Source of the DNA: Desulfosudaceae bacterium
GTDB taxonomy: Bacteria > Desulfobacterota > Desulfobacteria > Desulfobacterales > Desulfosudaceae
NCBI GenBank assembly: GCA_963674745.2
Contig: CAXXDV010000001.1
Location: forward strand, 896,001 to 960,000
Direction: 5' to 3'
Length of the DNA stretch: 64,000 nt
Part shown: one piece after another, positions 1 to 64,000 of the stretch
Position numbering within the stretch: position 1 is the stretch's first letter
Layout of the letters: every line of letters starts with the position of its first letter
Position numbers and translations under genes: made by a program
The notes under the pieces: generated by a model
Seen by the model: the letters and a program-made list of their open reading frames with translations, nothing else
Database searches by the model: none
What the model was told of the DNA's origin: nothing

Positions 1-524
1 ACCATTATTTCCCGACCAAGAAAGAGCTGTCTGAAGCCGTGAGCATTCGTTTTTACACTGACTTTTTTAAGCAATCGGCTTTATGGCTGGCCGTGATCCC
101 GGACGGGCCCCACAACCGGATATCGCTTTCCGATGGCCTGTCCCTTTATATCAACAGCCTTCTTGAATACTTGTTCGCGCATCACCATGGCCCGGCCATT
201 ATCATGCAGAACATGGCCCAACCGGATCCGGGCCTGACGTTGCCGGCTTTTGAGTTTACCTTGCGTTTTTACAATGATATCGCCAACCGTTTAAAACAAT
301 TATTGCCCCTCAAGGCGGGGGAAAAAGAAATCCGCATGTGGCAGTACTGCCTGGTCACGCTGATATCGACCTGCGTGGGCGGGCCGGATTATCCGGCCCG
401 CATCATCGGCCTGTCCCCAAAAGGAAGTCAATACCGGCAGTGGGTGTTTTCAACGCTGATATTTCTGTTTTACCCCGGATTGAAAAAAATGATAACCCGG
501 ACATCCGATCCGGATATTGACTGA
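1..524 (+). CDS. TetR/AcrR family regulator, 5'-partial
   Basis: Frame open from base 3, reading HYFPTKKELSEAV, like the end of a TetR HTH; stop at 522-524. Confidence 0.6.
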   Translation, partial: HYFPTKKELSEAVSIRFYTDFFKQSALWLAVIPDGPHNRISLSDGLSLYINSLLEYLFAHHHGPAIIMQNMAQPDPGLTLPAFEFTLRFYNDIANRLKQLLPLKAGEKEIRMWQYCLVTLISTCVGGPDYPARIIGLSPKGSQYRQWVFSTLIFLFYPGLKKMITRTSDPDID

Positions 525-576
525 CACCCTGCAGGACAGCAGAAGCGCGCCTGCAACCCCGGGGAGGCCCATTGAT

Positions 577-912
577 TTATATTGCCATAAAACCCAGGGC
601 CAGCATCGTCAGCATCGCCGCGCTGATGTAAAATGATCGATAATTCAACGCTTTTTCCAGTTCCTGTTTCCAGAAAAACCCTTTTCCCATGGCCGCCCGG
701 ACGGCTTTTAAAGAAGGCCATAAGGGGGTTTCAGACACGGATTGATAGGGCCTTTGCTTTACATCACTTCTTTCATTTTCGACCATCAGCAGTTTCAGGT
801 CCTCACCGCCCCGGTGGGATGATGAGACGAAAAGGTTTTCCCCGACTGCACACGGGTTAAGCATCTGTAAAAACGGGCCTGTATTTCCATTGAATTGTGC
901 CTGTGTCATCAT
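577..912 (-). CDS. Hypothetical protein with C-terminal hydrophobic anchor
   Basis: ATGA overlap with the merR-family stop at 909-912; C-terminal TM-like stretch. Confidence 0.45.
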   Translation of the reverse strand: MMTQAQFNGNTGPFLQMLNPCAVGENLFVSSSHRGGEDLKLLMVENERSDVKQRPYQSVSETPLWPSLKAVRAAMGKGFFWKQELEKALNYRSFYISAAMLTMLALGFMAI

Positions 913-1688
913 GATTTTTTCCTCCTGCTGCATTTTGGTTTCCGCAATCCGGTCTCTGTCTTTACTGGTTCTTCGACTTTCGCGGGTTCTTCTTTGGACG
1001 GCACTTCTTTTTCCAGCTTTGCGAAAAACATTGATATTTCTTTTCCCCTCTGCCTCAACAGCCGCCGCCAGCGTTCGATTCCTTTTTCCAGAAGCTTGAT
1101 TTTGTTGTTCAAATAATCCATCTGCGCTTTCATCTGCGGCAACCGGCCGCCCATTTCCGCCAGGCTGTTACGCTCTTTGTCCTTTTTGAACGAAAGGTAG
1201 TCCCGGACCAGCTCGGCCAGCACCTTGATTTCATCCAGCGTGTATCCGAACAGCTGCAGATCCTGAATGTACTGGCAAACCTTGACATAGGATTCGGGAT
1301 AAAGGCGAAAGCCGCCCGGCGTATAACTTTCCGGCTCGATGATGCCTTTTTCTTCCCAGTGCTTGATGGTTCTTGGATTGGAGTCGATCCGTTTAGCCAA
1401 CTCACCGACGGTCAACAGCGGCATGCCTGATGCGTGGCGTTTGGCCCCTTTGCTCGGTATACCGACTTTTCGGCGGATCCGGATGACCTCATCAAGTGAA
1501 TAACCGATATCCAGCAGCTTGAAAATCGTATCGGCGGCCTCAAGCCCGCTCTGGTCAAAATACGGCGTATCACCATCCACCCGGCCGGCCGGCACAAGCA
1601 CCTGGGCTTCAACCAGCTTATCCAGCACAGCCTTCTCAATACCGGTCTTACTAATGAACTCTTCCTGATTGTAAATGTGCTCGACCAT
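909..1688 (-). CDS. MerR family regulator with two HTH-like modules
   Basis: LTVGELAKRIDSNPRTIKHWEEKGII...GGFRLY MerR motif plus an N-terminal MerR-like helix set. Confidence 0.85.
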   Translation of the reverse strand: MVEHIYNQEEFISKTGIEKAVLDKLVEAQVLVPAGRVDGDTPYFDQSGLEAADTIFKLLDIGYSLDEVIRIRRKVGIPSKGAKRHASGMPLLTVGELAKRIDSNPRTIKHWEEKGIIEPESYTPGGFRLYPESYVKVCQYIQDLQLFGYTLDEIKVLAELVRDYLSFKKDKERNSLAEMGGRLPQMKAQMDYLNNKIKLLEKGIERWRRLLRQRGKEISMFFAKLEKEVPSKEEPAKVEEPVKTETGLRKPKCSRRKKS

Positions 1689-1723
1689 AAAAACCTTCGT
1701 CTACGTATGTTTTTATTTAAAAG

Positions 1724-1762
1724 TATACCTAAACGTATAGTTACTATTTTTGCCTGTGTCAA
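1724..1762 (-). promoter_or_regulatory. Sigma70-type promoter of the merR gene with overlapping palindrome
   Basis: Minus strand TTGACA-N17-TATACG; palindrome TATAC-N6-GTATA at 1724-1739. Confidence 0.55.
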
Positions 1763-2013
1763 GTTTTTTTTGAAATTATGATAAAAGCACTTCTTTTAAA
1801 CTTAAAAAATGCGCCGCAGATCCCCGGGTGCAGCCAACAAACACCTTGACATGAAAGGGCCGCAGGGTTATTGTACATTTGTATAAATTGGGGCAAAACA
1901 ACTCTTTAAAAATTTTCGGCTGTTGTGTCAGGGCACGGGTACCGGATGTCCGGACATTCACGTTTATAATAACCCGCGATTTTGATTGATCACATCCAGG
2001 AGAGACGCCACCC

Positions 2014-3267
2014 ATGACAGCACTAAAACAGCAGCACCGCATGATTGAAAAGGCCTTACGGGAATATGCGGAAAAAGAAATTATGCCCCGGATTCCAGCC
2101 TTTGAAAGCGGTCAGGAACCGCCCTATGCGTTAATGCGCCGAATGATGACGGACATTCTCGGCGCCGACTGGATCAAGCAATCCCTGCTGAAACGGGTGG
2201 ACAAAATGGACCGGGGGGAATGGGACAAGAATAAATCCAAAGGGGCCATGGATATTATGGAAGGCATGGACCCCTTGATGGCATCGATCGTGATCAAGGA
2301 ACTGTCCCGGGTCAGCCCCGGGTTCTGCATGTCATGGGGTGCCGCTGTCGGACTTTGTGGCGCCAACATTCTGGACAAGGGAACAGCAGACCAGATCCGG
2401 CAATATGCCGTACCGGCGATTACCATGGAAAAAATCGGGGCCTGGGCGCTGACGGAACCCGAGGCGGGTTCAGACGCCCTGGGGTCAATGAAAACAACCG
2501 CCCGGAAAACCGGTGACGGTTATGTCCTAAACGGCAGCAAGACGTTCATTACCAACGCGCCTTTTGCCGATATTTTTGTCGTTTACGCCAAATTGGATCA
2601 GGGCCAACCCGAATCAGAACAAATTCCCCACGCTTTCATTGTTGAACGGGGCATGAAAGGACTTTCCACAGGTGCGCCCTTAAAGAAAATGGGGATGAAG
2701 GATTCGCCCACCGGAGAGGTGTTTCTGGATGATGTGCTTGTGCCGGCGGAGAATATTCTCGGTGGAAAAGAGCACCGGTCCGGACGCCGGGAAGTCAAAT
2801 CATCCCTGGGTACGGAACGTTCCGGGATCTGCCCCATGTGCCTGGGAATCATTGAAAAATGTTATGAACTGACGGTGCAGTATGCCAGAAAGCGTAAACA
2901 GTTCGGCCGCCCCATCGGTGAATTCCAGGCCGTTCAACTGCAGATCGCCAACATGTATATTCATCTGCAGAACTGCTGGGCCATCGTACTTCGCCTGGCT
3001 GAAATGGCCGCAACCGGGCAACAGGACATGGCTTATGTATGTGCGACCAAGGCCTATGCGGGCAAAGCAGCGGTGGAGGTGGCCCTGGACGCCATTCAGA
3101 TCCATGGCGGCTACGGTTACATGGAAGAATACCATATTGAAAAGCTCATGCGTGACGCCAAGCTTCTGGAAATCGGGGCCGGGACAACCCACATCAACCT
3201 GCTGACGGCGGCCCGACTGGAACTGGGGATAAAATCAACAGATAGCGGAAAAGGAGATGAAAAATGA
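2014..3267 (+). CDS. Acyl-CoA dehydrogenase
   Basis: ALTEPEAGSD, LNGSKTFITN, RKQFGRPI, QIHGGYGY, EIGAGT motifs. Confidence 0.95.
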   Translation: MTALKQQHRMIEKALREYAEKEIMPRIPAFESGQEPPYALMRRMMTDILGADWIKQSLLKRVDKMDRGEWDKNKSKGAMDIMEGMDPLMASIVIKELSRVSPGFCMSWGAAVGLCGANILDKGTADQIRQYAVPAITMEKIGAWALTEPEAGSDALGSMKTTARKTGDGYVLNGSKTFITNAPFADIFVVYAKLDQGQPESEQIPHAFIVERGMKGLSTGAPLKKMGMKDSPTGEVFLDDVLVPAENILGGKEHRSGRREVKSSLGTERSGICPMCLGIIEKCYELTVQYARKRKQFGRPIGEFQAVQLQIANMYIHLQNCWAIVLRLAEMAATGQQDMAYVCATKAYAGKAAVEVALDAIQIHGGYGYMEEYHIEKLMRDAKLLEIGAGTTHINLLTAARLELGIKSTDSGKGDEK

Positions 3268-4172
3268 CAGACATCAGGTTTGATGGCAGAGTAGCGATTG
3301 TAACCGGCGCCGGTGCCGGACTGGGCAGGACTTACGCCCTGGCCCTGGCCGAGCGGGGCGCCAGGGTGGTGGTCAATGATTTAGGCGGGTCCCGGGACGG
3401 CACCGGCGCCAGCACCAGCGCGGCAGACGTCGTGGTTGACGAAATAAAAAAAGCCGGCGGAGAAGCGGCGGCCAACTATGATTCCGTGGCCACAAAAGAA
3501 GGCGGTGAAAACATCGTCAAAACAGCCGTGGACGCTTTTGGCAAAGTGGATATTGTCATCAATAACGCCGGTATCTTGCGGGATAAAAGCTTTGTCAAAA
3601 TGGGCGAGGATGAGTGGGACCTGGTTGTCGGCGTGCATTTAAAAGGGGCTTTTTGCGTCACCCAGCCGGCCTTTAAAATCATGCGTGAAAACGGCTATGG
3701 CCGGATCGTCAACACCACCTCCGGTGCCGGTCTTTACGGCAACTTCGGCCAGAGCAACTACTGCTCGGCCAAAATGGGCCTGGTCGGACTGATGAACAAC
3801 CTGGCCATCGAAGGCGCCAAATATGATATCAAATGCAATACCATCGCGCCGATTGCCGCTTCCAGGTTGACCGAAGATGTCATGCCGCCCAATTTGTTTG
3901 AAAAGCTGCAGCCTGAATTTATCACCCCGCTGGTACTTTACCTGGCCTCTGAGACCAACACGGAAACCAAAAAAATCTTTAACTGTGCGGCCGGATGGTT
4001 CAGCCGGGCGGAAGTGATTTGCGCGCCAGGCGCCATCATCGGCGATGGGAAAAGGGCCATCTCGCCCGAAGAAATTCAACAGAACTGGGAAAAAATCATG
4101 AGCATGGACGAAGCCAAACCGTTGGGGTCGGTGGCGGAATCCTTTGCTTTTCTGGGACCGCTGCTGTCATAA
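3264..4172 (+). CDS. SDR oxidoreductase (MFE-2-like hydroxyacyl-CoA dehydrogenase)
   Basis: TGAGAGLG, NDLGG, NNAGILRD, YCSAK. Confidence 0.9.
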   Translation: MTDIRFDGRVAIVTGAGAGLGRTYALALAERGARVVVNDLGGSRDGTGASTSAADVVVDEIKKAGGEAAANYDSVATKEGGENIVKTAVDAFGKVDIVINNAGILRDKSFVKMGEDEWDLVVGVHLKGAFCVTQPAFKIMRENGYGRIVNTTSGAGLYGNFGQSNYCSAKMGLVGLMNNLAIEGAKYDIKCNTIAPIAASRLTEDVMPPNLFEKLQPEFITPLVLYLASETNTETKKIFNCAAGWFSRAEVICAPGAIIGDGKRAISPEEIQQNWEKIMSMDEAKPLGSVAESFAFLGPLLS

Positions 4173-4194
4173 CCCGGAATTTAAGACTCAAACA

Positions 4195-4233
4195 GGCCTT
4201 TTGCGGGCGACCGGAAGACCGCCCGCAAAGGCC
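4195..4233 (+). terminator. GC-rich hairpin after SDR gene
   Basis: GGCCTTTTGCGGGCG...CGCCCGCAAAGGCC inverted repeat; no U-tract on plus strand. Confidence 0.4.
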
Positions 4234-4281
4234 GCAGACACCTAAGAGACAACCGATTAATCATTAACCTGAGGAGGGGGG

Positions 4282-4533
4282 ATGAAAATATCCGTTTTTG
4301 GTTTGTCAATCATCTGGGGCGCTTTCTGGGGAATGGCCGCGTTTTACTGTGTATTTCTGTCTTTTCTGGGGTTTGAGACGCCCTATAAACTGGTATGCGA
4401 ACTTTGTTTCGGGTTGATTCCGCCCTCTTTGTTCGGCGCCATTGTAGCCAGTGCCTTCGGTTTTGCCATGGGCTTTGGTTCGGCGCTCTTCGGCGGCACG
4501 GTCTATAATTTTATTGCCGTGCTGACCGAATAA
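4282..4533 (+). CDS. Small membrane protein
   Basis: GAGGAGG RBS, 83 aa, hydrophobic helices. Confidence 0.7.
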   Translation: MKISVFGLSIIWGAFWGMAAFYCVFLSFLGFETPYKLVCELCFGLIPPSLFGAIVASAFGFAMGFGSALFGGTVYNFIAVLTE

Positions 4534-4642
4534 GGGTTTCGTAAAAAGTCTGAATGCAGCCAGGCGGCTGGGGGCCAAGCGGCTGAGGGCCAGGCGGCGC
4601 CGGGTCCTTGAAAATTTCACGTACTTTTATGTACGCGCATCC

Positions 4643-5410
4643 TCAGAATTTGCCGTGACGCCCTTGGCCACCGGCAAAGCGCCCGGCCCCGGCAACCGTT
4701 TCACCGCTTTCGATGGTCTTTAAGCCCAGCCGGAATTCGTTTTGCATGGCACCTGAAAAATCAAGATCAAACTGTTCGTAGGCTGACCGGCGGTCACTGC
4801 GCATGCAGTTTTCCGGAAAAGCGGCGATCTGTTTGCCCAGATTCACCGCCTCGGTCAGGGCGGAACCGTCCGGCACGAGCCGGTTGGCCAGCCCCATGGA
4901 CAGGGCCTCCTCTGCTGGTATTGGCCGGCCGGTCAGAATCATGTCCAGGGCGCGGGAAAGGCCGATCAGCCGGGGAAGACGGACCGTACCGCCGTCAATG
5001 AGCGGTACGCCCCAGCGCCGGCAGAACACCCCGAACACGGCACTTTCTTCAACCACCCGCAGGTCACACATCAGGGCCAGTTCCAAACCACCGGCCACGG
5101 CGTAACCTGCCACGGCCGCGATTACCGGCTTTGAAAAGACCATGCGGGAAGGCCCCATGGGGCCGTCCCCATCCGGCGCCATTCGATTGATGGTATCCCC
5201 TCCCTGTGAAACGCTTTTCAAATCAGCGCCGGCGCAAAAATTACCGCCGGTGCCGGTCAGAACAGCCACTTTGGCCTCTTGATTATTTTCAAAATGTCGG
5301 AAAGCTTCGGCCAGAGCCTCGGCTGTCGGGCGATTGACCGCGTTTCTCACTTCGGGCCGGTTGATGGTGATGATGGTCACCGGCCCGTCGGTGTCAGTCA
5401 ATACCAGCAT
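4643..5410 (-). CDS. Enoyl-CoA hydratase/isomerase (crotonase)
   Basis: NRPEVRNA, FCAGADL, AVAGGLELALMCD. Confidence 0.95.
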   Translation of the reverse strand: MLVLTDTDGPVTIITINRPEVRNAVNRPTAEALAEAFRHFENNQEAKVAVLTGTGGNFCAGADLKSVSQGGDTINRMAPDGDGPMGPSRMVFSKPVIAAVAGYAVAGGLELALMCDLRVVEESAVFGVFCRRWGVPLIDGGTVRLPRLIGLSRALDMILTGRPIPAEEALSMGLANRLVPDGSALTEAVNLGKQIAAFPENCMRSDRRSAYEQFDLDFSGAMQNEFRLGLKTIESGETVAGAGRFAGGQGRHGKF

Positions 5411-5479
5411 AATCAGTCCTTTTGCGCTTTTGGAGCAGTTTATTAAACCCGTTTTTTATTTTTCTTTGATTTTCATTAT

Positions 5480-5567
5480 CGCCAACGTCTGCGGTTAGCT
5501 GTGGCGCGGCTTGCCTGAGCGCAGCGAAAAGCAAGCCGTGGACATCAGCCACACCGCTTGGTTGGCC
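5480..5567 (-). repeat. attC site (mazEF cassette)
   Basis: CGCCAAC...GTTGGCC with internal stem CGGCTTGC/GCAAGCCG. Confidence 0.85.
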
Positions 5568-5569
5568 TA

Positions 5570-5905
5570 TTAATATATACAAGCATCTAATATTGACAGG
5601 ACTTCAGACAACAGTTCGTCGTTTCGTCGCTCGATACGCTTAACACGACGAGCACGGAAATCAACTGATTTTACTTGTTCAACCATGACGAAACCGGTCA
5701 ACTCGCTTGCCTTTGGAATTGGTACGTGAAAGGGAAAACCACGATCTGTATTTGTAATAGGACACACAATAGCCAAACCTGTGCTGCTATTGAACAGGTC
5801 CTTGCTGACAACTAGTGCCGGTCGACGCCCTTTTTGCTCATGACCAGCTTGCGGATCAAATGTAATCGCGATTAAGTCTCCCTGTTTGGGAATATAAGTC
5901 GCCAT
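5570..5905 (-). CDS. mazF: MazF/PemK toxin
   Basis: FDPQAGHEQKGRRPALVVS, CPIT. Confidence 0.95.
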   Translation of the reverse strand: MATYIPKQGDLIAITFDPQAGHEQKGRRPALVVSKDLFNSSTGLAIVCPITNTDRGFPFHVPIPKASELTGFVMVEQVKSVDFRARRVKRIERRNDELLSEVLSILDACIY

Positions 5906-6154
5906 TTACCAGACCTCTTTACCGACTGGTTTTCCCCAATCGGTTTCTTTGGCTTGGTGTTCTTTGGGAATTTTCGCCACAAGATCCTTGAGTTCATATT
6001 TCCTGCGCACTCTTTGGGCTGGGGTGACGATTAAGGAACCATCTTTCACAGAAATATTGACGTTATCGCCCACATTGATTTGTGCGTCCGAAAGCAAGGC
6101 CTTTGTGATGCGAAGGCCTTGGCTATTTCCCCATTTTTGAATTTTTGCAAGCAT
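5906..6154 (-). CDS. mazE: MazE/AbrB antitoxin
   Basis: KIQKWGNSQGLRI, C-terminal DWGKPVGKEVW. Confidence 0.95.
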   Translation of the reverse strand: MLAKIQKWGNSQGLRITKALLSDAQINVGDNVNISVKDGSLIVTPAQRVRRKYELKDLVAKIPKEHQAKETDWGKPVGKEVW

Positions 6155-6168
6155 AAAGCCACCTCCTG

Positions 6169-6209
6169 ATGTATATCCAAAGTATATACATTAAATGTTT
6201 GATGGTCAA
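6169..6209 (-). promoter_or_regulatory. mazEF promoter/operator
   Basis: TTGACC-N17-TATACT on minus strand; inverted repeat ATGTATAT/ATATACAT at 6169-6191. Confidence 0.75.
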
Positions 6210-6220
6210 GCGTTTTTTCA

Positions 6221-6342
6221 GGCCAACGGCGGGCGCCGCCGGCGAGCAGGGGTTGCAGACTTCGCTAAAGTGAGTTTAACACCAAACTATGCCAAGACAA
6301 AAGCAGCCCGTCCGCGAGTCCGTGTGAGTGGCATTGATAATC
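6221..6342 (-). repeat. attC, family A, degenerate R'' box
   Basis: GGCCAAC start; body homologous to 7625/8135/9296/62167; ends GATAATC instead of GTTAGCC. Confidence 0.75.
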
Positions 6343-6348
6343 ATTCAC

Positions 6349-6723
6349 TTATCTTTTTGGAAAATATTTTACTTTGCTCAAATCTTTGAAATCTGAATCT
6401 TGAGTCCATATCGTTGCGTTATATTCTTTTGCAGTTGCAATGATTATGCTATCAGCCATCGGAATGCCATTTTCCAAGCTTATTTTTGAGGCTGAAATAG
6501 CCAATGAACTCGTCAGGTCCACGACAGAACCTTTCCGCATCGCAACGACTGCCTGTAAGGCTTCATCCTCTCCAGATTCTCGAAGGACTACCTTAAAGAC
6601 CTCATAAATAGTTACTGTCGGGACAACAAGTGACGCCGTGTCTTTTAAGGGGGTGAGAAAGTGTTTAGCGTTTGGCTCATCAGCAAAATATGCAAGCCAA
6701 CCTGAAGAATCGACAATATTCAT
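6349..6723 (-). CDS. vapC: VapC PIN-domain toxin
   Basis: MNIVDSSGWL, ADSIIIATA, WTQDSDF. Confidence 0.92.
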   Translation of the reverse strand: MNIVDSSGWLAYFADEPNAKHFLTPLKDTASLVVPTVTIYEVFKVVLRESGEDEALQAVVAMRKGSVVDLTSSLAISASKISLENGIPMADSIIIATAKEYNATIWTQDSDFKDLSKVKYFPKR

Positions 6724-6926
6724 ACTCTGTCTTCCTCTCGTTCGAATTCCGTGTTTATCCCCTTGATAAAGCCACGCAGCTCTTTAATGTCTTTTTCTGG
6801 AATAAGTTCAATTCGACCAATGTATTCAACTACTTGCATTTTTTGCCCAGGACGAATCTGTAGTGCCTGCCTGACTGATTTTGGTATAACAACTTGAAAC
6901 TTGGGTGATACGGTTACAGTTTGCAT
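6720..6926 (-). CDS. vapB: AbrB/MazE-type antitoxin (VapB)
   Basis: VSPKFQVVIPKSVR; GGAGG RBS; overlaps vapC start. Confidence 0.9.
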   Translation of the reverse strand: MQTVTVSPKFQVVIPKSVRQALQIRPGQKMQVVEYIGRIELIPEKDIKELRGFIKGINTEFEREEDRV

Positions 6927-6957
6927 GATAAAACCTCCATCGATATTTTTTCGTAAT

Positions 6958-6986
6958 ACGATAGCACTATCGATACGGCTTGTCAA
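6958..6986 (-). promoter_or_regulatory. vapBC promoter/operator
   Basis: TTGACA-N17-TATCGT; short palindrome CGATAG...CTATCG. Confidence 0.65.
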
Positions 6987-7005
6987 ATTCTTTCTGATGG
7001 CTAAC

Positions 7006-7221
7006 GAGTCTGTAGGAAAAGTCTATTTTCGATAAATTTTATCTTTTTTCAGAAAAACACCTTCGTAGAATATATTTTATACTAAAACATAAAATCCTTG
7101 CAAACCATCTATTTTAGATGGCTTCACAGAGATCATACAAAATCTTATATAACTTTCAGGTTTTCAAAAATTGGCGGCAAAACCCTATGTTTTACTCAAA
7201 TTTTACTTTTTCTACAGCCTC
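7006..7221. mobile_element. 216-bp MITE / internally deleted IS
   Basis: 17-bp terminal inverted repeats (15/17 match) flanked by AAC direct repeats; no transposase. Confidence 0.75.
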
Positions 7222-7344
7222 AACGTCTTCAGCCAATGGGCGCCAGGGCTTCCTCTGACTGTCTTAAAGATGGTTAATGTTCAGTTTCCCCAAAATGTTC
7301 AAAACTCGAGTGCCCTGGCTATCATTTGGGCTGCTTGGTTAAGT
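7218..7344 (-). repeat. attC, family B
   Basis: AAC...GCCAGGGC/GCCCTGGC stem...GTTAAGT; homologous to 8784, 9957, 53110, 61683. Confidence 0.85.
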
Positions 7345-7631
7345 GCCCGCATTATTCAGAAAGACCTTAACGACAACATGGGCAAATAAAATAAAATGAT
7401 ATTTTTCTTTTTACGCTTTGTCCATCACGAACTTATGAAAACGGGTAGGTCTCTTTTCATCCGGACAAATAAAGGCGCATTATCATTCGGCCGCGCCAGT
7501 TCGAAAATAAAATTTATCTTTACTGGCCGAAAAATTCAACTTGGTGACAATTACCATTTTGGCAACGAATGTCGAATTCAGCCAAAATTCTTTTTTTTAT
7601 TTTTTTCCCGTACAGATTCAGTGCACTTAAC
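7345..7631. other. ORF-less gene cassette, copy A (candidate structured RNA/ssDNA)
   Basis: Bounded by GTTAAGT/ACTTAAC; no cassette-strand ORF; paralog at 10083-10366. Confidence 0.7.
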
Positions 7632-7746
7632 GTCCGCCACCACCGGCGAGCAGGGTTTGCGGACTTCTTAAATGTTAGTTCAACACCACACTATGCCAAA
7701 ACTAAGGCAGCACGCCCCTGCGAGTCTGTGTGAGTGGCGTTGATGT
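7625..7746 (-). repeat. attC, family A, 2-bp deletion in R''
   Basis: ACTTAAC start; ends CGTTGATGTG versus CGTTGTTATGTG in sister copy. Confidence 0.8.
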
Positions 7747-8118
7747 GAAATTTTTTATTGTTAATCCATTTTCCTCGAATAATGTATTATACAAGTCAAT
7801 CTTTCCGCCTTCTTTAATAAACCTTTCGATTTCATGATACATTTCATCTTTTCTGTTTAATGTAAATAGACAAAGGGACAAACAGAAAGACGCAATTTCT
7901 TTTTTGGGAAGAAGTTCTACAGCACGTTTTGCGTAAGGGATTGCGTTTTCGGAATCATTGAGTTCTGAATAATATAAAGTTGCTATCATTGACGCAGATA
8001 CACCGGATTTAGGGTACTTTTCAAGTATATGTTTAAATTCAATAATGGCTTCCTTTACTTTACCTTGGTTCTTTAAGTCAAAGGCGTGCTCATACATTTT
8101 TTCTTCTTCTGAATTCAT
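7702..8118 (-). CDS. TPR-like cassette protein
   Basis: GKVKEAIIEFKHILEKYP and ENAIPYAKRAVELLP TPR-like helices. Confidence 0.75.
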   Translation of the reverse strand: MNSEEEKMYEHAFDLKNQGKVKEAIIEFKHILEKYPKSGVSASMIATLYYSELNDSENAIPYAKRAVELLPKKEIASFCLSLCLFTLNRKDEMYHEIERFIKEGGKIDLYNTLFEENGLTIKNFTSTPLTQTRRGVLP

Positions 8119-8134
8119 ATGCTTAATCTATTAC

Positions 8135-8259
8135 ACATAACGTCCGCCACCACCGGCAAGCAGGGTTTACGGACTTCTTAAAATGTTAGTTCAACACCAC
8201 ACTATGCAAAAACAAAGGCAGCCCGCCCCTGCGAGTCTGTGTGGGTGGCGTTGTTATGT
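8135..8259 (-). repeat. attC, family A
   Basis: ACATAAC...GTTATGT. Confidence 0.9.
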
Positions 8260-8772
8260 GCCCAATAATTTAATCATATATATTAAAACAATGAGTTCTA
8301 ATAATGCGACAAAAGCACCGGCTATCACATGCGAGAATTTGACAAACCAATAAATATCGACCCGATCTGCCAGCCAGCCAATTCTGAACAAATATATTCC
8401 ATAAACTATTATTGCAGTTGGTAGGCCAAAGCTCCAGCGGAAACTACCTTCCGGAATACCTTGTAATACAAAAGTCACCAAGACTATTAAAGTAAAAGCT
8501 GCCAAAAATATGGCAAATAAAGCATGTATTCGAAAAATTTGCTTCACGAAACGTTGCTTGATTAATACATACAAACCACTGAGAAAGATCAGTAAACAAA
8601 AAGGGATATACCAAAATAAAGGTTGTACTTCGTCTAAAGAACCTTCATCGTAATAGATGGCAAACATTCCTCCAATTGCGAGCAAAAAGACAGTACCCGA
8701 ACATTTGACATTCAAGCGGAAAATATTTGCCAAGTCGACATTGTCATATTTTTCAACAAGGTGCGTAATCAC
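8254..8772 (-). CDS. Multi-pass membrane cassette protein
   Basis: About 5 hydrophobic segments; stop lies in the attC R'' box. Confidence 0.75.
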   Translation of the reverse strand: MITHLVEKYDNVDLANIFRLNVKCSGTVFLLAIGGMFAIYYDEGSLDEVQPLFWYIPFCLLIFLSGLYVLIKQRFVKQIFRIHALFAIFLAAFTLIVLVTFVLQGIPEGSFRWSFGLPTAIIVYGIYLFRIGWLADRVDIYWFVKFSHVIAGAFVALLELIVLIYMIKLLGT

Positions 8773-8783
8773 TTACATCCTGC

Positions 8784-8911
8784 ACATAACGGCGGCCGCC
8801 AATGGGAGCCAGGGTTTCCACTGACTTGCCGTAAAGATGGTTAATGTTCATTCCCCTCAAAAGTGCAAAACCCGGGTGCCCTGGCGATCCTCTTGCGATG
8901 CCTTGTTATGT
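8784..8911 (-). repeat. attC, family B
   Basis: ACATAAC...GTTATGT. Confidence 0.9.
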
Positions 8912-8933
8912 GTTTACGTTTTTTTTCTGTATC

Positions 8934-9263
8934 TTATGTCTCTTTATTCGAGGAATAGTTTTTAGTAACAATAATATTTATTATCAGCACGATAATTACA
9001 AAGACCGTAAAACAAAAATAAATTATAAACAAAGAAACAGAAGCTTTTTCGGAGATATCTTGCACTTTCGAAACATCTTTTAAGACCCCAATAATTTTTA
9101 TGGGGTCTGTTGTGTTATCAATCTCAGAACTTAAATCAGAAACTAAGGAGCTCGTCTGTGTACTTGGAAAACCCATAAGCACAAAAAAAAGAACTGATAT
9201 TGATACAATCAAACCGATAACATTGACACCAGATAGCCAAGATAGGTCTTTTCTTTTTTTCAC
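8934..9263 (-). CDS. Two-TM cassette protein
   Basis: GGAGG RBS, GTG start, two hydrophobic helices. Confidence 0.75.
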   Translation of the reverse strand: MKKRKDLSWLSGVNVIGLIVSISVLFFVLMGFPSTQTSSLVSDLSSEIDNTTDPIKIIGVLKDVSKVQDISEKASVSLFIIYFCFTVFVIIVLIINIIVTKNYSSNKET

Positions 9264-9295
9264 ATATTACCTCCGTACTTTCATAGCTGTGTGAC

Positions 9296-9419
9296 ACATA
9301 ACGTCTGCCACCACCGGCGAGCAGGGTTTACAGACTCAGCAAAAGTTCGTTCAACACCAAACTGTGCCAAAACCAAGGCCGCCCGCACCTGCGAGTCCGT
9401 GTGAGTGGCGTGGTTAGCA
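9296..9419 (-). repeat. attC, family A
   Basis: ACATAAC...GTTAGCA. Confidence 0.9.
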
Positions 9420-9421
9420 CG

Positions 9422-9943
9422 TTAATCAGTTAGCTTTCTTTTCAGAAATTCATATATCTTTGCATAATCCTTGTTCCCAAAATAAATCAAAATGCAAATG
9501 AGTGATACCATAAATATTATAAATACTATAAACCATTTATATAAAAGTATATGGCTGATAATCTGGGGTAACGAATTGAATTTAGAAAAGGCATCATTGA
9601 ATACTCCAAAAAGTAGAATCAATAAGAATAAGCATATAGCTATAAGCCAGTACCGTAACAGAAATGATAATGAAATTTTACCATTTAACGAAACCTTTCC
9701 ATCACGCTCATTGAATTTTCCAACGAATTGAGGCCTCAAAGGAGAGCCCAGAAACCATCGATAATAATAAATAATCACATTATCTTTTTTGATTTTTCCG
9801 ACAAAATTGTTCTGAAAGATCGTGTTGAAATGATTTGTCTCTGTTCCCATCTGAAGTGTTGCTATTGAACTTTTTAAATCATAAGCACTTGTAATATCAA
9901 CATCTTGCTTCTTCCAAAAAATCATTTTAATTATTCTTATCAT
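9422..9943 (-). CDS. Membrane cassette protein
   Basis: Fills cassette; two C-terminal TM helices. Confidence 0.75.
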   Translation of the reverse strand: MIRIIKMIFWKKQDVDITSAYDLKSSIATLQMGTETNHFNTIFQNNFVGKIKKDNVIIYYYRWFLGSPLRPQFVGKFNERDGKVSLNGKISLSFLLRYWLIAICLFLLILLFGVFNDAFSKFNSLPQIISHILLYKWFIVFIIFMVSLICILIYFGNKDYAKIYEFLKRKLTD

Positions 9944-9956
9944 TTTTCAGAGTGCG

Positions 9957-10082
9957 TGCTAACGTCTGCAGCCAAAGTAGCCAGGGCTTCCAGTGACTGA
10001 CTTTAAGGTGGTTGATGTTCAATTTCCCCCGAATGTTCAAAAGCCGAATGCCCTGGCTATCATTTGGGCTGCTTGGTTAAGT
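9957..10082 (-). repeat. attC, family B
   Basis: TGCTAAC...GTTAAGT. Confidence 0.9.
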
Positions 10083-10366
10083 GCCCGCATTATTGAGAAA
10101 GACTTTAACGACAGCATGGGCAAATAAATTAAAATGATATTTTTCTTTTTACGCCTTGTCCATCATGAACTTATGAAAACGGGTAGGTCTCTTTTCATCC
10201 GGACAAATAAAGGCTCAAAATCAAACAGTCCCGCCAGATCAAAATACAGCTTATCTTTACTGATTGAAAATATCAATCTGGTGACAATTTCCATAGTGGC
10301 AACGAAGATCATTTTTCGTCAAAATTCTTTTTTTATTTTTTCCCGTACAGATTAAGTGCACTTAAC
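10083..10366. other. ORF-less gene cassette, copy B (first position after attI)
   Basis: Homologous to 7345-7631. Confidence 0.7.
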
Positions 10367-10380
10367 TATGTTATTAGATA
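10360..10380 (-). other. attI-like site of array 1
   Basis: Minus strand TCTAATAACATAG/TTAAGT, resembling attI1 CCTAAAACAAAG/TT; no attC hairpin upstream; lies next to integrase stub. Confidence 0.7.
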
Positions 10381-10618
10381 GGCTGCTTGATTTCATCCCG
10401 TTTCTGTATACTTAACCATAAATTTGATTAACTACAAATAATTTTTCATTGGACGATGAAATGGTTTTTATGCCATAAATTTAGATAATTAGGTTGTTCT
10501 GACTTTATCTATATAAATTTATTGACGCACGTTTAATAAAGAATTAGGGTCTTAAACGGGCATGCTTGATAATTTTTCATTTTACTTAGCACGCAATCTT
10601 CAGGTTCAGGGAGGAACT

Positions 10619-10873
10619 ATGGAAAAATTCGCTGATTATCTCATTTCAAAGTCAATCATACCGGAAAACCAGATTCCGTACTATATCGGGTGGGTGAAAG
10701 CCTTTTTCCGGTTCCTGGACAAAGACACGTCCGAAAATGTAACGGCAGATGAAATTGACCGGTATATTAAAGGACTGGTCAAACTGGTTGAAGCGTGGCA
10801 GTTAAAACAGGCCAGGCAGGCGATCCAGGCGTTCTGTTTTTTCCAGGGCCAGCCACCTCCGAATATGCCTTAG
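10619..10873 (+). pseudogene. intI: Truncated integron integrase (N-terminal SAM-like domain only)
   Basis: Divergent from array, GGAGG RBS; MEKFADYLISKSIIPENQIPYYIGWVKAFF...WQLKQARQAI resembles long-form IntI N-termini; no catalytic domain. Confidence 0.7.
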
Positions 10874-10914
10874 CGCGATACAGGACCCGGGTCGAAGGCC
10901 TGGCGCTTCATATA

Positions 10915-10951
10915 AAAAGCGTCATCCCCGAAGCCGGGGATGACGCTTTTT
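10915..10951. terminator. Bidirectional intrinsic terminator
   Basis: AAAAGCGTCATCCCCG-loop-CGGGGATGACGCTTTTT between convergent genes. Confidence 0.8.
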
Positions 10952-10983
10952 GAATACAAAAAAGGACGCGTTCAACGACGGGC

Positions 10984-12891
10984 TCAGATGGCTCGCGCCG
11001 CCTCGTATCCTTCGTGAACCGCGAATACGATCTTTCTGGGCTGCTTGGCATCGCCGATCACGACCACCTGGTAATCCTTCAGCTCTTCGGCCAGATCACT
11101 ATTGGGTCTTGAGCCGATGGCCACAACAACCGTATCGGCTGCAATGATCTGCTGTTCACCGTTGACCTCGCCGACAATACCATCAGCCGTGATTTCCTTG
11201 ACGGCAAAGGCGTTGATCTGTTCGATACCGCATTCGTTCAGGCACTGCATGATAACCCACTTGGTACCCGGCCCGATGTTGTGCCCCATCTTGTCCAGCA
11301 TTTCCAGCTGGACCACTTTCTTGCCTTCTTTGGCCAGGTGCAGACAGACATCACAACCGGTGCCGCCGCCGCCGATAACCGCCACCGTCTCTCCGGGCAC
11401 GGGTTTGCCCACCAGCACATCCCAGGCGTGCATGACATTGTCCCGATCCACGCCTTTGATGGGCGGAGAAGCCGGAACAGCGCCTGCCGCGTATATTATC
11501 ACATCCGGTTTTTCAGCCGCCACGGTCTCTTTATCAGCGGTCTGACCGAGCTTGACCGTTACGCCCAGATCCTTGAGCATGGCCGTAAAATATTCCCCGA
11601 CCAGGGCAAACTCGCCGAAATCCGGGGTCTGGGAGGCCAGTTTCAACTGCCCGCCCAGGCGGTCACTGTTATCGATCAGCACCACTTCGTGCCCGCGGAC
11701 AGCGGCCACCCGTGCGGCTTCACAACCACCTGGGCCACCGCCGATAACCAGCACCTTCTTTTTCTCGGCTGCCGGCTGGAGCTCGCCGTAAAGTGACTCC
11801 CGGCAGGCCTCGGCATTAATGGCGCAGGTCACCGGTTTGCCTTCAAACAGGCTGTCCATGCAATTCATGCAGGCGATACACCGGCGGATCAGCTCGGGAC
11901 GGCCGGCCTTGACCTTGTTGGGCAGATCGGGATCGCACACCAGCGGCCGGGCCATACAGACCATGTCGGCTTTGCCCGAGGCCAGGATCTCCTCGGCCAG
12001 TTCGGCGCTGTTGATACGGTTGGAGGCCGCCACCGGGGCGTGATCAAGCGCGCTTTTGATGCCTTCGGCCATCCAGACATAACCGCCGCGGGGGACATTC
12101 ATGGTGATCATGGGTTCCAGGGATTCATGCCAGCCGGCCGTAATGTTAAAGGCATCCGCCCCGGCATCTTCCCATATTTTCGCGAACTGCTTCATATCAT
12201 CCAGCTTGTTGCCGCCCGGCACCAATTCATCTCCCACCATACGGACAAAAAGCGGGTAATCATCCCCCACATTTTCCCGGATGGACGCAATGATCTCCGT
12301 ACCGAACCGGGCCCGGTTCTCCAGGCTGCCGCCGTACGCGTCGGTCCGCAGGTTGGTGGCCGGGCTCATGAACTGGCTGATCAGGTAGCCGGCGCTGGCA
12401 ATGATCTCCACGCAGTCATATCCGGCGGTTTTGGCCCGGGCCGCAGCCGCGCCAAAGGCGTCTACGATCTCTTTGATCTCTTCAACCGTCAGGGCACGGG
12501 GTTTTTGTTTGGAAAAAATCGGCGGGGCCACGTCCGAGGCACTGACCGCCTGATTGCCGGTCAGAAACGTCATTTCATAGCGGCCCGGATGCCACAACTG
12601 GATGCTGGCTTGAGAATCATATTGATGGATTGCTTTGACCATCCGCTCATGTCCGGGCAGAAATTTATCATCGGAAATATCCAGCCCCATCACCATGCCC
12701 GGTACCACCGGGCTGATACCGACCGTTACCAGTCCGGCACCGCCCTTGGCCCGGCGTTCATAATAGGCCACGGCCGCGTCATTGATTTCGCCCATGGCGA
12801 CGTTAACCGTCAAAGCCGGCATGATGATTCGATTGGGCATCGTCATTGATTTAATGGTCATCGGTTCCATCAAGTGTTTGAATTCGGACAT
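10984..12891 (-). CDS. NADH:flavin oxidoreductase / 2,4-dienoyl-CoA reductase-like (FadH family)
   Basis: OYE barrel (GYLISQFMSP, NLRTDAYGGSLENR), CIACMNC Fe-S motif, GGGPGG. Confidence 0.9.
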   Translation of the reverse strand: MSEFKHLMEPMTIKSMTMPNRIIMPALTVNVAMGEINDAAVAYYERRAKGGAGLVTVGISPVVPGMVMGLDISDDKFLPGHERMVKAIHQYDSQASIQLWHPGRYEMTFLTGNQAVSASDVAPPIFSKQKPRALTVEEIKEIVDAFGAAAARAKTAGYDCVEIIASAGYLISQFMSPATNLRTDAYGGSLENRARFGTEIIASIRENVGDDYPLFVRMVGDELVPGGNKLDDMKQFAKIWEDAGADAFNITAGWHESLEPMITMNVPRGGYVWMAEGIKSALDHAPVAASNRINSAELAEEILASGKADMVCMARPLVCDPDLPNKVKAGRPELIRRCIACMNCMDSLFEGKPVTCAINAEACRESLYGELQPAAEKKKVLVIGGGPGGCEAARVAAVRGHEVVLIDNSDRLGGQLKLASQTPDFGEFALVGEYFTAMLKDLGVTVKLGQTADKETVAAEKPDVIIYAAGAVPASPPIKGVDRDNVMHAWDVLVGKPVPGETVAVIGGGGTGCDVCLHLAKEGKKVVQLEMLDKMGHNIGPGTKWVIMQCLNECGIEQINAFAVKEITADGIVGEVNGEQQIIAADTVVVAIGSRPNSDLAEELKDYQVVVIGDAKQPRKIVFAVHEGYEAARAI

Positions 12892-12973
12892 GGCGCACCT
12901 CTTTTTAAGTTGTTTTATAAGGTTTTAACTTTAAGCATATTAATATTTTTGCCGTTCACGTCATCTAAGTATA

Positions 12974-13009
12974 AGGGTTCAAGGATTCAAGGGGTCGAGG
13001 GTCAAGGGG
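12974..13009 (+). repeat. Degenerate 8-mer tandem repeat (GGGTTCAA-like)
   Basis: Same unit at 13577, 13722 (inverted), 34781, 63830 (inverted). Confidence 0.6.
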
Positions 13010-13013
13010 GCAA

Positions 13014-13499
13014 TCATTTTACACAGGCCACCAGCGGCTCGTCCGCCGATATCAGAGAAACCAGCGCCCGTTTGAAGACGTCCCGCTGATCCTCGGGGAA
13101 TGTGTTCATGATCTCTTCGTTGGCCCGCAACCTTAAGGCACGAAGCTCTTCCTTCATGCCCGCGCTCTTATCCGTCAGACAAACCAGAATGGCCCGCCGG
13201 TCGTTGGGATTGCGTTCTCTGTACACGAATCCGGCCCGTTCCAGGCGATCGATCAGGCCGGTCAAGGTGGCCGAGTCAAATCGCAACAATTCACCGATAA
13301 GCGTCGGCGAGAGGCGATCGGAAACCCACAGGCACTCTATTATGAGATATTGGGCCGGGGTCAGACCGTAAGGCTCAAGAAAATTTCGCAGCAGTTTCTG
13401 CGCGGCCTGGGCAGCCCGCGAAAGGAGAAAGCAGACACAGGAACGGGGATCGTCCAGATTCTTTAGCATATCATTATCTGTTATACATATATCTTGCAT
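13014..13499 (-). CDS. MarR family regulator
   Basis: GLTPAQY, ATLTGLIDRLERAGFV, DRRAILVCLT; start uncertain (13499 or 13469); palindrome ATCTTGCA/TGCGAGAT at 13491-13506. Confidence 0.9.
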   Translation of the reverse strand: MQDICITDNDMLKNLDDPRSCVCFLLSRAAQAAQKLLRNFLEPYGLTPAQYLIIECLWVSDRLSPTLIGELLRFDSATLTGLIDRLERAGFVYRERNPNDRRAILVCLTDKSAGMKEELRALRLRANEEIMNTFPEDQRDVFKRALVSLISADEPLVACVK

Positions 13500-13576
13500 G
13501 CGAGATACTTTCTCCGATTTTTTATTCCCTGTCAAGAAAAAAATTACCTGAAACGAATTTGAGAGGCATAAAGCAC

Positions 13577-13758
13577 AAGGGTTCAAGGGGTCAAGGATTC
13601 GAGGGGTCGAGGGCGCAAATGAAGACAACTTACTTAAATTATTTGAAAATGGGATGGATGAGTGTGGCCGGATGAAAAGCCATGATCATTTGCTAAATGT
13701 CGACAAAGGGCTTAAGGAGCACCCCTTGAACCCTCGACACCTTGGCCCCTCGGACCCT
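13577..13758. repeat. Inverted pair of 8-mer tandem repeats enclosing about 110 bp
   Basis: GGGTTCAAGGGGTCAAGGATTCGA... and CCCCTTGAACCCTCGA... Confidence 0.55.
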
Positions 13759-13833
13759 TTTTTCAACAGAATTGAAGAAGAACAGACCTGGCTATCCATG
13801 TAGTTGTGGAGATGACTGGGCAGAGGCCAAAAG

Positions 13834-14181
13834 TCAGGCCGGTATAAAGTTAACCTGGCTGACCATGGCTTCCTGCTGCTTGATCAGCTTTTCGATCTGG
13901 GTCTTTTCCCGGTCACTGGTCACCGGTTCAACCTGAGATATCGGCCGGTTATCAGCGTCTTTGGTGTATTGCCATTGCCGGACATAGCCCGCCACACTGG
14001 CGAAACAAAAAGCACCGAACCCGCAGCAGGTCCGATCGACAATACCATTGCCGACCGTATAAAGGACTTCTTCTCCCTGAAAGGGTAAGCGGGCCTCTTT
14101 GGTTATCAGGTAATGACCGCCGATGGCCGTAATTTCGCTGTTTAATTCCGGATGGGTAAAATCCCGAACAGGCGTATTCAT
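13834..14181 (-). CDS. Conserved hypothetical protein
   Basis: 115 aa, Cys cluster TCCGFGAFC. Confidence 0.7.
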   Translation of the reverse strand: MNTPVRDFTHPELNSEITAIGGHYLITKEARLPFQGEEVLYTVGNGIVDRTCCGFGAFCFASVAGYVRQWQYTKDADNRPISQVEPVTSDREKTQIEKLIKQQEAMVSQVNFIPA

Positions 14182-14226
14182 CGTTAAGCAACGTCTTTAC
14201 ACCGGATATGTCATAACAGATCCGGG

Positions 14227-14862
14227 CTAAGGGGTTGTCCTCAGCTGTTCCTCAACCATGTCGGTGGTATTGCCGAATACCGCTCGATAAGCCACCGTCA
14301 GGATGCAGAACCCCAGGGGAAGTGTCAGCACAATGCCGATTCCCAAAAGGATGGCGCCCAGGCTGCCGATGACCGCGGTAACGATTGTCAGACCGAGAAA
14401 AGGCCAGAAATTGGCTTTCACAACATCCATGCTGGTCGTGGAAGCCTCCCAGAAGCCCATGTTCCGGTCGGCGATTAAAAACATGCCGAAGACCAGCAGC
14501 GCCTGCAGCGCATAAGTAAAAAAAAGAGCCGCCACGTGACCGATAAGGGGAAACCATCCCAATATCAGCACCCCGAGGATCATAATCACACCCCAGATCA
14601 GCATAAACAGCAGGGCATTAAAAAATACGGAAAACCCTGAAAAAACGGTTCCCGGTCCGGGCGGGGGTGTTTCACCGTCGAATAACCGCAGGGTCAACAA
14701 AATAAATCCCGCGGTCAAGGGCGGCATCAGGATCATCATGGTCAGACTGCTCAAGGCAACCAGGAGAATGGCCGCCACCACCAGGGTAAAAAAATTGGCT
14801 TTAAAAAGCTTAACGCCTTCATCAATCCAGGGCCCGAATTGCACCTCAACCTGATTTTCCAT
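14227..14862 (-). CDS. Integral membrane protein
   Basis: GGAGG RBS, multiple TM helices. Confidence 0.8.
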   Translation of the reverse strand: MENQVEVQFGPWIDEGVKLFKANFFTLVVAAILLVALSSLTMMILMPPLTAGFILLTLRLFDGETPPPGPGTVFSGFSVFFNALLFMLIWGVIMILGVLILGWFPLIGHVAALFFTYALQALLVFGMFLIADRNMGFWEASTTSMDVVKANFWPFLGLTIVTAVIGSLGAILLGIGIVLTLPLGFCILTVAYRAVFGNTTDMVEEQLRTTP

Positions 14863-14983
14863 CACACCCTCCTTAATTTTTCTTTATTATTTATAAATCG
14901 CAAAGAACCCGCCGAAAGTCAAGAAAATGGCAAAAAAGACAAACCCGTAAAAATTTCTTGCTAAATCAAAAGAATCAGATAAT

Positions 14984-15616
14984 ATGACTGACATGTCAGT
15001 CAGAGAAAAGAAAAAAGCGGAAACCCGCCAGCTCCTGATGGGTGCCGGCGTTCAGGCCTTTCACGAAAAAGGCATCCACGAAACCCGGGTATCGGATATC
15101 GTGGCTCGGGCCGGCGTGGCCCAGGGAACATTCTACAATCATTTTCAATCCAAAGAAGCCCTGTTCAGGGCCATGGCCGATGAATACATGGCCCATTACG
15201 TGGCGCTGTTTCATCATCATACCGCCGGCCTGTTTGAAACGGAAAACCCGGCCGACATGGTCCACGCTTTCGTCGGATTTTTACGCCAGCTGTTTATCAA
15301 CTGCCGGGAGAACATTGCCACCGCCCGGCTGGTTTTCGGCGAGGGCGCCGGCTCGGTGGGTCCTTACCAGGAAATTTGCGATTCCGTGGTCAGCCGCTTT
15401 ATCTTCCTGATCAAAAGCGTTCTGGACCAGGGAAACGAAAAAGAATTTCTCCGGATAAACGATACTGAACTGGCGGCAGCCATGGTGTTCGGCCTGTTTC
15501 AACGCTGCATGTTTTATTTTCTGTTAACCAAAAAAGAATTTGACGTCGACCGGATTGAACGGGGGATGACCGCCTTTCTCTTTGAAGGACTGAACGTTCA
15601 ACTGGAAGACGATTAA
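14984..15616 (+). CDS. TetR/AcrR family regulator
   Basis: TRVSDIVARAGVAQGTFYNHFQSKE. Confidence 0.95.
   Translation: MTDMSVREKKKAETRQLLMGAGVQAFHEKGIHETRVSDIVARAGVAQGTFYNHFQSKEALFRAMADEYMAHYVALFHHHTAGLFETENPADMVHAFVGFLRQLFINCRENIATARLVFGEGAGSVGPYQEICDSVVSRFIFLIKSVLDQGNEKEFLRINDTELAAAMVFGLFQRCMFYFLLTKKEFDVDRIERGMTAFLFEGLNVQLEDD
14985..15002. promoter_or_regulatory. Perfect 18-bp palindrome, probable TetR operator
   Basis: TGACTGACATGTCAGTCA over the start codon. Confidence 0.65.
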
Positions 15617-15674
15617 TGCAGAAACATTTTAGGGCCTCGCCGGAGGGTGAAATACCCGGACTAAAGGGGGAAAA

Positions 15675-16832
15675 ATGACATACACATCAAACGCCGACTG
15701 GAGCACCTGTACCGAGTGCGGACAATGCCTGATGAAGTGTCCGGTACTGGAAATGGAAAAAGATGACGCGGTCGCGGCCATTCGCAAGCTGATTCGGGGA
15801 GAACCGGCCCCGGAGGTACTCGACAGATGCACCTTCTGCTTTGACTGCAACCGGTACTGTCCGGTGGAGGGCCTTCGCCCCCATGAACTTTTTCTCCAGC
15901 GCGCCCTGGAAAAACGCAAAAAAGTGCCCGGCGTTTTAAACTATCTTTCCAATGGCCGGGGCACCAAAAACATGTTCGGCGATCTTTACAATCAGCTGAA
16001 ACCGGATGAAAAACAAATTCTTGAAAAATGGTCTGTCATACCCGATGGCGGTGACGTTTTATGGGTGGGCTGTATCGGGCGGCTCAGCTGCCGGGATCTG
16101 GATCGGTCCGGCGTACTGGCACCACTTACCAAGTTTGGACCTCCGGAGCTGTGTTGCGGTGAACTGCCCTACCGGTTATGCTCCTGGGATATGTACGAGG
16201 AAACCGTCAACCGGACACTGGCGGTGCTGGAACCCATGAAAATCGATCGTCTGGTCTGTTACTGCGGCTCGTGCTACAACTATTTTACCAGCATTCTACC
16301 CAAAGTTTACGGCAAAGCCCTGCCCTATCCGGTGATTTCCCTGTATGAATGGTTGTGGGAACAATACGAAAAAGGCGCCATCCAGGTTAAACAACCGCGC
16401 AACTTCAAAGCCGCCATTCACGAATCATGCTATGTCAGTGAACTGGATCCGTCGTTTGCCGAATGCCTGCGTAAACTTTATAACGTTACGGGCATGGAGG
16501 CCGTTGAGCTTGAACATCACGGGGACCGGAACCTGTCCTGCGGTGCCGTTAGCATCGTTCGGAGCATGAACATGGTCAAAAGCCTGTTCAAGGAACAGCG
16601 CACAAAATTCCATGAAGTATCAGACGCGGGCGCAGACGAAATAGCGTTAAACTGCCCGGGCTGTTATATTACGCTGAGCTTTACCAACCGGCTGTATAAG
16701 AAAAAATTGCGTTACATGCCGGAAATTCTGTTGTCCGCCTTTGGAGACGAAATCACGGTGCCCCTGGGTAAACGCATCCCCGGCATTGCCAAAACCGTGA
16801 CCATGAATTTTCCCCGGGTAATGTTCTGGTAA
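15675..16832 (+). CDS. Fe-S oxidoreductase with CCG domains (HdrD/GlpC-like)
   Basis: Two CxxCxxCxxxCP motifs, CCG, CGSC, HESC, CPGC. Confidence 0.85.
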   Translation: MTYTSNADWSTCTECGQCLMKCPVLEMEKDDAVAAIRKLIRGEPAPEVLDRCTFCFDCNRYCPVEGLRPHELFLQRALEKRKKVPGVLNYLSNGRGTKNMFGDLYNQLKPDEKQILEKWSVIPDGGDVLWVGCIGRLSCRDLDRSGVLAPLTKFGPPELCCGELPYRLCSWDMYEETVNRTLAVLEPMKIDRLVCYCGSCYNYFTSILPKVYGKALPYPVISLYEWLWEQYEKGAIQVKQPRNFKAAIHESCYVSELDPSFAECLRKLYNVTGMEAVELEHHGDRNLSCGAVSIVRSMNMVKSLFKEQRTKFHEVSDAGADEIALNCPGCYITLSFTNRLYKKKLRYMPEILLSAFGDEITVPLGKRIPGIAKTVTMNFPRVMFW

Positions 16833-16847
16833 TTTTAAGGAGAGGCC

Positions 16848-17582
16848 ATGCTGGTATCGGTCTGGAAATCAAAAAACGAAATTCAACAGGCCCTGGCCGA
16901 CGCCCGACGCGTGGCGGTATTTTCCTGTAACGTCTGTGCCAACCTCAACGGTACCGGCGGCAGGCGGGGATTGCGCCGGATGAAGCGCTTGCTGAAAGAG
17001 TGGGGCAAGGAAATTGTACTGGCCAAAACCGTCAATGTCTGCTGTTCGGAAGTGATCATGCGGCAGTGCCTGCGGATCTATATTGAACCGATCAAAAACA
17101 AGTGCGACGCCCTGATCATGCTGTCCTGCGCCGGTGGGGTCAAGTGTGCTTTTTTATGTGACCCCGGCCTTCCGGTGGTGGCGGCCCTGGATTCTTTCGG
17201 CAGCGGCGTTGTCACCACCTCCATGGAGACCTTTGAGGCGGGTCTCTGCCAGAGCTGCGATCATTGCGTGCTGACCTATACCGGCGGCATCTGCCCGCTG
17301 GCCGCCTGCCCGGCGAAGAAGAAATACGGGCCGTGCAAAAAAGCGCCCGCAGAAGGCATGGTTTGTGCCGTGGATCCGGACCGGGAATGCGTCTGGAAGA
17401 AAATTGAACAAAAGGCGGACATGGCGGCCCTTGCCAAAATGGCCGAACTTCATGGCAGCAAAGATTATGAACGGCTGCCGGCGGTACCGGTCAAAGGGTC
17501 ACCGAAAGTCGTCCTTAAAACCTCGGGCTGGTTCATGGCCCGGATTCCGGGCATATCCGGCCTGATCGACATGATAAGATAG
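16848..17582 (+). CDS. MTHFR C-terminal domain (MetV-like) Cys-rich protein
   Basis: SCNVCA, CQSCDHCVLTYTGGICP..CP...GPC, RECVW. Confidence 0.75.
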   Translation: MLVSVWKSKNEIQQALADARRVAVFSCNVCANLNGTGGRRGLRRMKRLLKEWGKEIVLAKTVNVCCSEVIMRQCLRIYIEPIKNKCDALIMLSCAGGVKCAFLCDPGLPVVAALDSFGSGVVTTSMETFEAGLCQSCDHCVLTYTGGICPLAACPAKKKYGPCKKAPAEGMVCAVDPDRECVWKKIEQKADMAALAKMAELHGSKDYERLPAVPVKGSPKVVLKTSGWFMARIPGISGLIDMIR

Positions 17583-17584
17583 GG

Positions 17585-18604
17585 TTAAATCTTTAAAATG
17601 CTGTCTAACAGGGACTTAAGCTTCTCATCCATGTCAGCCCCTTTTTTCTTCTCGTAATTCGCAATCTGGGCTTTGATGACTTCGAGCTTTTTGTCAATTA
17701 ACAGGCCTCGCTCCACTTTTTTGATCATGGTCGTATTTTGTTTCAACAGCTGCTTCACTCGGGCGATAAGCTGATCGACCAGGCTCTTTACAATCGCCAG
17801 GTTCTGACTCAACTGCTCCTGGAGCTTTTCTTCGGTAATGATGAAAACCGTGGTCGGCTCCATGGCTTTGGCTGTGGCCGTCCTGGGTTCGCCTGTTATG
17901 ATGGCCATTTCGCCGAAAATCTGGTCTTTTTCCAGTTCACCGATCTTCATGCTTTTGTCTCTGAACCGGCGCGTAATTTTAACCTTCCCGCTGAGAATGA
18001 GATAGGCTTCTTCCCCGGTGGCGCCCTGTTTAAAAATAACGTCTCCGGCTTTGAACATTTTTGTGGAAAACCCCTTTTGCCTGGGTTTTTCAGCGGTCTT
18101 CCCCTCTTTTTTCTCCTGGATTTTACGATCCAGCGCCGGGGTGTCTAAACTTTCACCGGCTTCACTGTCATCAAATGTCCTGTAATCCAAAACGTCAAAA
18201 TCGGGAGCAGCAGGCTGTGCTGCAGGTGCCTGTTCCGGCTCAACGGCTGCTGTTTCAGGGGAACCCTCATGCTGCTCTTCATATCCAGGATCGTATCCCG
18301 GCTCGAGCGTGGAAGTATCAATTCCGATTGGAAAATCATCCACCGGATCATCAATAATCGTAATATCAGAGGCGTCGATTTCAACCTCAACAGGCTCTTC
18401 TTCAGCCTGGCCATCGTCTTCCGGGTTCAATTCTGGTGCCGCCATATCCTTCCCGGTTTCATCAGCTCCGTCATTCACCATCGTAAAATCAGAGCTGTCG
18501 ACTTCGACTTCCGGCTCGACGTCAGGTGCGCTTTCACCCTGGACATCCTTTTCCATCTTTAATTCGGGAATTTCATCTTCCCGGTCTTTTTCGTTGTCCC
18601 CCAT
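17585..18604 (-). CDS. Cyclic-nucleotide-binding protein with acidic N-terminus
   Basis: IFKQG, FGEMAIITGEPRTATA. Confidence 0.85.
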   Translation of the reverse strand: MGDNEKDREDEIPELKMEKDVQGESAPDVEPEVEVDSSDFTMVNDGADETGKDMAAPELNPEDDGQAEEEPVEVEIDASDITIIDDPVDDFPIGIDTSTLEPGYDPGYEEQHEGSPETAAVEPEQAPAAQPAAPDFDVLDYRTFDDSEAGESLDTPALDRKIQEKKEGKTAEKPRQKGFSTKMFKAGDVIFKQGATGEEAYLILSGKVKITRRFRDKSMKIGELEKDQIFGEMAIITGEPRTATAKAMEPTTVFIITEEKLQEQLSQNLAIVKSLVDQLIARVKQLLKQNTTMIKKVERGLLIDKKLEVIKAQIANYEKKKGADMDEKLKSLLDSILKI

Positions 18605-18758
18605 TTTGCCCCCCGTGTTAAAACCCCGATATTTAATGATCTTTTATCTAGATTGCATCACAGGTCCAAAAATTTGTCAACCTCTAACCCGGATATTTCA
18701 CGAATTGATTTGGCCCCGGCCCCTTTGCCCATTCTGCAAAACGCGGGCGCTTACTCAC

Positions 18759-18784
18759 GTAGGGGCAACCCCCTGTGGTTGCCC
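18759..18784 (+). repeat. GTAG-type REP
   Basis: GTAGGGGCAACCCCCTGTGGTTGCCC. Confidence 0.65.
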
Positions 18785-18797
18785 TTCCTCACCCGGC

Positions 18798-20513
18798 CTA
18801 CTCATCGAGTTTAAAATCGACCCCACCCTCCTTGAGACCGGCTATACCGGCGCCGATACTGAAATTATCGGTTATACCCGCGGCATCCAGGTTAAGCTGC
18901 GCTTCATAGGAGCGGACCCCGGTATTGCAGACCAGGACGATTTTTTTATCTTTCGGCACTTCATCCATGCGGTCACACAGTTGATCATGGGGAATGCTTT
19001 TCCAGATACCGGAAAACTTGTTTTCAAACGGTTGCGCATCGGCCAGCGCCCGGCAATCCACGAAAAACACATCGCCGTTGTCCTTATTTTCCCATGCCTC
19101 ATGGAAAGCGGCAAAATCCAAGGGCCGGTAGCGGCCATCGAGATAATTGGCAGTGGCGTTGCCCAGGGCATTGATGATATCCATGGCTGCGGCAAACGGC
19201 GGAGAATAGGCAATTTCCAGGTTACTGATTTCTTCCACCGGGGGTTTGTACTTGAGTATCGTGGCCACGGCATTTATCCGGCCCACCATTTCGCATCCCT
19301 GGCCGCCGAACCCCTGAATACCGAGGACCTGTCGGGTCTTGCGGTCAACCACCAGCTCCAGGTAAATAATTTCTTTTTCAATATAAAAATGGGCCCGGTC
19401 AAACTGGGCCACCACGACACTGGCGGCATCAAATCCGGCCTGTTTTGCTTTATCCACCGTCAGACCCGCGCCGGCCAGAGAACTATCAAACACCTTGACC
19501 ACGAAACTGCCCACCCCTCCTTCAAAAACGGCGTTTCCACCGACGATGTTGGTGCCCACCACCCGGCCCTGGCGGTTGGCCATGGAACCCAGCGGGAAAT
19601 ACCCGGGCTGACCGGTAATCAGGTTGGGAACGGCAACACAATCACCGCCGGAATAGATATCCGGATCTGATGTTTCCATTTTTTCGTTCACCACGATCAA
19701 CCCCTGGGGGGTTATGTCCAGACCGGCTTCTTTGGCCAGGTCGGTATTGGGGATGACACCGGCCGATACAATGACCAGATCGGCCGCAAGCTCACGCTTG
19801 TCCGTCTTGACACCGGTAACTTTTCCCTCTCCCAGGAATTCAACCACCTTTTCATTTGTGAAAACGGTTACATCATGTTTGTTCAGCCGCTTTTCCACCA
19901 TGGTCGCCAGATGAGAACTGGCGAAACCGGGCATGACCTGGCCGCAAACCTCGACGATAGTTGTTTCGATTTCCCACATGTCGGACAGCGCTTCGGCCAT
20001 TTCCAGGCCGATAAACCCGGCACCGATAATGACCGCTTTTTCCGGGCTGTCATTGGTGACCATCTGCTTGATACCCATGGCATCCCGCAGATTGGCAACG
20101 GTAAAGACATTTTCCAGGTTTTCACCGGGCAGATTCAGCCGCCTCGGACGGGTACCGGTGGCGATGACCAGCTTGTCATAAGCCAGGGTATCGGTGCTGT
20201 TGTCTTTTTTCCGGATATGCACGACTTTGTTTTCCCGGTCGATCCGGGTGACTTCGGTGCCGGTCATGGCGATGACGCCTTTGTCTTTCAGAAAAAAACG
20301 CTCATCCCGAACCATGTGAAAGCTGGTTGAGCGCAATTCGGATTCATCGCTGACATCACCTGAAATGTAAAAAGGAATGCCGCAACCGCCGTAAGAGATA
20401 TATTCGTCCTTGTCAACCAGGTACACTTCCGCGTCCGGGTCGAGTCTTTTGGCCCGGCAGGCCGCCTTGGGGCCCAGTGCCACACCACCGATGATGACTA
20501 TTTTTCGAGACAT
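18798..20513 (-). CDS. CoA-disulfide reductase/NADH oxidase with rhodanese domain
   Basis: GGVALG, SYGGCGIP, GAGFIG, YSPPF, C-terminal LVCNTGVRS. Confidence 0.9.
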   Translation of the reverse strand: MSRKIVIIGGVALGPKAACRAKRLDPDAEVYLVDKDEYISYGGCGIPFYISGDVSDESELRSTSFHMVRDERFFLKDKGVIAMTGTEVTRIDRENKVVHIRKKDNSTDTLAYDKLVIATGTRPRRLNLPGENLENVFTVANLRDAMGIKQMVTNDSPEKAVIIGAGFIGLEMAEALSDMWEIETTIVEVCGQVMPGFASSHLATMVEKRLNKHDVTVFTNEKVVEFLGEGKVTGVKTDKRELAADLVIVSAGVIPNTDLAKEAGLDITPQGLIVVNEKMETSDPDIYSGGDCVAVPNLITGQPGYFPLGSMANRQGRVVGTNIVGGNAVFEGGVGSFVVKVFDSSLAGAGLTVDKAKQAGFDAASVVVAQFDRAHFYIEKEIIYLELVVDRKTRQVLGIQGFGGQGCEMVGRINAVATILKYKPPVEEISNLEIAYSPPFAAAMDIINALGNATANYLDGRYRPLDFAAFHEAWENKDNGDVFFVDCRALADAQPFENKFSGIWKSIPHDQLCDRMDEVPKDKKIVLVCNTGVRSYEAQLNLDAAGITDNFSIGAGIAGLKEGGVDFKLDE

Positions 20514-20655
20514 AATTTTGACCTCCACAATCTTTTTATGTTGATGATCATATATTTAGTTATGAGCATTATCTCAAAAAAAACGACCATACCGCATTCC
20601 CTATCCAGATTCAAGCCCCGGACGGAGGTTTTTATCAACCGCTTGAAACAGAAAG

Positions 20656-21843
20656 CTATTTAACCTGACAGACCAGTCCCTTCAGGTAGGAACCCTCCGG
20701 AAATCCGAGAGCCACAGGATGATCCGCTGCCTGCCCCAAACGGGCGATGATAACGGCTGACCGCCCGGCGTCAAGGGCGGCATCGGCAATGATCTTCTGA
20801 AACAGAGACGGGTCCAATAAGCCGGAACAGGAAAACGTCATCAGAACGCCTCCCGGCCGCAGCAGCCGGAAAGCCAGAAGCGCAATGTCCTTGTATCCGC
20901 GGGCGGCCCTGTTCAAATGCGCCCGGGATTCGACAAACTTGGGCGGATCCAGGACGATCAGGTCAAACTCCCGTTTTCTTTCACTGTACGTCCGCAACTG
21001 TTCAAACACATCCGCCTGAACATTTTCGACGCGGCCCCTGTCAAAACCGTTGATGTCCAGATGCCGATCCAGTATTTCCAAGGCCGGTCCTGATGCTTCC
21101 ACGTTGGTCACATGCCCGGCACCGCCGTGCAGGGCGTAAATCCCGAATCCGCCGGTATAGGCAAAACAGTTCAGCACTTCGGCCCCTTTGGCGTAACGCA
21201 TCAGGTGACGGCGATTCTCCCGTTGATCCAGATAAAAACCGGTTTTATGTCCGTTGACGATATCCGCAAGAAAACGCAATCCGTTCTCTTCAAAAGGCAC
21301 ATGTCCGGGCGGCGGGGCTCCGGAAACGACCCTCTTAACCGGGGCCAGCCCTTCCTTGGCACGAACCGAAGCGTCGGAGCGCTCATATATACCTTGGCAG
21401 GGCACCAGTCGGGCAAGCTCGGCCGCAATCGTCTCTTTCCAGAATTCCGCACCGCACGACAGACACTGCATGACCAGAAAATCCCCGTACCGGTCTACGA
21501 TCAAACCGGGCAGACCGTCGGATTCGGCATAGACCAGCCGCATGGCGGTGGTTGATTGGAATTGCCGCAAAAACGTTCTTCGGGAAATAGCGGCCTTGAG
21601 CCGTGTTCGAAAGAACGCCTCATCAACCGGCCGGTTCGAATCAAACGACCAGACGCGGACCGTAATCTGGGATTCGGGCGAAACAGCGCCCCTGGCCAGA
21701 AACTTGCCTTTGTGGGATAAAACATCAACGGTTTCACCGGGCGCAACCCCTTGGGGACGACGCGCCAGGGCACCGGAAAAAACCCAGGGATGGCATCTTT
21801 TCAGCGATGATTCCCGGCCTTTTTTAAGATAGATGTCAGTCAT
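20656..21843 (-). CDS. rlmI: 23S rRNA m5C1962 methyltransferase
   Basis: HPWVFSG, ESDGLPGL, GHKTGFYLDQREN, LDPPKF. Confidence 0.9.
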   Translation of the reverse strand: MTDIYLKKGRESSLKRCHPWVFSGALARRPQGVAPGETVDVLSHKGKFLARGAVSPESQITVRVWSFDSNRPVDEAFFRTRLKAAISRRTFLRQFQSTTAMRLVYAESDGLPGLIVDRYGDFLVMQCLSCGAEFWKETIAAELARLVPCQGIYERSDASVRAKEGLAPVKRVVSGAPPPGHVPFEENGLRFLADIVNGHKTGFYLDQRENRRHLMRYAKGAEVLNCFAYTGGFGIYALHGGAGHVTNVEASGPALEILDRHLDINGFDRGRVENVQADVFEQLRTYSERKREFDLIVLDPPKFVESRAHLNRAARGYKDIALLAFRLLRPGGVLMTFSCSGLLDPSLFQKIIADAALDAGRSAVIIARLGQAADHPVALGFPEGSYLKGLVCQVK

Positions 21844-21993
21844 TTTTCAAATAATTCCAAAGTCATGTTGAAAAGTATCGAAAAAGCGGCAAAAGAACAA
21901 TCATTTATTATAACCATGTGATATAGTTGCTGAGTCTGAAACGACCGGACCATTTGGAATTAACAGGAGCGGTCACATGAAGGGAAATTTGAT

Positions 21994-23133
21994 ATGACGC
22001 AACCAATTTATCTTGATTATAACGGCACCACCCCGAACGCGCCCGAAGTTGTCGAGGCCATGCGTCTTTACCTGGAAACGGAATTCGGCAACCCCTCCAG
22101 TTCCCACTGGTACGGCATCCGGCCGAAGCAGGCGGTCGAAGCGGCCAGGCGGCAGGTGGCCGGCTTGATCGGCTGCACGGCCGACGAAATTTTTTTTACC
22201 AGCGGCGGGACTGAATCCAACAACCAGGCCATCAAAAGCATTGCCGCCGCCCGGCAAGACCGCGGACGCCATATTATCACCTCGCAGATCGAACATCCGG
22301 CCATCCTGGAAGTCTGCCGGTTTATGGAGGGATGGGGTTTCTCCGTAACCTGCCTGCCCGTGGATGAATTCGGGCGGGTTGATCCGGATGATGTGGCTGC
22401 CGCCGTCAGGCCGGAGACCATTCTGATTTCCATCATGCACGCCAATAATGAAGTCGGCACCATTCAACCGATTAAAGAAATATCCGCCATTGCGTCACAG
22501 GCCGGCATCCTGATGCATACCGACGCGGCCCAGTCCCCGGGCAAGGTTCCCGTTAACGTGGATGATCTGGGTGTGGACCTGCTCTCCATCGCCGGCCATA
22601 AGCTTTACGCGCCCAAAGGCGTCGGCGCGCTCTATATCCGCAAAGGCGTCGAAACCCGGCCCTTTTGCCACGGCGCAGGCCAGGAAAAAGGTGCCCGGGC
22701 GGGCACTGAAAACGTGCCCGGAATTGTCGGACTGGGAAAAGCCTGTGAACTCATTGCCGCCGGCCTGGAGAAAAAGGCGGCCCACATGAAAACAATGCGC
22801 GATCGATTTGAAAATGCCCTGCGATCCGGGTTGACGGGCATCCGATTTAACGGCCATGCCGAATTGCGGCTGCCCAACACGTGCAGTGTTTCGTTTTCCG
22901 GCCTAGAAGCCGACCGGATCCTGGAAGAAATCGGACTTGAAGTCGCCGCCTCGGCCGGGGCCGCCTGTCACTCCGACCATGTGGAAATTTCACCTGTCCT
23001 GGCTGCCATGAACATCCCGGAAGACCGGGCCAAGGGCACGCTGCGGTTTTCCACCGGAAAAATGACAACAACCGAAGATATCGACCGGGCCGCCGAAGTG
23101 ATCATTACGGCCGTCAAAAAATTGCGCTTGTAA
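21994..23133 (+). CDS. Cysteine desulfurase (NifS/IscS family)
   Basis: YLDYNGTT, ANNEVG, GHKLYAPKG, SAGAACHS. Confidence 0.95.
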   Translation: MTQPIYLDYNGTTPNAPEVVEAMRLYLETEFGNPSSSHWYGIRPKQAVEAARRQVAGLIGCTADEIFFTSGGTESNNQAIKSIAAARQDRGRHIITSQIEHPAILEVCRFMEGWGFSVTCLPVDEFGRVDPDDVAAAVRPETILISIMHANNEVGTIQPIKEISAIASQAGILMHTDAAQSPGKVPVNVDDLGVDLLSIAGHKLYAPKGVGALYIRKGVETRPFCHGAGQEKGARAGTENVPGIVGLGKACELIAAGLEKKAAHMKTMRDRFENALRSGLTGIRFNGHAELRLPNTCSVSFSGLEADRILEEIGLEVAASAGAACHSDHVEISPVLAAMNIPEDRAKGTLRFSTGKMTTTEDIDRAAEVIITAVKKLRL

Positions 23134-23168
23134 CCTGTTGCAATCGTATACAACGATAGTAAACGGCC

Positions 23169-25031
23169 ATGACCGACCATCTTTCAAAAATCCGTCCCGT
23201 GTTGAAAACGCTTCCGCCCTTTTTCTTTCTAACGGTTATTGCCATCATTAGTTACGGCAACTCGTTTAACGCGCCGTTCGTCTTTGACGATCTGCCCCAG
23301 ATCATTGAAAACCCCCATATCCGAATAACCGGATATTCATCGGATATTCCAGCACGATTGATGAATTGCCGCAATCCCAACCGGTTTCTGGCCTATGCCA
23401 CCTTTGCCCTGAACTATTATGTTCATCAATACGAGGTGGCCGGGTATCATTTAGTCAACGTGATTATTCATATTATAACGGCTTTTCTCGTCTTTTTAAT
23501 CGCCCGGATGACTTCCCGGCTGTGCGATGAAAAGCCCTCTGTCCTGCTGCCTTTTCTGGCCGCCGCCCTGTGGCTGGTGAGCCCGGTTCATACCCAGTCG
23601 GCAACCTATATCGTTCAGCGCATGAACGCCATGGCAGCCATGTTTACCCTCCTGGCCCTCTGCTGCTTTGTCCGGGCAAGATTAATGCAGAGAAGCGACA
23701 AATCAGGTCTCAAGCCGATCCTGCTTTATGCCGGGGTCGGTTTTTCCGGTCTGTGCGGCCTGGCCGCCAAGGAAACCGGCGCCATCCTGCCAATTGTCCT
23801 CCTGCTTTACGAATGGTATTTCTTCCAGGACCTGAACCGCGCCTGGATAAAAAAGCAGTTGGCATGGATAAATGTCGTGCTGCTATTGCTGATCATCATC
23901 GGCTTCGTGTATATGGGCTGGCACCCCCTGGAACGACTGACGCACATGTATGAAGAACATGATTTCACCATGGGTCAACGCCTGCTGACCGAGCCGCGGG
24001 TGGTCCTGTACTACCTGACCCTGCTTGTTTTCCCGCATCCAAGCCGCCTTACGCTGGACTATAATTTCCCCCTGTCCCTGTCATCGTTTAATCCGGCCAC
24101 GACCCTGCCGGCCATCCTCGGTCTTGTGGCCCTGATTGTCATTGCCGTATATACGGCTCGCAGGCACCGGCTGTTTTCATTTGCCATTATCTGGTTTCTG
24201 GTTACCCTGGTCATTGAATCATCGTTTATCGGGCTGGCCATTATCTTTGAACACCGAACATACCTGCCGTCAGTTTTTGTGGCCATCGGACTGGTCTGGT
24301 TAATGTTTTCCCACCTTCGGCCAAAGATATTCGCCACCTTACTTTTATGTCTTGCCATCGGCATCAGCAGTTTATGGACACATCAAAGAAACAATACCTG
24401 GAACAATCCCATCTCTCTTTGGCAGGACACAATTCAAAAGTCCTTGGGCAAAGCCCTTCACTATAATAATATTGGCGCTATATTTGCTGAACAGGGCATC
24501 AGCGATAAGGCCGTTAACTACTACAAAAAGGCCTTACAGTTAGATCCAAAGTATACACTTGCTTATAACAATCTGGGCGTTGAGCTGTCAAAAACGGGCC
24601 GTCGCCACGAGGCGATTGACGCTTATCGAACAGTGCTGACAATAGACCCCGAGTATGATTCAGCTCACTATAACCTTGGAAACAATTTATTACAGGCCGG
24701 ATTTATCGACGCTGCAATCAGTCATTATGAAGCGGCGGTCAGGCTCAAGCCGGATAATATAAACATGTTGAACAACCTGGGCTCGGCTTATACGATCGCA
24801 AATCGGTTGGAAGACGCCATTAATTGTTATCTCAGAGCACTACGAATCGATCCGGACTCTGACCTGGCGATCAGAAATTTAGCCACTGTACTGGCCAACT
24901 TTAAAGACATCGAAAAAGCTGTTGACCGTTTTTTGCGCCCCGAGTTATCACGCCGGCAGCTGGCCAGGGTCTACAACCGTATCTCGATAATTTGTCTGGA
25001 GAAAAAAGATTTGGCGACAGCAGAAGAATAG
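23169..25031 (+). CDS. Multi-pass membrane + TPR protein (TMTC-like GT-C glycosyltransferase)
   Basis: FVFDD, YHLVN, KE, EHRTYLPS, C-terminal TPRs. Confidence 0.85.
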   Translation: MTDHLSKIRPVLKTLPPFFFLTVIAIISYGNSFNAPFVFDDLPQIIENPHIRITGYSSDIPARLMNCRNPNRFLAYATFALNYYVHQYEVAGYHLVNVIIHIITAFLVFLIARMTSRLCDEKPSVLLPFLAAALWLVSPVHTQSATYIVQRMNAMAAMFTLLALCCFVRARLMQRSDKSGLKPILLYAGVGFSGLCGLAAKETGAILPIVLLLYEWYFFQDLNRAWIKKQLAWINVVLLLLIIIGFVYMGWHPLERLTHMYEEHDFTMGQRLLTEPRVVLYYLTLLVFPHPSRLTLDYNFPLSLSSFNPATTLPAILGLVALIVIAVYTARRHRLFSFAIIWFLVTLVIESSFIGLAIIFEHRTYLPSVFVAIGLVWLMFSHLRPKIFATLLLCLAIGISSLWTHQRNNTWNNPISLWQDTIQKSLGKALHYNNIGAIFAEQGISDKAVNYYKKALQLDPKYTLAYNNLGVELSKTGRRHEAIDAYRTVLTIDPEYDSAHYNLGNNLLQAGFIDAAISHYEAAVRLKPDNINMLNNLGSAYTIANRLEDAINCYLRALRIDPDSDLAIRNLATVLANFKDIEKAVDRFLRPELSRRQLARVYNRISIICLEKKDLATAEE

Positions 25032-25227
25032 TGTCGCCAAGCACTACAATTGGAACAAAAGAGCAAAAAACATTTTAAGAAGCCCATTTTCAAAAAAGCC
25101 ATACTATCGTCCATTCAATCCTCTCTGGGTCGTCAAGTTTTATCAATTGAGGCGGCTGACACTTTACGCTGAAACCGCTTTATATTCACAGTTTGATGAA
25201 GCGTTTAAAATCGTGTACACTCTTTTT

Positions 25228-26022
25228 ATGTGCTTGATTTTTATTGCCATCAACCAGCATCCGGACCATCCGTTGATTATTGCCGGCAACCGGGATGAGT
25301 TCTACCGTCGCCCCACGGAAAAGCTTTCTTTCTGGCAGGATCAACCCGACATCCTGGCCGGCCGTGACATCGCGGCCGGCGGCACCTGGCTGGGGGTTAC
25401 CCGAACCGGCCGCATAGCGGCCATCACCAACTACAGAGATCCGGCACGGATAAACGACAATGCGCCGTCAAGAGGGCTACTGGTTCTTGACTTTCTGGCC
25501 GCGGACACCACGCCCGAACAGTTTGTCCTGGAAAACGAAGATCGCATGACCCGGTGCAACGGGTTTAACCTTGTTTTCGGGGACCTGTCCGCTCTTTATT
25601 ATTATTCCAATCGTGGCAACGCGCTGATTTACCGGATACCGCCGGGTCTCCACGCCGTCAGCAACCACCTTTTAAACACCGCCTGGCCGAAGGTCGAAAA
25701 AGGCAAAGCAGCCCTGGCCGGCCTGCTGGCCGAACCAGGAGACGTCAATAACGAGGCCCTGTTTTCCGTTCTCCAGGACACGGAAAGGGCCCCTGACAAA
25801 TTGCTACCGGACACCGGTGTCGGCCTGGACTGGGAGCGCAGCCTCTCCCCCATGTTTATTATTACCGACGTGTATGGGACCCGCAGCACTTCTTTGATAA
25901 CCGTGGACAACCAGAACAGCGTGACCTTCATGGAACGAACATATACACCGGATGCCTGCGGCCGCCTGGCCGTTTCCACGGAAACCGTTACCTTTCAGCC
26001 AGGGCTGTTTGTGGTGACTTGA
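25228..26022 (+). CDS. NRDE/TANGO2 family protein
   Basis: MCLIF start, NRDEF motif, YGTRS. Confidence 0.93.
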   Translation: MCLIFIAINQHPDHPLIIAGNRDEFYRRPTEKLSFWQDQPDILAGRDIAAGGTWLGVTRTGRIAAITNYRDPARINDNAPSRGLLVLDFLAADTTPEQFVLENEDRMTRCNGFNLVFGDLSALYYYSNRGNALIYRIPPGLHAVSNHLLNTAWPKVEKGKAALAGLLAEPGDVNNEALFSVLQDTERAPDKLLPDTGVGLDWERSLSPMFIITDVYGTRSTSLITVDNQNSVTFMERTYTPDACGRLAVSTETVTFQPGLFVVT

Positions 26023-26039
26023 CGGTATTGCAATAATCA

Positions 26040-27983
26040 ATGACAAAAGCATTTTCAGACACGCCCCCGGGGGTCAAAAATTTTCTGGCGTCAGTCCTGC
26101 TTATAATTATCGTTCTTATCGTCTATGCCAACACCTTCGACGCTCCTTTTGTATTCGACGACCTGCTGAACATAAAAGAAAACGTGGGCATCCGCCTGAC
26201 CCGATTTACACCGGAGTCCCTGGCCAGGGTGCTGGGTTCTGACCGGCCGCTGGCCGGATTGAGTTTTGCCCTCAACTACTATTTCCATGCCGATGATGTC
26301 CGGGGGTATCATCTCCTCAACCTGGTTATCCATATTATCACCGGCCTGCTGATCATGCTTGTGGCCGAACAGACCTTGCGGCGTTGCGAAATGGGAAGCA
26401 CCGCAATCCCTGTTTTCGCTGCCGGATTGTGGCTGGTACACCCCGTGCACACCCAGTCCGTCACATACATTGTTCAGCGAATGAATGCCATGGCAACCAT
26501 GTTTTATATGCTGGCCCTGTTCTGCTACATCCGGGCCCGGGTAAAAACGGCAGACGGCATCAACCCTTTTGAACGGGCCTTGCTTTATGCTTTATGCCTG
26601 GTATCCGCCATTCTCGGGCTGGCCGCCAAGGAAACCGTGGCCACCCTGCCGATCATACTACTGCTGTATGAATGGTTCTTTTTTCAACACATGAACTCGA
26701 CCTGGCTAAAAAAACAACTTCCCTGGATCGGACTGGTGATCCTGACGACAATGGTCCTGATTGTCTTTTTCATGGGTGACAACCCCTTGAACACGATCTA
26801 CGGTATGTATGACAAACTTGATTTTACCCTTAAACAACGTTTATTGACCCAGGCCAGCGTCGTTGTTTATTACGTTTCACTGCTGGTTTTTCCCTTTCCG
26901 TCCCGGCTTACGCTGGTTTATGATTTTCCGTTGTCCCGCACTATGACAGAACCAATGCCTACCGCCCTGGCGATAACGGCCCTGGTTATGCTTTGCGCCG
27001 CTGTCCTTTGCTCAACCCGGAAGCATCCCCTGCCGGCGTTCTGCATCGTCTGGTTTCTGGTCACCCTGAGTGTTGAATCCACGGTCATCGGCCTTGATCT
27101 GATCTTTGAACACCGGACCTATCTGCCTTCCATTTTTCCGTTGATCGGATTCGTCTGGCTGGCGTTTACCCGGATCCCGGCCAAAGCAGCCGCGGTCGCC
27201 ATCATCAGTACCGCCATCATTGCCTGTGGCATCTGGACACATCAGCGAAACAGCACCTGGCAAAGCCCCGTCCGTCTCTGGCAGGACACCGTTAACAAAT
27301 CACCCGGCAAGGCCCTGCCCTATAACAACCTGGCCGTCTGTTTAGCGGAATCCGGCCGTCTTGATGAGGCCGTTTCAAATTATCAGACAGCCCTTGACAT
27401 AAAGCCTGACTATGCCTCTGCGCATTACAACCTGGGAGTGGACTTATACCAGACCGGCCGTCACCCTTCGGCCATCGACCATTTAGAAACCGCCGTGCGG
27501 CTGGAACCGGAAAACGTCCAGGCCTTGAACGCCCTGGGTCTGGCTTATGCCGCAGCCGGGCGCGGGGAAGATGCCGTAAACAGCTACTTCCAAGCGCTTC
27601 ATGTAAGACCGGATTTTATGCCGGCACTGACCAATCTGGGCATCGCACTGGCGGCATCCCTGCGTGCTGGTGAAAGCATCAACACTTTTTCTATATCGGG
27701 GCTCTCCCCCTGGCAGCTGGCCCGGATTTACAACAGCGCGGCCAGCGATTTCATTAAAGCAGGAGACCTGGATTCGGCCGGACTATATTACTATAACGCG
27801 GTTCAACTGGATCCCGCTTATATTGACGGTTTATATAACCTCGGCCTGGTGCTGGCCCGGGAAAAAGCGTTTCAACAAGCAGCAGCCGTGTATGCCCGCA
27901 TACTGGCCATCAGCCCGCACGAAGAAACCGCCCGGAAAAGGCATGCGTATTGCCTGAGCATGATGGCCGGCGGCACGAATTGA
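26040..27983 (+). CDS. Multi-pass membrane + TPR protein (TMTC-like), paralog
   Basis: Same motifs as 23169..25031. Confidence 0.85.
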   Translation: MTKAFSDTPPGVKNFLASVLLIIIVLIVYANTFDAPFVFDDLLNIKENVGIRLTRFTPESLARVLGSDRPLAGLSFALNYYFHADDVRGYHLLNLVIHIITGLLIMLVAEQTLRRCEMGSTAIPVFAAGLWLVHPVHTQSVTYIVQRMNAMATMFYMLALFCYIRARVKTADGINPFERALLYALCLVSAILGLAAKETVATLPIILLLYEWFFFQHMNSTWLKKQLPWIGLVILTTMVLIVFFMGDNPLNTIYGMYDKLDFTLKQRLLTQASVVVYYVSLLVFPFPSRLTLVYDFPLSRTMTEPMPTALAITALVMLCAAVLCSTRKHPLPAFCIVWFLVTLSVESTVIGLDLIFEHRTYLPSIFPLIGFVWLAFTRIPAKAAAVAIISTAIIACGIWTHQRNSTWQSPVRLWQDTVNKSPGKALPYNNLAVCLAESGRLDEAVSNYQTALDIKPDYASAHYNLGVDLYQTGRHPSAIDHLETAVRLEPENVQALNALGLAYAAAGRGEDAVNSYFQALHVRPDFMPALTNLGIALAASLRAGESINTFSISGLSPWQLARIYNSAASDFIKAGDLDSAGLYYYNAVQLDPAYIDGLYNLGLVLAREKAFQQAAAVYARILAISPHEETARKRHAYCLSMMAGGTN

Positions 27984-28007
27984 TGACGTCTTTCCGCCCC
28001 GGTAAAT

Positions 28008-30185
28008 TCAGACAATATCGGGATTCAGCCTGGCCGCCAGCAGCGATAAGCGGCGCCGGGGATTGTTTTTCCCCATGGCGACCCGGACGGCCTTGGACGT
28101 GCCGATCAGTATGACCAGCCGCCGGGCCCGGGTTAAGGCGGTATAAAGCAGGTTTCTTTCCAGCAGCGTGTAGTGCTGGGTCACCAGGGGCACAATCACC
28201 ACCGGGTATTCCGATCCCTGGGACTTATGAACCGTTATGGCGTAAGCCAGGGCCAGTTCATCGGTTTCCGAAAAATCATAATCCACGATCCGGCCGTCGT
28301 ATTCTACGGAGAGTGTTTGCCGGATTGCCTCCACCTCGGTAATGGTCCCGATATCGCCGTTGAAGACCTCTTTGCGGTAGTTGTTCTTCAGATGGATGAC
28401 CTTGTCACCGGCTTTAAAGCTGCCGTTCCCGGCGGCGCTGACCGCCGGTGCCGGGTTCAACGCCGCCTGAAGCTTCTGGTTCAGGTTAATGGTGCCGACC
28501 GCGCCTTTGTGCATGGGCGTCAACACCTGAATACCGGTCAACGGGTTAAACCCGAACCGCTGGGGCAACGTTTCTCCACACAGGCGGACAATCCGATCGG
28601 CAATGGCCTCGGGATCGCTTTCCTCAATAAACCAGAAATCATCTTCATCGTTCAGCAATCGCGCCGTTTCCAGGTCAGGGTGTTCTCCCTCGCGAATACG
28701 GTGAGCGTTGGTAACGATGGCGCTCTTCTGTGCCTGGCGGAATATTTCCGTCAGGCTGAATACCGGCACCATTTCTGACTGGATCAGGTCGCGCAGCACA
28801 TTACCCGGCCCCACCGACGGCAATTGGAATACGTCGCCCACCAGCACCAGCACGGCCGAGATCGGGGTGGCCGACAAAAGGTGGTAAAAAAGCTGGATAT
28901 CGACCATTGATGCCTCGTCAATAATGACGGCATCCGCTTTTAAAGGATTGTCCCTGTTTTTCATAAAGGAATCATCTTCAAAACCGTACCCCAGCAGTTT
29001 ATGAATGGTGGCCGCTTCATGATGCGTCACTTCGGCCAGACGTTTGGCCGCCCGGCCGGTAGGCGCGGCCAGAATAACGGATTGATTGCTTCCCTCAAGC
29101 ACCGCGGTAACGGCCCGGATCAGGGTGGTTTTACCGGTTCCCGGCCCGCCGGTGATAATCACCACCCGGTGACGAAAGACATTTTCAAGAACGCTCAACT
29201 GTTCGGCAGAGGGCTTGATGGCCAGCTGGTTGACCACCTTTTCGATGAGCGCTTCCGGCGCGCCGACGTCCATGTTCAAAGGAGAATTGACCAGTGCCAG
29301 CAGTCGCGCGGCGGTCATGGTCTCGGCCTGGTGCAGACCGGCAGGAAAGACAATATTAATGTCCGGGTCAGGACCCGGCATGGCTTCAATAACCGCCTCT
29401 CTGTTTTCGGCCAGTTCGGCCAGCGCGGTTTCAGCCAGATCAATATCGATCTGAAAAACCGCCTCGCACTGCCGTAACAGGTACTGCTCAAAAACAAATA
29501 CATGCCCGGCCGACGTCTGCTGCTCCAGCAGATGGGCCAGACAGGCCCGCACCCTCCGGGGATCGTCAGGCGTGGCGCCGGAACCCAGGGCAATGGCATC
29601 GGCGATCACAAAACCGCTGCCCGGCAGGTCTTCGGCCAGCTGAAAGGGATCGGTTTGCAAAACGGCCAGCGACTCGGGGCCGTATTGCCTGAAAATACGG
29701 GCGCTGTGAGTGGCATCCACCCCCTTTTCCACCAGAAAATCCATCAATTCTTTAAGGGCGTGGTGCTCCATCCAGGCCGCCCGGATCATGTCGGCCCTGT
29801 TTTGACCGATGCCGGGCACTTCCGTCAACCGCTCCGGCTCTTTTTCGATGACTTTCAGGCTGTCCGCGCCGAAAAAACGGGTGATTTTATCGGCCATGGC
29901 CGGCCCCAGCCCCCGGATCAGTCCGGATTTCAAGTAGCGATTAATGCCGTCGGTGGTCGACGGCAGCACGATTTCATAAATTGATATTTTAAACTGCTGG
30001 CCGTATCGGGGATGGGTGGTCCAGTCACCGGTGACACGCACGGCCTGACCGGGCGCGGCCCCCGGCATGATACCCACCATGGTGATTAAATTGTTGTGAC
30101 CGGCAAGCCTCAGGTTGGCGACTGAATAATACGTGGTCTTGTCCCGGAAGCGGATTCTTTCCAGGCTGCCTTCGATGGTAATCAT
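28008..30185 (-). CDS. recD2: ATP-dependent RecD-like helicase
   Basis: N-terminal HhH, GGPGTGKT, DEASM, TVHKSQGSEY. Confidence 0.93.
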   Translation of the reverse strand: MITIEGSLERIRFRDKTTYYSVANLRLAGHNNLITMVGIMPGAAPGQAVRVTGDWTTHPRYGQQFKISIYEIVLPSTTDGINRYLKSGLIRGLGPAMADKITRFFGADSLKVIEKEPERLTEVPGIGQNRADMIRAAWMEHHALKELMDFLVEKGVDATHSARIFRQYGPESLAVLQTDPFQLAEDLPGSGFVIADAIALGSGATPDDPRRVRACLAHLLEQQTSAGHVFVFEQYLLRQCEAVFQIDIDLAETALAELAENREAVIEAMPGPDPDINIVFPAGLHQAETMTAARLLALVNSPLNMDVGAPEALIEKVVNQLAIKPSAEQLSVLENVFRHRVVIITGGPGTGKTTLIRAVTAVLEGSNQSVILAAPTGRAAKRLAEVTHHEAATIHKLLGYGFEDDSFMKNRDNPLKADAVIIDEASMVDIQLFYHLLSATPISAVLVLVGDVFQLPSVGPGNVLRDLIQSEMVPVFSLTEIFRQAQKSAIVTNAHRIREGEHPDLETARLLNDEDDFWFIEESDPEAIADRIVRLCGETLPQRFGFNPLTGIQVLTPMHKGAVGTINLNQKLQAALNPAPAVSAAGNGSFKAGDKVIHLKNNYRKEVFNGDIGTITEVEAIRQTLSVEYDGRIVDYDFSETDELALAYAITVHKSQGSEYPVVIVPLVTQHYTLLERNLLYTALTRARRLVILIGTSKAVRVAMGKNNPRRRLSLLAARLNPDIV

Positions 30186-30766
30186 GCGGCCGGGTCCGAA
30201 TTGTGATTGGTCACCAGCCAGTCGGAGGCATCCTCAAGATCGCCGGCGATATATTCAGGAAAAAGACCTTTTTTTAGAAGTTCTTTTTCGGCGGTAAGGC
30301 CGTTGCCGGTTTTGACCAGGATGCTGTATCCGCAACCGGCGGCTTTGCCGCATTCAATATCCCGGGTGCTGTCGCCGATCATACAGGCCGAAGCCAGATC
30401 AATGGCATATCGCCGGCAGGCCTGGTGAATCAGGCCGGGCAGGGGTTTGCGGCATTCACACCCTTCTTCAGGCGTATGGGGGCAATAAAAAATATCCGTA
30501 ATTTCACCGCCGCTGTCGGCCACCGTATGAACCAGTTTGTTGAGCATGTAATCCAGGCCTTCCCGGGTCATGAGCTTCCGGTTGATGGCCGACTGGTTGG
30601 TAATCAGGATAATGGAAAAATGGGCTTCGGTCAGTCGTTTTATGGCATCGAGGCTGCCGGCGATAAACGCCACCTCGGACCAGCTTTTAATATAGTCCGG
30701 CGAATCCTGGTTGATCACACCGTCTTTGTCCAGAAAGACCACTTTTTCAAGTAAAGATGGTTTCAT
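30182..30766 (-). CDS. gmhB: D-glycero-D-manno-heptose 1,7-bisphosphate phosphatase
   Basis: FLDKDGVIN, TNQS, CPH...CECRKP, GD. Confidence 0.85.
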   Translation of the reverse strand: MKPSLLEKVVFLDKDGVINQDSPDYIKSWSEVAFIAGSLDAIKRLTEAHFSIILITNQSAINRKLMTREGLDYMLNKLVHTVADSGGEITDIFYCPHTPEEGCECRKPLPGLIHQACRRYAIDLASACMIGDSTRDIECGKAAGCGYSILVKTGNGLTAEKELLKKGLFPEYIAGDLEDASDWLVTNHNSDPAA

Positions 30767-30771
30767 GCGTT

Positions 30772-31518
30772 TTACTCGGCTACCAGTTTGACATGGTCGT
30801 ACCCGTCGGAAACCAGCTTCTGTCGGGCCTGTTCCCCGGCCTCACGGGTGACATACTGCCCCACCCGCACCCGGTAAAACATCTTCGCACCCTCCTGGAA
30901 AGCGACAATAAAAACCTGGTCGTACTTCTTTTCCAGTGCGGATTTTAACTCATACGCATTTTCCCGGCTGGTAAACGACCCCACCTGGAGGGAAAAAGCG
31001 GCCGCGCCCCCGCCGCCGGACCGGTCATTTACCAAAACCGCCCGTTCGGCCAACGGTTCCCGGTAAGACGAATCCAGGGCCACCACCACCACCCGGCCGG
31101 TGCCGCCCATGGCAATGCCCAGCCGGGTGGCCGCTTCATAGGACAGATCAATGATCCGTTCGCCCACAAACGGCCCCCGATCGTTGACGCGTACAATCAC
31201 CGAACGGCCGTTTTTCGGGTTGATGACCATCACCCGGGTTCCCAGGGGCAGAATTTTATGGGCCGCGGTCATGCCGTGCATGTTGTACACTTCACCGCTG
31301 GACGTCTTTTTGCCGTGAAAATCCTTGCCGTACCAGGAGGCGATTCCGGCTTCCACAAAACCGGTGCTGTCTGTAATGGGGACATAGGTTTTTCCGAACT
31401 GTTCATAGGGATCGTTCTGCGAGGTTCGTTGGGGCGGAGTCGCACAAGCGGACACAAGCCAAAAACCGACGACAGTCCATAAAAGGTAGCCTGTTTTTCC
31501 CTGAGCAATCTGCTTCAT
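30772..31518 (-). CDS. rlpA: Septal ring lytic transglycosylase lipoprotein with SPOR domain
   Basis: ASWYG, TAAHKILP, VNDRGPF, LQVGSF. Confidence 0.92.
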   Translation of the reverse strand: MKQIAQGKTGYLLWTVVGFWLVSACATPPQRTSQNDPYEQFGKTYVPITDSTGFVEAGIASWYGKDFHGKKTSSGEVYNMHGMTAAHKILPLGTRVMVINPKNGRSVIVRVNDRGPFVGERIIDLSYEAATRLGIAMGGTGRVVVVALDSSYREPLAERAVLVNDRSGGGGAAAFSLQVGSFTSRENAYELKSALEKKYDQVFIVAFQEGAKMFYRVRVGQYVTREAGEQARQKLVSDGYDHVKLVAE

Positions 31519-31640
31519 ACAATACTTTCCAGACAGAATGGTTTACAATCATTTAAAAGTTTATTATATAACACTAATTTTTCTGTAGGCGCAACGGGTT
31601 GTCAGCCCCTTTCCGATTTAACCACTGACAGGGGGAAAAT

Positions 31641-32777
31641 TTGACGGAATCAACCAGCAGCAATTCACGAACAGCGCTGTCTCTGCAATACTTTCTTTTT
31701 TTCGGCGTGCTGGGCATTTTTCTGCCGTTTTTCAACCTCTACTGCTATCACCTTGGATTTTCCGGTGTTCAGATCGGCGCCCTGTTTTCCGTTCAAACCG
31801 GCGCCACGGTTATTTTTCCCATTCTCTGGGGCGCCCTGGCCGACCGCTTCAATGCCCGAAAATCGATTTTCGTGGTGTGCAATTTTATCGGCGCCGGAAT
31901 CTGGGCCTTTTTTCTGCTGACCACCGATTTTTTACCCATGCTGATCATCACCATTTTTTACGCTGTTTTTCGCGCACCGGTCATTTCCTTTATGGAAGCC
32001 TTTTCCATGGATATCCTGGGCCGAAAGAAAACCAGCTACGGCAAGGTCCGGGCCTGGGGCACCGCCAGTTTCGTGGCGGTAGTAATCCTGATGGGACGAT
32101 TAACGCACATCTATTCGGTAAATATTATCATCCCGTTGATTCTGGGCGGGCTGGTTCTGCAATCTTTCGGGACACTGCTGATGCCGGTGGTCAAACGTGA
32201 CCGGCCGCAGGAAAAGCCGCCCATATCCACCCTGGCCAGAAAAAAACTCGTGGTTTTTCTCGTCTGCGGATTTCTGATGCTGGTCAGTCACGGTACGTAT
32301 TACGGTTTTTTTTCCATCCATCTTGAAAACCTGGGCTTTGGAACCATGTTTATCGGATTTGCCTGGGCCCTTGCTTCAATTGCCGAAATAACGGTCATGA
32401 TCGGTTCCACCCGGCTGTTTGACCGCTTTTCTTTGGAAAACGTGCTTGTTTTCTCTTTTTTCGTGGCCTGCATCCGCTGGATATTGCTGTTTTTCGCGGT
32501 TTCCCCGGCAATGATACTGTTGGCTCAGCTTCTGCATGCCGTCACTTACGGCGCTTTTCACATGGCCAGCATCCTGTACATCGACCGGGTCAGCCCGGAA
32601 GGCGCCAAAACCATCGGCCAGGCCTTGAACAACTCGGTATCGTTCGGACTGGGCATGATGATCGGGGTGTTTGTCAACGGCTACTTCTTTGATATGGTGG
32701 GGTCTACGCCGTTGTTCATCGGCAGCGCTGTTGTGGCCGCCGTTGGCGGGCTTATCCTGTGGCCGGTACTTAAATAA
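31641..32777 (+). CDS. MFS transporter
   Basis: About 12 TM, WGALADRF, YGKVRAWG. Confidence 0.9.
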   Translation: MTESTSSNSRTALSLQYFLFFGVLGIFLPFFNLYCYHLGFSGVQIGALFSVQTGATVIFPILWGALADRFNARKSIFVVCNFIGAGIWAFFLLTTDFLPMLIITIFYAVFRAPVISFMEAFSMDILGRKKTSYGKVRAWGTASFVAVVILMGRLTHIYSVNIIIPLILGGLVLQSFGTLLMPVVKRDRPQEKPPISTLARKKLVVFLVCGFLMLVSHGTYYGFFSIHLENLGFGTMFIGFAWALASIAEITVMIGSTRLFDRFSLENVLVFSFFVACIRWILLFFAVSPAMILLAQLLHAVTYGAFHMASILYIDRVSPEGAKTIGQALNNSVSFGLGMMIGVFVNGYFFDMVGSTPLFIGSAVVAAVGGLILWPVLK

Positions 32778-33216
32778 TGCCCTGTTCCGCCCTTTTTTTC
32801 AGGGCCCGGTTCATATCATCAAACGGCCTGATGACCGCTTTTTGCAATTTTGGTCTTAACAGGGGAATAAGCAGACCATAAAAGATCATGTCGTGATGCA
32901 GACGGCATTTGTCTTCCGCTGTCTGCTCCATCAGAAACAGGTGCTGGCTTTCAAACACCAGTGCCAGGCCCGGGCTCCCCAACCATCTAAGCTCTTTATT
33001 TTCATCCACGACCAGCAACCGGGGTCGAAAAGTGTGCCCCCGACGGCCCTCGGGTTCAAATCGTACCGTCAGGCGCTGACCTGTCTTCACGCTGCCGCTT
33101 GCCTGCCTGATCATGGGGTTCCATTCCGGATACGCGTCAAGATCGGTCAGCACACGCCAGACCTGTTCGACGCCGGCCGAAATATCAATCTGTGTATGGA
33201 TGGTTTCCCGAAACAT
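32770..33216 (-). CDS. SRPBCC domain protein
   Basis: VWRVLTDLDAYPEWNP. Confidence 0.88.
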   Translation of the reverse strand: MFRETIHTQIDISAGVEQVWRVLTDLDAYPEWNPMIRQASGSVKTGQRLTVRFEPEGRRGHTFRPRLLVVDENKELRWLGSPGLALVFESQHLFLMEQTAEDKCRLHHDMIFYGLLIPLLRPKLQKAVIRPFDDMNRALKKRAEQGII

Positions 33217-33284
33217 TTCAGTTATCTGAATATTTCATAAGTTTTTTCGACATAAATCAATATATCTACAGTGAAATATCCGGA

Positions 33285-33569
33285 TTAAAAGCTTCGACGT
33301 CTGGGAGCCTTCTTGCGGCGTTTTTTTCCGTCCGGATCGGCCTGATTTACCTTGATATCCTGGCCGCCGATATATTTTCTGTTCAGGGCTTTAATGGCTT
33401 TATCCGCCTCCGAGTTGCTGGGCATTTCAACGAACGCAAAACCCTTGGATATTCCGGAATATCGGTCCTTTATCAGCTTGACACTTTCAACTTCCCCGAA
33501 CTCTGAAAACATCTTATTCAGCATATCTTCGGAAATGGATTCCGACAGATTGCCCACGTAAATATTCAT
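33285..33569 (-). CDS. RRM RNA-binding protein
   Basis: IYVGNL, KGFAFVEM. Confidence 0.95.
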   Translation of the reverse strand: MNIYVGNLSESISEDMLNKMFSEFGEVESVKLIKDRYSGISKGFAFVEMPSNSEADKAIKALNRKYIGGQDIKVNQADPDGKKRRKKAPRRRSF

Positions 33570-33758
33570 CTATAATTTCCTTTCTGTTTTTTTGATTTTC
33601 TCAGGCAAACGCTCAAAGCGCAAGTAGATATTGAAAAATTTGACAATTTATTCAATCTCTGGCATATTAATGATTATAGTTATCTGCCTGTTTCACCTGC
33701 GCTGACCTCAATGTTTCGATTTTTTTGACAGGTTAACCGTTGACGAAAGATTATACCG

Positions 33759-34172
33759 ATGAACAGATTTACAACCATTTCAGTTTTTGTTTTTTTCCTG
33801 CTGGGCATCTTTGCCGGCACTGTAATGGCAAAATGGTCGCTTCTTGAAGATTATCAGATGGCGGATCTGGCCGGTGATGAAGGCCTCTGCTTCGCCTCCA
33901 TACAGGACAAATGTGACTTTGAAGGGTTGAATTATGTCAGAACGTACCCGGAAGATGATCTGAATGATGATATGGACGCAGCCCGGGATCAGGGTTATGA
34001 GTTGATTTCTTATGACTTTTCGTTCAAGCACCCCATGGATCCGCCTCCGGCCCCGGTGGTGGAAACGCCCGTGTTAGGCGAAGCGTTTTTCCAGTCCGGC
34101 TGGTACACACCCGGTTATTCGGGGTGGGTCAACCTGTGGGATAAGCTCCTCGAATCCATGCCCGCGCATTAG
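33759..34172 (+). CDS. Secreted hypothetical protein
   Basis: Signal-peptide-like N-terminus. Confidence 0.65.
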   Translation: MNRFTTISVFVFFLLGIFAGTVMAKWSLLEDYQMADLAGDEGLCFASIQDKCDFEGLNYVRTYPEDDLNDDMDAARDQGYELISYDFSFKHPMDPPPAPVVETPVLGEAFFQSGWYTPGYSGWVNLWDKLLESMPAH

Positions 34173-34180
34173 CCCCACGG

Positions 34181-34600
34181 CTACTTCTTTTCCATGGCCG
34201 CCCGTTCCTGCTCCAACTCCTTGATCAGGGCCGACAATGTCCAGCTTTCGGAAAACGGTGTCAAGGTTGCCCATAACGGGCGGGGCAATCCGGTTCCCCG
34301 ATAGGCGGACAGTGTCCGATGCAGTTCTTTTTCTTTGATCCCGGCAAGAATAATGGCCCGCACGGGTCCGGCCTCCCCGTTTCGACCGGATTGATCGGAA
34401 CGGGCAAATATATCAGCAAGTTTCTTGTCATTATCAGCCGCTGTGGCAAAAATCACCGACACCGCTTCCAAAGGAACGGCTTCGAGCATTTTTAAAATCG
34501 TGCCCTGCTCAACATCTGAAAATCCGCATACCAGCAAGGCCCTGGGACCATACAAAAGCTGGTCCGTCTCTTCCATTTTCTTAAACGTGCCCTGACTCAT
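34181..34600 (-). CDS. DUF3783-like protein
   Basis: LWATLTPFSESWTLSALIKELEQE. Confidence 0.75.
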   Translation of the reverse strand: MSQGTFKKMEETDQLLYGPRALLVCGFSDVEQGTILKMLEAVPLEAVSVIFATAADNDKKLADIFARSDQSGRNGEAGPVRAIILAGIKEKELHRTLSAYRGTGLPRPLWATLTPFSESWTLSALIKELEQERAAMEKK

Positions 34601-34936
34601 GGTTTCCTCCTTTGCCTGACCGGGGTTGTGCCATCTGATTTAAACTTTTATCATACCTGGTATCAAAATAAAAATACGGTGACTTGTTCCGGACATCAAT
34701 GATAATAAATAAAAAAGACCACCTTCCCATTAGTTGTAGTATAAGGGCTGCATAACTTTCAGTTCAGTCAAAGGTCTTGGAAGGGGCCAAGGGTTCAAGG
34801 GGTCAAGTAAACGACTATAAACAAAAGTCGGACGAACGTCTGGATGTTCGGCTTGTGGGTTGAAATCCGGATATTCTTAACAGAACATGCGATCCGCATT
34901 ATACTTTTTTATATACAAACGACCTCGGGAAACACC

Positions 34937-35530
34937 ATGAGCAAAGACCGCCTCAAGCAACAAATCGACTTTATCCTGGAAATCGACCGGTTGAAAACCA
35001 TTGACCGCCGGACTTACCTGACCGACACCAGCCGTTTTGAAAACTCGGCCGAGCACTCCTGGCATATCGCCGTTATGGCCCTGGTTCTGTCCGAACATGC
35101 CAACAACCCGGACATTGATCTGTTAAAAGTGATCCGCATGCTGCTGCTTCATGACCTGGTGGAGATTGACGCCGGCGACACCTTTGCCTATGACATCCGG
35201 GCCAATGAAGACAAGCAGGTCCGGGAGCAGGCCGCGGCGGAAAGAATTTTTAACCTTTTGCCTCCGGACCAGGCCGCTGTTTTCCGGGAGGCCTGGGAAG
35301 AATTTGAGGCCAGACAGACCCCGGAAGCCGTGTTTGCCGCATCCCTTGACCGGCTTCAGCCCATGCTGCACAACCTGTATACCCGGGGCAAAGCCTGGCA
35401 GGAGCACGGGGTGCGAAAGGACCAGGTCCTTGCCTTCAACCGCCACATGGCCGAGGGCGCTTCCGCCCTGTGGGACTTCGCCGTTGCCGGCATTGAAAAA
35501 GCGGTTGATCGCGGCGATCTCCAGGAATAA
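34937..35530 (+). CDS. HD domain hydrolase
   Basis: ENSAEHSWH, LLHDLVEIDAGD. Confidence 0.92.
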   Translation: MSKDRLKQQIDFILEIDRLKTIDRRTYLTDTSRFENSAEHSWHIAVMALVLSEHANNPDIDLLKVIRMLLLHDLVEIDAGDTFAYDIRANEDKQVREQAAAERIFNLLPPDQAAVFREAWEEFEARQTPEAVFAASLDRLQPMLHNLYTRGKAWQEHGVRKDQVLAFNRHMAEGASALWDFAVAGIEKAVDRGDLQE

Positions 35531-35543
35531 AAGGACATTAAAA

Positions 35544-36575
35544 ATGCCGGGCTGGTTTAAACCCCGATATCCTCGTCTGGACTGGATCCAGGTGGAAATT
35601 ACCTCCCGCTGTAACGCCGACTGTCGTTTTTGCCCCCATCACGCCTGGCGGCAGGACTGGCAAAACCGGGACATGTCGATAGAAACATTTGAATCCCTGT
35701 TACCGGCCTTAAAGAAAACGCGGCTGGTCTATCTTCAGGGCTGGGGCGAACCCTTTCTGCACCCCGATTTTTTTAAATTGCTCAACATCGGCAGGTCAGC
35801 CGGCGCCCGGGTGGGCACCACCACCAACGGGACCCTTCTCGACCGCTCAACAACCGAACGGATGGTGACCGAAAATCTTGATTTCATTGCCTTTTCCATG
35901 GCTGGTATGTCAGAAGAAAATGACCGGATCAGAAAAGGCACCCGCCTGGAATCTGTCCGCAAAGCCATAGAAACGCTCAAACAGGTCAAAGACAATCATG
36001 GCAGCCGCACCCCGGCTGTCCATATCGCTTTTATGCTGCTTCGTTCCCGGTTAAAGGAGATTGACCGCCTGCCGGATTTTTTTGCCGGCCTGGGCGTTGA
36101 CCAGGTCGTGATCAGCTCGTTGAGCCTGGCAACGGCGCCGGAATGGAAAAAGGAGGCCATTCTTGCCGACACGCCGGAAGAATGGGCCGAACTGACGGAA
36201 CAGGTTTTAAAGGCCCGTAAAACCGCCCGCCGCCGTAACCTGGATTTGCACTTCCGGCTGGTATCTCCCCTGGCCAAACCGGAACCGTGCCATGAAAATA
36301 TCCTTCACGCGATGGTGATCGGCGTCAACGGCGATGTTTCGCCGTGTGTGATGACCAACTTTCCCCATCCCCGGCCGCCGGCCCGTCGGGTCTTCGGCAA
36401 CATCAACCATCAGCCCTTAAACAACATTTGGCGAAACCCGGCCTACCGTTCCTTTCGTCGCCAATGGGCCACCGGGAACCTGCCGGAGGACTGCCGAATT
36501 TGTCTTAAAAGCCGGATGGTTGACATCGCGTCGGAGACATCCGGCCCGACCGGAAATCTGGTACCTGATTTTTAA
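35544..36575 (+). CDS. Radical SAM/SPASM protein
   Basis: CNADCRFC, GWGEP, GDVSPC...CRIC. Confidence 0.9.
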   Translation: MPGWFKPRYPRLDWIQVEITSRCNADCRFCPHHAWRQDWQNRDMSIETFESLLPALKKTRLVYLQGWGEPFLHPDFFKLLNIGRSAGARVGTTTNGTLLDRSTTERMVTENLDFIAFSMAGMSEENDRIRKGTRLESVRKAIETLKQVKDNHGSRTPAVHIAFMLLRSRLKEIDRLPDFFAGLGVDQVVISSLSLATAPEWKKEAILADTPEEWAELTEQVLKARKTARRRNLDLHFRLVSPLAKPEPCHENILHAMVIGVNGDVSPCVMTNFPHPRPPARRVFGNINHQPLNNIWRNPAYRSFRRQWATGNLPEDCRICLKSRMVDIASETSGPTGNLVPDF

Positions 36576-36733
36576 CGTTTTTGATTTACTTTCAGGCCCG
36601 TCTTTTTCCCGGCCCGGTGTTCGACGACACCCATGATCCAGTCGAACAGCGCTTTGAAAACCCACCTAAAAAATCATGCCTGACTCTTTTATGGACTTTT
36701 TTTAGATTTTTTGTAATTTTTATTCTTTTTTTC

Positions 36734-36760
36734 TTGACAAAAAAGTCCAATCTGACTTTT
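36734..36760 (+). promoter_or_regulatory. -35 box plus inverted repeat, probable TetR operator
   Basis: TTGACA then AAAAGTC-N6-GACTTTT. Confidence 0.55.
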
Positions 36761-36803
36761 ATTGTAATTTATCACCTCATAAAAACAAAAAGGAACCCAT
36801 TTT

Positions 36804-37478
36804 ATGGCCGGAAAAAAGCCTTCTCAAGCACCCAAAATGCAGCAACGGGCGATTGCCACGCGCCAGCGCTTTCTGGAAGCCACCCTCCAGTCCCTGGCGG
36901 AAAAAGGCTACGCCGCCACCACCACCCAGGAAATCTGCCGGCGCCTCAATGTGTCCCGGGGAACCCTGCTTCACCACTTTTCCACTCGCGAAGAACTGAT
37001 CATCGAGGCGGTGGAATATGTCCTGGGGGAAAACGTGAGCCACTTCAAACAGACCATGACCAACCTGGCCGGCCGTCAACTGACAATGGTCGACATTGCC
37101 AGAAACCTCTGGGAAGAGCACTGGACCAGTCCGACCTACTATGCCTGGTTGGAACTGGTGCTGGCCTCCCGGACCGATCCGGTGCTGAACAAACAGGTCC
37201 GCTCTCTGTCCGAACGGTGGACGGAAAAATTTCACGCCGCCTTCAGGGATGTCATGGGCCGGGAACCGGACGGGGTATACTGGCTGTTTTTTCTGGTATT
37301 GAACGCTTTATCCATTGAAACCATCCACACCATGCCGGAACGCGTTAACGGCTTTCTGGATGATTTAATGGCTTTTGTGGATATCACCGACCGGTTTTTC
37401 ATTCAGTATCCCGGGCGGGCGGCGGGCCCGACCAATAGACAGGAAGACAAAATCAAAAACGAGAAAGCAGAGCAGTAA
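36804..37478 (+). CDS. TetR/AcrR family regulator
   Basis: TTTQEICRRLNVSRGTLLHHFSTRE. Confidence 0.93.
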   Translation: MAGKKPSQAPKMQQRAIATRQRFLEATLQSLAEKGYAATTTQEICRRLNVSRGTLLHHFSTREELIIEAVEYVLGENVSHFKQTMTNLAGRQLTMVDIARNLWEEHWTSPTYYAWLELVLASRTDPVLNKQVRSLSERWTEKFHAAFRDVMGREPDGVYWLFFLVLNALSIETIHTMPERVNGFLDDLMAFVDITDRFFIQYPGRAAGPTNRQEDKIKNEKAEQ

Positions 37479-37515
37479 TTGATTGCAGGATAGCGAAACA
37501 AAAAGGAGACAAGCA

Positions 37516-38655
37516 ATGACAATTCAACAACCATTTAAACAGGGCGCGGATTTTGAATACCTGCGCAAAGTGCTGATGCGGGAAGTATCCCAGGGCCCGG
37601 TGCCGATCATCGAGCTCGTAGTTGACGGCGACCCCATGTCCGAGGTGACGGGGCTGCCCACACCCTTCAGCAGCATGCTGGACATGGTTGATTTTGTGGA
37701 AGGTGACGGTTCCATAAATCAGGATTCGATAAGAAAGGCCGTACAGGTCTATGACCTCTCTCTGGGTTTTACCCGGGCGGTGGGCTATGATTATGTCACG
37801 ATCATTCCCGCCGTTCTCATTCCGCGCACCAAAGCGAATATCAGCCGGGAGATTCCCGGTCAGGTCAAGCAGCGGGGCTGGCAGAACGAACATGACGGCT
37901 TGATTCAGGACCGGGCCGCCTTTGAGGCTTTTCCCTGGCCGGACTCGAGCGGGCTTGGCCTTGTGGGTATCGACTATATTGCACCCCAGATGCCCGAAGG
38001 CGCCAAAATCATGGTTTTTTACATGGGTATATTCGAAGACCTGCGGGCGTTGATGGGGTTTGAGCAGATGGCCATCAAGAGTATTCGCGAACCCGAACTT
38101 ATCGGCGACATTCTGGAGAAACTGACGGTCATTGCCGAAACGGAGCTTGATAAAATCGCGGCCCATCCATCGGTCGGCGCGGTATTTTATGCCGAGGACA
38201 TGGGATTCAACACCGGCACCATGCTCTCGCCGGCCTTTTTCAAAGAATGGGTTATTCCCCGCCAGAAGCGCATCGCCGATGTCGTCCACAAGCACAACAA
38301 ACCGTTTCTGCTCCATTCCTGCGGCCAGGTCGACGCCCTGATGGAGGACCTGATCGAAGTAGTGGGTATCGACGGGTATCACAGCTTTGAAGACAACATC
38401 GAACCGGTCGAGGATTTCTATAAACGCTACCACGACCGCATCTCCATCCTCGGCGGCGTGGACGTCAACCTGCTCACCCACGGCAGCGAAGAAGAGGTAC
38501 GGACCCGATGCCGCCGGATTCTCGATGCCTGCGGTCCGGGCGGGGGTTTTGCCATCGGCTCGGGCAATTCCATCACCAATTACTGCAGTATCGAAAATTA
38601 TTACACCATGCTGGATGAGACCCGGCGCTGGAATGAAGAACAGGGCTTTAAATAA
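37516..38655 (+). CDS. URO-D/MtaA-CmuA family protein (putative corrinoid methyltransferase)
   Basis: EDMG, LLHSCG, ILGGVD, GSGNSI. Confidence 0.85.
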   Translation: MTIQQPFKQGADFEYLRKVLMREVSQGPVPIIELVVDGDPMSEVTGLPTPFSSMLDMVDFVEGDGSINQDSIRKAVQVYDLSLGFTRAVGYDYVTIIPAVLIPRTKANISREIPGQVKQRGWQNEHDGLIQDRAAFEAFPWPDSSGLGLVGIDYIAPQMPEGAKIMVFYMGIFEDLRALMGFEQMAIKSIREPELIGDILEKLTVIAETELDKIAAHPSVGAVFYAEDMGFNTGTMLSPAFFKEWVIPRQKRIADVVHKHNKPFLLHSCGQVDALMEDLIEVVGIDGYHSFEDNIEPVEDFYKRYHDRISILGGVDVNLLTHGSEEEVRTRCRRILDACGPGGGFAIGSGNSITNYCSIENYYTMLDETRRWNEEQGFK

Positions 38656-38668
38656 GGGAGACAAGCAT

Positions 38669-39289
38669 ATGAAAGAACTCAAAGAAAAAATCATTGCCGG
38701 AGATGAAGCAGGCACCGCAAAGATCGTCCGCAGCCTTTTGGACGACAAGGTCGAGGTCGAGATTATCATGAAACAGGGCCTGATCGCGGCCATGGACGAA
38801 GTGGGCGACCGGTTCCAGGCCGGCAAGATATACCTGCCGGAGATGCTGGTGGCGGCCCAGGCCATGAAAAGCGGCCTGGCCGTTTTAGAACCGTTAATCA
38901 AGGGCAGCGGCGTCAAACCGGCCGGCACGGCCGTCATCGGCACCATGCAGGGTGACCTGCACGACATCGGTAAAAACCTGGTCATCATGTCCCTGGAAGG
39001 CGCCGGTTTTGAAGTCGTTGACCTGGGCATGGACGTGCCACCGGAGAAATTTGTCGACGCCATTACCGCCCATCAACCCCGGGTGGTGGGCATGAGCGCA
39101 CTGCTTAGCACTACCATGTTAGGAATGGAAAAGACGGTTACAGCCATTACGGAAGCTGGTCTCCGGGACCAGGTCAAAATCATGGTCGGCGGCGCGCCCG
39201 TCAACCAGGATTTTGCGGACAGGATCGGGGCCGATTTTTACGGCAAGGATTCGGTTGCCGCCAAGGTTTTCGCGATAGAAGCGCTTTAA
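38669..39289 (+). CDS. Corrinoid (B12-binding) methyl-carrier protein
   Basis: DLHDIGKNLV (DxHxxG), SALL, MVGGAP. Confidence 0.95.
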   Translation: MKELKEKIIAGDEAGTAKIVRSLLDDKVEVEIIMKQGLIAAMDEVGDRFQAGKIYLPEMLVAAQAMKSGLAVLEPLIKGSGVKPAGTAVIGTMQGDLHDIGKNLVIMSLEGAGFEVVDLGMDVPPEKFVDAITAHQPRVVGMSALLSTTMLGMEKTVTAITEAGLRDQVKIMVGGAPVNQDFADRIGADFYGKDSVAAKVFAIEAL

Positions 39290-39323
39290 CCCCCACAATC
39301 CATACCCATAAAAGAGGGAAAAC

Positions 39324-40454
39324 ATGGCACAGCAAACGTTTCACAGCATCTGCGCCTGGACGTTCAACGCCGGCAAAGGCGGGTTCACCCCTGCCGACAC
39401 CCGGCCGCAATGGACCGAAGACCGCCTGGACACCTGCGGTAAAATAGGCCTGATCAAGGATAAAATAGCCCCCCGGCTGCCCGATCATATTCATCTGGGC
39501 CTGGAGATTCATTACGACTATGAATACAATGAGAGTGATGCCGGGGCCATTGCCGACAAACTGGTCGAGACCGGGATTTCCCTGGCCATGACCACGCCGG
39601 GCGCCCACCGACATTTCCCTTATGGTGGTCCTGCCTCTCCTGACATAAAGGAACGGGACGCGGCCCGGGAATACAGCGCGAAAGCCCTTGACCTGACCTA
39701 CGGTCCCCTGAAGAAGGCCTGGCACCCGGAGGTCCCGCCGGCTTTCGTCATCTGGAACGGTTCCTTCGGCTATGACCTGGCCACGGTCGGCATCCGCAAT
39801 ATGTACCAGAACCTGAAGGAAAGCGTGGCCGGTTTATGCCGGCTGGAAGCGGAACGCGGCGGACATCTGCATATTGCCATCGAGCCCAAGCCCAACGAAG
39901 GCCACCCGGCCATGCTCCTGCCCACGGTTGCCTCGGCCATCGTGTTCTGGCGAAAACTGCACGAGGAGTTCGGCATTGACCTGAAGCAAAAAGGGGTCAA
40001 CAAGGAGTTCGGTCATTCGGAAATGATCGGGCTGGACCATGTCTATGATACCGTGGAAGAGATCGACAACCACATGCTCTGCCACATGCACATCAACAGC
40101 CAGGGTTACAACGACGGCCTGATCCTGGGCGGCCCGGGTAAATACGATATCGACAACGGCGCCCGCATCAACGGCATGAATATCGCCATTGCCGGGCTGA
40201 TTCAACAGGCCGGCTATAACCGCTGGAAAGGCCACGACATGCAGGTCCGCGCCCATGACACCGAAGCGCAGGGCATCGACCGGGTCGTTCGCAGCATCTT
40301 AAGCTGGGACGCCTGCGAACAGGCGGCAGCGGCTCTGGATTATGACACCCTGAACGACCACCTGGCCGACCGCGAAACCGCCAAAGCCGAAGACATCATG
40401 CGCCGGGCCGTCATGCACGCCTGTGACATTTTTTACCAAATGTACGAAAGGTAG
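39324..40454 (+). CDS. Xylose isomerase-like TIM barrel
   Basis: IEPKPNE, NKEFGH motifs; context with xylulokinase. Confidence 0.8.
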   Translation: MAQQTFHSICAWTFNAGKGGFTPADTRPQWTEDRLDTCGKIGLIKDKIAPRLPDHIHLGLEIHYDYEYNESDAGAIADKLVETGISLAMTTPGAHRHFPYGGPASPDIKERDAAREYSAKALDLTYGPLKKAWHPEVPPAFVIWNGSFGYDLATVGIRNMYQNLKESVAGLCRLEAERGGHLHIAIEPKPNEGHPAMLLPTVASAIVFWRKLHEEFGIDLKQKGVNKEFGHSEMIGLDHVYDTVEEIDNHMLCHMHINSQGYNDGLILGGPGKYDIDNGARINGMNIAIAGLIQQAGYNRWKGHDMQVRAHDTEAQGIDRVVRSILSWDACEQAAAALDYDTLNDHLADRETAKAEDIMRRAVMHACDIFYQMYER

Positions 40455-40561
40455 GGGCGGCCCCCTGTGGCCGCCCAACTGGTGGGCAACCACGGGGGGA
40501 TTGCCCCTACATGAACACCGATCATGCGCATCGTAGGGGCAGCCACGAGAGGTGCCCCTAC
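40451..40561. repeat. Cluster of three GTAG-type REP hairpins
   Basis: GTAGGGGC...GCCC units, one inverted pair, ending CTAC. Confidence 0.7.
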
Positions 40562-40595
40562 ATGAACCGCTGATAAATGAAGGTAAAAACACTTA

Positions 40596-42677
40596 ATGAC
40601 CAAAGACAAAGAAAAACGGTTCCCCCGCCTGGCCAGACAACTCCGTGAATCAGACGATGCGTCCGCGCTGGAAAAAGGGGTTGCCGACCTCCTCTCCGCC
40701 ATGACCCTGGGCGAAAAAATCGCGCAGATGTCCGGTAACGCGACATTATTCGACTTGGGCATTATGCTGGTCCGTTATAACCTGAAGACTTACAATTCAG
40801 GAGAGAACAAACGCCTGGGCATCCCGGCCATAAGGTTTACCGACGGTCCCCGCGGCATCACCGTGGGCAATTCGACCTGTTTTCCCGTATCCATGGCCCG
40901 GGGCGCCACCTGGGACCCGGCCCTTGAAGAAAAGGCCGGCAACGTCATGGGCACCGAAGCCAGGGCCCAGGGCGCCAATTTTTTCGGCGGTGTGTGTATC
41001 AATGTACTGCGACATCCCGGTTGGGGAAGAGCCCAGGAAACGTTCGGGGAAGACCCGCACCTGTTGGGGGAAATGGGCTCGGCCGCCATCCGGGGCGTCC
41101 AACCGCATGCCATGACCTGCGCCAAGCATTTTGCCTGCAACAGCATCGAAGAATCCCGGTTTTACGTGGATGTTCATATCGACGAGCAGGCCCTGCGTGA
41201 AGTCTATCTGCCTCATTTTAAAAAATGCGTTGACGCCGGTGCCGACTGCGTCATGAGCGCCTATAACCGCGTCAACGGCGAGTATTGCGGTCACAATGAA
41301 CACCTCCTGGCCGGCATTTTAAAAAACGAGTGGGACTTTAGCGGCTTTGTCATGTCTGATTTCTGCTACGGTGTTTATGACGCCCGGGACGGGGTCACGG
41401 CCGGCCTGGACATGGAAATGCCGGACACCAAATGTTACGGCAAAAAGCTTCGGAACCTGGTCGAACAAGGACAGATTCCGGAGGCGATCATCGACCGGGC
41501 AGTGACGCGGATTCTTGGCGCAAAGCTCAAATTCGCCCTTCGTGATCAGTCGGCCGCTTACACAAAAGACAAGATCGCCTGCCCCGGGCATACCCGCCTG
41601 GCTTACGAGGTGGCCTGTAAAAGCATGGTCCTGCTGAAAAACGACCACCACGCGCTTCCCCTGGACCGGACAAAAATCAAGCGCATCGCCGTACTGGGCC
41701 GCCTGGCCGACAAAGCCAACCTGGGGGACAAGGGCAGCAGCCTTGTCCGCCCGCCATACGTGGTGACACCGCTCGAAGGCATTAAAAACAAAGCCGGCAA
41801 AGACATCACCGTTCTGTCTTATACCGGTAATGATCCGACCCGGGCCGCGCAGACAGCCGCAAAGGCCGATGCAACGGTGATCGTGACCGGGCTGACCAGC
41901 CGACAGGAAGGGGAGTATTTCCCGCGCATCCGGGGCGGCGACCGCCTTGACCTTGGCCTTGACGAACAGGACATTAAACTGATCCATGCGGCCTGTAAAC
42001 AGGGCGGCCCCTGCATCGTCATACTCCAGGGCGGCTCGGCCATTAGCATGGAGGACTGGAAAGACGACGTCAGCGCCATCCTTATGGCATGGTATCCGGG
42101 CATGGAAGGCGGCCACGCCACGGCGGACATCCTCTTTGGCGATGTCAACCCCGGCGGCCGGTTACCGATCACCTTTTTCAAGTCAGAAGACCAGCTTTTC
42201 CCGTTTGACAAAAAAGCCCGAACCGTGACCTATGATCTCTATCACGGTTATCGTTACGCGGATCGAAACAGAATCGAACCGGCCTTTTATTTCGGGTTCG
42301 GACTGAGCTATACGCAGTTTTCATATTCAGACCTGGACCTTGTCGACGACACCCTTTCCTTGGACGGCACACTCAAGGCCAGGGTGGCTGTCACCAATAC
42401 CGGGCAAAAGGCAGGAGATGAAGTGACCCAGCTGTATATTCAATACCCGGCCGCGGATGTGCCCCGACCGGTCAAGGAGTTAAAAGCCTTTAAGCGGACT
42501 TCACTTTCTCCCGGAGAAACGAAAACCGTGGAGTTGACGATTTCCGTCAGCGATCTGGCTTATTATTCAACCGCCGACAAAAACTGGAAGGTTGCACTGG
42601 GGGAATACACTGTCCGGGTCGGGCCTTCGTCCAATCCGGACGATCTGAGACTGTCACGGACATTTATTGTACACTGA
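40596..42677 (+). CDS. GH3 beta-glucosidase/xylosidase
   Basis: DGPRG, GRAQETFGEDP, KHF, VMSD, VLLKN, FGFGLSYT, Fn3-like tail. Confidence 0.95.
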   Translation: MTKDKEKRFPRLARQLRESDDASALEKGVADLLSAMTLGEKIAQMSGNATLFDLGIMLVRYNLKTYNSGENKRLGIPAIRFTDGPRGITVGNSTCFPVSMARGATWDPALEEKAGNVMGTEARAQGANFFGGVCINVLRHPGWGRAQETFGEDPHLLGEMGSAAIRGVQPHAMTCAKHFACNSIEESRFYVDVHIDEQALREVYLPHFKKCVDAGADCVMSAYNRVNGEYCGHNEHLLAGILKNEWDFSGFVMSDFCYGVYDARDGVTAGLDMEMPDTKCYGKKLRNLVEQGQIPEAIIDRAVTRILGAKLKFALRDQSAAYTKDKIACPGHTRLAYEVACKSMVLLKNDHHALPLDRTKIKRIAVLGRLADKANLGDKGSSLVRPPYVVTPLEGIKNKAGKDITVLSYTGNDPTRAAQTAAKADATVIVTGLTSRQEGEYFPRIRGGDRLDLGLDEQDIKLIHAACKQGGPCIVILQGGSAISMEDWKDDVSAILMAWYPGMEGGHATADILFGDVNPGGRLPITFFKSEDQLFPFDKKARTVTYDLYHGYRYADRNRIEPAFYFGFGLSYTQFSYSDLDLVDDTLSLDGTLKARVAVTNTGQKAGDEVTQLYIQYPAADVPRPVKELKAFKRTSLSPGETKTVELTISVSDLAYYSTADKNWKVALGEYTVRVGPSSNPDDLRLSRTFIVH

Positions 42678-42679
42678 AT

Positions 42680-42711
42680 GTGATTAAGTGGTTATGTGGT
42701 TAAGTGATTAA
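42680..42711 (+). repeat. Four-copy 8-mer repeat GTGRTTAW
   Basis: GTGATTAA GTGGTTAT GTGGTTAA GTGATTAA. Confidence 0.6.
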
Positions 42712-42796
42712 GGAACTGAGAAATCCGCCGGGTGGCACCGGCAACTTGTTGCCGGTGTCCGTGGGACAGGAGAAAAAAAGAAGGGACATACCCATC

Positions 42797-44326
42797 ATGA
42801 CAGCATATTTTTTGGGTATCGACAGCGGCACCCAATCCACCAAAGCCCTGATCGTGGACGAAACCGGTCAGACAGTCGGCCGGGGCCAGAAAGCATATGA
42901 CCTGATCCAGGGTCTCGGCGCCGGTCACAAAGAACAGCACCCGCAGACATGGATTGACGCGCTTGCGGCAGCGGTCCATGAGGCATTAAAAAATTCCGGA
43001 ATCGATGCCGGACAAATAGCAGCCCTGGGCGTGTCCGGTCAGCAGCATGGATTCGTCCCCCTGGATGCCGAAGGCGAGGTTATCCGCCCGGCCAAGCTCT
43101 GGTGCGATACCGCCACCGCACCCCAGGCGGAAAAAATCGTCAACACTGTCGGCGGCCCGGATGAAATGATACGGCTGACCGGCAACGGCCTGCCGGCCGG
43201 GTTCACGGCTTCCAAAATTCTCTATTTAAAAGAACAGGAGCCGGACAATTATCAACACCTGGCCACGATCCTCCTGCCCCATGACTATATCAACTTCCGG
43301 CTGACCGGGGAAAAGCGCATGGAGTGGGGAGACGCCTCGGGCACCGGCCTGATGAATGTCCGCGCCCGAACGTTCTGTGAACCCGTCATCAACGCCATTG
43401 ATCCGGGTATAAAAAATTTCCTGCCGGATCTTTACCCCTCATGGGAAGCCTGCGGCCGGCTTATCCCGACAGCCGCGGAATTGCTCGGCCTCAAGCCGGA
43501 CATCCTGGTCAGCGCCGGCGGGGGCGACAACATGATGGCCGCCATGGGCACGGGCAATGTGCAACCGGGCATTGTCACCGCCAGCGTCGGTACCTCCGGT
43601 ACCATTTACGCTTTCAACCCCGAACCGGTGATTGATCCCGGCGGAGAGATCGCCGCTTTCTGCGACAGCACCGGCCACTGGCTGCCGCTGCTGTGCGTCA
43701 TGAACGCCACCGTGGCCACCGAACTGGTCAAACAGCTCTTTTCCCTGGCCACCGATGAACTCAACCGCCTGGCCGGACAGGTTCCGCCGGGCGCGGACGG
43801 CTTGATGCTGCTGCCCTATTTCGAGGGTGAACGGGTGCCGGATGTCCCGGACGGTTCCGGCGTCTGGTTCGGCCAGAACCAGACCAATGCCACACCCGCC
43901 CATTTATCGCGGGCCGCCATGGAAGGTGTCGCTCTGGGCATGGGATACGGCCTGGCAAGACTGAAGGACCTGGGCATTGCGCCGACGGAAATCAGGTTGA
44001 CCGGCGGCGGCGGCAACAGCCCGGTGTGGCGACAGATCATGGCCGATGTGTTTCAAACCGGAGTGGTCTGCACCCGCCAGACAGAAAGCGCGGCTTTTGG
44101 CGCGGCCATCCAGGCCGCCTGGACCTGGTATTCGCAAACAGACCGACCGGTTGATATCACCGACATCACAGGTGCCTGGGTCGGCCTTGATGAATCAACC
44201 CGCTGTGCGCCGCACCCGGAATACAGGCCCCTTTATGAAGAGATGCAGGGTTGCCACAACGCGCTTTCCCGATCCACGCGGGATGTTTTTGCCCGCCATC
44301 ACCGCCTGTTTTCTTCACAGGAGTAA
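42797..44326 (+). CDS. xylB: Xylulokinase
   Basis: LGIDSGTQSTK, SGQQHG, GGGDN, GTSG, GERVP. Confidence 0.9.
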   Translation: MTAYFLGIDSGTQSTKALIVDETGQTVGRGQKAYDLIQGLGAGHKEQHPQTWIDALAAAVHEALKNSGIDAGQIAALGVSGQQHGFVPLDAEGEVIRPAKLWCDTATAPQAEKIVNTVGGPDEMIRLTGNGLPAGFTASKILYLKEQEPDNYQHLATILLPHDYINFRLTGEKRMEWGDASGTGLMNVRARTFCEPVINAIDPGIKNFLPDLYPSWEACGRLIPTAAELLGLKPDILVSAGGGDNMMAAMGTGNVQPGIVTASVGTSGTIYAFNPEPVIDPGGEIAAFCDSTGHWLPLLCVMNATVATELVKQLFSLATDELNRLAGQVPPGADGLMLLPYFEGERVPDVPDGSGVWFGQNQTNATPAHLSRAAMEGVALGMGYGLARLKDLGIAPTEIRLTGGGGNSPVWRQIMADVFQTGVVCTRQTESAAFGAAIQAAWTWYSQTDRPVDITDITGAWVGLDESTRCAPHPEYRPLYEEMQGCHNALSRSTRDVFARHHRLFSSQE

Positions 44327-44333
44327 CAGCGTT

Positions 44334-44495
44334 TTACTTCTTTTTCGCGACCACCCATACGCCGTGAACAATACCGGGGATATAACCGAGTAACGTCAAA
44401 ATAATATTGATCCAGAAATGTTTCCCAATACCAACCTGCAGAAACACGCCCAAAGGCGGCAGAATGATGACGCAGATAATTTTTAATATCTCCAT
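44334..44495 (-). CDS. YqaE/Pmp3 family small membrane protein (53 aa, not in ORF track)
   Basis: MEILKIICVIILPPLGVFLQVGIGKHFWINIILTLLGYIPGIVHGVWVVAKKK; GGAG RBS. Confidence 0.9.
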   Translation of the reverse strand: MEILKIICVIILPPLGVFLQVGIGKHFWINIILTLLGYIPGIVHGVWVVAKKK

Positions 44496-44560
44496 AACCC
44501 GCTCCCTTTATTATTGCCGTTGATTTTGAATGTTCCGACACTGCACATGGCAGGGCGTTC

Positions 44561-45025
44561 TTACTTTAGCCTGAAACTCCTTACGCATCTTAGCAATTCA
44601 CCTGAAACATTTTTCCACTGGGATTCACCGGCAGTCGCGGTCACAACAAACATGTTGCCGCCTTTTTTTTGAGCAACGCCGTACCAGTGCAGCAAACGGT
44701 TCTGAATTTTCCCGGTATATTCAAAAACTACCTTATCGGTGACAAAACTTTGTTGAATCTTTTTAAACCCCACCCGGCCAAACTGAGCCTCGGTCATGTC
44801 TGCGAATGACTTCAGGCTGTCCGGATATTCTTTTACGGACACATTGATGTTCGGCGCGAACCCGTCCGATACCGGCAGCAGCATTATCAGCATCCGGCGG
44901 CTTGAGTCGTATTGCACATTGCCGATTGAATTGATCGAGAACTGATCGTTTTCATATGCCCAGGCAGCATAAGAAACACCAAACAGCAACAGAACCATCA
45001 CTGAAATTCTGAAACACCTCTTCAT
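44561..45025 (-). CDS. Secreted protein, PsbP/DcrB-like
   Basis: Signal peptide, FAPNINV, C-terminal VRSFRL. Confidence 0.65.
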   Translation of the reverse strand: MKRCFRISVMVLLLFGVSYAAWAYENDQFSINSIGNVQYDSSRRMLIMLLPVSDGFAPNINVSVKEYPDSLKSFADMTEAQFGRVGFKKIQQSFVTDKVVFEYTGKIQNRLLHWYGVAQKKGGNMFVVTATAGESQWKNVSGELLRCVRSFRLK

Positions 45026-45094
45026 AAATCCTCCCCGCCTGGAAATCGGCATCTGTAAATTTACAAATATTTTCTTTAACAGGCTAAACACCGC

Positions 45095-45511
45095 TTAGTT
45101 TGTATTGGCCTGTCCGGCAGAATGAAAATCAACCTTCACGGACGATTTGATCTGGAGGAGGGACTGCTGGTGAAACTTTTTTGCGTATGCCTGAGCAATG
45201 GCGTTTAATTTATCCTCCGTGCCTTCGGTGTCAGGCGCGACCACGATCATGACCCGGGAAGGCTCACGATATGTTTCCGCACCACTTCGCCAGAAACCAT
45301 TGGCGGGAATCACCGTAAAACCGTCAGGAAACCGTTTTGCGATCTCTTCATCCCGGAACTGGTGCCATTGCCGGTCAGAAACAATTGTTTTACCCGAGTC
45401 CCCGCTGAGCCCGAAACACATCTCGTAACGGGACCATTTGGGCTGAACGGCACAACCAAAAACAAGGCTGGCCGCCAGGAAAAGTACAACTGGTATTATG
45501 GATTGTTTCAT
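45095..45511 (-). CDS. DUF3574-like lipoprotein
   Basis: Lipobox VFGC, RFPDGFTV, REPSRV. Confidence 0.8.
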   Translation of the reverse strand: MKQSIIPVVLFLAASLVFGCAVQPKWSRYEMCFGLSGDSGKTIVSDRQWHQFRDEEIAKRFPDGFTVIPANGFWRSGAETYREPSRVMIVVAPDTEGTEDKLNAIAQAYAKKFHQQSLLQIKSSVKVDFHSAGQANTN

Positions 45512-45517
45512 ATCCCT

Positions 45518-45850
45518 TTATTTTCCTGCCGGCAGGTAATCCGCTCTTACAGGGGAAAACACTTCAATCGCCACGGCGTCTTCCAGAATTTCCGCGCCAT
45601 GCTCGACATTTCCGGGAATGCACCAGCTGTCGCCGGGCGTCACCACATGCTCTTCCGCATCGATAAACAGCCGGATACGACCACTGACAAGATAACCCGT
45701 CTGTTCATGGGGATGGGAATGCTGAGGCAACCGACTGCCTTTTTTCAATACAAATTCGGTCATCAGGGTGTTTTCACCATATACCAGCGTTTTCTGTTCG
45801 ATTCCCGGAACAGCCGGCGTATAACCGACTTTAGTGTGTTTCTGGAACAT
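45518..45850 (-). CDS. Cupin domain protein
   Basis: [21 protein letters not shown]. Confidence 0.92.
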
Positions 45851-45870
45851 TTACTTTCCCGAATATTTAT

Positions 45871-45909
45871 CGAATGCCCTGACTGTCTTTTTGAGCTTCC
45901 TTGTTGACC
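45871..45909 (-). repeat. Half attC, family B remnant
   Basis: CGAATGCCCTGACTGTC...TTGTTGACC resembles right half of family B. Confidence 0.55.
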
Positions 45910-45911
45910 TA

Positions 45912-46295
45912 TTATTTCTTATAGGCGGGTTTTAAGCCGGCAAACATTGGATAATGATTTACATTAAGGGTTTTTAACTCGGCTTTTTCTGCGTCAGCTG
46001 TTGCAGCCAGGATGGCGTCCGCAAGCCCTATACCATGAGACTTGCCATAATCACGTTTGTAAAGTCCGCCTGTTTTTGCAATTTCAGCAGTCAAAGGCAC
46101 AACACGAAACAAGGAGATAAAATTCTCTAATACAAATAGCTCCGTATCGCCTTTTACACCAGCATACAATTCGGCAACAACAATTGGAGAGAGGATTAAT
46201 CGAGAAGAAAATTTATTTACAAACGCAACGGCCTTTTCTTGACCACGTAAAAAATCAACCAGCACATCAGTGTCAACAAGGATTGATTTTGGCAT
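45912..46295 (-). CDS. vapC: VapC PIN-domain toxin
   Basis: LVDTDVLVDFLRG, ADAILAATA, TLNVNHY. Confidence 0.92.
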   Translation of the reverse strand: MPKSILVDTDVLVDFLRGQEKAVAFVNKFSSRLILSPIVVAELYAGVKGDTELFVLENFISLFRVVPLTAEIAKTGGLYKRDYGKSHGIGLADAILAATADAEKAELKTLNVNHYPMFAGLKPAYKK

Positions 46296-46297
46296 AA

Positions 46298-46531
46298 TTA
46301 TTCTCTATCCCAATCTGACCTTAAGGCCCTGAAGGGAGGAAGATCTTTACGATTTTTCCAGATTCCAGCAGCCTCTTGTAATGCTGTTTTTTTCCGATTT
46401 TGCCCGGCCTGGTCGATAAGTCGATCAATTGCCTCGCGGATGAGCTCACTCTGTTTTTTACCAAGATCCCTTGCAATAACAGATAGTTCAGCCCGCTGTT
46501 TATCTGTCAGGTACACTTGTGTTCGAATCAT
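46298..46531 (-). CDS. RHH/CopG antitoxin
   Basis: MIRTQVYL...SELIREAID; upstream TTGACA and TATACATTA direct repeats. Confidence 0.88.
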   Translation of the reverse strand: MIRTQVYLTDKQRAELSVIARDLGKKQSELIREAIDRLIDQAGQNRKKTALQEAAGIWKNRKDLPPFRALRSDWDRE

Positions 46532-46588
46532 ATTGCACCTCCACTGAAGTATACATTACACATATACATTAAAATGACATTTTGTCAA

Positions 46589-46677
46589 GGCCAACGGTTA
46601 AGGTCACTTGCGCCGCCAAAGAACTTGATCGTGAGGCCGCAGACGTGCTCGGAGTCAAGTGGACCGCCTGGTTCGGC
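46589..46677 (-). repeat. attC site
   Basis: GGCCAAC...GGTCACTTG/CAAGTGGACC...GTTCGGC. Confidence 0.75.
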
Positions 46678-46679
46678 TG

Positions 46680-46900
46680 TTATTTATGAACGTCCCTTTG
46701 AGGGAATGGTATAGTTAGTCCGGCGGCTTCAATCTGTTCATTTATCTTTTTGTTTGCATCCCAATAGACGTCCCAGTAATTTTCAACGCTGGCCCACGCC
46801 CTTAACTGCAAATTCACCGAGCTGTCTGCCATAGCCTGTACCATCATTTTGGGTGCTGGTTCAGCCAGAAATCGTGGTTCATTCTGAATAACAGAAATAG
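46680..46900 (-). pseudogene. 3' fragment of MscS mechanosensitive channel
   Basis: ...ADSSVNLQLRAW...AGLTIPFPQRDVHK*; 5' part absent. Confidence 0.8.
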
Positions 46901-47179
46901 TAATGATATAGTCGGCCTGTCTTTTGTCCCGTTTTTTGATTTTGTGGAGATTTAAGGTTGTTATTAAATAAAATCACATCATTTCGAAGAAATCAACGAT
47001 ATCTGTTGTTATCAAACCATTATAAGAATTATAAAGATCGTCGCTTCTACCACGAAAACGGCCCGCCTAGCTATGGTTTTTGGGAAAGATTATTGAGACC
47101 CGGCAACCCTTCTTATCATAACCGGATTTTTATAATAAATTAATGTGATATAGCTTAGAAACCTTTGACTTCAACAAGC

Positions 47180-47324
47180 CCGGTTATTTCACGAGTCGAG
47201 TTTGCCGCAGATGCGAGGCGCAGTATGCGAAGCCGTAGTGAACTACTGCGAGCATGCTGCAACAAAGCAGGTGCGGTGAAATCGGCTCGCCCGGAGGGTG
47301 AATTTTTTGATATAAATTGACCGG
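47180..47324. repeat. Long nested imperfect palindrome (MITE-like or structured RNA)
   Basis: CGAGTCGAGTTTGCCGCA/TGCGGTGAAATCGGCTCG, GCAGTATGC/GCATGCTGC, GTAG/CTAC. Confidence 0.6.
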
Positions 47325-47525
47325 ATTCCTTCAAAATAACAATTACAGTTTGCATTTTGTCTAAACGGATAAAATATGACATAACATATTGAAATATAAT
47401 CATAATAAATTCAATATCAAAAAATCTCATGAAATATCGGGCTAGCTGCTCTGACACAAAAATATATACATACCATATAATATATACTATTAATTGTTCA
47501 GGGACTTAATCTGAAGCGGGAAATC

Positions 47526-50500
47526 ATGCAATACCTTCAAAAAACATTTAATTTGCTTCACTATACCTGTCTACGGATTGCTGTAATTATTTGTTTAGTT
47601 GCCTTGATTGGTTTTTATGGGTGTGGTGGCGGGAGTCACAGTTCATCCTCAACTCCCGGGGATGGGGATAATGGCAGCGATGAATCACCAACAGTGCAAG
47701 AAGGCGTGCTCATCGATAGTCCAGTAAAAGGTTTGAATTTTAAAACAAACTCTCAGGCGGGTATTACAGATGATAATGGTACTTTTTTATATTTGAATGG
47801 TGAAACGATCGAGTTTTTACTGGGTAGCCTTTCTTTGGGACAGACGATTGGTAAATTGCAACTATCTCCGATTGATCTCATAAACAGCATTGAAGGCGAC
47901 ACCAACCCTGCTGTAGTGAATATCTGCCGACTTTTACAGTCTCTTGATAGTGATAATAACCTGGATAACGGAATCCAGATTGATCCGCAGGTCATAAATC
48001 AAATTAACGGCCTGCAGACAGCTTTTAATTTTGACGCAGATTTTTTTTATGATGATGAGAATGTTCAAGCACTTTTTGATGCATTGAATGATGCCGGCGT
48101 CTTTGCTAATGGTCCCCGTAAATTAAAATCCAAGGCGCAAGCCATCACTCATTTACGAAAGAGTTTGGGTTTAGACGAATGTTCTCCTTGTGAAGGCAAG
48201 GTCAGCGAGTTGACCTTACAATATAATGGGCGTTCTAACCCCCGGGTTAAAATTGTACAAGAAGACGGAGAAGTGGTTTTTGATGGTGCGGTTTCTCCCA
48301 GTGAACAGTTTACTATTGCCGGCCGGGACGACAAAGGGACATTGAGTCCGTGGGTTATGGTTTATATAAATAATATTGAACAGTCCCAAGTCCATACCAG
48401 TTGTTCTGTCCCGATAGGGCCCGGACTGATTATCGGTGATTTTGAAATTATTTCCGGTTTCAGTCGTAATGGCGGTCCGCTTTGTCCGGTAGCTGAAGAT
48501 GATACCGGGGATAATGGTGATAACGACATTGATGGTGATAACGATCAACCGAACACATATTATCTTGATGCTGATGGAGACGGATACGGTAATCCCGGAA
48601 CTTACACTCAGGCAGTAACCGCGCCGGCCGGGTTTGTAAGTGACAACACGGACTGTAATGATAATGATGCAACCATAAATCCAGGCGCCGATGAGGTCTG
48701 TGGGGATGATATCGACAATAACTGTGACAATACGCTTGATGACGGTTGTGCATATTATTATCAGGATGCAGATCAAGACACTTATGGTGATTCCACAATG
48801 AGTGTTTTTGGATCTTCTGCGCCAGCGGGCTATGTGGACGACGGTACAGACTGCAATGACGAAAATTCCAATATCAATCCGGGCGCGACTGAAATTTGTG
48901 ATGGATTAGACAATGATTGTGATGGATTCATAGATGAGGGATGCCGTTATTATTACCGGGATTCGGATGGCGATGGATACGGTAATCCTGCGATAGTTAC
49001 TTTTGCACGTTTTGCTCCGGCTGGATATGTAATCAACGACACAGACTGCGATGATACTGATATAACGGCTTATCCCGGCGCAGATGAACTCTGTGACGGG
49101 AAAGACAACAACTGTGACGGTATAATTGATGAGCCGGCGGCGGGAACGGCGGATGTGACATTTGCCGGTCTTCTTGAAGAGATGGTCAATCGCGAAGGCT
49201 TCATGCTGAATACAGCGCCGGAATACACGTCGGCCATGTTCAGCAGTTATGACAGGGGCTCAATCCCGGAAGGGCGTGATAATTTGGATTTTTGCCAGTA
49301 CGTTCGCCAGGAGTTGATTGACGGCAGGAACGAGTGGGTCATGTTTGACCATGAGGGACCGGGGGCGGTGGTGCGTATCTGGCTGACCGCGCCATTATAC
49401 CAGGGTACCATCCGGATTTATCTGAATTCTTCAGACACGCCGGTCATTGAAGGCGCACCGGACGATATTGTGGGAAAACAGGCGCTGGTGGGAAGCCCCC
49501 TGTCCGCGGAACGCTCCCTCGGGATGAATCTCTATCTGCCGATTCCGTATGCCTGTCACTGCAAGATCACCTATGACGGCAACAACTGTTTTGAGACCTT
49601 AGACCCGGATGACCTCTTTTATTACCAGATCAACTATCGTACCTATGCAGCGGGTACCACGGTTCAATCGTTCTCCATGGACGATCTTACGACCTATGGC
49701 ACGGAAATTCAGAACGCTCAGGACCATCTGTCCACACCGTCAATGTCTGTTTCCGCACCGGACAGAACCATCAGCGGCACTCCGGGGATTGTGCTGGACC
49801 CCGGCGAAACGTTTGAACAGCCGGTTTCAGGCCCCGGGGCCATCACCCGGTTGCAAATCTCTTTAGACAGTGCCGCAGACGTAGATCAAGCCTTGCGGTC
49901 AACGGTTCTGGCGATCGATTTTGACGGTGTTACCAGGGTCTGGAGCCCTGTCGGCGACTTTTTCGGCTCGGGTCCGGGACGTTATCCTTATGTCACATGG
50001 TGGCAGGAAGTGTCCGGTGATAACACGATGACGTCACGATGGGTCATGCCGTTTCAGGCAACGGCCGTCATCCGGTTCATCAATCTCGGCAGCCAGCAGG
50101 TTACGGTTTCTCTGAAGGATACAGCGGTGATAGACGATGCCTGGCGGGAGGGGTATTCCATGTATTTTCATGCCACATGGCACAGCCAGCGCAATATCCC
50201 GGTTACAGCGTTTACAGGCAGTGATTGGAATTATGTGACCATCAGCGGGAAGGGCCTGTATATGGGGGATACCCTTACGGTATATAACCGTGCTTCTGTA
50301 TGGTGGGGAGAGGGAGATTCCAAGATATGGGTGGATGGCGATACATTCCCGTCATTTTTCGGGACCGGAACCGAGGATTATTACGGATATGCGTTCTGCG
50401 GGGATGGCGGTACTTATGAGGCGCCGTTTCATGCCCAGCCCCGGGGAGAGGGCGATTCGGATAACATCGGCTATACCACAAACACGCGCACACGCAGCCT

Positions 50501-50666
50501 GGACGCGATACCCTTTACCAGCAGGCTGCAGGTCGATATGGAACTCTGGCACTGGGCGACAACAGGGATGGACTACGCGGTGACCTGCTACTGGTACGCC
50601 TTTGACGGGGCGACATCAAACCGGGTTGCCGAGCCGGATGAAGCCGCCGCCCAGCTTGTTGAGTAG
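47526..50666 (+). CDS. Large modular lipoprotein with Cys/Asp repeats and C-terminal DUF2961/GH172-like domain
   Basis: Lipobox FYGC; 3 repeats of YYxDxDxDxYG...DCxD...PGAxExC...DNxCD; WGEGD..WVDG..FPS..GTGTEDYYG. Confidence 0.85.
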   Translation: MQYLQKTFNLLHYTCLRIAVIICLVALIGFYGCGGGSHSSSSTPGDGDNGSDESPTVQEGVLIDSPVKGLNFKTNSQAGITDDNGTFLYLNGETIEFLLGSLSLGQTIGKLQLSPIDLINSIEGDTNPAVVNICRLLQSLDSDNNLDNGIQIDPQVINQINGLQTAFNFDADFFYDDENVQALFDALNDAGVFANGPRKLKSKAQAITHLRKSLGLDECSPCEGKVSELTLQYNGRSNPRVKIVQEDGEVVFDGAVSPSEQFTIAGRDDKGTLSPWVMVYINNIEQSQVHTSCSVPIGPGLIIGDFEIISGFSRNGGPLCPVAEDDTGDNGDNDIDGDNDQPNTYYLDADGDGYGNPGTYTQAVTAPAGFVSDNTDCNDNDATINPGADEVCGDDIDNNCDNTLDDGCAYYYQDADQDTYGDSTMSVFGSSAPAGYVDDGTDCNDENSNINPGATEICDGLDNDCDGFIDEGCRYYYRDSDGDGYGNPAIVTFARFAPAGYVINDTDCDDTDITAYPGADELCDGKDNNCDGIIDEPAAGTADVTFAGLLEEMVNREGFMLNTAPEYTSAMFSSYDRGSIPEGRDNLDFCQYVRQELIDGRNEWVMFDHEGPGAVVRIWLTAPLYQGTIRIYLNSSDTPVIEGAPDDIVGKQALVGSPLSAERSLGMNLYLPIPYACHCKITYDGNNCFETLDPDDLFYYQINYRTYAAGTTVQSFSMDDLTTYGTEIQNAQDHLSTPSMSVSAPDRTISGTPGIVLDPGETFEQPVSGPGAITRLQISLDSAADVDQALRSTVLAIDFDGVTRVWSPVGDFFGSGPGRYPYVTWWQEVSGDNTMTSRWVMPFQATAVIRFINLGSQQVTVSLKDTAVIDDAWREGYSMYFHATWHSQRNIPVTAFTGSDWNYVTISGKGLYMGDTLTVYNRASVWWGEGDSKIWVDGDTFPSFFGTGTEDYYGYAFCGDGGTYEAPFHAQPRGEGDSDNIGYTTNTRTRSLDAIPFTSRLQVDMELWHWATTGMDYAVTCYWYAFDGATSNRVAEPDEAAAQLVE

Positions 50667-50811
50667 TACCCGGCCAGAGTTTTTCGTGACATATCCGGGC
50701 TATCCCCGGGCAGCTTTTATGCCGATCCTTACCTTGTCCTTGTCAATCCATTACTTTTATGTTTTCACCTCCTGGTAAGAACCAGCATAATTTTACCCTC
50801 CTTGGTTTTGT

Positions 50812-50847
50812 TGTTAACGTCCACGGTCCCTTATCAACGTGTTAGCA
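50812..50847 (-). repeat. Highly degenerate attC remnant
   Basis: TGTTAAC...GTTAGCA, only 36 bp. Confidence 0.35.
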
Positions 50848-50883
50848 CGTTTTTTAGGATTGAGCCGTATGAGATGTATGTCC

Positions 50884-51234
50884 TTAGAAATTTTTCTTAA
50901 CCTTTTTCATTTCATTTTTATGATAAAGGTCAAAGAAAATAACACTATTGTCTGGGATGGTCTGACAATCATCGCATTCCTTTTCCAAACGACGGTTCTC
51001 CTTCCGACATAGTTTACACCAATAATAAATGACCCGGTATTCACGTTTGCCGACATATTTCTTAAAGCGCCCATGATAAAGCCCGTGCATTTTCCCATCC
51101 GCATCGTCCGGTTCAGCAATTAGACGATCCACAACCTGTCGGATGCGTTTGTAACCAGAAGGATCAGACTGCTTTACTTTTTCCAGTTTTTGGGAAAAAT
51201 GCTCAGTCGGTCTATACAAATTGTCTCCGTTCAT
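50884..51234 (-). CDS. RelE/ParE-like protein with four-Cys insertion
   Basis: TEHFSQKLEKV...KYVGKREYRVIY...FFDLYHKN; CKLC and CDDC. Confidence 0.65.
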   Translation of the reverse strand: MNGDNLYRPTEHFSQKLEKVKQSDPSGYKRIRQVVDRLIAEPDDADGKMHGLYHGRFKKYVGKREYRVIYYWCKLCRKENRRLEKECDDCQTIPDNSVIFFDLYHKNEMKKVKKNF

Positions 51235-51249
51235 TGACTGTCATCCTTA

Positions 51250-51298
51250 ATGCAACAAAGAGAAGGTGCCGGCTGGCCTTTGCGCGGCCTTGTTAGCG
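51250..51298 (-). repeat. Degenerate attC
   Basis: GTTAGCG matches core CGCTAAC at 51863. Confidence 0.5.
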
Positions 51299-51303
51299 AT
51301 TTG

Positions 51304-51840
51304 CTACTCTCGCCAGTGTTCCGGTTTATCCAACATATGTGCGCACTTAACTTTACCAGATACGCTACCTATAATTCCTGAACGTAGTTCTTGCACCATC
51401 CATGCATTAGCGTGCTCTTCTGGGATTAGATAAGGCGCTTCAAATCCTTGCACACCAGCCGGTTTAAAACCATAACGGGGATAATAGTCAGGATGCCCAA
51501 GCACGAAGACTAAATCAATACCAGCAGCGGTTAAGAGCTTTATGCCATGTGCTATAAGCTTACCTCCTACACCTTGTTTTTGATAATCAGGGAGCACCGC
51601 TAAAGGGGCTAATAGCGATATGGATGTACCTTTTTGTGTGCCTTCCAGACATGCTGATGTGAACAGAATATGCCCAATTGCTTTATTATTATCAAACGCA
51701 AGGATAGAAAAGAATGGTTGAGCGCTTGGGTCACTCAATAAATCATTTACAAGATTTGCCTCTTTATCGTATCCAAATGCCTCTTTCTCAACTAAAAGTA
51801 CGTCACTAACTTCTGTGTCTTTTGCTTCTCGAATTATCAT
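51304..51840 (-). CDS. GNAT N-acetyltransferase (YhbS-like)
   Basis: LAPLAVLPDYQKQGVG, VLGHPDYYPRYGF. Confidence 0.92.
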   Translation of the reverse strand: MIIREAKDTEVSDVLLVEKEAFGYDKEANLVNDLLSDPSAQPFFSILAFDNNKAIGHILFTSACLEGTQKGTSISLLAPLAVLPDYQKQGVGGKLIAHGIKLLTAAGIDLVFVLGHPDYYPRYGFKPAGVQGFEAPYLIPEEHANAWMVQELRSGIIGSVSGKVKCAHMLDKPEHWRE

Positions 51841-51862
51841 TGTTTCTCCGATTCCGGTTTAT

Positions 51863-51991
51863 CGCTAACGAAAAGTTCACTTTGCTGCCAAAAGCGCCGT
51901 CTGGTTCTCTCAGGAAACCGAAGAATATTAAGAGAGACAGGCCTGAAAAAGCCGCGCTTTTTGCAGTCAAATGTGGAACAATTTGTAAGTG
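51863..51991 (-). repeat. attC, degenerate R''
   Basis: CGCTAAC; AAAAGCGC/GCGCTTTT stem; ends GTAAGTG. Confidence 0.65.
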
Positions 51992-52057
51992 CTTCCATAG
52001 TTATATTTGATATTTTTATATGAATATGGCTTTAAAAAATACCAAATTAAACAATAT

Positions 52058-52465
52058 TCATTTACCTGTTTCGATTGTGGCTACTAAACGGGAATCTTTT
52101 AAAGCTGCTGATCTATGGATAACTATTTCTTGATAAGACACGCTCTCGATCATTTCAATGAATTTTTCGATAGACGGATAACGGACAAGAAAGATTTGAT
52201 CCCAATGTTCATCCGGAGGACCTATAATTGAAGCCAGGGCTTCTCCATACCACACAAGCTCTGCACCCACCTTTGTTAAATGCGCTAATGCTTTTTCACT
52301 ATATTTAGCGTATGCAGCTTTGCCTGAAATATTCGTGTTTCCATCAGGGTATTTTGCAGTTTCTCTATATCTCAGCATGTTAAGCATTATTACTGGAACG
52401 CCTTTTGGAATTTCTGCAATTGCTTCTTGAATCTGATTTTGTCTTGGATCAATTGTTCCCATCAT
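52058..52465 (-). CDS. DUF1330-like protein
   Basis: PVIMLNMLRYR, WDQIFLVRYPS, HRSAALKDSRL. Confidence 0.85.
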   Translation of the reverse strand: MMGTIDPRQNQIQEAIAEIPKGVPVIMLNMLRYRETAKYPDGNTNISGKAAYAKYSEKALAHLTKVGAELVWYGEALASIIGPPDEHWDQIFLVRYPSIEKFIEMIESVSYQEIVIHRSAALKDSRLVATIETGK

Positions 52466-52513
52466 ATTTATTTCCAAAATTTTGTTAACTATAAGTAGAA
52501 TTATTGAACTTAT

Positions 52514-52599
52514 GCAGTACCGCCCACGATGAGGGGCCGGAAAAGCAAGAGAGGAACGAACGCCGCTTTTTCCGGTCACTCTCAATTGTGAAGTTCGGC
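52514..52599 (-). repeat. attC with mutated core
   Basis: CCGGAAAA/TTTTCCGG stem, GTTCGGC end; core reads GCAGTAC. Confidence 0.7.
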
Positions 52600-53043
52600 A
52601 TTTTCATTTTTAATGTATTCCATAATGATGGCATAAAAAAACCAGTGAATACCACAAGTGTCAATCAAATAGAAAAAAATAGCTATTACACCGTAAATGA
52701 TTGAAGAAGGAACGAATAGAGATCCTAAGAAAATGGGTGTTCCCCCAAACATTGGCAATCCTGATACAAACCGGTATTCATCCAAATTCCCATGCTTCTT
52801 GTTATATAACCACGGCCTGGTAAAAGATAAATGAAAATTAAGTCCCGATACGAAGAAGCCCAAAATGGATAATATGGAACCAAGGATCATAACCCATGAA
52901 ACTTCAATCGGAGTTGATGAGGAAAGAATATGCTTATAGATGATAATCGCCGGGAAGACGACGCCACATAAACCTAAAATTAGGAGAGTAAAAAAATCCC
53001 CTAATTTATTGCTTGTCGTTTTTATTGGTATATGATCTGCCAT
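52582..53043 (-). CDS. Membrane cassette protein
   Basis: About 4 TM helices; stop inside attC. Confidence 0.75.
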   Translation of the reverse strand: MADHIPIKTTSNKLGDFFTLLILGLCGVVFPAIIIYKHILSSSTPIEVSWVMILGSILSILGFFVSGLNFHLSFTRPWLYNKKHGNLDEYRFVSGLPMFGGTPIFLGSLFVPSSIIYGVIAIFFYLIDTCGIHWFFYAIIMEYIKNENAELHN

Positions 53044-53109
53044 GATTTGACTGCCGAACGCCGCGGATGACAGGTGGGCTTCTGACGATCAAGCTTGGGT
53101 TGCAAAAAA

Positions 53110-53234
53110 TATGAACGTCCGCCACCAATGGCAGCCAGGGCTTCCACTGACTTGTTTAAAGGTTTCGGTTGTTCAGTACCCCCGATTTTTCAAAACCCGA
53201 GTGTCCTGGCTGTCCACTTGAGCTTGATTTCTAC
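53110..53234 (-). repeat. attC, family B, degenerate R''
   Basis: TATGAAC...family B body...TTTCTAC (expected GTTCTAC). Confidence 0.75.
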
Positions 53235-53788
53235 GATTTTTTCTTTCCTTTGACTGGTTCTATAAAGCCAATTGATTGATTCTTTCCCTTTGGCTTTGGG
53301 CTATCTATAAGTTTTCTTATTTCATGAACCAATTCAATTAAAATTTCGTCATGGTCGCTTACGCGTTTTTCTAATTCAATGAATTTACGTGATAATTTTT
53401 CGTTTTTCAACGCCATTTCTCGGAGCTTGATAAAAGTCCTGACGATAAATACACTCATTTTGTTCGCTTGGGATGAGTTTAGAACATTTGCCGCCTGTAA
53501 AGCTCCGTGTTCAGTAAAAACTAATGGGAGTTTCCGTCGGCCGCCCCAAGTGGAACTTGATGTCGCAAATTGCGATTTCAAGTTTTCGAATTCTTCCTTG
53601 GTTAATTGGAACATAAAATCGCCCGGAAATTTATCAATGTTGCGACGAACTTGCTCGTTTAGGCGTCTGGTCTCTACGCCATATAGTGTCGCTAAATCGG
53701 AATCAAGTATAACTTTTTCTCCCCGTACGATTATAATAATATTCAATATTTTTTCTTCGGGAATAAGACTTCCAGATTTCCTTGGCAT
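53231..53788 (-). CDS. ORF6N domain DNA-binding protein
   Basis: RGEKVILDSDLATLYGVETRRLNEQVRRN..FP.DFMFQL, FTEHG. Confidence 0.92.
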   Translation of the reverse strand: MPRKSGSLIPEEKILNIIIIVRGEKVILDSDLATLYGVETRRLNEQVRRNIDKFPGDFMFQLTKEEFENLKSQFATSSSTWGGRRKLPLVFTEHGALQAANVLNSSQANKMSVFIVRTFIKLREMALKNEKLSRKFIELEKRVSDHDEILIELVHEIRKLIDSPKPKGKNQSIGFIEPVKGKKKS

Positions 53789-53813
53789 AATTTATGTCCT
53801 CAAATTATTTATC

Positions 53814-53877
53814 GTAGAACGCTATGGATCACAGGCCGCGAGGCACGAACGGTCCTTCGTGAAGCCGTTCGTTAGCC
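53814..53877 (-). repeat. attC site (64 bp)
   Basis: GTAGAAC...GTTAGCC, matching core GGCTAAC at 55766. Confidence 0.8.
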
Positions 53878-53898
53878 GCGCCATTATCTTTATCTGTT

Positions 53899-55760
53899 TT
53901 ACGAAATAATCAGATCAACGCTTTCTTTTACTGATCGATATTGTGGCTCTATGCCTGCTTTGTTTAACACCTCTTGCGCTTCAGGCGGAAGCTGGCGGGT
54001 ATCTTCAAAAAGGTGATTGTCATAAAGCTGATTGCTTTTGTCCCGCCAGAAAAATCGATATCGACCCTGGTCAAAGTCCCGGTACGATAATTGATTCGAC
54101 CAGTTGTTGTAGATTTTGGTATTGGTTGACATCACAAGAGCGACCCATGCTCGGGAGAGTCGATTCCACCAAACCGATGACGGCATATTAATGGATACGT
54201 TGTTGTAAATTTCCGCCTTGTCGACAAAAACATCCAAATATATACCGGCGTTACTTGGATTTATGCCGACGCCGTCAATATAGTTGTGGTGAATTTTAGT
54301 GAAACCCGCATTGGCGCATGAGACATACAGCGCGCCGAAATCCGTCAACCCCGATTGGCCGACTTCACTGGTTTTATTCCATGCGTACTCGATATTCCCG
54401 GCGTGCCCTCTCCAGCCAAGATAACGCCAACTGTTACGGATCGCCTGAATCGGCGTGTGCCTGATTTCATTGTTGATAAAACGGAAATTGCGGGTGAATT
54501 CAGAATAACTGACCCCTGGAGAAGGGGCGTCGATACCGGTCACCCGGATATAATTATTCTTGATTTCAACCCCGTCAAAGAACTTGTCTTGATTTTCCGG
54601 CAAGACACCTTTTTTGCTCTGATTGCTCACCACAAGATTTGTCTGGTTCAAGGAGATGGCCGATCGTGAAATATCCCCGAAACCGTTCCCGATTATTTGA
54701 ATCCCGGTGCCCTGGATATCAAAGTGGACCGCGTCATACCCCATATGAAAGAAAAAGTTGTCTTGAAGGAGAATGTTGCGGCCCGCATTGACTTGAATGG
54801 CGCTTTCCGGTTTGGGCGTAACCGCCCTGGTCGGCTCCGTGGGAAAACCGGCGGTCACCCCCATTTTCGTCCCTTTGCTGTATTGAAAACAAAGCCCCTG
54901 GATAGCGATATTTTGAACGGGCCGGGTCATGGTTCCATCCAAGAGAAAAAAGTTTTCAAATCCGAATAAATGAGGACCGAATTTTGGTTAAAACCGGCTT
55001 CCCTGTCCGGCTTGAAGTAAACCACAGACCCTGCTTTATCGAGATACCATTCCCCTTCCCCGGTAAGCAGTTCATAGGCGTTTTCTATGGCATAATCGGC
55101 TGTCCATATCTCAATTCCATTTAACAGCCCGAATAAGCTAAAGGGCTCCATCACCCCTAGTGCGGTTGTCGGCACCAGATAGGTATCGAGTTCTTCGGGA
55201 TCCAGTTGAATCTCATTAGCGGTGATTTTATGGATCCTGGCAGGAATCTGACGCCACATCATTTTTTTGGTAACGATTATTTCATTCAGATTCTGCCAGT
55301 TTTTGATATCCGGCGCATCCTTTGTCAGCTTCAGCCCCTTGCGGCTGTTTTTAAATCCCGGAGGATTCCAGCCGGACCAGGCTCTTGTCAAGCGCCGGTT
55401 TCCGAACCACAGGTGCTCAAAATCGCTGTTCAGAGGAACGGATGCTTTCCAGATATTTTTGGTCTTGTCGTGGATTTCCCAATTCGTTATATACTTTTCC
55501 CCTGTCAAAACAGGTTTCGCGTTTTCCGCGCTCTGCCAACGCACCCAAAATCCATTCTGACCGGAATCTTCAACCTGAATCCGGATTGGTTCGTTTAAAT
55601 AATAACACCCATCCTCAAAATAAATATTTATATCTGAAGTCATGCTTCTGCCGGCCGTTTTAATAAGATCAGTGACCTTTTCAAGAGAACATGGATTGCC
55701 TCTCTTTCCATCCCCTTCCCCATTGGGCGAAACATAAAAATTATTCATCGTTTTTCTCAT
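53899..55760 (-). pseudogene. Right-handed beta-helix (pectin-lyase-like) protein, frameshifted into two ORFs
   Basis: FYVSPNG, ENAYELL..GEWY, DFGALY, GIYLD; one extra base in the A6 run at 54946-54951 would join the frames. Confidence 0.75.
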
Positions 55761-55765
55761 TTGTC

Positions 55766-55825
55766 GGCTAACGGCGCTAATAAGTCGCGCGGCTGTAAAC
55801 GGTACGGTTCAGGGCTTTGTTGGCA
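55766..55825 (-). repeat. attC site (60 bp, weak stem)
   Basis: GGCTAAC...GTTGGCA, matching core TGCCAAC at 58241. Confidence 0.65.
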
Positions 55826-55857
55826 TCTCATGTAAATATTGCGGATGTAGGAGCTCA

Positions 55858-57327
55858 TCACTCTTTCCCTAGCGATACCAGTTCAATCGTCTCGGCATAC
55901 GATCGTTTGAGAATTTCGTCACCTGCCGTGGCTAGCTCGGCCCAACCTTCGTCCGCAATTCTGCCCATGTGTTCAAGCTGCAGTTGGGAACGATCGAAGA
56001 GCCAGTACTTCAGTGATGGCAAGAGGTAGCGAACCAGTGCCAACCATTCCGGGTAATTGATGGCAAGGGGGTTCCCTTGATACAAGGCCACCTTGCCCGC
56101 GTTTCCGGCACAAGCAACGGCGTGTGCGGAAAGAAGCATGGACCTGTACTTCGGGTTCTTGGCCAGAAGGAACGGGACTTCACCGTTCTCAGCGTAGTGC
56201 CGGATCATGAGATAGCCTCTCAGAATGATCTCAATGACCGCTGGCGTGATACCCATCACAAGGAAGTGCCGGAAATCGTAACCGTTCGTGTACATCCATC
56301 TGGCCACCTGCCCTACCGTCCGTCCTCCTTTCCCAAGATTACCTGTGTTGATGCCCTGAAAAAGGGTGAAGAATGGAGGAGGAATGCCCGGAGGCGTCGC
56401 GACATCAGAAATCAGATGGCCCATTTGTTTCAGAATCGCTGTGATCAGACCCACCGGCTCTAGGTTGGTCCAGACTTGGCCCTGTGCGAGTTCATGAACG
56501 CCAGAAAGCTTTTCGTACGAAAACCCCGTAATCGTACCTCTCATGATGTCGAGCACCCCGAAGATGAAGCCAAGGACGGGATCATGTCCCAAAGTCTGGA
56601 ACCTGTGGGTCGTCCCCCCTGCACCCTTCAGCCTTTCCAGTCTTCCAGCCTTTTCGAAGACCGTTCCGTCGTAAGGAACTCTGCATTTCGACTCCAGACT
56701 GCGCGCCCATCTGGCGAACCAATCCTGTCGTCCGCCCTGCTTCCGGGAATCGTACTTCTTCAGCCATTCCGTAATAGGGCTCGCCTGCTGCCCCGAATAC
56801 TGTCCCGTGTTGAAGCTGCGAGGGATCTTCACCAAAAGGAAATCAGTCAGACTCGCCAGCACCCCGGCAGTGCCGACAAACGAGTAGTCCCACTTGTCCC
56901 ACAGGTACTGTGTCCCGTACTCCTCCTGCTTCAGGCGCTCAAGATCGTCATTGCACAAGAACGCTTCCCAAGGCAGGGAACAGTCCAAATCGTGCTCTGC
57001 GCAATATGCTACACTGTCACGGACGAACTGGTCCCAATCGACAAAGGCTAGGACAGAGGTTTCCCGTGCGACAGCCTCGCGCCGTCGCTGATAGATGGTT
57101 TCGATTTCCCCTGGATCCCAATCCGCCATGTCGGCGGCGCAAAGGAGCCCGCTCTCCTGCTCGATGTCGTCCATGAGGCCTGACAACACTTGAAGCTGGT
57201 CAGCCTGTCCGTTCGCTTCTCCGAGCGCCGGAGCCAAAGCGTCCAGTCGTCCGCTCGCCTGATCGAGCACATGCCGCTGACCTTGGAGTACGGCCCGTAA
57301 CGAATGGAGATCCGACGCGGTCGTCAT
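55858..57327 (-). CDS. Uncharacterised 489-aa partner of TerB-domain protein
   Basis: ATGA-coupled to upstream gene; motifs HRFQTLGHDP, HLISDV, MYTNGYDFRHF. Confidence 0.85.
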   Translation of the reverse strand: MTTASDLHSLRAVLQGQRHVLDQASGRLDALAPALGEANGQADQLQVLSGLMDDIEQESGLLCAADMADWDPGEIETIYQRRREAVARETSVLAFVDWDQFVRDSVAYCAEHDLDCSLPWEAFLCNDDLERLKQEEYGTQYLWDKWDYSFVGTAGVLASLTDFLLVKIPRSFNTGQYSGQQASPITEWLKKYDSRKQGGRQDWFARWARSLESKCRVPYDGTVFEKAGRLERLKGAGGTTHRFQTLGHDPVLGFIFGVLDIMRGTITGFSYEKLSGVHELAQGQVWTNLEPVGLITAILKQMGHLISDVATPPGIPPPFFTLFQGINTGNLGKGGRTVGQVARWMYTNGYDFRHFLVMGITPAVIEIILRGYLMIRHYAENGEVPFLLAKNPKYRSMLLSAHAVACAGNAGKVALYQGNPLAINYPEWLALVRYLLPSLKYWLFDRSQLQLEHMGRIADEGWAELATAGDEILKRSYAETIELVSLGKE

Positions 57328-58196
57328 GCAACAGCCCTCGCTTCCCTTTGACGCAGCACCTGTTTGAGGGAGGTGAGTCGCTCCGTCAGAATTGCGATCG
57401 CCGTTCGGTTGGCTTCGGACTTCGCCGCCTCTGCTTCCAGCGATTCAATTCTGTCGATTATTTGGGCAATGGCTTCCTGAAGGTTCTTGATGACTAGTTG
57501 GGCCTTCCGCTCCTGCGCTGCGCGAAGCTTCTCTTCCTTGACCTTCCTACTGTCCCCGAGAAGCCACGTTGTGCCCAGAAACACAGCTGTTCCGAGCACT
57601 ACCGCGACTCCAATACCAGGCACCATGCCAAACCCCAAACCGAGAGCGGCAAGACCCCCGGTAATGCCCGCTGCGCTCAGACCGATGATGGTACCGCTGA
57701 AGTACACTGCGGCAATGGGCACTCCCACCGCGCCGAGTCCTGCTGCCGCGGCCTTGATGGCCTTCTCCGCGGCATTGTTGTCAAGTCCCTCGCGAGCAAC
57801 GCGGCGAGCCTCCTTCACAAAATTGATGATCGCCTTCCGCTGGTCTTCGGTGACCCGCAGTCGTGTGCACACGGATGAGAGGAAATCCTTCTCCTCTTCT
57901 TCCATAATGTCGTCAGCCAATATGGTCTCCACCACGGCTACGATCACGGCATATCGCAGTTCGTCACGTGCGTTAACCAGTTGGTCCAGACAAGAATCGA
58001 GATTAGGTGGCGTCAGTACAAACCCTTGAACCTGCTTGCGATGGGCTTCGTCCAGCGCCTCGAGGTCGAGCGAGCCGAAAATCGCTACCATCTCTTCCCT
58101 GGAGGCGTTTCCATCGGCGGCCGATGCAGCGAAACTCAAGCCGTAGAAGGCTATCAACTGGTCCTGCGGGATTGTGCTCATGTCGAACTTGGCCAT
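57324..58196 (-). CDS. TerB-domain protein with Gly-rich hydrophobic hairpin and coiled coil
   Basis: ADGNASREE and ADDIMEEEEKDFL TerB-like motifs. Confidence 0.8.
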   Translation of the reverse strand: MAKFDMSTIPQDQLIAFYGLSFAASAADGNASREEMVAIFGSLDLEALDEAHRKQVQGFVLTPPNLDSCLDQLVNARDELRYAVIVAVVETILADDIMEEEEKDFLSSVCTRLRVTEDQRKAIINFVKEARRVAREGLDNNAAEKAIKAAAAGLGAVGVPIAAVYFSGTIIGLSAAGITGGLAALGLGFGMVPGIGVAVVLGTAVFLGTTWLLGDSRKVKEEKLRAAQERKAQLVIKNLQEAIAQIIDRIESLEAEAAKSEANRTAIAILTERLTSLKQVLRQREARAVA

Positions 58197-58240
58197 TGCG
58201 GTGTTCCTTTCTCATGGGTTGATTCGTCAATCTTGTCTAA

Positions 58241-58345
58241 TGCCAACATCCACGGTGTGGGGCCGCAAGGGGAACGTGCCACCGCAAAAAACTCATTATT
58301 GGAAAAAAGTGGTAAGAGCCAAAGCCGGACGTCCCTTGCGGTCCC
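58241..58345 (-). repeat. attC truncated on R'' side
   Basis: TGCCAAC; GGGCCGCAAGGG/CCCTTGCGGTCC stem; fused to gene fragment. Confidence 0.7.
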
Positions 58346-58572
58346 TGCCAACGCACCAAAAATCCATTCTGACCGGAGTCTTCACCCTGAATCCGGATTG
58401 GTTTATTTAAATAATAACACCCATCCCCAAAATAAATATTTATATCAGAAGTCATGCTTCTGCCGGCCGTTTTAATAAGATCAGTGACCCTCTCAAGAGA
58501 ACAGGGATTGCCTTTCTTTCCATCCCCTTCCCCATTGGGCGAAACATAAAAATTATTCATCGTTTTTCTCAT
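58345..58572 (-). pseudogene. 5' fragment duplicate of the beta-helix cassette gene
   Basis: Near-identical to 55533-55760 (MRKTMNNFYVSPNGEGDG...). Confidence 0.9.
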
Positions 58573-58577
58573 TTATC

Positions 58578-58638
58578 GGCGAACGGCTCTGGTGTGGGGC
58601 GCGCGGCTGTTTACGCGTCCCACACCAGATGGTTCGGT
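58578..58638 (-). repeat. attC site (61 bp)
   Basis: GGCGAAC, TCTGGTGTGGG/CCCACACCAGA, GTTCGGT. Confidence 0.85.
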
Positions 58639-58646
58639 GTCTTCCT

Positions 58647-59324
58647 TTAAGGACTCACTCGACTTGCGAATTCCAGAACGCCTTGGCACATCATGCTCAC
58701 CTGATCGGTATTGTAGTCGTTATACTTACCATGAGCCGCGTGATTACGAAGGTCCAACCAAGCAGTAACATTCTTTTGTTCTAATTTCCCATATACACCG
58801 GCTTTTGCAAGGTCTGCGTTCATAGCATCAGCCTTTTTAGGCATCTTCTTCCTCCCTGCTAGCAATTCCGTATCGATTGAATTTGCTTGACATAACTGCC
58901 TAAGATGTTCTTCAAGCACACTTCCCACTATAACGGCACTTGCATCCTTATATCCCTCCGAAAGCAAGTATTCCGCCATTTCAAGAAAATCAGCAAATAT
59001 CTCGGCGGCGGCTATAGTTTTTGTCTGAATTACCCAGCCACCGGCAATTTCATTTCGTGCGGCTGTCATCACACCTATTGCATTTTTTAAATCGGATGAG
59101 TAGCCGACTGTGGCTTTATCTATTATATCTTCATAGTAGGGATGTTCTTTTCCGAAAATGCCAAGAAGAAAAGAAAGTATCGCTGCCCGAATAGATCGGA
59201 AACTACCCTCATCAACATATTTGAGATTGTGCGCTCTGGAAGACTTTTCCGTCTGTAGAAGATCAGTAGCCTGTTTTATTAAATCATCCGCCCTTGCGAC
59301 AATATCTGATAATTTCAAAAGCAC
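58647..59324 (-). CDS. HEPN (DUF4145-like) protein
   Basis: ASAVIVGSVLEEHLR and LRNHAAHG (Rx4H). Confidence 0.8.
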   Translation of the reverse strand: MLLKLSDIVARADDLIKQATDLLQTEKSSRAHNLKYVDEGSFRSIRAAILSFLLGIFGKEHPYYEDIIDKATVGYSSDLKNAIGVMTAARNEIAGGWVIQTKTIAAAEIFADFLEMAEYLLSEGYKDASAVIVGSVLEEHLRQLCQANSIDTELLAGRKKMPKKADAMNADLAKAGVYGKLEQKNVTAWLDLRNHAAHGKYNDYNTDQVSMMCQGVLEFASRVSP

Positions 59325-59333
59325 CTCCTATGA

Positions 59334-59463
59334 ACCCAACGGGAAGCTGAGGGGCCGGGCGTCTTGAACTCGGAGCCTCAGATAAATCCTTTATTTTGCT
59401 AAATCATATGTTTCAGGGAAAACCGCGCGTTAAGCCCGGTCCAACTCAAGAGTTTTGTTCGGG
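59334..59463 (-). repeat. attC site
   Basis: ACCCAAC, CCGGGC/GCCCGG, GTTCGGG. Confidence 0.8.
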
Positions 59464-60348
59464 TTTAAGGTCATTCTTTAGTATTTTGAAAGGATTGCTA
59501 TTTAGTTCCCATTGCTCAATTTCTTGATACAAGTTTGTCAAAACAAAATCATTTATTGAGTAGGCTAAACGGAAAAGTCTGTGGATATTGCCATTTTCTG
59601 CAATGGAAGCCTGTAATGTTGCAAACAATTTCCGCAGACTTAATGCAAATAGACCGAGCAAATCATGTCCGCATGAAAGTTCCAATTTATCGAGATCTTC
59701 TTCATTCTCCATAACTTGATTTATAAGAGTTATAATTTCTGCATCTTGAGGCAAGTCCAATTCATAGTTATGTTTTGCAGCATTTTGTTGAGTAATGTCC
59801 TGCACATATCGCACCATTTTGTCTATATCTATTTCAAGGGTACTTTTGTTCGTGAATTTTTGATAATTTAATTCGTGAAACACAAAATGAAAATTGTTTC
59901 TCTGTGATATAAGCCTGAAGATTCCTATCATACTAGATTTCGAATAAAAGAAGTCTTTCAAATTGTCATATCCAATTATTTTTCTTGGCGAACAATACTC
60001 AGAAACTACTCGACTAAATGCATTGCTATTAAAAAGCATACCTTCAACGTCGTGAGTATCGGACACTAAAATATTGTCAGGCAAATCAGGAAGGCCTTCA
60101 ACCCGCCAGAAATCGGCATCAACTATTGCCAATATCCCCTTTCCTGCTGAATCATTCACTATCTCGATTGCAGAAATTGCATTATCTTTACCGTGAGCTA
60201 TAATGATATGCGTAAAATGAGAATCGAAAAAATTTTCAAATAACATAGAATCATTGTTGCCTTCGAGAATAACAATCGTATCAGGAAAAGCAGTTCGAAC
60301 CATTTCCACTTCGGTAGCTATAGATTCTCCTGTAACATTCTCAAGCAT
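59446..60348 (-). CDS. DUF4435 TOPRIM-like protein (PARIS AriB-like)
   Basis: ILEGNND, GK, IVDADF, DTHDVE, CGHDL. Confidence 0.8.
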   Translation of the reverse strand: MLENVTGESIATEVEMVRTAFPDTIVILEGNNDSMLFENFFDSHFTHIIIAHGKDNAISAIEIVNDSAGKGILAIVDADFWRVEGLPDLPDNILVSDTHDVEGMLFNSNAFSRVVSEYCSPRKIIGYDNLKDFFYSKSSMIGIFRLISQRNNFHFVFHELNYQKFTNKSTLEIDIDKMVRYVQDITQQNAAKHNYELDLPQDAEIITLINQVMENEEDLDKLELSCGHDLLGLFALSLRKLFATLQASIAENGNIHRLFRLAYSINDFVLTNLYQEIEQWELNSNPFKILKNDLKPEQNS

Positions 60349-61660
60349 TTCCCCCTCCCTTTGGCAAAGAAACCATTAATGAACGTCGGTCATGAATAAT
60401 AGAAGGAGAATGGGTGGCGATGAGAAAATCAAGATCAGCCAATTTTGATATTCGCTCAATATCATTTAAAAATTTATGTTGCCATGTTACATGAAGAGAC
60501 AACTCAGGCTCATCTATCATAATGAATGATTTCTCTGGCACTTTGAATAAAAGTTCATACGCCAAAACTAATTCATGCTGTTCGCCAGAAGAAAGACATT
60601 TAAGAGGGACATTTTTGCCAGAATCTAATTTAAAGACAAATCCATCAGATTTGCTTAAGGAGAATGATTTATACAGGAAGCGAGAGTTGATAATATCCTT
60701 GAACAATTCAACCTTTTTCATTAATGGATCGAACACCTTAAGTTTTTCATCGATATCATTCAAATAATACCATAGTAATTTTAAATCGTTAGACTCTATA
60801 TTGCTGGTGGGCAGGGAGACTTGTTCTTCTTCATCGATCAATCCAGCTTTCATTAATCGTCCCCTATAAGAACTTTGATTTTGGTATTTTTCTCTAATAT
60901 TCTTTTCGGTAGCTTCCTTTGGGGCGCCAGATTCAAGCAATCTATGGGGGAATGTTCTATCCAATGATGCAGCGACAGAACCTGATTGCCGTAATGTTTC
61001 TTGAAGCTTCTCGGCCATTTCAACCGAGTATTTCTCCACAGTATTTCTTGTTCGTACCTGGCTTCTTGGTGATCTATATGATTCTTCATGGCTCAGAACC
61101 AACAATCGCTGAGTCTGAATAAAATATGTTTTCAAATTTGATAAAATATCAATAATCTCCTTTGGCATTGAATCATGAGAGCCTTTAGTAAAAGGGAGGT
61201 CATTGCCATATCTGTATAAAACCTCTTCTAATGAGATCATTTCTCCTGTACTAGTATCAAACCATCTCCTAGGTCCAGTTCTGTCTAAGTGGGGGATGAC
61301 ATCGTCAATTATATGAATAGGGAAGTCTTTTCCTAATTCCTCTTGCGTTAAGGAAAAATCAATAGAGCCCCTCTGGAGAACGTTTCTTCCTTTTTTTAAC
61401 TTCAGAGACAAGGTCATATTGCCGTTCTTTTTAATTTCCAATTTCTGTTTATTTGTAAAAGTTATCAGAACTTTGGAGAATGGCACTGTTTTAATGACAT
61501 GAAATTTTTTGCTGAAAATATCTTTTATAAGCTGTAATATTGTGGTTTTCCCAACGCCGTTAGGTCCGTGAATAATTGTTATTCTATCAGAGACTTTGAG
61601 CTTGATGTCGTGATCAAACATCCCAAATATTTTCATTATTTCAATTCGTTCAATTCGCAT
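60341..61660 (-). CDS. ABC-type ATPase (PARIS AriA-like)
   Basis: GPNGVGKT, LSSGEQ, IDEPELSLH, ATHSP. Confidence 0.88.
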   Translation of the reverse strand: MRIERIEIMKIFGMFDHDIKLKVSDRITIIHGPNGVGKTTILQLIKDIFSKKFHVIKTVPFSKVLITFTNKQKLEIKKNGNMTLSLKLKKGRNVLQRGSIDFSLTQEELGKDFPIHIIDDVIPHLDRTGPRRWFDTSTGEMISLEEVLYRYGNDLPFTKGSHDSMPKEIIDILSNLKTYFIQTQRLLVLSHEESYRSPRSQVRTRNTVEKYSVEMAEKLQETLRQSGSVAASLDRTFPHRLLESGAPKEATEKNIREKYQNQSSYRGRLMKAGLIDEEEQVSLPTSNIESNDLKLLWYYLNDIDEKLKVFDPLMKKVELFKDIINSRFLYKSFSLSKSDGFVFKLDSGKNVPLKCLSSGEQHELVLAYELLFKVPEKSFIMIDEPELSLHVTWQHKFLNDIERISKLADLDFLIATHSPSIIHDRRSLMVSLPKGGGNA

Positions 61661-61682
61661 CTATGTCTCCTTTTCTCTCGCT

Positions 61683-61811
61683 CCCGAACGGCGGCAGCCA
61701 ATGGGAGCCAGGGCTTCCACTGATTTGCCTTAAAGACGGTTAATATTCAATTTTTTCAACTTTTCAAATCCCGAATGCCCTAGCTATCTTTTGGGCTGCC
61801 TTGGGTTAGCC
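61683..61811 (-). repeat. attC, family B
   Basis: CCCGAAC...GTTAGCC. Confidence 0.9.
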
Positions 61812-62153
61812 CTCGCTATCAGGATTATATTCAATAGTTGTAATAACTTCATAAAGATTGTCGTATTTGAAGTTGAAACCCAACCAAGAACTATAAACAG
61901 AACCATTTTTCTGGAATATTTCATCTTCCCGGAATTTTCTTTTAAGCAGCAACAGAAGCTCTTCTTTTGTTGTATTAGGGCCAATGTAAAAACAAATTTC
62001 CTTTAGCTCAGAGAATGATGATTCAGCCTCATATAATTGCTGGTTGCGGGTTTCCAGTGTCAATCCTATATCGATAAATTTCCCAAACCAGAAAAAATTA
62101 TTTACAATAAAGACAGTGATAATTGCGATGGCGATGATAATTTTCTTTTTCAT
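61806..62153 (-). CDS. Secreted/anchored hypothetical cassette protein
   Basis: MKKK + hydrophobic stretch; stop in R''. Confidence 0.75.
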   Translation of the reverse strand: MKKKIIIAIAIITVFIVNNFFWFGKFIDIGLTLETRNQQLYEAESSFSELKEICFYIGPNTTKEELLLLLKRKFREDEIFQKNGSVYSSWLGFNFKYDNLYEVITTIEYNPDSEG

Positions 62154-62166
62154 AATTTTTCTGTAG

Positions 62167-62290
62167 GGCTAACGTCCGCCACCACCGGCGAGCAGGGTTT
62201 GCGGACTTCTTAAATGTTAGTTCAACACCACACTATGCAAAAACTAAGGCAGGGCGCCCCTGCGAGTCTGTGTGAGTGGCGTTGTTATGC
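62167..62290 (-). repeat. attC, family A
   Basis: GGCTAAC...GTTATGC. Confidence 0.9.
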
Positions 62291-62605
62291 ATATTTTTCA
62301 GGGTTAGTTTGCTCTTTAAGTTCGGCCGATAGATTCTCGACATCTTCGTCTTGAACTAAGCCTTCCCGGCGCAACATCATAAGTTGAATCATCGCTTTCG
62401 AGCGACTGTGATCATTTAACAACAAGGCTATCTGCTTATCATAGTTCTCGATCAATCGGTATAGATATAGATACTTCCCATGATTGGTCGGAATTTCCTT
62501 GTTATTTAGGCCTTCAGATACATCATTGAGCACAGTTCCGCAGAAGCGCTCTAAAGCCGCTTCTTTTATTATCTTAAACTTTTTCCAATCAGATTCTGAG
62601 ATCAT
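62285..62605 (-). CDS. Hypothetical cassette protein
   Basis: Fills first cassette; stop in R''. Confidence 0.8.
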   Translation of the reverse strand: MISESDWKKFKIIKEAALERFCGTVLNDVSEGLNNKEIPTNHGKYLYLYRLIENYDKQIALLLNDHSRSKAMIQLMMLRREGLVQDEDVENLSAELKEQTNPEKYA

Positions 62606-62618
62606 AATTTCTTACTAT

Positions 62619-62640
62619 GCATAACAGTGTAATAATTGGA
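62619..62640 (-). other. attI-like site of array 2
   Basis: Minus strand AATTATTACACTG/TTATGC; similar spacing to the array 1 site; no attC hairpin upstream. Confidence 0.5.
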
Positions 62641-62897
62641 AAATATTCCGTCTTATTTTCCATGTTTGCTTTTCCCGATATCTTTCCCCCGTGTTTTCCA
62701 TTTATTGCCATATTAAAGCATCAAACATGGAAAGTTGAGCGAAAACGTATTGAGAACATTTAACGCTTTTATTCATCAGGTGTCAACACTCTGGCCGAAA
62801 GCCTATAGCCTGGGTAGGAATTAAGCTGTTCGGTTGAGTCCGCCAACGATACCGCCCTGTTTGTGTATGAGGGGATCAGGGCAAGGTAGGAGTTGAT

Positions 62898-63758
62898 TTA
62901 ATCTTTCTGTATGGCTTTTCCGAAAAAATACATCAACAGATTGTTCATGGTGATCATGGTCATGTGGTAGGCGGGAAAGAACTTTCTTTTGATCCAGTAG
63001 ATCAGTTTTATATCGATTGATGTGATGACCATAAATCTGTTTTTCCGGATTCCGCGCATAATATCCCGCGCGACTTTCTCGGGTGTTACCGCGTGTTTTT
63101 CAAATCGGCCTACGAGATTTTTGGCGGCCTTATGGCTTCTGTCAACGCCGAGAATCTGGACCGTTCCCACCAGCGGGGTTTTGACCGCCCCCGGACAGAC
63201 CACACTAACGCCGATGTTGTAACGGCGCAGGTCGTAACGAAGCACCTCGGACACGCCCCGCAAACCGAATTTACTGGCGCTGTAGGCGGCGTGCCACGGC
63301 ATGGCGATAAGCCCGGCCGCGGAAGCGACATTGACCAGGTGGCCGCCTTTGCCGGCGTCCACCATGGCCGGCAACAGGCATTCGATGACGTTTATCGGCC
63401 CCATCAGATTGATGCTGACCATTTTTTCCCAGTGTTCGTGTTTGAGCCGCGAAACAGAGCCCCAGACCGAGGTGCCGGCAATATTCATGACGATATCCAT
63501 GGGACCGGATTCTTTCTGAATGCTTTCGGCAAACGCGCGAACGGCATCATAGTCGGTTATGTCAAAAGCCTCGTGGGCAACGACGGTACCATCCCCGGCT
63601 TCAATTTGAGAGACAACGGCTTCCAGTTGGGGCTGATTGATATCCGTCAGGAACAGGCTGGCACCTTTTTCAGCCATGGCCATGGCCGTGGCCTTGCCGA
63701 TGCCGCTGGCCGCGCCGGTGATAAAACATTTTTTCCCTGTGAAGCTTTTGATTTTCAT
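62898..63758 (-). CDS. SDR oxidoreductase
   Basis: TGAASGIG, NIAG, YSASK. Confidence 0.93.
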   Translation of the reverse strand: MKIKSFTGKKCFITGAASGIGKATAMAMAEKGASLFLTDINQPQLEAVVSQIEAGDGTVVAHEAFDITDYDAVRAFAESIQKESGPMDIVMNIAGTSVWGSVSRLKHEHWEKMVSINLMGPINVIECLLPAMVDAGKGGHLVNVASAAGLIAMPWHAAYSASKFGLRGVSEVLRYDLRRYNIGVSVVCPGAVKTPLVGTVQILGVDRSHKAAKNLVGRFEKHAVTPEKVARDIMRGIRKNRFMVITSIDIKLIYWIKRKFFPAYHMTMITMNNLLMYFFGKAIQKD

Positions 63759-63872
63759 TGTTTCCTCCCCCGCAAGGTGAATCAGATTGTTATCAAAGTA
63801 AACCCGCAGCACATGCCCGAACCGGACATTTGAACCCTCGACCCCTTGAATCCTGTATACCCGCTAAAAAGG

Positions 63873-64000
63873 TCACTCCGCGTAAGGGCCGGCATCCAGG
63901 TCCCGCTTTTTAAGGCCGTTTTTGGCCGCCTTTTTCAGCCACCACAAGGCACCGACCCAAATGAACATCCTTCTCCAGAGGCCGAACGGCATCAGGAGCA
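63873..64000 (-). CDS. 3' end of a gene running off the window
   Basis: Open frame ...LLMPFGLWRRMFIWVG...DLDAGPYAE*. Confidence 0.55.
   Translation of the reverse strand, partial: LLMPFGLWRRMFIWVGALWWLKKAAKNGLKKRDLDAGPYAE

Follow-up and report, generated by a model that had tools for sequence, protein, structure and literature searches.

Two kinds of mobile element are so far known to invade attC sites, the IS1111-attC insertion sequences and the group IIC-attC introns, and in the account given in PMC3001079 both insert near the 5′ end of attC in the antisense orientation. The family of elements described here, on the other hand, strikes the crossover triplet. The IS1111-attC group includes ISPa21, ISPst6 and ISKpn4, which belong to the IS1111/IS110 families and home to attC in one orientation (PMC3001079, PMC11187229). 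As described in those sources, they combine a DEDD transposase with a seekRNA, have subterminal repeats, give rise to no true duplication and are found in antisense near the 5′ (R″) end of the site. The present family is like them in its attC-specific homing in one orientation, but its transposase is of the DDE type, its repeats are terminal, it duplicates 3 bp of the target and it enters attC at the R′ crossover, on the 3′ side, reading in sense with the cassettes. The group IIC-attC introns, which resemble it in being mobile elements confined to attC sites, are described as retroelements with a ribozyme and a reverse transcriptase that enter the bottom strand of attC near its 5′ end and lie against cassette transcription; according to PMC3001079, outward promoters that serve the cassette beyond may be present in them.

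A second line of comparison is provided by the IS1182 family, of which two staphylococcal members, IS1272 and TnSha1, have targets that are stem-loop-forming sequences (PMC5678879, PMC4923244). The full-length relatives of the element described here probably belong to the same transposase family, judging from Pfam and NCBIfam, and they too insert at hairpin-forming sequences. As IS1272 is presented in these reports, it is not specific for any primary sequence, its insertion produces no duplication and the hairpin is removed in part or completely (PMC5678879, PMC4923244), whereas insertion in the family here is into a defined triplet, at one foot of a single class of hairpin, and duplicates 3 bp without damage to the hairpin. 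Transposases of the IS5, IS3 and IS110 families are common among cassette-associated proteins in a survey whose relevant part gives no target detail (PMC11089894). In the literature we found no description of attC as the target of an IS1182-family IS, or of TIR or MITE elements of any kind. An attC-targeting IS that is also a hairpin-targeting member of the IS1182 family would be new, and the group is apparently undescribed; a named IS with this behaviour may exist in ISfinder or TnCentral.

Small non-autonomous TIR elements are associated with integrons in the form of the MITEs/integron mobilization units and the TIMEs, which enclose complete integrons or resistance genes and are not known to target attC. 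Among DDE elements, IS1397/ISKpn1 of the IS3 family insert in the loop of REP/BIME palindromes with a duplication of 3-4 bp. The family here differs from these in the IS family, in the class of repeat and in the use of the foot of the hairpin rather than the loop. The element that is the subject of this report is very probably a MITE of an IS1182-family DDE lineage that targets the AAC/GTT crossover triplet in the R′ box of attC.

Structure of the element and its target

The window, by which we mean the whole 64,000-nucleotide stretch of DNA that was analysed, corresponds to C1:896001-960000 of a 5.55 Mb genome assembled in 3 contigs and 99.96% complete. Read in order from 6999 to 7224, the occupied site consists of GGCTAAC, an A+T-rich element of 216 bp, AAC and then the attC body (Table 1). 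The boundaries and letters of the element, its length and the 15/17 pairing of its inverted ends had been given in the original prediction exactly as they stand in the sequence. The two mismatches between the ends are at TIR positions 4 and 11, and in an inverted-repeat search the arms extend to 31 nt with 74% complementarity. As estimated by eye the G+C content of the element is approximately 30%, compared with 50% for the genome. The only ORFs that overlap it are spurious ones, started by TTG and running out into the flank, and a scan of 6800-7500 on both strands against Rfam, with E up to 10, gave only chance-level matches to unrelated eukaryotic and viral families. The possibility that the element is a group IIC-attC intron was rejected, as its 216-bp size, its ends and the Rfam scan do not fit. 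When 6995-7350 was folded as a single DNA strand the z-score was −1.4, a value that is uninformative alone. Within the element there are sigma-70-like hexamers on the minus strand at 7159-7132 and 7103-7074, which match at 9/12 positions and are too weak a basis for claiming an outward promoter.

Table 1. Features of the occupied attC site and its surroundings, in window coordinates.
Feature	Position	Strand	Remarks
Split R′ box, outer half	6999-7005	-	GTTAGCC on cassette top strand
Duplicated triplet, left copy	7003-7005	+	AAC on plus; part of split R′ box
MITE	7006-7221	+	216 bp; one of 10 genome copies; no convincing ORF
TIR, R′-box side	7006-7022	+	GAGTCTGTAGGAAAAGT
TIR, attC-body side	7205-7221	+	ACTTTTTCTACAGCCTC; 15/17 complementary to GAGTCTGTAGGAAAAGT end
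Duplicated triplet, right copy	7222-7224	+	AAC; top strand GTT+GAGG, regenerated R′-like box
attC body	7222-7344	-	Profile match 7221-7297, inverted repeat, anchored fold
vapBC-type toxin-antitoxin cassette	6349-6986	-	Directly downstream of element in cassette sense
AbrB/MazE-type antitoxin	6720-6986	-	Pfam PF04014, 34 bits
PIN toxin	6349-6723	-	Pfam PF01850, 67.4 bits
Unoccupied paralogous target	7629-7631	+	Single AAC

An attC profile built from 7 reconstructed sites, with matches counted at E <= 1, identified 225 attC-like sequences in the genome, in about ten arrays on contigs C1 and C3. Seven of the matches in the window are at 6214-10035 and three more at 53114-62238. Three intI genes score above the TIGR02249 cut-off and each of these is located at an array end. 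Because the ORFs of the window array are on the minus strand, and plus-strand intI genes stand to the right of plus-oriented profile matches, the top strand of the cassettes is the minus strand of the window, and GGCTAAC is therefore the complement of an R′ box, GTTAGCC. The crossover point of IntI is AA/C as read on the bottom strand, which is the plus strand of the window. The attC hairpin of the window, formed by the bottom (plus) strand, is 119 nt long, running from the AAC at 7222-7224 to a GTT at 7338-7340 with an energy of −14.8 kcal/mol, and the complement of R″, GTTAAGT, is at 7338-7344.

Copies in the host genome

A query of 222 bp, comprising the element and both AAC triplets, was compared with the whole genome. 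Ten copies were found, nine at 100% identity and one at 99%, all on C1. They represent 7 independent sites, each with different left and right flanks up to the triplet, and eight of the ten copies fall within 23 kb of one array. Four of them form a head-to-tail array at C1:1492051-1492923 with a period of 219, equivalent to the element and one shared AAC. A degenerate motif for the ends matched the genome 10 times in the forward and 10 times in the reverse direction, with 0 and 0 for the reversed-pattern control, a match far beyond chance. In two sequencing runs the unitig over 7003-7225 has depths of 116.2 and 92.1, compared with 11.8 and 8.33, respectively, for the flank; this excess, of around 10-fold, agrees with the assembled copy number. 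Neither joints nor excision products were seen among all the assembled contigs of four runs. In one of the runs, X4, the first 129 nt of the element are identical and the sequence then diverges.

At all 7 sites the sequence reads YTAAC, then the element, then AAC-G, in a single orientation relative to attC. In each case this AAC forms one foot of an imperfect hairpin, 117-143 nt long and with an energy between −13.4 and −31.5 kcal/mol, the other foot of which is GTTAxxx, the complement of R″. The flanking triplets are AAC/AAC at six of the sites and AAC/ATC at the seventh, which holds the 99% copy. The original prediction had placed the insertion precisely at the attC recombination core. A search of the genome for the 17-bp ends bears this out, in that every one of the 7 insertion sites is an attC R′ crossover at the foot of such a hairpin and none is at a random non-attC position. 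The view that AAC/GTT is the triplet duplicated holds for 6/7 of these sites and, as described below, for 26 of 29 complete elements from public data, and the regeneration of GTT next to the attC body can be read directly from the top strand of the sequence as GTT+GAGG. The classification as a MITE likewise agrees with the 10 copies, the TIRs, the flanking direct triplets and the lack of an ORF.

Sites that have not been entered have a single AAC. This is seen at the unoccupied paralogous target in the window, where alignment showed the left flank to be near-identical to the left flank of the fourfold tandem array, and the right flank to be near-identical to the right flank of the copy at C1:1489935. 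The other unoccupied attC-like sites of the genome also have a single AAC. In run X3, on a contig from a related organism (depth 4.46), the sequence equivalent to 6931-7006 runs directly into the attC body without the element, with 5 differences in 76 nt.

Elements with the same ends in public data

Species-representative genomes were scanned with an exact 20-mer, composed of AAC and the left TIR. This gave 29 loci in several phyla, with labels that include Deltaproteobacteria, Nitrospirae/Nitrospirota, Terriglobia, Chitinispirillaceae, Alicyclobacillaceae, Clostridiales and Cellvibrionales amongst others; one further label, Thermoproteota, should be viewed with caution as it belongs to a binned MAG. 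A scan of metagenome contigs with a degenerate TIR gave at least 126 stretches, and 79 loci were read. In a sample of 400 other genomes from the same phylum 21 had the exact TIR motif, while the reversed-pattern control was found in few genomes with one match each. Scans with exact motifs find only elements with conserved ends, and such a sample will to some extent show conserved ends by construction. The conserved part covers 17-19 bases, directly after which the interiors vary from lineage to lineage, and the similarity between the interior of the MITE and the public members of the family is confined to approximately 30-49 nt at the ends. At many loci the matching inverted end is located 119-289 bp further on, and beyond it come AAC and a palindrome rich in G+C.

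Among the matches listed there are 85 distinct TIR matches; the triplet in front is AAC in 30 of them and GTT in 34. This proportion, 64/85 among those listed, compares with approximately 3% expected for two given triplets. The other 21 of the 85 listed matches have neither triplet in front of them, and most of the triplets that are found instead are one-base variants such as AAT, GAC, ATT and GCT. When both scans were pooled at least 29 non-redundant complete elements were obtained. In 26 of the 29 the flanks are AAC/AAC or GTT/GTT, in one they are AAT/AAT and in two there is a one-base mismatch. The AAT/AAT flanks show that the triplet on either side comes from the target, by copying, and is no part of the element. 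With respect to size, 23 of the elements are 99-289 bp, five are 1748-1809 bp and one appears as a 1033-bp "span", which consists of two neighbouring elements.

The target logo, derived from 60 left and 36 right public flanks, is G-C/G-C-T-AAC and then G, which is the complement of the canonical R′ sequence GTTAGGC, and there are additional conserved positions 9-13 nt into the attC body. Hairpins anchored at the triplet have a median of −15.8 kcal/mol for the body-side flanks, 16/31 of which are at or below −15, and of −3.5 kcal/mol for the opposite flanks, with 1/58 at or below −15. The public flanks were called attC-like from the logo together with this crude hairpin test, in which 15/31 of the body-side flanks are above −15 kcal/mol. 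At one locus, L057, two MITEs with different interiors stand head to tail with one AAC in common, showing that tandems arise by re-insertion and not by amplification alone.

These junctions bear on how the host copies arose. A single transposition, or the acquisition of a ready-made element, might have been followed by recombination or gene conversion between attC arrays, which would have spread the other copies. Such a history would suit nine identical copies in a genome with no mobiliser present, all on one contig and 8/10 of them within 23 kb of one array, and a dimer, once formed, can grow by unequal crossing-over. With both flanks differing up to the triplet at 7/7 sites, however, the exchange would have to break exactly at the ends of the element each time. 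The same precise junctions are moreover present in unrelated organisms, and the tandem at L057 joins two different MITEs. We therefore consider this history to be very unlikely, and the copies in the host genome were presumably made by transposition.

Autonomous relatives encode a transposase probably of the IS1182 family

Full-length elements with these TIRs, of 17 bp, were found at the metagenome loci L074, L108, L112, L143 and L147, and each has one long ORF of 509-535 aa. The ORFs of L074 and L147 contain DDE_Tnp_1_6 (PF13751), DUF772 (PF05598) and DDE_Tnp_1 (PF01609), and for both the best curated match is to NF033551, the IS1182 family, with 275.9 bits for L074 and 255.4 bits for L147 against a cut-off of 270 bits. 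The five transposases are mutually 57-81% identical, with the comparison of the other three being by BLASTP to L074 and L147 only. PF01548 and PF02371 are absent from the transposase of the full-length relatives. Members of the IS1182 family are 1.3-1.95 kb in the ISfinder table, and the full-length elements fit the family in size, in their single ORF and in having TIRs. That the autonomous relatives carry a DDE transposase, probably of this family, supports the proposal, in the original prediction, of a targeting mode different from those of IS1111-attC and the group IIC-attC introns.

All five of the full-length elements have the same orientation with respect to attC, and tnp has the same sense as the cassettes. 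Its start is 70-93 nt away from the attC-body end, and it reads toward the remnant of R′, the direction of the cassette genes. Fragments at contig ends were assessed by eye among the matches listed; there, the four with the end at which the transposase starts all follow GTT, and the seven with the other end all follow AAC. In the protein databases the transposase clade comprises at least 8000 proteins at E <= 1e-30, and the best 120 of these at least 8000 are 73-93% identical to the query. They are mostly on contigs of approximately 2 kb and their source names are just "transposase" or "IS1182 family transposase". The closest transposase match in a plasmid collection, at 46% identity, is on Pseudoalteromonas megaplasmids. 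One of these megaplasmid elements ends ...CTACAGGCTC and is followed by GTTAGAG, from which it would seem that both the end and the target are kept at 46% identity.

The existence of relatives with the same ends and flanks that carry a DDE transposase is also a difficulty for the idea that the element and one AAC make up a 219-bp unit, an ORF-less integron cassette or pseudo-cassette, moved by IntI at AA/C. The IntI crossover triplet does bound the unit on both sides, at 7003-7005 and 7222-7224, but in an AAC...AAC direct repeat, with ends that pair mutually, and without the inverted R″/R′ pair that IntI needs. Similarly, while the unit stands exactly between two cassettes and is repeated with a period of 219 in the tandem array, there is no attC profile match inside the element, the matches beginning at its right edge. 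A genome with 3 intI genes, some 225 attC-like sites and no cognate transposase would be a natural setting for movement by IntI; against this, the ends are constant across phyla whose attC sequences differ, and an AAT target results in AAT on both sides. Movement as a cassette is thus highly improbable.

A model for insertion at attC

For transposition by an IS1182-family enzyme, the reading that we favour, the following mechanism can be proposed. A transposase acting in trans would bind the conserved 17-bp ends and open the target at AAC, where the hairpin formed by the bottom strand of attC has its 5′ foot, cutting the two strands 3 bp apart. The element would be joined in one fixed orientation and repair would then duplicate the AAC. 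With an element end that starts with GAG, the triplet adjoining the attC body would again precede purines (GTTGAG), and this junction would keep a consensus-like R′ box (GTTRRR) as well as the whole of the attC stem. The regenerated triplet might then be targeted again, giving head-to-tail arrays with a common AAC. A DDE cut of this kind at AAC, with a 3-bp stagger, would explain why the flanking triplets are in direct repeat and why there is one AAC only where no element has inserted, as well as the case with AAT/AAT and the tandem arrays. An orientation as strict as this requires some asymmetry in what is recognised, for which the attC body would be the simplest candidate, and the feature recognised may be either the folded hairpin or the double-stranded GCCTAAC/G sequence (target stretch GCCTAACG).

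IntI may still use the occupied attC, with the element being carried as a 5′ leader of the downstream vapBC cassette, at the front of which the original prediction had it ride. Only tentatively, and with some doubt, can this be extended to a third class of integron parasite, with a mechanism distinct from those of the other two. Such a class would consist of DDE (IS1182-family) insertion sequences with dozens of MITE families, common in many environmental phyla, that enter attC at the crossover in the sense direction. Their GAG ends would rebuild a working R′ box, attC would remain proficient in recombination and IntI would shuffle the element with the cassette. Were this to be the case, an element might feed transcription into promoterless cassettes deep within arrays. 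For integron dynamics, the family raises the question of whether an occupied attC still functions and whether the elements move together with cassettes and change how these are expressed. It provides a natural example in which a DDE transposase finds a structured site almost to the base pair, which should help to clarify how hairpins or sequences are targeted in the poorly studied IS1182 family. Environmental data contain transposases of this clade in very large numbers. For metagenomic surveys there is a practical consequence, in that each insertion divides an R′ box and leaves a short "cassette" of 99-289 bp without an ORF, which will confuse programs that call attC sites and cassettes.

Mobilisation in the host and its relatives

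The host genome was searched for TIR matches with up to 3 mismatches, and no other sequences with these ends, paired and with 2 mismatches or fewer, were found. Searches of the genome with the NF033551 profile and the L074 transposase revealed no cognate transposase and no longer element with these ends. The resident IS1182-family genes number three. Two are copies with a product 31% identical to that of L074 and with different ends (GGAAGGCT..ACAGGCTGTCC), and the remaining one is a weaker match, the ends of which are not those of the element either. The nine identical copies are therefore present without a visible mobiliser. It is possible that the helper has been lost or is unassembled, that it was on a transient plasmid or phage, or that the copies were cross-mobilised by a distant resident IS. 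Judging from the sequences, the transposase that moved the host copies was presumably of the IS1182 family.

Two other kinds of resident element were considered as partners, the array-borne members among 7 IS110-family matches in the genome, 3 of which are inside cassette arrays, and an element of 2.35 kb with 4 copies. Both were rejected as they are at the R″ end of attCs and have ends that are unrelated. A kinship with IS110/IS1111, in which the element, itself not autonomous, would depend for its movement on a DEDD recombinase with a bridge or seek RNA and the flanking AAC would be a shared core and no duplication, is barely credible: the known attC-targeting IS are of the IS1111 family, in which apparent duplications are described as core bases (PMC11187229), these IS110-family matches are at hand and a 219-bp circle would account for the tandem arrays, but the array-borne copies have neither the position nor any end sequence in common with the element, the inverted repeats are truly terminal, the full-length relatives encode DDE and not DEDD enzymes, the AAT/AAT flanks favour duplication and, as a weaker point given that the library may omit seekRNAs, no RNA family was matched.

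Against the preferred assignment to the IS1182 family stand both this lack of a cognate transposase and the result for related genomes. The autonomous IS with the same ends came from metagenome contigs of other organisms, and the 60 related genomes searched, 2 of them congeneric (71% and 99% completeness), contained no copy of the element. In one of the relatives, at G032/L044, there is a 36-nt match to the interior of the element without the TIRs.

Integron content of the genome

Integron sequences are unusually abundant in the Desulfosudaceae genome. A profile search of the whole genome gave approximately 225 attC-like matches spread over approximately 10 arrays, the biggest of which, at C1:1480920-1531274, has approximately 85 attC-like sites, and three integron-integrase genes score over the curated cut-off. 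The genes on either side of the window's 7-site attC array encode an enoyl-CoA hydratase and an FMN oxidoreductase, and no intI adjoins the array. A mazEF-type toxin-antitoxin cassette adjoins the vapBC cassette, both being within this small array.

The attCs are of two subtypes. The first has the body form AACGTCnnCAGCCAnnGGGCGCCAGGGC and the second the form AACGTCCGCCACCACCGGCGAGCAGGG...CCCCTGCGAGTCTGTGTGAGTGGCGTTGA; the subtype seen at window positions 7621-7745 recurs elsewhere. The 9-mer CGAGTCTGT is found both inside the second subtype and at the left junction of the MITE; this is probably chance, and the match was estimated not to be significant.

Positions of insertion sequences at attC ends and of integron features in the window (C1 and C3, contigs of the genome)
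Feature	Sequence	Positions	Strand	Locus or method
2.35-kb element, copy 1	C1	2102596-2104941		L205
2.35-kb element, copy 2	C1	1738331-1740637		
2.35-kb element, copy 3	C1	2281096-2283441		
2.35-kb element, copy 4	C3	2332122-2334469		
IS110-family IS	C3	2334933-2336674		L206
IS110-family IS	C3	1845476-1847216		
IS110-family IS, truncated copy	C3	1843563-1844487		
attC-like matches	window	6214-10035		profile search
attC-like matches	window	53114-62238		profile search
mazEF-type toxin-antitoxin cassette	window	5570-6154	minus	
MazE-type antitoxin	window	5906-6154	minus	
PemK/MazF toxin	window	5570-5905	minus	

Other insertion sequences at attC ends

An IS110-family IS, with a 374-residue ORF containing DEDD_Tnp_IS110 and Transposase_20 domains, is inserted directly past the GTTGA on the R'' side of a long attC subtype in two arrays. 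This position agrees with reports for the IS1111-attC elements. A second, distinct IS family at attC ends within the same genome is represented by a 2.35-kb element, the four copies of which are 96-99% identical and all lie within cassette arrays at the R'' end of attCs. Each copy carries an ORF for a 351-residue IS91-type rolling-circle transposase (Zn_Tnp_IS91 and Y2_Tnp), preceded in every case by a 251-residue phage-integrase-like ORF.

Possible relatives of the MITE

In sequencing run X4, from another organism, a 151-nt assembled contig is identical to the MITE over the latter's first 129 nt (window 7007-7135) before diverging; this could be a chimeric MITE, a related MITE or the result of a recent transfer. 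A 36-nt stretch in G032, a genome of the same order, is 89% identical to positions 19-54 of the MITE (L044, 1501-1536). It sits amid ordinary-looking ORFs, no TIR was found next to it, and it could be a remnant, or else the MITE interior could derive from it. On a single metagenome contig (L086-L088) three TIRs belonging to related MITEs, spaced by 813 and 1933 bp, are each preceded by CGTT. This arrangement suggests a single cassette array holding several members of the MITE family.

Follow-up and report, generated by a model that had tools for sequence, protein, structure and literature searches.

The window analysed in this work, that is, the whole stretch of 64,000 nt from contig CAXXDV010000001.1 (positions 896,001-960,000) of assembly GCA_963674745.2, belonging to a Desulfosudaceae bacterium, harbors two integron cassettes on its minus strand, at the positions where a first-pass annotation of this DNA had placed them. 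Copy B (9963..10365, 403 bp) and copy A (7224..7630, 407 bp) both run from G|TTAAGT to GACG|TT, and the period of copy B is the one given by a tandem junction (10362 to 9960) found in metagenome contigs. Each cassette comprises a non-coding content, located at 10084..10365 in copy B (35% GC, versus 50.5% for the genome) and at 7345..7630 in copy A, and has its own attC of about 123 nt, as had been annotated: in copy B it lies at 9961..10083, with R'' (ACTTAAC) at 10083-10077 and R' (GTT) at 9963-9961, and in copy A at 7222..7344, all of them on the minus strand. As single-stranded DNA, the attC of copy B folds into a long imperfect hairpin (z -2.25), and that of copy A gives a weaker fold (z -1.13). 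Copy B was correctly described as the first cassette after attI: the attI region and intI leader (10367..10618) are related to those of a complete integron at C1:2.117 Mb, and are adjoined by an N-terminal remnant of an integron integrase (84 codons, 10619..10873, plus strand). This remnant matches Phage_int_SAM_4 (E 2.4e-7) and displays 49% identity over 85 aa to a frame (2117116-2117370) lying a short way upstream of where TIGR02249 matches the intact intI near C1:2117407. No similarity was found between the cassette content and the attI region and intI leader of the window, nor between this content and the four attI regions.

The cassette had been reported as duplicated, which understates its abundance, as the genome contains 27 full copies distributed in seven arrays. 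All 27 start with G|TTAAGT and end with GACG|TT, and the sequence outside these limits is unrelated. When the 27 flanks upstream and as many downstream were compared, five proved to be another copy (tandem pairs), and apart from these just one further flank pair is common to copies on each side. The features that define an integron cassette were found together, namely a G|TT-bounded unit, differing flanks, a 3' attC hairpin, and arrays with attI and integrase. At least 222 attC sites were counted in the genome, in 12 loci, and the 27 copies represent about 12% of these attC-bounded units, with the attC family of copy B occurring 143 times. This is the largest cassette family of the genome, filling 23 of 210 inter-attC intervals, followed by a second short multi-copy family (8 copies) displaying no sequence similarity to it, and 120 singletons. 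Three intact integron integrases, with TIGR02249 matches above the cut-off, adjoin copy-bearing arrays; the first slot after attI is taken by a copy in two of the four attI-bearing arrays (the window and C3:29520), and 14 of the 27 copies are located in a 50-kb array lacking intI (C1:1.481-1.531 Mb).

Most copies have flanks of their own and five pairs are tandem, so that it was the integron's own recombination that spread them, and a gene-less, multi-copy cassette spread by integrase is very probably what these copies represent. The sequences show the cassette to be a discrete, G|TT-cut unit, repeatedly excised and inserted again by the host integron integrases, both at attI and at further attC sites, and now occupying 27 slots in seven arrays. 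Integron recombination would make use of one strand and be resolved by replication, a mode of resolution reported for cassette insertion (PMC3458562), by which copy number may rise; because of this one-strand recombination and replicative resolution, an excised circle could be inserted again into a chromosome in which the donor copy is still in place. Given a good attC and the lack of a costly gene, a cassette would then multiply in the manner of selfish DNA, although for this selfish spread the argument is one from pattern.

The copies fall into two sequence types, B (n = 10, 97-100% identical to copy B) and A (n = 17, 83-87%), and young, near-identical copies coexist with older, decayed ones. 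The near-identity initially noted between the two copies of the window holds for their attC and for the 3' portion of the content, which are almost the same; divergence is concentrated in the 5' ~145 nt, where 34 differences between the consensus sequences of the types are located, against 2 in the remaining ~255 columns. Mosaicism was also detected, with one attC variant joined to contents of both type A and type B, and a B-like patch in one type-A copy. Recombination between copies would keep the 3' part and the attC near-identical and give rise to such mosaics. A modular functional design could instead underlie this sharp difference in conservation between the 5' and 3' parts; in such a design, a constant 3' scaffold (hairpin and A/T-rich tract) is combined with an exchangeable 5' module, A and B being two alleles; a regulatory RNA or promoter module of this kind, controlling cassette expression or integron activity via the seven arrays, seems improbable to us. 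Were it true, the A/B dimorphism would represent two specificities and not gene conversion.

Outside this genome, no homologue was found among 412 related genomes and in plasmid and phage collections. Copies were absent from all 12 other genomes of the family, and 400 genomes of the order gave no real match, with only A-rich matches of 20-51 nt in 44 of them; a same-genus genome (G010, 99% complete) has nine matches to the attC family and no cassette copy. Blastn against plasmids and phages yielded no match, and an exact-motif scan of viral contigs gave none either. Two further sets of candidates were discarded as chance: the single match of an exact-pattern scan of genome contigs falls, by eye, within an antitoxin-like ORF that belongs to an unrelated MAG, and five loci from a scan of metagenome contigs match over just 19-21 nt. 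Since these scans rely on exact words or BLAST, diverged relatives could be missed. Pieces 92-100% identical to the cassette were recovered in short contigs from three metagenome studies; the metagenome evidence comes from four runs kept as contigs, which show no starts, strands or levels. The family is thus paralogous within its genome with relatives in close kin only, and restriction to this lineage is the best reading of the sequence comparisons.

Regarding coding potential, the cassette strand has no ORF longer than 49 codons. The statement that this strand carries no ORF is wrong for copy B, in which a 49-codon ORF lies at 10163..10312 (minus strand); it is exclusive to type B, the frame being open in 10 of the 27 copies, whereas the remaining 17 read 16-24 codons before a stop, and the reading frames are not common to types A and B. 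One could regard it as a very small protein gene (43-49 codons) on the cassette strand, intact in type B and amplified as a frameshifted pseudogene in type A, given that the frame is open in all ten type-B copies, that type A yields a similar C-terminal peptide on skipping one base, and that degenerated genes have been reported among gene-less cassettes (PMC11014356). However, all 17 type-A copies have a stop or frameshift, three of them lacking the ATG as well, neither ATG is preceded by a Shine-Dalgarno-like sequence (by eye), and the A/B differences within the frame are mostly radical replacements (by eye). Moreover, the ORF has no relative among the 26-86 aa proteins of a 5.8-billion-cluster collection, and the cassette has no Pfam match, so that we consider a small protein gene highly improbable.

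On the opposite strand, mechanically called ORFs encode 73 aa in type B and 78 or more aa, open-ended, in type A, and are frame-shifted between the types. Within type A, changes in this ORF are distributed 23:17:21 by codon position, and 16 are synonymous versus 45 non-synonymous, with 21% synonymous expected by chance. Gene-less cassettes have been delimited by the absence of ORFs >150 bp (PMC1382264) or >210 bp, i.e., 70 aa (PMC11014356); given opposite-strand ORFs of 73 and 78 or more aa, the length criterion fails on that strand. By the other measure, protein matches and a synonymous-site pattern among the copies, the cassette behaves as gene-less, with neither being found: the only relative of the cassette peptides belongs to the same element on a 1239-bp contig.

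The first-pass annotation had further proposed a conserved secondary structure. The nested stems on which it was based, TTGTCC/GGACAA and ATGAAAA/TTTTCAT, are indeed present in both copies, at 10156..10206 in copy B (10156-10161 with 10201-10206, and 10173-10179 with 10192-10198) and at 7418..7468 in copy A; nevertheless, neither folding z-scores nor covariation support a conserved fold. The whole contents fold no better than shuffled sequence (z +0.40, +0.13, -0.04 and -1.14), the RNAalifold covariation term amounts to -0.34 kcal/mol, both sides were changed in 1 of 54 pairs, and the two nested stems, 13 pairs in all, showed no both-sided change. A 5-bp stem presented as compensatory does show both-sided changes in three pairs, but all six rows carrying them are type B, and they therefore count as a single evolutionary event, the A/B split. 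The centre pair of this stem, broken in the majority of type-A copies, fails to form in 9 (plus strand) or 15 (minus strand) of the 22 distinct rows. For the 66-nt stretch of the copy B nested repeat, z was -1.78 on the minus and -1.72 on the plus strand, and the ssDNA fold of the hairpin was unremarkable (z -1.64 and -0.89). In the main hairpin, two single-base changes preserve pairing, in the form of G-U, on the cassette strand but not on the other; this hints faintly at a fold and is offset by two breaks.

These results bear on the proposal that the cassette is a gene for a structured non-coding RNA, or an ssDNA signal. In one version, the RNA would be ~200 nt long and read from the strand opposite the cassettes; it would have a conserved hairpin in its 5' part, followed by a variable middle and, at the end, a hairpin with a T-run. 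In line with this, the plus strand shows a -10/-35-like match in each copy (10108-10135 and 7370-7397), and in both types a hairpin followed by a T-rich run is located on that strand near 10300-10345 and 7560-7600; shuffled versions fold less well than the variable middle of copy A (z -2.17 and -2.26), and the two G-U-preserving changes could be added to these. A precedent is also available, as sRNA-Xcc1 of Xanthomonas campestris is a trans-acting small RNA derived from an ORF-less integron cassette (cited in PMC6557892); the cassette described here resembles it in being ORF-less, with a possible RNA product, and differs in being known from sequence alone. Against such an RNA, the middle of copy B shows no comparable folding (z -0.06 and -1.00), a terminator scan found nothing within the cassette, and the stems at the putative terminator would differ between types. 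An Rfam search of the whole window gave no match at the gathering score, and at E<=10 all seven matches (E 0.8-8.6) were located outside the cassette content, although Rfam may not include sRNA-Xcc1; tRNA or tmRNA genes were not found either. Independent compensatory changes supporting base pairs were not seen among the 27 copies, which is the lack of significant covariation across homologues that had been named beforehand as telling against the proposal, here within the limits of copies that constitute two lineages plus minor variants and hence give the covariation test low power. With covariation reduced to one lineage split, no excess of folding energy and no Rfam match, the structured-RNA proposal is left unsupported and we regard it as unlikely to be correct; the stems are inherited sequence and not a selected fold. 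Thus, from the original interpretation, the mobile non-coding module stands, since its G|TT boundaries are exact, its flanks mostly differ and no frame is conserved, and what finds no support is the more specific idea that covarying stems hold together a structured RNA, an ssDNA signal or a protein decoy.

A different function for a gene-less cassette is to provide promoters. Of 29 gene-less cassettes from Vibrio, the majority had sense-strand promoter activity (Blanco et al., 2024; PMC11014356), and promoter cassettes have been measured by reporters, RT-qPCR and 5'-RACE in that work and by Tansirichaiya et al. (2019; PMC6557892). The cassette described here shares with them a high AT content, the lack of a gene and the location in long arrays, and has a downstream-pointing sigma-70-like match, TGGACA-17-TATCAT (10134..10162 in copy B, 7424-7396 in copy A, both on the minus strand), directed towards the attC and the next cassette. 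It differs in length, 403-407 bp versus 491-666 bp for the Vibrio promoter cassettes, and in that their activity was measured, while here it is a prediction by analogy. The match agrees at 10 of 12 positions and is a lead only, since the region has 17 sigma-70-like sites in total versus 11.5 +/- 3.1 in shuffles, a chance level for AT-rich DNA; its -10 hexamer varies in 8 of the 27 copies, and the one RNA run identified contained 0.04 of the words. By analogy with the Vibrio gene-less cassettes, the AT-rich content may start transcription into neighbouring cassettes, and we would give an even or slightly better chance to some promoter activity being seen in a reporter assay.

That such activity is the reason why the cassette is kept appears doubtful to us. 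The corresponding explanation, namely a selected promoter cassette, kept and multiplied because it restarts transcription in very long arrays that have no integrase at all or lie at a great distance from a Pc, would account for the 14 copies in the array without intI, and for the position of the region's best sigma-70-like match in the conserved 3' part of both copies; it would also agree with how Vibrio gene-less cassettes mostly behave (PMC11014356). On the other hand, the copies are not spaced out but clustered (five pairs are tandem), the -10 hexamer belongs to the more variable segments within the 3' part, the same-genus genome G010 has the same attC family and manages without a copy, and in-silico promoter prediction is unreliable, its calls having failed to predict measured activity in the Vibrio study (PMC11014356). 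We therefore hold this selected role as a tentative and rather less likely explanation. Our preferred reading, which we consider probable, is that of a lineage-restricted, gene-less, paralogous integron cassette family that spreads selfishly and possibly starts transcription into its neighbours.

Repeated gene-less cassettes are already known from Vibrio, and the family described here adds no new kind of element. Boucher et al. (2006; PMC1382264) reported paralogous non-coding cassette families in Vibrio chromosomal integrons, numbering as many as 45 copies (two V. vulnificus strains have 45 and 34) and having close relatives within the group only, and proposed gene conversion and a selfish or regulatory role, the alternatives being selfish DNA or a promoter/RNA. 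As described there, the Vibrio cassettes are, like ours, complete units with their own attC, no conserved ORF and many copies per genome, conserved over their whole length, with relatives in close kin only and no synonymous-site excess. Differences include the host, here a Desulfosudaceae bacterium; sequence similarity that is limited to its own genome and a few metagenome contigs; the presence of seven arrays, three with intact intI, in place of one superintegron; and two sharply distinct types with a near-identical 3' half. Homologous recombination, within arrays as well as between them, could also make use of the copies, which are 400-bp repeats with up to 100% identity. Being the commonest cassette of its genome, with three intact integrases, young and decayed copies and two types, the family offers a convenient substrate for measurements of attC efficiency and promoter activity. 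Whether repeated gene-less cassettes are selfish DNA, or promoters and RNAs serving the integron, has been a question since 2006, for which this family, in a genome that has at least 222 attC sites, provides a clean case outside Vibrio.

The cassette array of the window lies to the left of an integron integrase gene remnant of 84 codons (10619-10873, plus strand). An intact intI elsewhere in the genome has a TIGR02249 match, and the frame immediately upstream of that match shares 49% identity with the remnant over 85 residues; the remnant also matches the Pfam family Phage_int_SAM_4 (E 2.4e-7). About 110 bp separate its end from the 3' end of a convergent ORF of 635 aa (10984-12891, minus strand), which we take to resemble an old-yellow-enzyme or 2,4-dienoyl-CoA-reductase-type flavoprotein, and the integron platform seems to be truncated near this gene. 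Between 7702 and 9943 every cassette ORF is encoded by the minus strand, which is therefore the cassette strand. Read in this direction, copy B (10365->9963, 403 nt) and copy A (7630->7224, 407 nt) both start at G/TTAAGT, and in each of them an attC of about 123 nt, which begins with ACTTAAC and ends at the next G/TT, comes after about 280 nt of content. The GTTAAGT and ACTTAAC motifs, taken as cassette bounds in the first-pass annotation, are indeed present; they correspond to the R' and R'' boxes of a single attC that was split through linear insertion. Copy B directly abuts the attI region and is therefore the first cassette, as had been proposed. On the plus (bottom) strand, the attC of copy B folds into a long imperfect hairpin (z -2.25), and the fold of the copy A attC is weaker (z -1.13). 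At the far end of the array two toxin-antitoxin pairs were found (5573-6154 and 6352-6986, both minus strand), in one of which the toxin is PemK/MazF-like (E 5e-28) and the antitoxin of MazE type, while in the other the toxin has a PIN domain (E 2e-18) and the antitoxin is of MazE/AbrB type. The window also contains, well away from its main array, a single isolated attC-like site (53114-53224; C1:949114-949224, C1 and C3 being contigs of the genome) and an isolated pair of such sites (61687-62287; C1:957687-958287).

The two cassettes had been described as a duplication; both copies are real, and a search of the 3 contigs (5.55 Mb) of the genome to which the window belongs revealed that they belong to a 27-copy family, all members being full-length matches to the cassette content and the same 27 being recovered by BLAST with the attC included in the query. 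Type B comprises ten copies whose identity to copy B is 97-100%; for the other 17, which form type A and include copy A, it is 83-87%. The 27 copies are spread over seven arrays, with two copies in the window, 14 at C1:1.481-1.531 Mb, 3 at C1:2.100-2.116 Mb, 1 at C3:29.5 kb, 5 at C3:1.821-1.858 Mb and 2 at C3:2.330-2.348 Mb. In the alignment, all copies have identical start and end crossover points, and the sequence outside is unrelated. When the 500-nt flanks were compared (27 upstream and 27 downstream), five corresponded to another family copy (five tandem pairs), and beyond these only one further flank pair per side was shared; since the flanks are mostly distinct, the copies come from separate insertions and not from block duplication.

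A census with six attC queries detected at least 222 attC sites across the genome in 12 loci, eight of which hold 5-84 sites. The inter-attC intervals (n=210) included 120 singletons, 21 pairs, 3 triplets, 2 quadruplets, one 8-member family and 23 members of the 27-copy family (four of its copies were not captured as intervals). All 27 copies together represent about 12% of the cassette pool of the genome. Three integron integrases scored above the TIGR02249 cut-off, each adjoining a copy-bearing array, and the family occupies the first slot in two of the four attI-bearing arrays (the window and C3:29520).

The integron load of this genome is unusually large, with three intact integrases plus the window remnant, and the largest array (84 attC sites, 50 kb) is without an adjoining integrase. 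Another short cassette family is also multi-copy, with 8 members that have 266-271 bp of content and a 68-codon ORF on the cassette strand (C1: 1515151-1515421, 1518499-1518769, 1518891-1519156, 1522845-1523114 and 2115052-2115322; C3: 37262-37532, 1826215-1826485 and 2344279-2344549). No sequence relation was found between the 8-copy and 27-copy families; the attC of the former is the closest relative (85-87%) of that of the latter, and two of its copies directly adjoin copies of the 27-copy family. Furthermore, an insert of 2.65-2.9 kb occurs in four copies inside cassette arrays (C1:1737889-1740631, C1:2102631-2105284, C1:2280500-2283397 and C3:2332169-2334931). In each, a 255-aa frame matches the integron-integrase model over the model's N-terminal half, at about 86 bits, which is below the cut-off, and the C-terminal piece is separate, with one TAA interrupting it; a mobile element or a broken recombinase gene that targets the arrays would be possible readings.

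Differences between the two types are concentrated at one end, the A and B consensuses being distinct at 34 columns in the initial ~145 nt of content (cassette strand) and at 2 of the remaining ~255 (3' content and attC). Content identity is 96.5-100% within type B, 86-100% within type A and 82-88.5% between types. One attC variant occurs with contents of both types (two of B, one of A), and a B-like patch is present in one type-A copy, thus the copies recombine with each other.

Regarding coding capacity, the statement that the cassette strand lacks an ORF missed a 49-codon ORF in copy B (10163-10312, minus strand). With the frame anchored at a conserved internal ATG, comparison of the 27 copies showed that it is open for 43 codons in 10/10 type-B copies and reaches a stop after 16-24 codons in 17/17 type-A copies (the ATG being absent in 3); no Shine-Dalgarno-like sequence was seen by eye before either ATG. 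The opposite strand contains mechanical ORFs of 73 aa in type B and of at least 78 aa in 13/17 type-A copies, the latter open-ended into the neighbouring attC, and their middle parts lie in different frames in A and B. Within type A, substitutions in this ORF were distributed 23:17:21 over codon positions 1:2:3, with 16 synonymous and 45 non-synonymous changes, where random change predicts 21% synonymous. None of the three cassette ORFs had a Pfam match, no relatives of the 49-aa ORF were found among proteins of 26-86 aa, and the only protein matched by the 73-aa ORF was the same element read through a tandem pair in a 1239-bp contig. From these sequence comparisons we conclude that the cassette is to be regarded as non-coding, with the formal caveat that the opposite-strand ORFs are longer than the limits in published definitions of gene-less cassettes.

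The first-pass annotation had also attributed a conserved secondary structure to the two copies and named a structured RNA among the possible readings. The Rfam search of the whole window gave no match at the gathering score and seven weak matches at E<=10, all outside the cassette content, and ARAGORN found nothing. Folded as RNA, the whole content was no better than dinucleotide shuffles (copy B, z +0.40 minus and +0.13 plus; copy A, -0.04 minus and -1.14 plus). The 66-nt stretch with the nested stems (TTGTCC/GGACAA and ATGAAAA/TTTTCAT) gave z -1.78/-1.72 as RNA and -1.64/-0.89 as ssDNA, and the diverged middle folded somewhat above chance in copy A (-2.17/-2.26) and no better than chance in copy B (-0.06/-1.00). 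RNAalifold on all 27 copies yielded a covariation term of -0.34 kcal/mol, with 1/54 predicted pairs changed on both sides. The three proposed stems were scored on 22 distinct rows. None of the 13 nested-stem pairs changed on both sides; their four departures were all breaks on the plus strand, and two G-U-compatible changes and two breaks on the minus strand. The 5-bp stem (CGGCC/GGCCG in copy A, CAGTC/GATTG in copy B) had been considered compensatory; three of its pairs changed on both sides, all six such rows being type B, which amounts to a single A/B split, and its centre pair was unpaired in 9/22 rows (plus) and 15/22 (minus). The shuffle control (0/500) is the outcome expected among related sequences and does not constitute evidence. 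Overall, the z-scores, RNAalifold and stem counts do not support conserved secondary structure or the structured-RNA interpretation; two lineages give such comparisons little power, so a fold retains some probability.

No copies of the cassette were found in 12 other genomes of the taxonomic family, and its attC family was present in three of four checked relatives (9, 7 and 4 matches, 73-85% identical), with no match in the fourth, which is only 71% complete. Among 400 genomes sampled from the order, 44 had only A-rich matches of 20-51 nt; collections of genome, metagenome and viral contigs, scanned for exact patterns, yielded only chance matches or none, and blastn against plasmid and phage collections gave no match. 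A k-mer index of public runs returned 20 runs from 12 studies with part of the stretch, four of which were compared with it. Run X1, possibly the genome's own source, covers everything. In run X4, a contig of 184 nt is identical over 9960-10103 and links 10362 back to 9960, the tandem junction; this junction also occurs in run X5, which has in addition a 210-nt contig with 9 differences over 10083-10214, running on into a type-A-like middle; in run X6, which comes from marine sediment, a contig of 161 nt shows 13 differences over 10060-10214. Therefore, environmental DNA from three other studies contains the family at 92-100% identity, and these pieces may come from the same or closely related species.

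With the integration of these findings, we describe a discrete integron cassette that has been inserted independently many times, including at attI, without a conserved ORF; the first-pass observation is confirmed in part, the element being real, mobile and non-coding and the structured-RNA reading finding no support. It corresponds exactly to the class of Vibrio non-coding cassettes described by Boucher et al. (2006; PMC1382264), which according to that account tend to be paralogous (one family having 45 and 34 copies in two V. vulnificus strains), have relatives either very close or absent, show no synonymous-site pattern, with gene conversion possible, and were read either as selfish elements or as promoters or RNAs serving the integron. 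The activity of gene-less cassettes as promoters was measured by Tansirichaiya et al. (2019; PMC6557892). The content of the present family has 35% GC against 50.5% for the genome. The best sigma-70-like match of the 3.6-kb region is TGGACA-17-TATCAT (10/12), which both copies have in their conserved 3' part, directed at the next cassette; the scan gave 17 sites compared with 11.5 +/- 3.1 for shuffled sequence, and 8/27 copies vary in the -10 hexamer. Since, as reported by Blanco et al. (2024; PMC11014356), most of 29 gene-less Vibrio cassettes had sense-strand promoter activity and software failed to predict it, we consider it somewhat probable that the cassette acts as a promoter, and selection for such activity a tentative possibility.

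In integron recombination the bottom strand alone is exchanged and completion occurs by replication (PMC3458562). Copy number would be gained in this way, as an excised circle could re-enter a chromosome where the donor is still present; a gene-less cassette that costs little and has an efficient attC could then multiply, and recombination among copies would homogenise them. The kind of element is thus already known and the family itself is new, and it stands out in making up about 12% of the cassette pool, in being spread over seven arrays and in having two types that are sharply distinct.

Follow-up and report, generated by a model that had tools for sequence, protein, structure and literature searches.

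The locus described here belongs to a sulfate-reducer-type bacterium and lies within a stretch of 64,000 nucleotides that was analysed as a whole (the window). It comprises six genes, all carried on the + strand, and a structured spacer between the fourth and the fifth:

36804-37478, + strand: tetR regulator gene, 224 aa (PF00440, 56.5 bits)
37516-38655, + strand: URO-D/MtaA-fold protein, putative MT1, 379 aa (PF01208, 79.3 bits; cut-off 23.9)
38669-39289, + strand: corrinoid protein (CP), a B12-binding methyl carrier, 206 aa (PF02310, 98.4 bits; PF02607, 72.8 bits)
39324-40454, + strand: divergent class-I-type xylose isomerase (XI), 376 aa, assigned by fold match
40455-40595, + strand: spacer with two REP-like hairpins, from RNA folding
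40596-42677, + strand: GH3 glycoside hydrolase, 693 aa (PF00933, 147.5 bits; PF01915, 193 bits; PF14310, 90 bits)
42797-44326, + strand: xylulokinase XylB, 509 aa counted from the ATG (TIGR01312, 500.6 bits; cut-off 380.25)

Profile matches and positions on the + strand confirm the six co-oriented genes listed in a preliminary description of this DNA. Its statement that they are tightly spaced holds for the first four, which are separated by 37, 13 and 34 nt, but not for the last two gaps of 141 and 119 nt. Internal promoters are possible in gaps of this length, which counts against a single operon. The 141-nt gap between the isomerase and GH3 genes is filled by the two REP-like hairpins (-78.1 kcal/mol, z -7.67), whose core, GTAGGGGC, occurs in 740 copies in the genome. 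No T-run terminator was called in this XI-GH3 spacer, and no terminator in the CP-XI spacer. The isomerase, GH3 and XylB genes are the only ones of their types in the genome; like the lack of a called terminator, this speaks for the reading that we favour below. The cluster holds no transporter gene, which counts against that reading.

Upstream of tetR, a promoter-like TTGACA hexamer was read by eye at 36733-36738 (+ strand); the start given for the block in the preliminary description, 36734, falls on it, and a simple promoter scan called no + strand promoter at this site. The hexamer is followed by a perfect operator-like palindrome, AAAAGTC-N6-GACTTTT, at 36741-36760, and a degenerate second copy lies at 36670-36687. 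According to a pattern search, both sites occur within the cluster only upstream of tetR, and both are conserved at this position in five genomes. In four genomes, G092 (a sister species), G053, G061 and G034, the same module begins with an ortholog of the regulator (55-78% identity). Hydrophobic small molecules are the usual ligands of TetR regulators. Finding a member of this family in control of a sugar operon would be unusual, a further point against the favoured reading.

The URO-D protein matches PF01208 over profile positions 126-346 only and does not reach the curated MtaA-type models (PRK06252, 59.3 against 244 bits; TIGR01463, 54.6 against 235.4; MtaA_Meth, 43.5 against 400; MtbA, 38.9 against 600); in the NCBIfam scoring, no O-demethylase model matched it. 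Its AF2 model (pLDDT 88.9, pTM 0.90) has the predicted MtaA/URO-D TIM-barrel fold, with MtaA (4ay8/4ay7; E 1.2e-14, TMt 0.76) as the best Foldseek match, followed by HemE structures and, lower in the list, MetE. Across 24 members of the family, H267, S268, C269 and C339 are nearly invariant; this HSC triplet and the second cysteine may correspond to the H-x-C ... C zinc site motif of MtaA. The adjoining corrinoid protein has both a B12-binding_2 cap and a B12-binding Rossmann domain, and its DLHDIG matches the D-x-H-x-x-G cobalt-ligand motif of cognate corrinoid proteins; its scores stay below the curated cut-offs (TIGR02370, 184.9 against 215.3 bits; MtgC_2, 192.9 against 370). The two genes, 13 nt apart here, remain paired in G092, G053, G061 and G034, in the contigs L119 and L124, and in six f111 genomes (G609, G665, G550, G448, G692 and G485). 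By adjacency, the corrinoid protein is the putative partner of the URO-D protein, itself a putative substrate:corrinoid methyltransferase (MT1). To our knowledge, all characterised MT1s of this fold use aryl methyl ethers, methylthiols or chloromethane as substrates, and no sugar is among them. Alkyl methyl ethers are also harder to cleave because of the poorer leaving group, and both points speak against the favoured reading.

Neither an activator nor a second methyltransferase had been seen in the cluster, and this stands for the whole window, in which we found no pterin-binding MT2 and no RACo/RamA-type reductive activator. As a description of the module, the earlier remark overlooks what its relatives carry: a pterin-binding MT2 (PF00809, 82-96 bits) sits between tetR and the URO-D gene in G092, G053, G061 and G034, and a partial MT2 gene precedes the URO-D gene on the metagenome contig L119. 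This position had gone unnoticed; the gene is missing from it in the source genome. With MT2 inside the module, these five relatives have a canonical MT1-CP-MT2 set, in support of the favoured reading. Its absence from the source cluster could mean that the module is decaying, again a point against the favoured reading. Paralogs of pterin-binding MT2 are present elsewhere in the source genome, as are three RACo-type activators (C1:321533, C3:771971 and C1:1820488).

The same features could be read in the opposite direction, as a split methionine-synthase-like system that works in reverse or on another atom and makes or modifies a methylated metabolite: MT2 would give the methyl group of methyl-tetrahydrofolate to the corrinoid protein, and the zinc-type URO-D protein would pass it to a thiol or another acceptor, as MtaA does. 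We consider this very improbable. It would account for the best structural match being MtaA, a methylcobalamin:thiol methyltransferase, with MetE lower in the list, for the nearly invariant HSC and second cysteine, and for the presence of proteins resembling the MetH activation domain beside paralogous modules of G053 and of the source genome; methyl-sulfur or methyl-selenium roles have, moreover, been proposed for related Mlp clusters in the text available from Kountz and Balskus (PMC10418091). However, the recurrent neighbours of the module are catabolic (glycosidases, isomerase, kinases), the cluster has no biosynthetic or thiol-metabolism genes, and an MT2 that is dispensable in the source cluster would be odd if methyl-tetrahydrofolate were the donor.

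On the sugar side, the name xylose-isomerase-like proved accurate with a qualifier. The protein falls under every curated xylose isomerase threshold (TIGR02631, 64.1 against 447 bits; PF01261, 25.4 against 31.1) and has no match to TIGR02630, the class II model, while phmmer relates it to xylose isomerases in the PDB (E 8.6e-12). Judged by its AF2 model (pLDDT 83.6), it has the fold of a class-I-type xylose isomerase, predicted C-terminal helical arm included, and the best 50 Foldseek matches are all xylose/glucose isomerases (E ~1e-13, TM 0.65-0.72, ~20% identity). Members from different phyla show 65-90% conservation, and H63, E187, K189, E228, H231, D275, D277 and D305 are invariant in 32 of them; these residues may include counterparts of the two-metal site and the catalytic His and Lys of the Streptomyces enzyme. 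An invariant H256 aligns with the position of the metal ligand Asp245 of class I enzymes.

The xylulokinase exceeds its equivalog cut-off; its reading frame is open from a GTG at 42704, upstream of the ATG at 42797. An FGGY (XylB-like) kinase accompanies 57 of the 80 XI-like loci, within 1 kb in 52, and TIGR01312 was the best model for the kinases of the nine such loci tested. Eight of these kinases scored 126-325 bits, short of the 380 cut-off, and the one in L001 passed it with 509.5 bits. The N-terminal, C-terminal and Fn3-like domains of the GH3 protein all score above cut-off, and its best NCBIfam models (arabinopyranosidase, beta-xylosidases, BglX) all score below theirs. The enzyme is probably cytoplasmic, since no N-terminal hydrophobic signal is visible.

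Whether the two halves belong together was judged from other genomes. The sister species G092 has the same gene order, with identities of 88% for the URO-D protein, 77% for the corrinoid protein, 84% for the isomerase, 74% for GH3 and 77% for XylB, and L119 follows it from part of MT2 through the URO-D and corrinoid protein genes to the start of the isomerase gene. Another genus of this family (G124/L001) has the order ROK-CP-XI-URO-D'-GH3-XylB, in which a ROK-family regulator gene comes first and corrinoid and sugar genes alternate; the corrinoid protein is orthologous (83% identical) and URO-D' is not (25%). A third URO-D subfamily stands directly upstream of XI-FGGY-GH3 in nine Desulfatiglans-type loci, and L020 reads URO-D-GH116-FGGY-XI. 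Altogether, 11 of the 80 XI-like loci are flanked by a URO-D gene, drawn from three non-orthologous subfamilies, and these make up 11 of the 15 loci with Desulfobacterota-type titles.

Starting from the corrinoid side, orthologs of the source pair stand in the arrangement GH38-x-UROD-CP-FGGY-XI in G665, with an XylB-like FGGY kinase, and near GH13, GH4, GH38, GH3 or GFO/IDH/MocA genes in G550, G448, G692 and G485. Others lie near GH1 in L125 and GH29 in G351. L122 and L123 show CbiMQO-UROD-GH3, with the URO-D gene directly before an orthologous GH3 gene whose product is 55% identical to that of the source, and G776 reads GH3-CP-UROD-x-sulfatase-UROD-MT2. The f111 genomes have only two to five GH3 genes each, yet a GH3 gene lies no more than 10 kb from the UROD-CP pair in all four genomes of genus g195.

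The halves also occur apart. The tetR-MT2-URO-D-CP module has no adjoining sugar genes in G053 and G034 (the contig of G061 stops right after the corrinoid protein gene), and no XI-like gene was found in any of five genomes, G053, G034, G061, G709 and G437, at 85-98% completeness. Conversely, L002 has ROK-XI-GH3-XylB without corrinoid genes. Among GH3 orthologs sampled across the phylum, a URO-D gene lies within 8 kb in one of ten, and an isomerase or XylB gene in none of ten; about four of the nine lineage groups of the source URO-D family have no sugar gene in the flank. Hence, with linked cases in several genomes and unlinked ones in others, a functional link between the corrinoid and sugar halves is likely but facultative. 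The linkage that the preliminary description presumed does recur in the sister species, in a second genus and in other lineages, and the balance leans in its favour; the pathway that it proposed, B12-dependent O-demethylation coupled to sugar catabolism, is accordingly supported in part, given that the halves can also be found separately.

These separate occurrences suit an explanation that we regard as unlikely, in which two unrelated modules lie side by side with no common substrate and any co-transcription is incidental. A generic methyl-harvesting tetR-(MT2)-UROD-CP module for a non-sugar donor would here adjoin an XI-GH3-XylB xyloside unit that has lost its own ROK regulator. Each module stands alone elsewhere (G053 and G034; L002), the GH3 orthologs are mostly not beside a URO-D gene, MT2 has been lost from the source cluster, the sugar genes are set apart by REP elements and long gaps, and the operator-like site is confined to the tetR promoter. 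Yet the 34-nt CP-XI junction, in which no terminator was called, is kept in G092 and L119, and in L001 with another URO-D; members of three non-orthologous URO-D subfamilies independently stand next to the XI-like gene; and the window holds no separate regulator for XI-GH3-XylB. Furthermore, URO-D-like genes are few in the genome (three by tblastn, query P0004), so chance adjacency to its single isomerase gene is unlikely.

If the halves do cooperate, the methyl group may sit on the aglycone instead. The same operon logic would then serve a methoxylated phenolic beta-glycoside, such as a lignin- or plant-derived aryl xyloside, from which GH3 frees xylose for the isomerase and XylB while URO-D and the corrinoid protein strip the aryl methyl ether for transfer to tetrahydrofolate. 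We rate this explanation rather unlikely. On the position of the methyl group alone, a methoxylated aglycone and a methylated sugar agree about equally well with the data. The stand-alone modules in genomes that yielded no XI-like gene would represent the usual methyl-only harvest from methoxy-aromatics, the ligands usual for TetR regulators agree with it, and the glycosidases nearest the URO-D genes often belong to what we take to be aryl-beta-glycosidase families (GH3, GH1 in L125, GH116 in L020). Against it, the URO-D and corrinoid genes are interleaved with isomerase and XylB-like genes and not with glycosidases alone (L001, L147 and the Desulfatiglans loci); nearby GH38, GH13, GH4, GH29, sulfatases, a TonB receptor and GFO/IDH/MocA oxidoreductases indicate glycans and not aryl glycosides; a ROK regulator precedes the corrinoid genes in L001; and no aromatic-ring catabolic genes were found in any Pfam-scanned context.

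Several known systems resemble parts of the cluster. Classical xylAB/beta-xylosidase operons combine an isomerase, a xylulokinase and an intracellular glycosidase under a ROK-type XylR. The sugar half has the same three activities, with a ROK regulator in L002 and L001. In contrast to such operons, the source regulator is a TetR, corrinoid genes are inserted, and the isomerase represents a separate, highly conserved family that is ~20% identical to class I and has an invariant His at the Asp245 position. Corrinoid O-demethylases of anaerobes (PMC8630106) include Odm/Vdm of Acetobacterium dehalogenans, MtvABC of Moorella and MtoABCD of Methermicoccus. These anaerobic three-component systems feed the methyl group to tetrahydrofolate and share with the source module a URO-D-fold MT1 and a small B12-binding_2 plus B12-binding corrinoid protein; they also have a pterin-binding MT2, found here in sister genomes, and an ATP-dependent activator in cis or in trans. 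Unlike them, the source module is fused to XI, GH3 and XylB genes, its cluster lacks MT2 and an activator, its URO-D protein scores below every MtaA-type threshold, and its substrate may be a carbohydrate methyl ether.

The chloromethane system CdmBCA of Acetobacterium dehalogenans follows the same MT1-CP-MT2 logic and differs in its halomethane substrate and, in the accessible part of its description, in having no sugar context (PMC13222342; PDB 9rui). CdmB is the best profile-to-PDB match of the URO-D family, a marginal one (E 0.0084, residues 236-366 only). The coenzyme M methyltransferases MtaA/MtbA/MtsA and the Mlp clusters share the fold, a putatively equivalent H-x-C motif and an adjacent corrinoid protein; in the portions available from Kountz and Balskus (PMC10418091), the Mlp clusters have, like the source window, no tetrahydrofolate methyltransferase gene, and those of Type 1, for which methyl-sulfur or methyl-selenium substrates have been proposed, combine two or three Mlp paralogs with a Ram/RACE activator. 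The source cluster has instead a single URO-D gene together with a TetR regulator and sugar genes, and lacks an activator. The role proposed here is also that of the cytochrome P450 by which aerobic marine bacteria demethylate 6-O-methyl-D-galactose: as the available parts of PMC6292453 and PMC10033563 present it, a methyl ether is removed from a sugar in a polysaccharide-utilisation context and normal catabolism follows, but the enzyme, a member of an unrelated protein family, requires oxygen and gives off formaldehyde. The source system would be anoxic, B12-dependent and methyl-conserving.

The reading that we tentatively favour, while giving it somewhat less than an even chance, is an operon under TetR control for the use of methylated xylosides or xylo-oligosaccharides, in which a corrinoid O-demethylase is linked to a cytoplasmic module leading from glycoside to xylulose-5-phosphate. 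The analysis shows its gene identities, folds and synteny; what its substrate is, which way the methyl group moves, that the genes are co-transcribed and that missing parts are complemented in trans are inferences. GH3 would split the imported substrate, and the URO-D-fold MT1 would move the O-methyl group to the Co(I) corrinoid protein; in the favoured variant, the methyl ether is on the pentose, and demethylation would give xylose. The divergent isomerase and XylB would convert xylose to xylulose-5-phosphate. A pterin-binding MT2, which in the source genome would have to be a paralog, would then hand the methyl group of the corrinoid protein on to tetrahydrofolate, with one of the three RACo-type activators encoded elsewhere re-reducing the corrinoid. 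TetR may act on the two AAAAGTC-N6-GACTTTT sites and be released by the substrate or a product. The gene block thus suggests an undescribed, oxygen-free use of methylated glycosides.

Six co-oriented genes, which a preliminary description had claimed as corrinoid methyltransferase genes joined to a xylose-type operon (36734-44326), were found at that position, and their families were confirmed with Pfam and NCBIfam. The uroporphyrinogen decarboxylase (URO-D)-fold protein is the putative first methyltransferase (MT1), CP denotes the corrinoid protein, and XI-like denotes xylose-isomerase-like.

Genes of the cluster
36804-37478, plus strand, tetR
37516-38655, plus strand, URO-D-fold gene, 379 aa
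38669-39289, plus strand, corrinoid protein gene, 206 aa
39324-40454, plus strand, xylose-isomerase-like gene, 376 aa
40596-42677, plus strand, GH3 gene, 693 aa
42797-44326, plus strand, xylB, 509 aa

The intergenic gaps measure 37, 13, 34, 141 and 119 nt. In the NCBIfam scan, XylB is the only protein above an equivalog cut-off (TIGR01312, 500.6 bits vs 380.25), while the URO-D protein remains below the MtaA-/MtbA-type cut-offs (39-59 bits vs 244-600), CP below TIGR02370 (184.9 vs 215.3) and the isomerase below TIGR02631 (64 vs 447). Within this organism's genome, XI-type, GH3-type and XylB-type genes were each found in the cluster only. The most economical reading of the cluster is a methylated-glycoside operon, which we put forward as a testable hypothesis and not as a demonstrated function. 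An imported glycoside would be split by GH3, a methyl ether would be removed by the URO-D protein with CP, the pentose would be converted to xylulose-5-phosphate via the isomerase and XylB, and the methyl group would pass to tetrahydrofolate.

URO-D-fold enzymes and corrinoid proteins form a textbook enzyme-carrier pair. For the predicted model of the URO-D protein (pLDDT 88.9), the closest structural match is Methanosarcina MtaA (4ay8/4ay7, E 1e-14), followed by HemE structures. Its family profile retrieved a single PDB sequence, the chloromethane methyltransferase CdmB (E 0.0084), and a single-sequence PDB search gave weak matches only (1j93, E 5e-5; MtaA, 0.057). Look-alikes in the ESM Atlas were generic URO-D clusters only. 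Across 24 homologs, residues H267-S-C269 and C339 hardly vary. The idea that the URO-D protein is a genuine decarboxylase of uronic acids was rejected because CP travels with the URO-D gene and relatives add a pterin methyltransferase. Release of methanol from methyl beta-xyloside by hydrolysis, with methyl transfer from this methanol as the next step, was judged unlikely since no MtaB-type gene is present. That the methyl transfer is reversed or directed to a thiol is very improbable.

The preliminary description had also remarked that the cluster lacks a corrinoid activator and a second methyltransferase (MT2). This is correct for the window; relatives nevertheless encode the missing parts in cis, and this genome encodes them in trans. 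In the sister species (G092), an apparent 820-nt gap between tetR and the URO-D gene encodes a pterin-binding methyltransferase of 269 aa (PF00809, 92.6 bits). Three further genomes (G053, G061 and G034) have this gene as well, and the metagenome contig L119 has part of it. Small genes in the comparison loci may be missed, as ORF picking favoured a longer antisense frame overlapping MT2.

MT2 between tetR and the URO-D gene in comparison loci
L113:6187-6996
L114:10128-11000
L115:6195-7004
L116:6186-7004

The module is thus ancestrally tetR-MT2-MT1-CP, which is a canonical set for corrinoid methyl transfer. At the place where relatives carry MT2, the window has a spacer of just 37 nt (37479-37515), and so the gene has probably been lost here. 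The best MT2 paralog in the genome is 40% identical (C1:1818755-1819546) and belongs to a different cluster, whose other members include two MttB-family genes, a CP sharing 49% identity with that of the window, a reductive corrinoid activator (RACo) and DUF1638. This cluster (C1:1817065-1831890) is a complete corrinoid system of its own and also holds a hydantoinase-like protein, an ACT-domain protein and PfkB. Three RACo-type activators are encoded elsewhere in the genome. Further URO-D/CP pairs occur at C1:337414-340699, with TetR and a MetH-activation-domain-like protein, and at C3:1733146-1735064.

Members of the XI-like family share 65-90% identity across Desulfobacterota, Spirochaetota, Planctomycetota, Bacillota, Fibrobacterota and others. 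The top 50 structural matches of the predicted model (pLDDT 83.6) are exclusively xylose/glucose isomerases. The putative metal-binding and catalytic residues do not vary within the family, with one departure from class I: its ligand Asp245 is aligned to a His (H256) that is itself invariant. A XylB-like kinase occurs in 57 of 80 XI-like loci, at most 1 kb away in 52; TIGR01312 is the best model for these kinases but falls below its cut-off in eight of the nine tested, the kinase of locus L001 being above it. The XI-like gene is single-copy in this genome, no class II xylA was found here or in four other genomes with the family, and in these five genomes it seems to be the sole XI-type gene. 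Fold matches, residue conservation, kinase partnership and the absence of class II xylA point to a genuine xylose-isomerase lineage, widespread and uncharacterised. A literature search, with most subscription journals outside its coverage, returned nothing on point about a new XI class.

The linkage of corrinoid and sugar genes recurs in relatives. The sister species retains all six genes in the same order, and contig L119 carries (MT2)-UROD-CP-XI up to its end. In G124, from the same family but a different genus, locus L001 reads ROK-CP-XI-URO-D'-GH3-XylB; its CP is 83% identical to that of the window and its non-orthologous URO-D' only 25%, and from this order the corrinoid genes are interleaved with sugar genes behind a ROK regulator. 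In nine Desulfatiglans-type loci, XI-FGGY-GH3 (FGGY being the xylulokinase-type kinase) is immediately preceded by a member of a third URO-D subfamily (441-476 aa), and locus L020 has the order URO-D-GH116-FGGY-XI. URO-D genes flank 11 of the 80 XI loci, all 11 of them among the 15 Desulfobacterota-titled loci, and the contigs of the four such loci without URO-D are 3.2 to 7.5 kb long. Orthologs of the window URO-D (52-61%) were collected from 401 sampled genomes of the class, from 401 sampled in the phylum and by a metagenome scan; about 30 contexts were sampled in comparing the three subfamilies.

Contexts of URO-D orthologs (G, genomes; L, loci)
G665: GH38-x-UROD-CP-FGGY-XI
G550: UROD-CP beside GH13, GH4 and GH3
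G448, G692, G485: similar to G550, with GFO/IDH/MocA oxidoreductases
L122, L123: CbiMQO-UROD-GH3, the GH3 55% identical to the window GH3
L125: GH1 adjoining CP
G351: GH29 fucosidase
G776: GH3-CP-UROD-x-sulfatase-UROD-MT2

The f111 genomes carry only 2-5 GH3 genes each, yet in all four genomes of the genus g195 one of them is found no more than 10 kb from UROD-CP. In Desulfatiglans-type loci, a SAM-dependent O-methyltransferase gene (PF00891; L008:5467-6459, L009:432-1424, L010:5459-6451, L014:5445-6440) is divergent from URO-D-XI-FGGY-GH3, and L012 additionally has a TonB-dependent receptor and a sulfatase.

The two halves also occur apart. G053 and G034 carry tetR-MT2-UROD-CP without sugar genes nearby, the G061 contig stops after CP, and no sugar genes were seen around the URO-D orthologs of G709/L120, G437/L121/L144, L124 and L146. 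Searches of G053, G034, G061, G709 and G437 (completeness 85-98%) turned up no XI-like gene. Conversely, locus L002 has ROK-XI-GH3-XylB without corrinoid genes, the URO-D profile matched none of 65 XI loci outside Desulfobacterota, and CP was found in L001 only among the XI loci searched. Around GH3 orthologs (47-57%) in ten other genomes of the phylum sample, URO-D lies within 8 kb in one and XI or XylB in none. Linked and separate occurrences together show that the corrinoid-sugar link is recurrent but facultative, so that the originally proposed demethylation of a methylated substrate followed by sugar catabolism is upheld in part. Mere juxtaposition of a corrinoid and a sugar module is, in our view, unlikely.

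If the genes do act together, the methyl ether could sit on the sugar or on the aglycone of the glycoside. The aglycone is the somewhat less probable site, and we hold it rather unlikely; it would agree with the known chemistry of URO-D-fold MT1 enzymes, with the stand-alone modules where the XI-like gene was not found and with the TetR regulator. We tentatively favour a methyl group on the sugar because the corrinoid genes interleave with XI and kinase genes, neighbours are of glycan type (GH38, GH13, GH4, GH29, sulfatase, TonB receptor), L001 has a ROK regulator and no ring-degradation genes were seen in the flanks scanned with Pfam.

A perfect palindrome, AAAAGTC-N6-GACTTTT (36741-36760), lies downstream of a TTGACA hexamer, with a second, degenerate copy 70 nt upstream (36670-36687). 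Both are kept 5' of tetR in five genomes, a pattern scan found no copy elsewhere in the cluster, and they are probably TetR binding sites. TetR control of the sugar genes, if real, would act by read-through. The 141-nt XI/GH3 spacer (40455-40595) is predicted to fold as RNA into a pair of highly stable hairpins (-78.1 kcal/mol, z -7.67) built on the core GTAGGGGC, of which the 5.5-Mb genome has 740 copies. Two copies of a REP-like palindromic element, GTAGGGGC...GCCCCTAC, occupy this spacer, and the hairpins are this element and not a T-run terminator. A simple scan called no plus-strand terminators in the CP-XI or XI-GH3 spacers; promoter and terminator scanning gave no more calls than expected by chance and did not delimit the transcription units.

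Several neighbouring genes were recorded as well. Immediately 5' of tetR (34844-36575), an HD-domain gene is followed by a radical SAM/SPASM gene whose top match is a tungsten-cofactor oxidoreductase maturase model (160.8 bits vs a cut-off of 380). The sister species retains the HD gene; of the radical SAM frame, the first 127 residues, which overlap HD, alone were matched there, and radical SAM and SPASM domains gave no match at that position. The cluster is preceded at a distance of 20 kb by genes of C1 metabolism (14984-17582): another TetR gene, then genes for a CCG-domain protein and a DUF5981 (methylene-tetrahydrofolate reductase C-terminal domain) protein. A small minus-strand ORF convergent with xylB (44333-44494) resembles, in a translation read by eye, a Pmp3/YqaE-type membrane peptide. 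A 1046-aa protein (47526-50666), encoded 3 kb downstream of xylB where the sequence is AT-rich (GC 0.39-0.45), combines DUF2961, which we take to be glycoside hydrolase family GH172, with three MopE-type metal-binding motifs and DUF7467. An ORF6N-domain protein and an AAA_15/AAA_21 ATPase accompany a minus-strand ORF series, mostly without Pfam match, at 51304-61660; the region is a possible mobile or defence island.

Sugar methyl ethers are found in plant pectin and hemicellulose, algal galactans and microbial glycans, and they obstruct ordinary sugar catabolism. Our full-text search, limited as stated for subscription journals, returned no description of corrinoid-dependent sugar demethylation and nothing on point about URO-D with a glycoside hydrolase. 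The sole characterised sugar demethylation route met there is, in the accessible text of its report, an oxygen-requiring P450 system (PMC6292453). As far as the accessible texts go, the nearest published systems are aryl O-demethylases, CdmBCA, Mlp clusters (PMC10418091) and this aerobic P450 demethylase, of which the proposed route would be the oxygen-free counterpart. It is possible, if doubtful, that an anaerobic corrinoid route strips methyl ethers from carbohydrates, several URO-D-fold subfamilies having been independently recruited to pentose/glycan operons, with O-methyl-xylose converted to xylose in the window and the methyl kept as methyl-tetrahydrofolate. Even with the methyl group on the aglycone, an operon uniting deglycosylation and O-demethylation with pentose entry would be novel in its arrangement. 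If true, the route would open B12-dependent methylotrophy to a further substrate class, connect glycan degradation in sulfate reducers with C1 metabolism and give a function to many proteins now annotated as 'uroporphyrinogen decarboxylase family', and it would bear on the fate of methylated sugars in anoxic sediments and guts.
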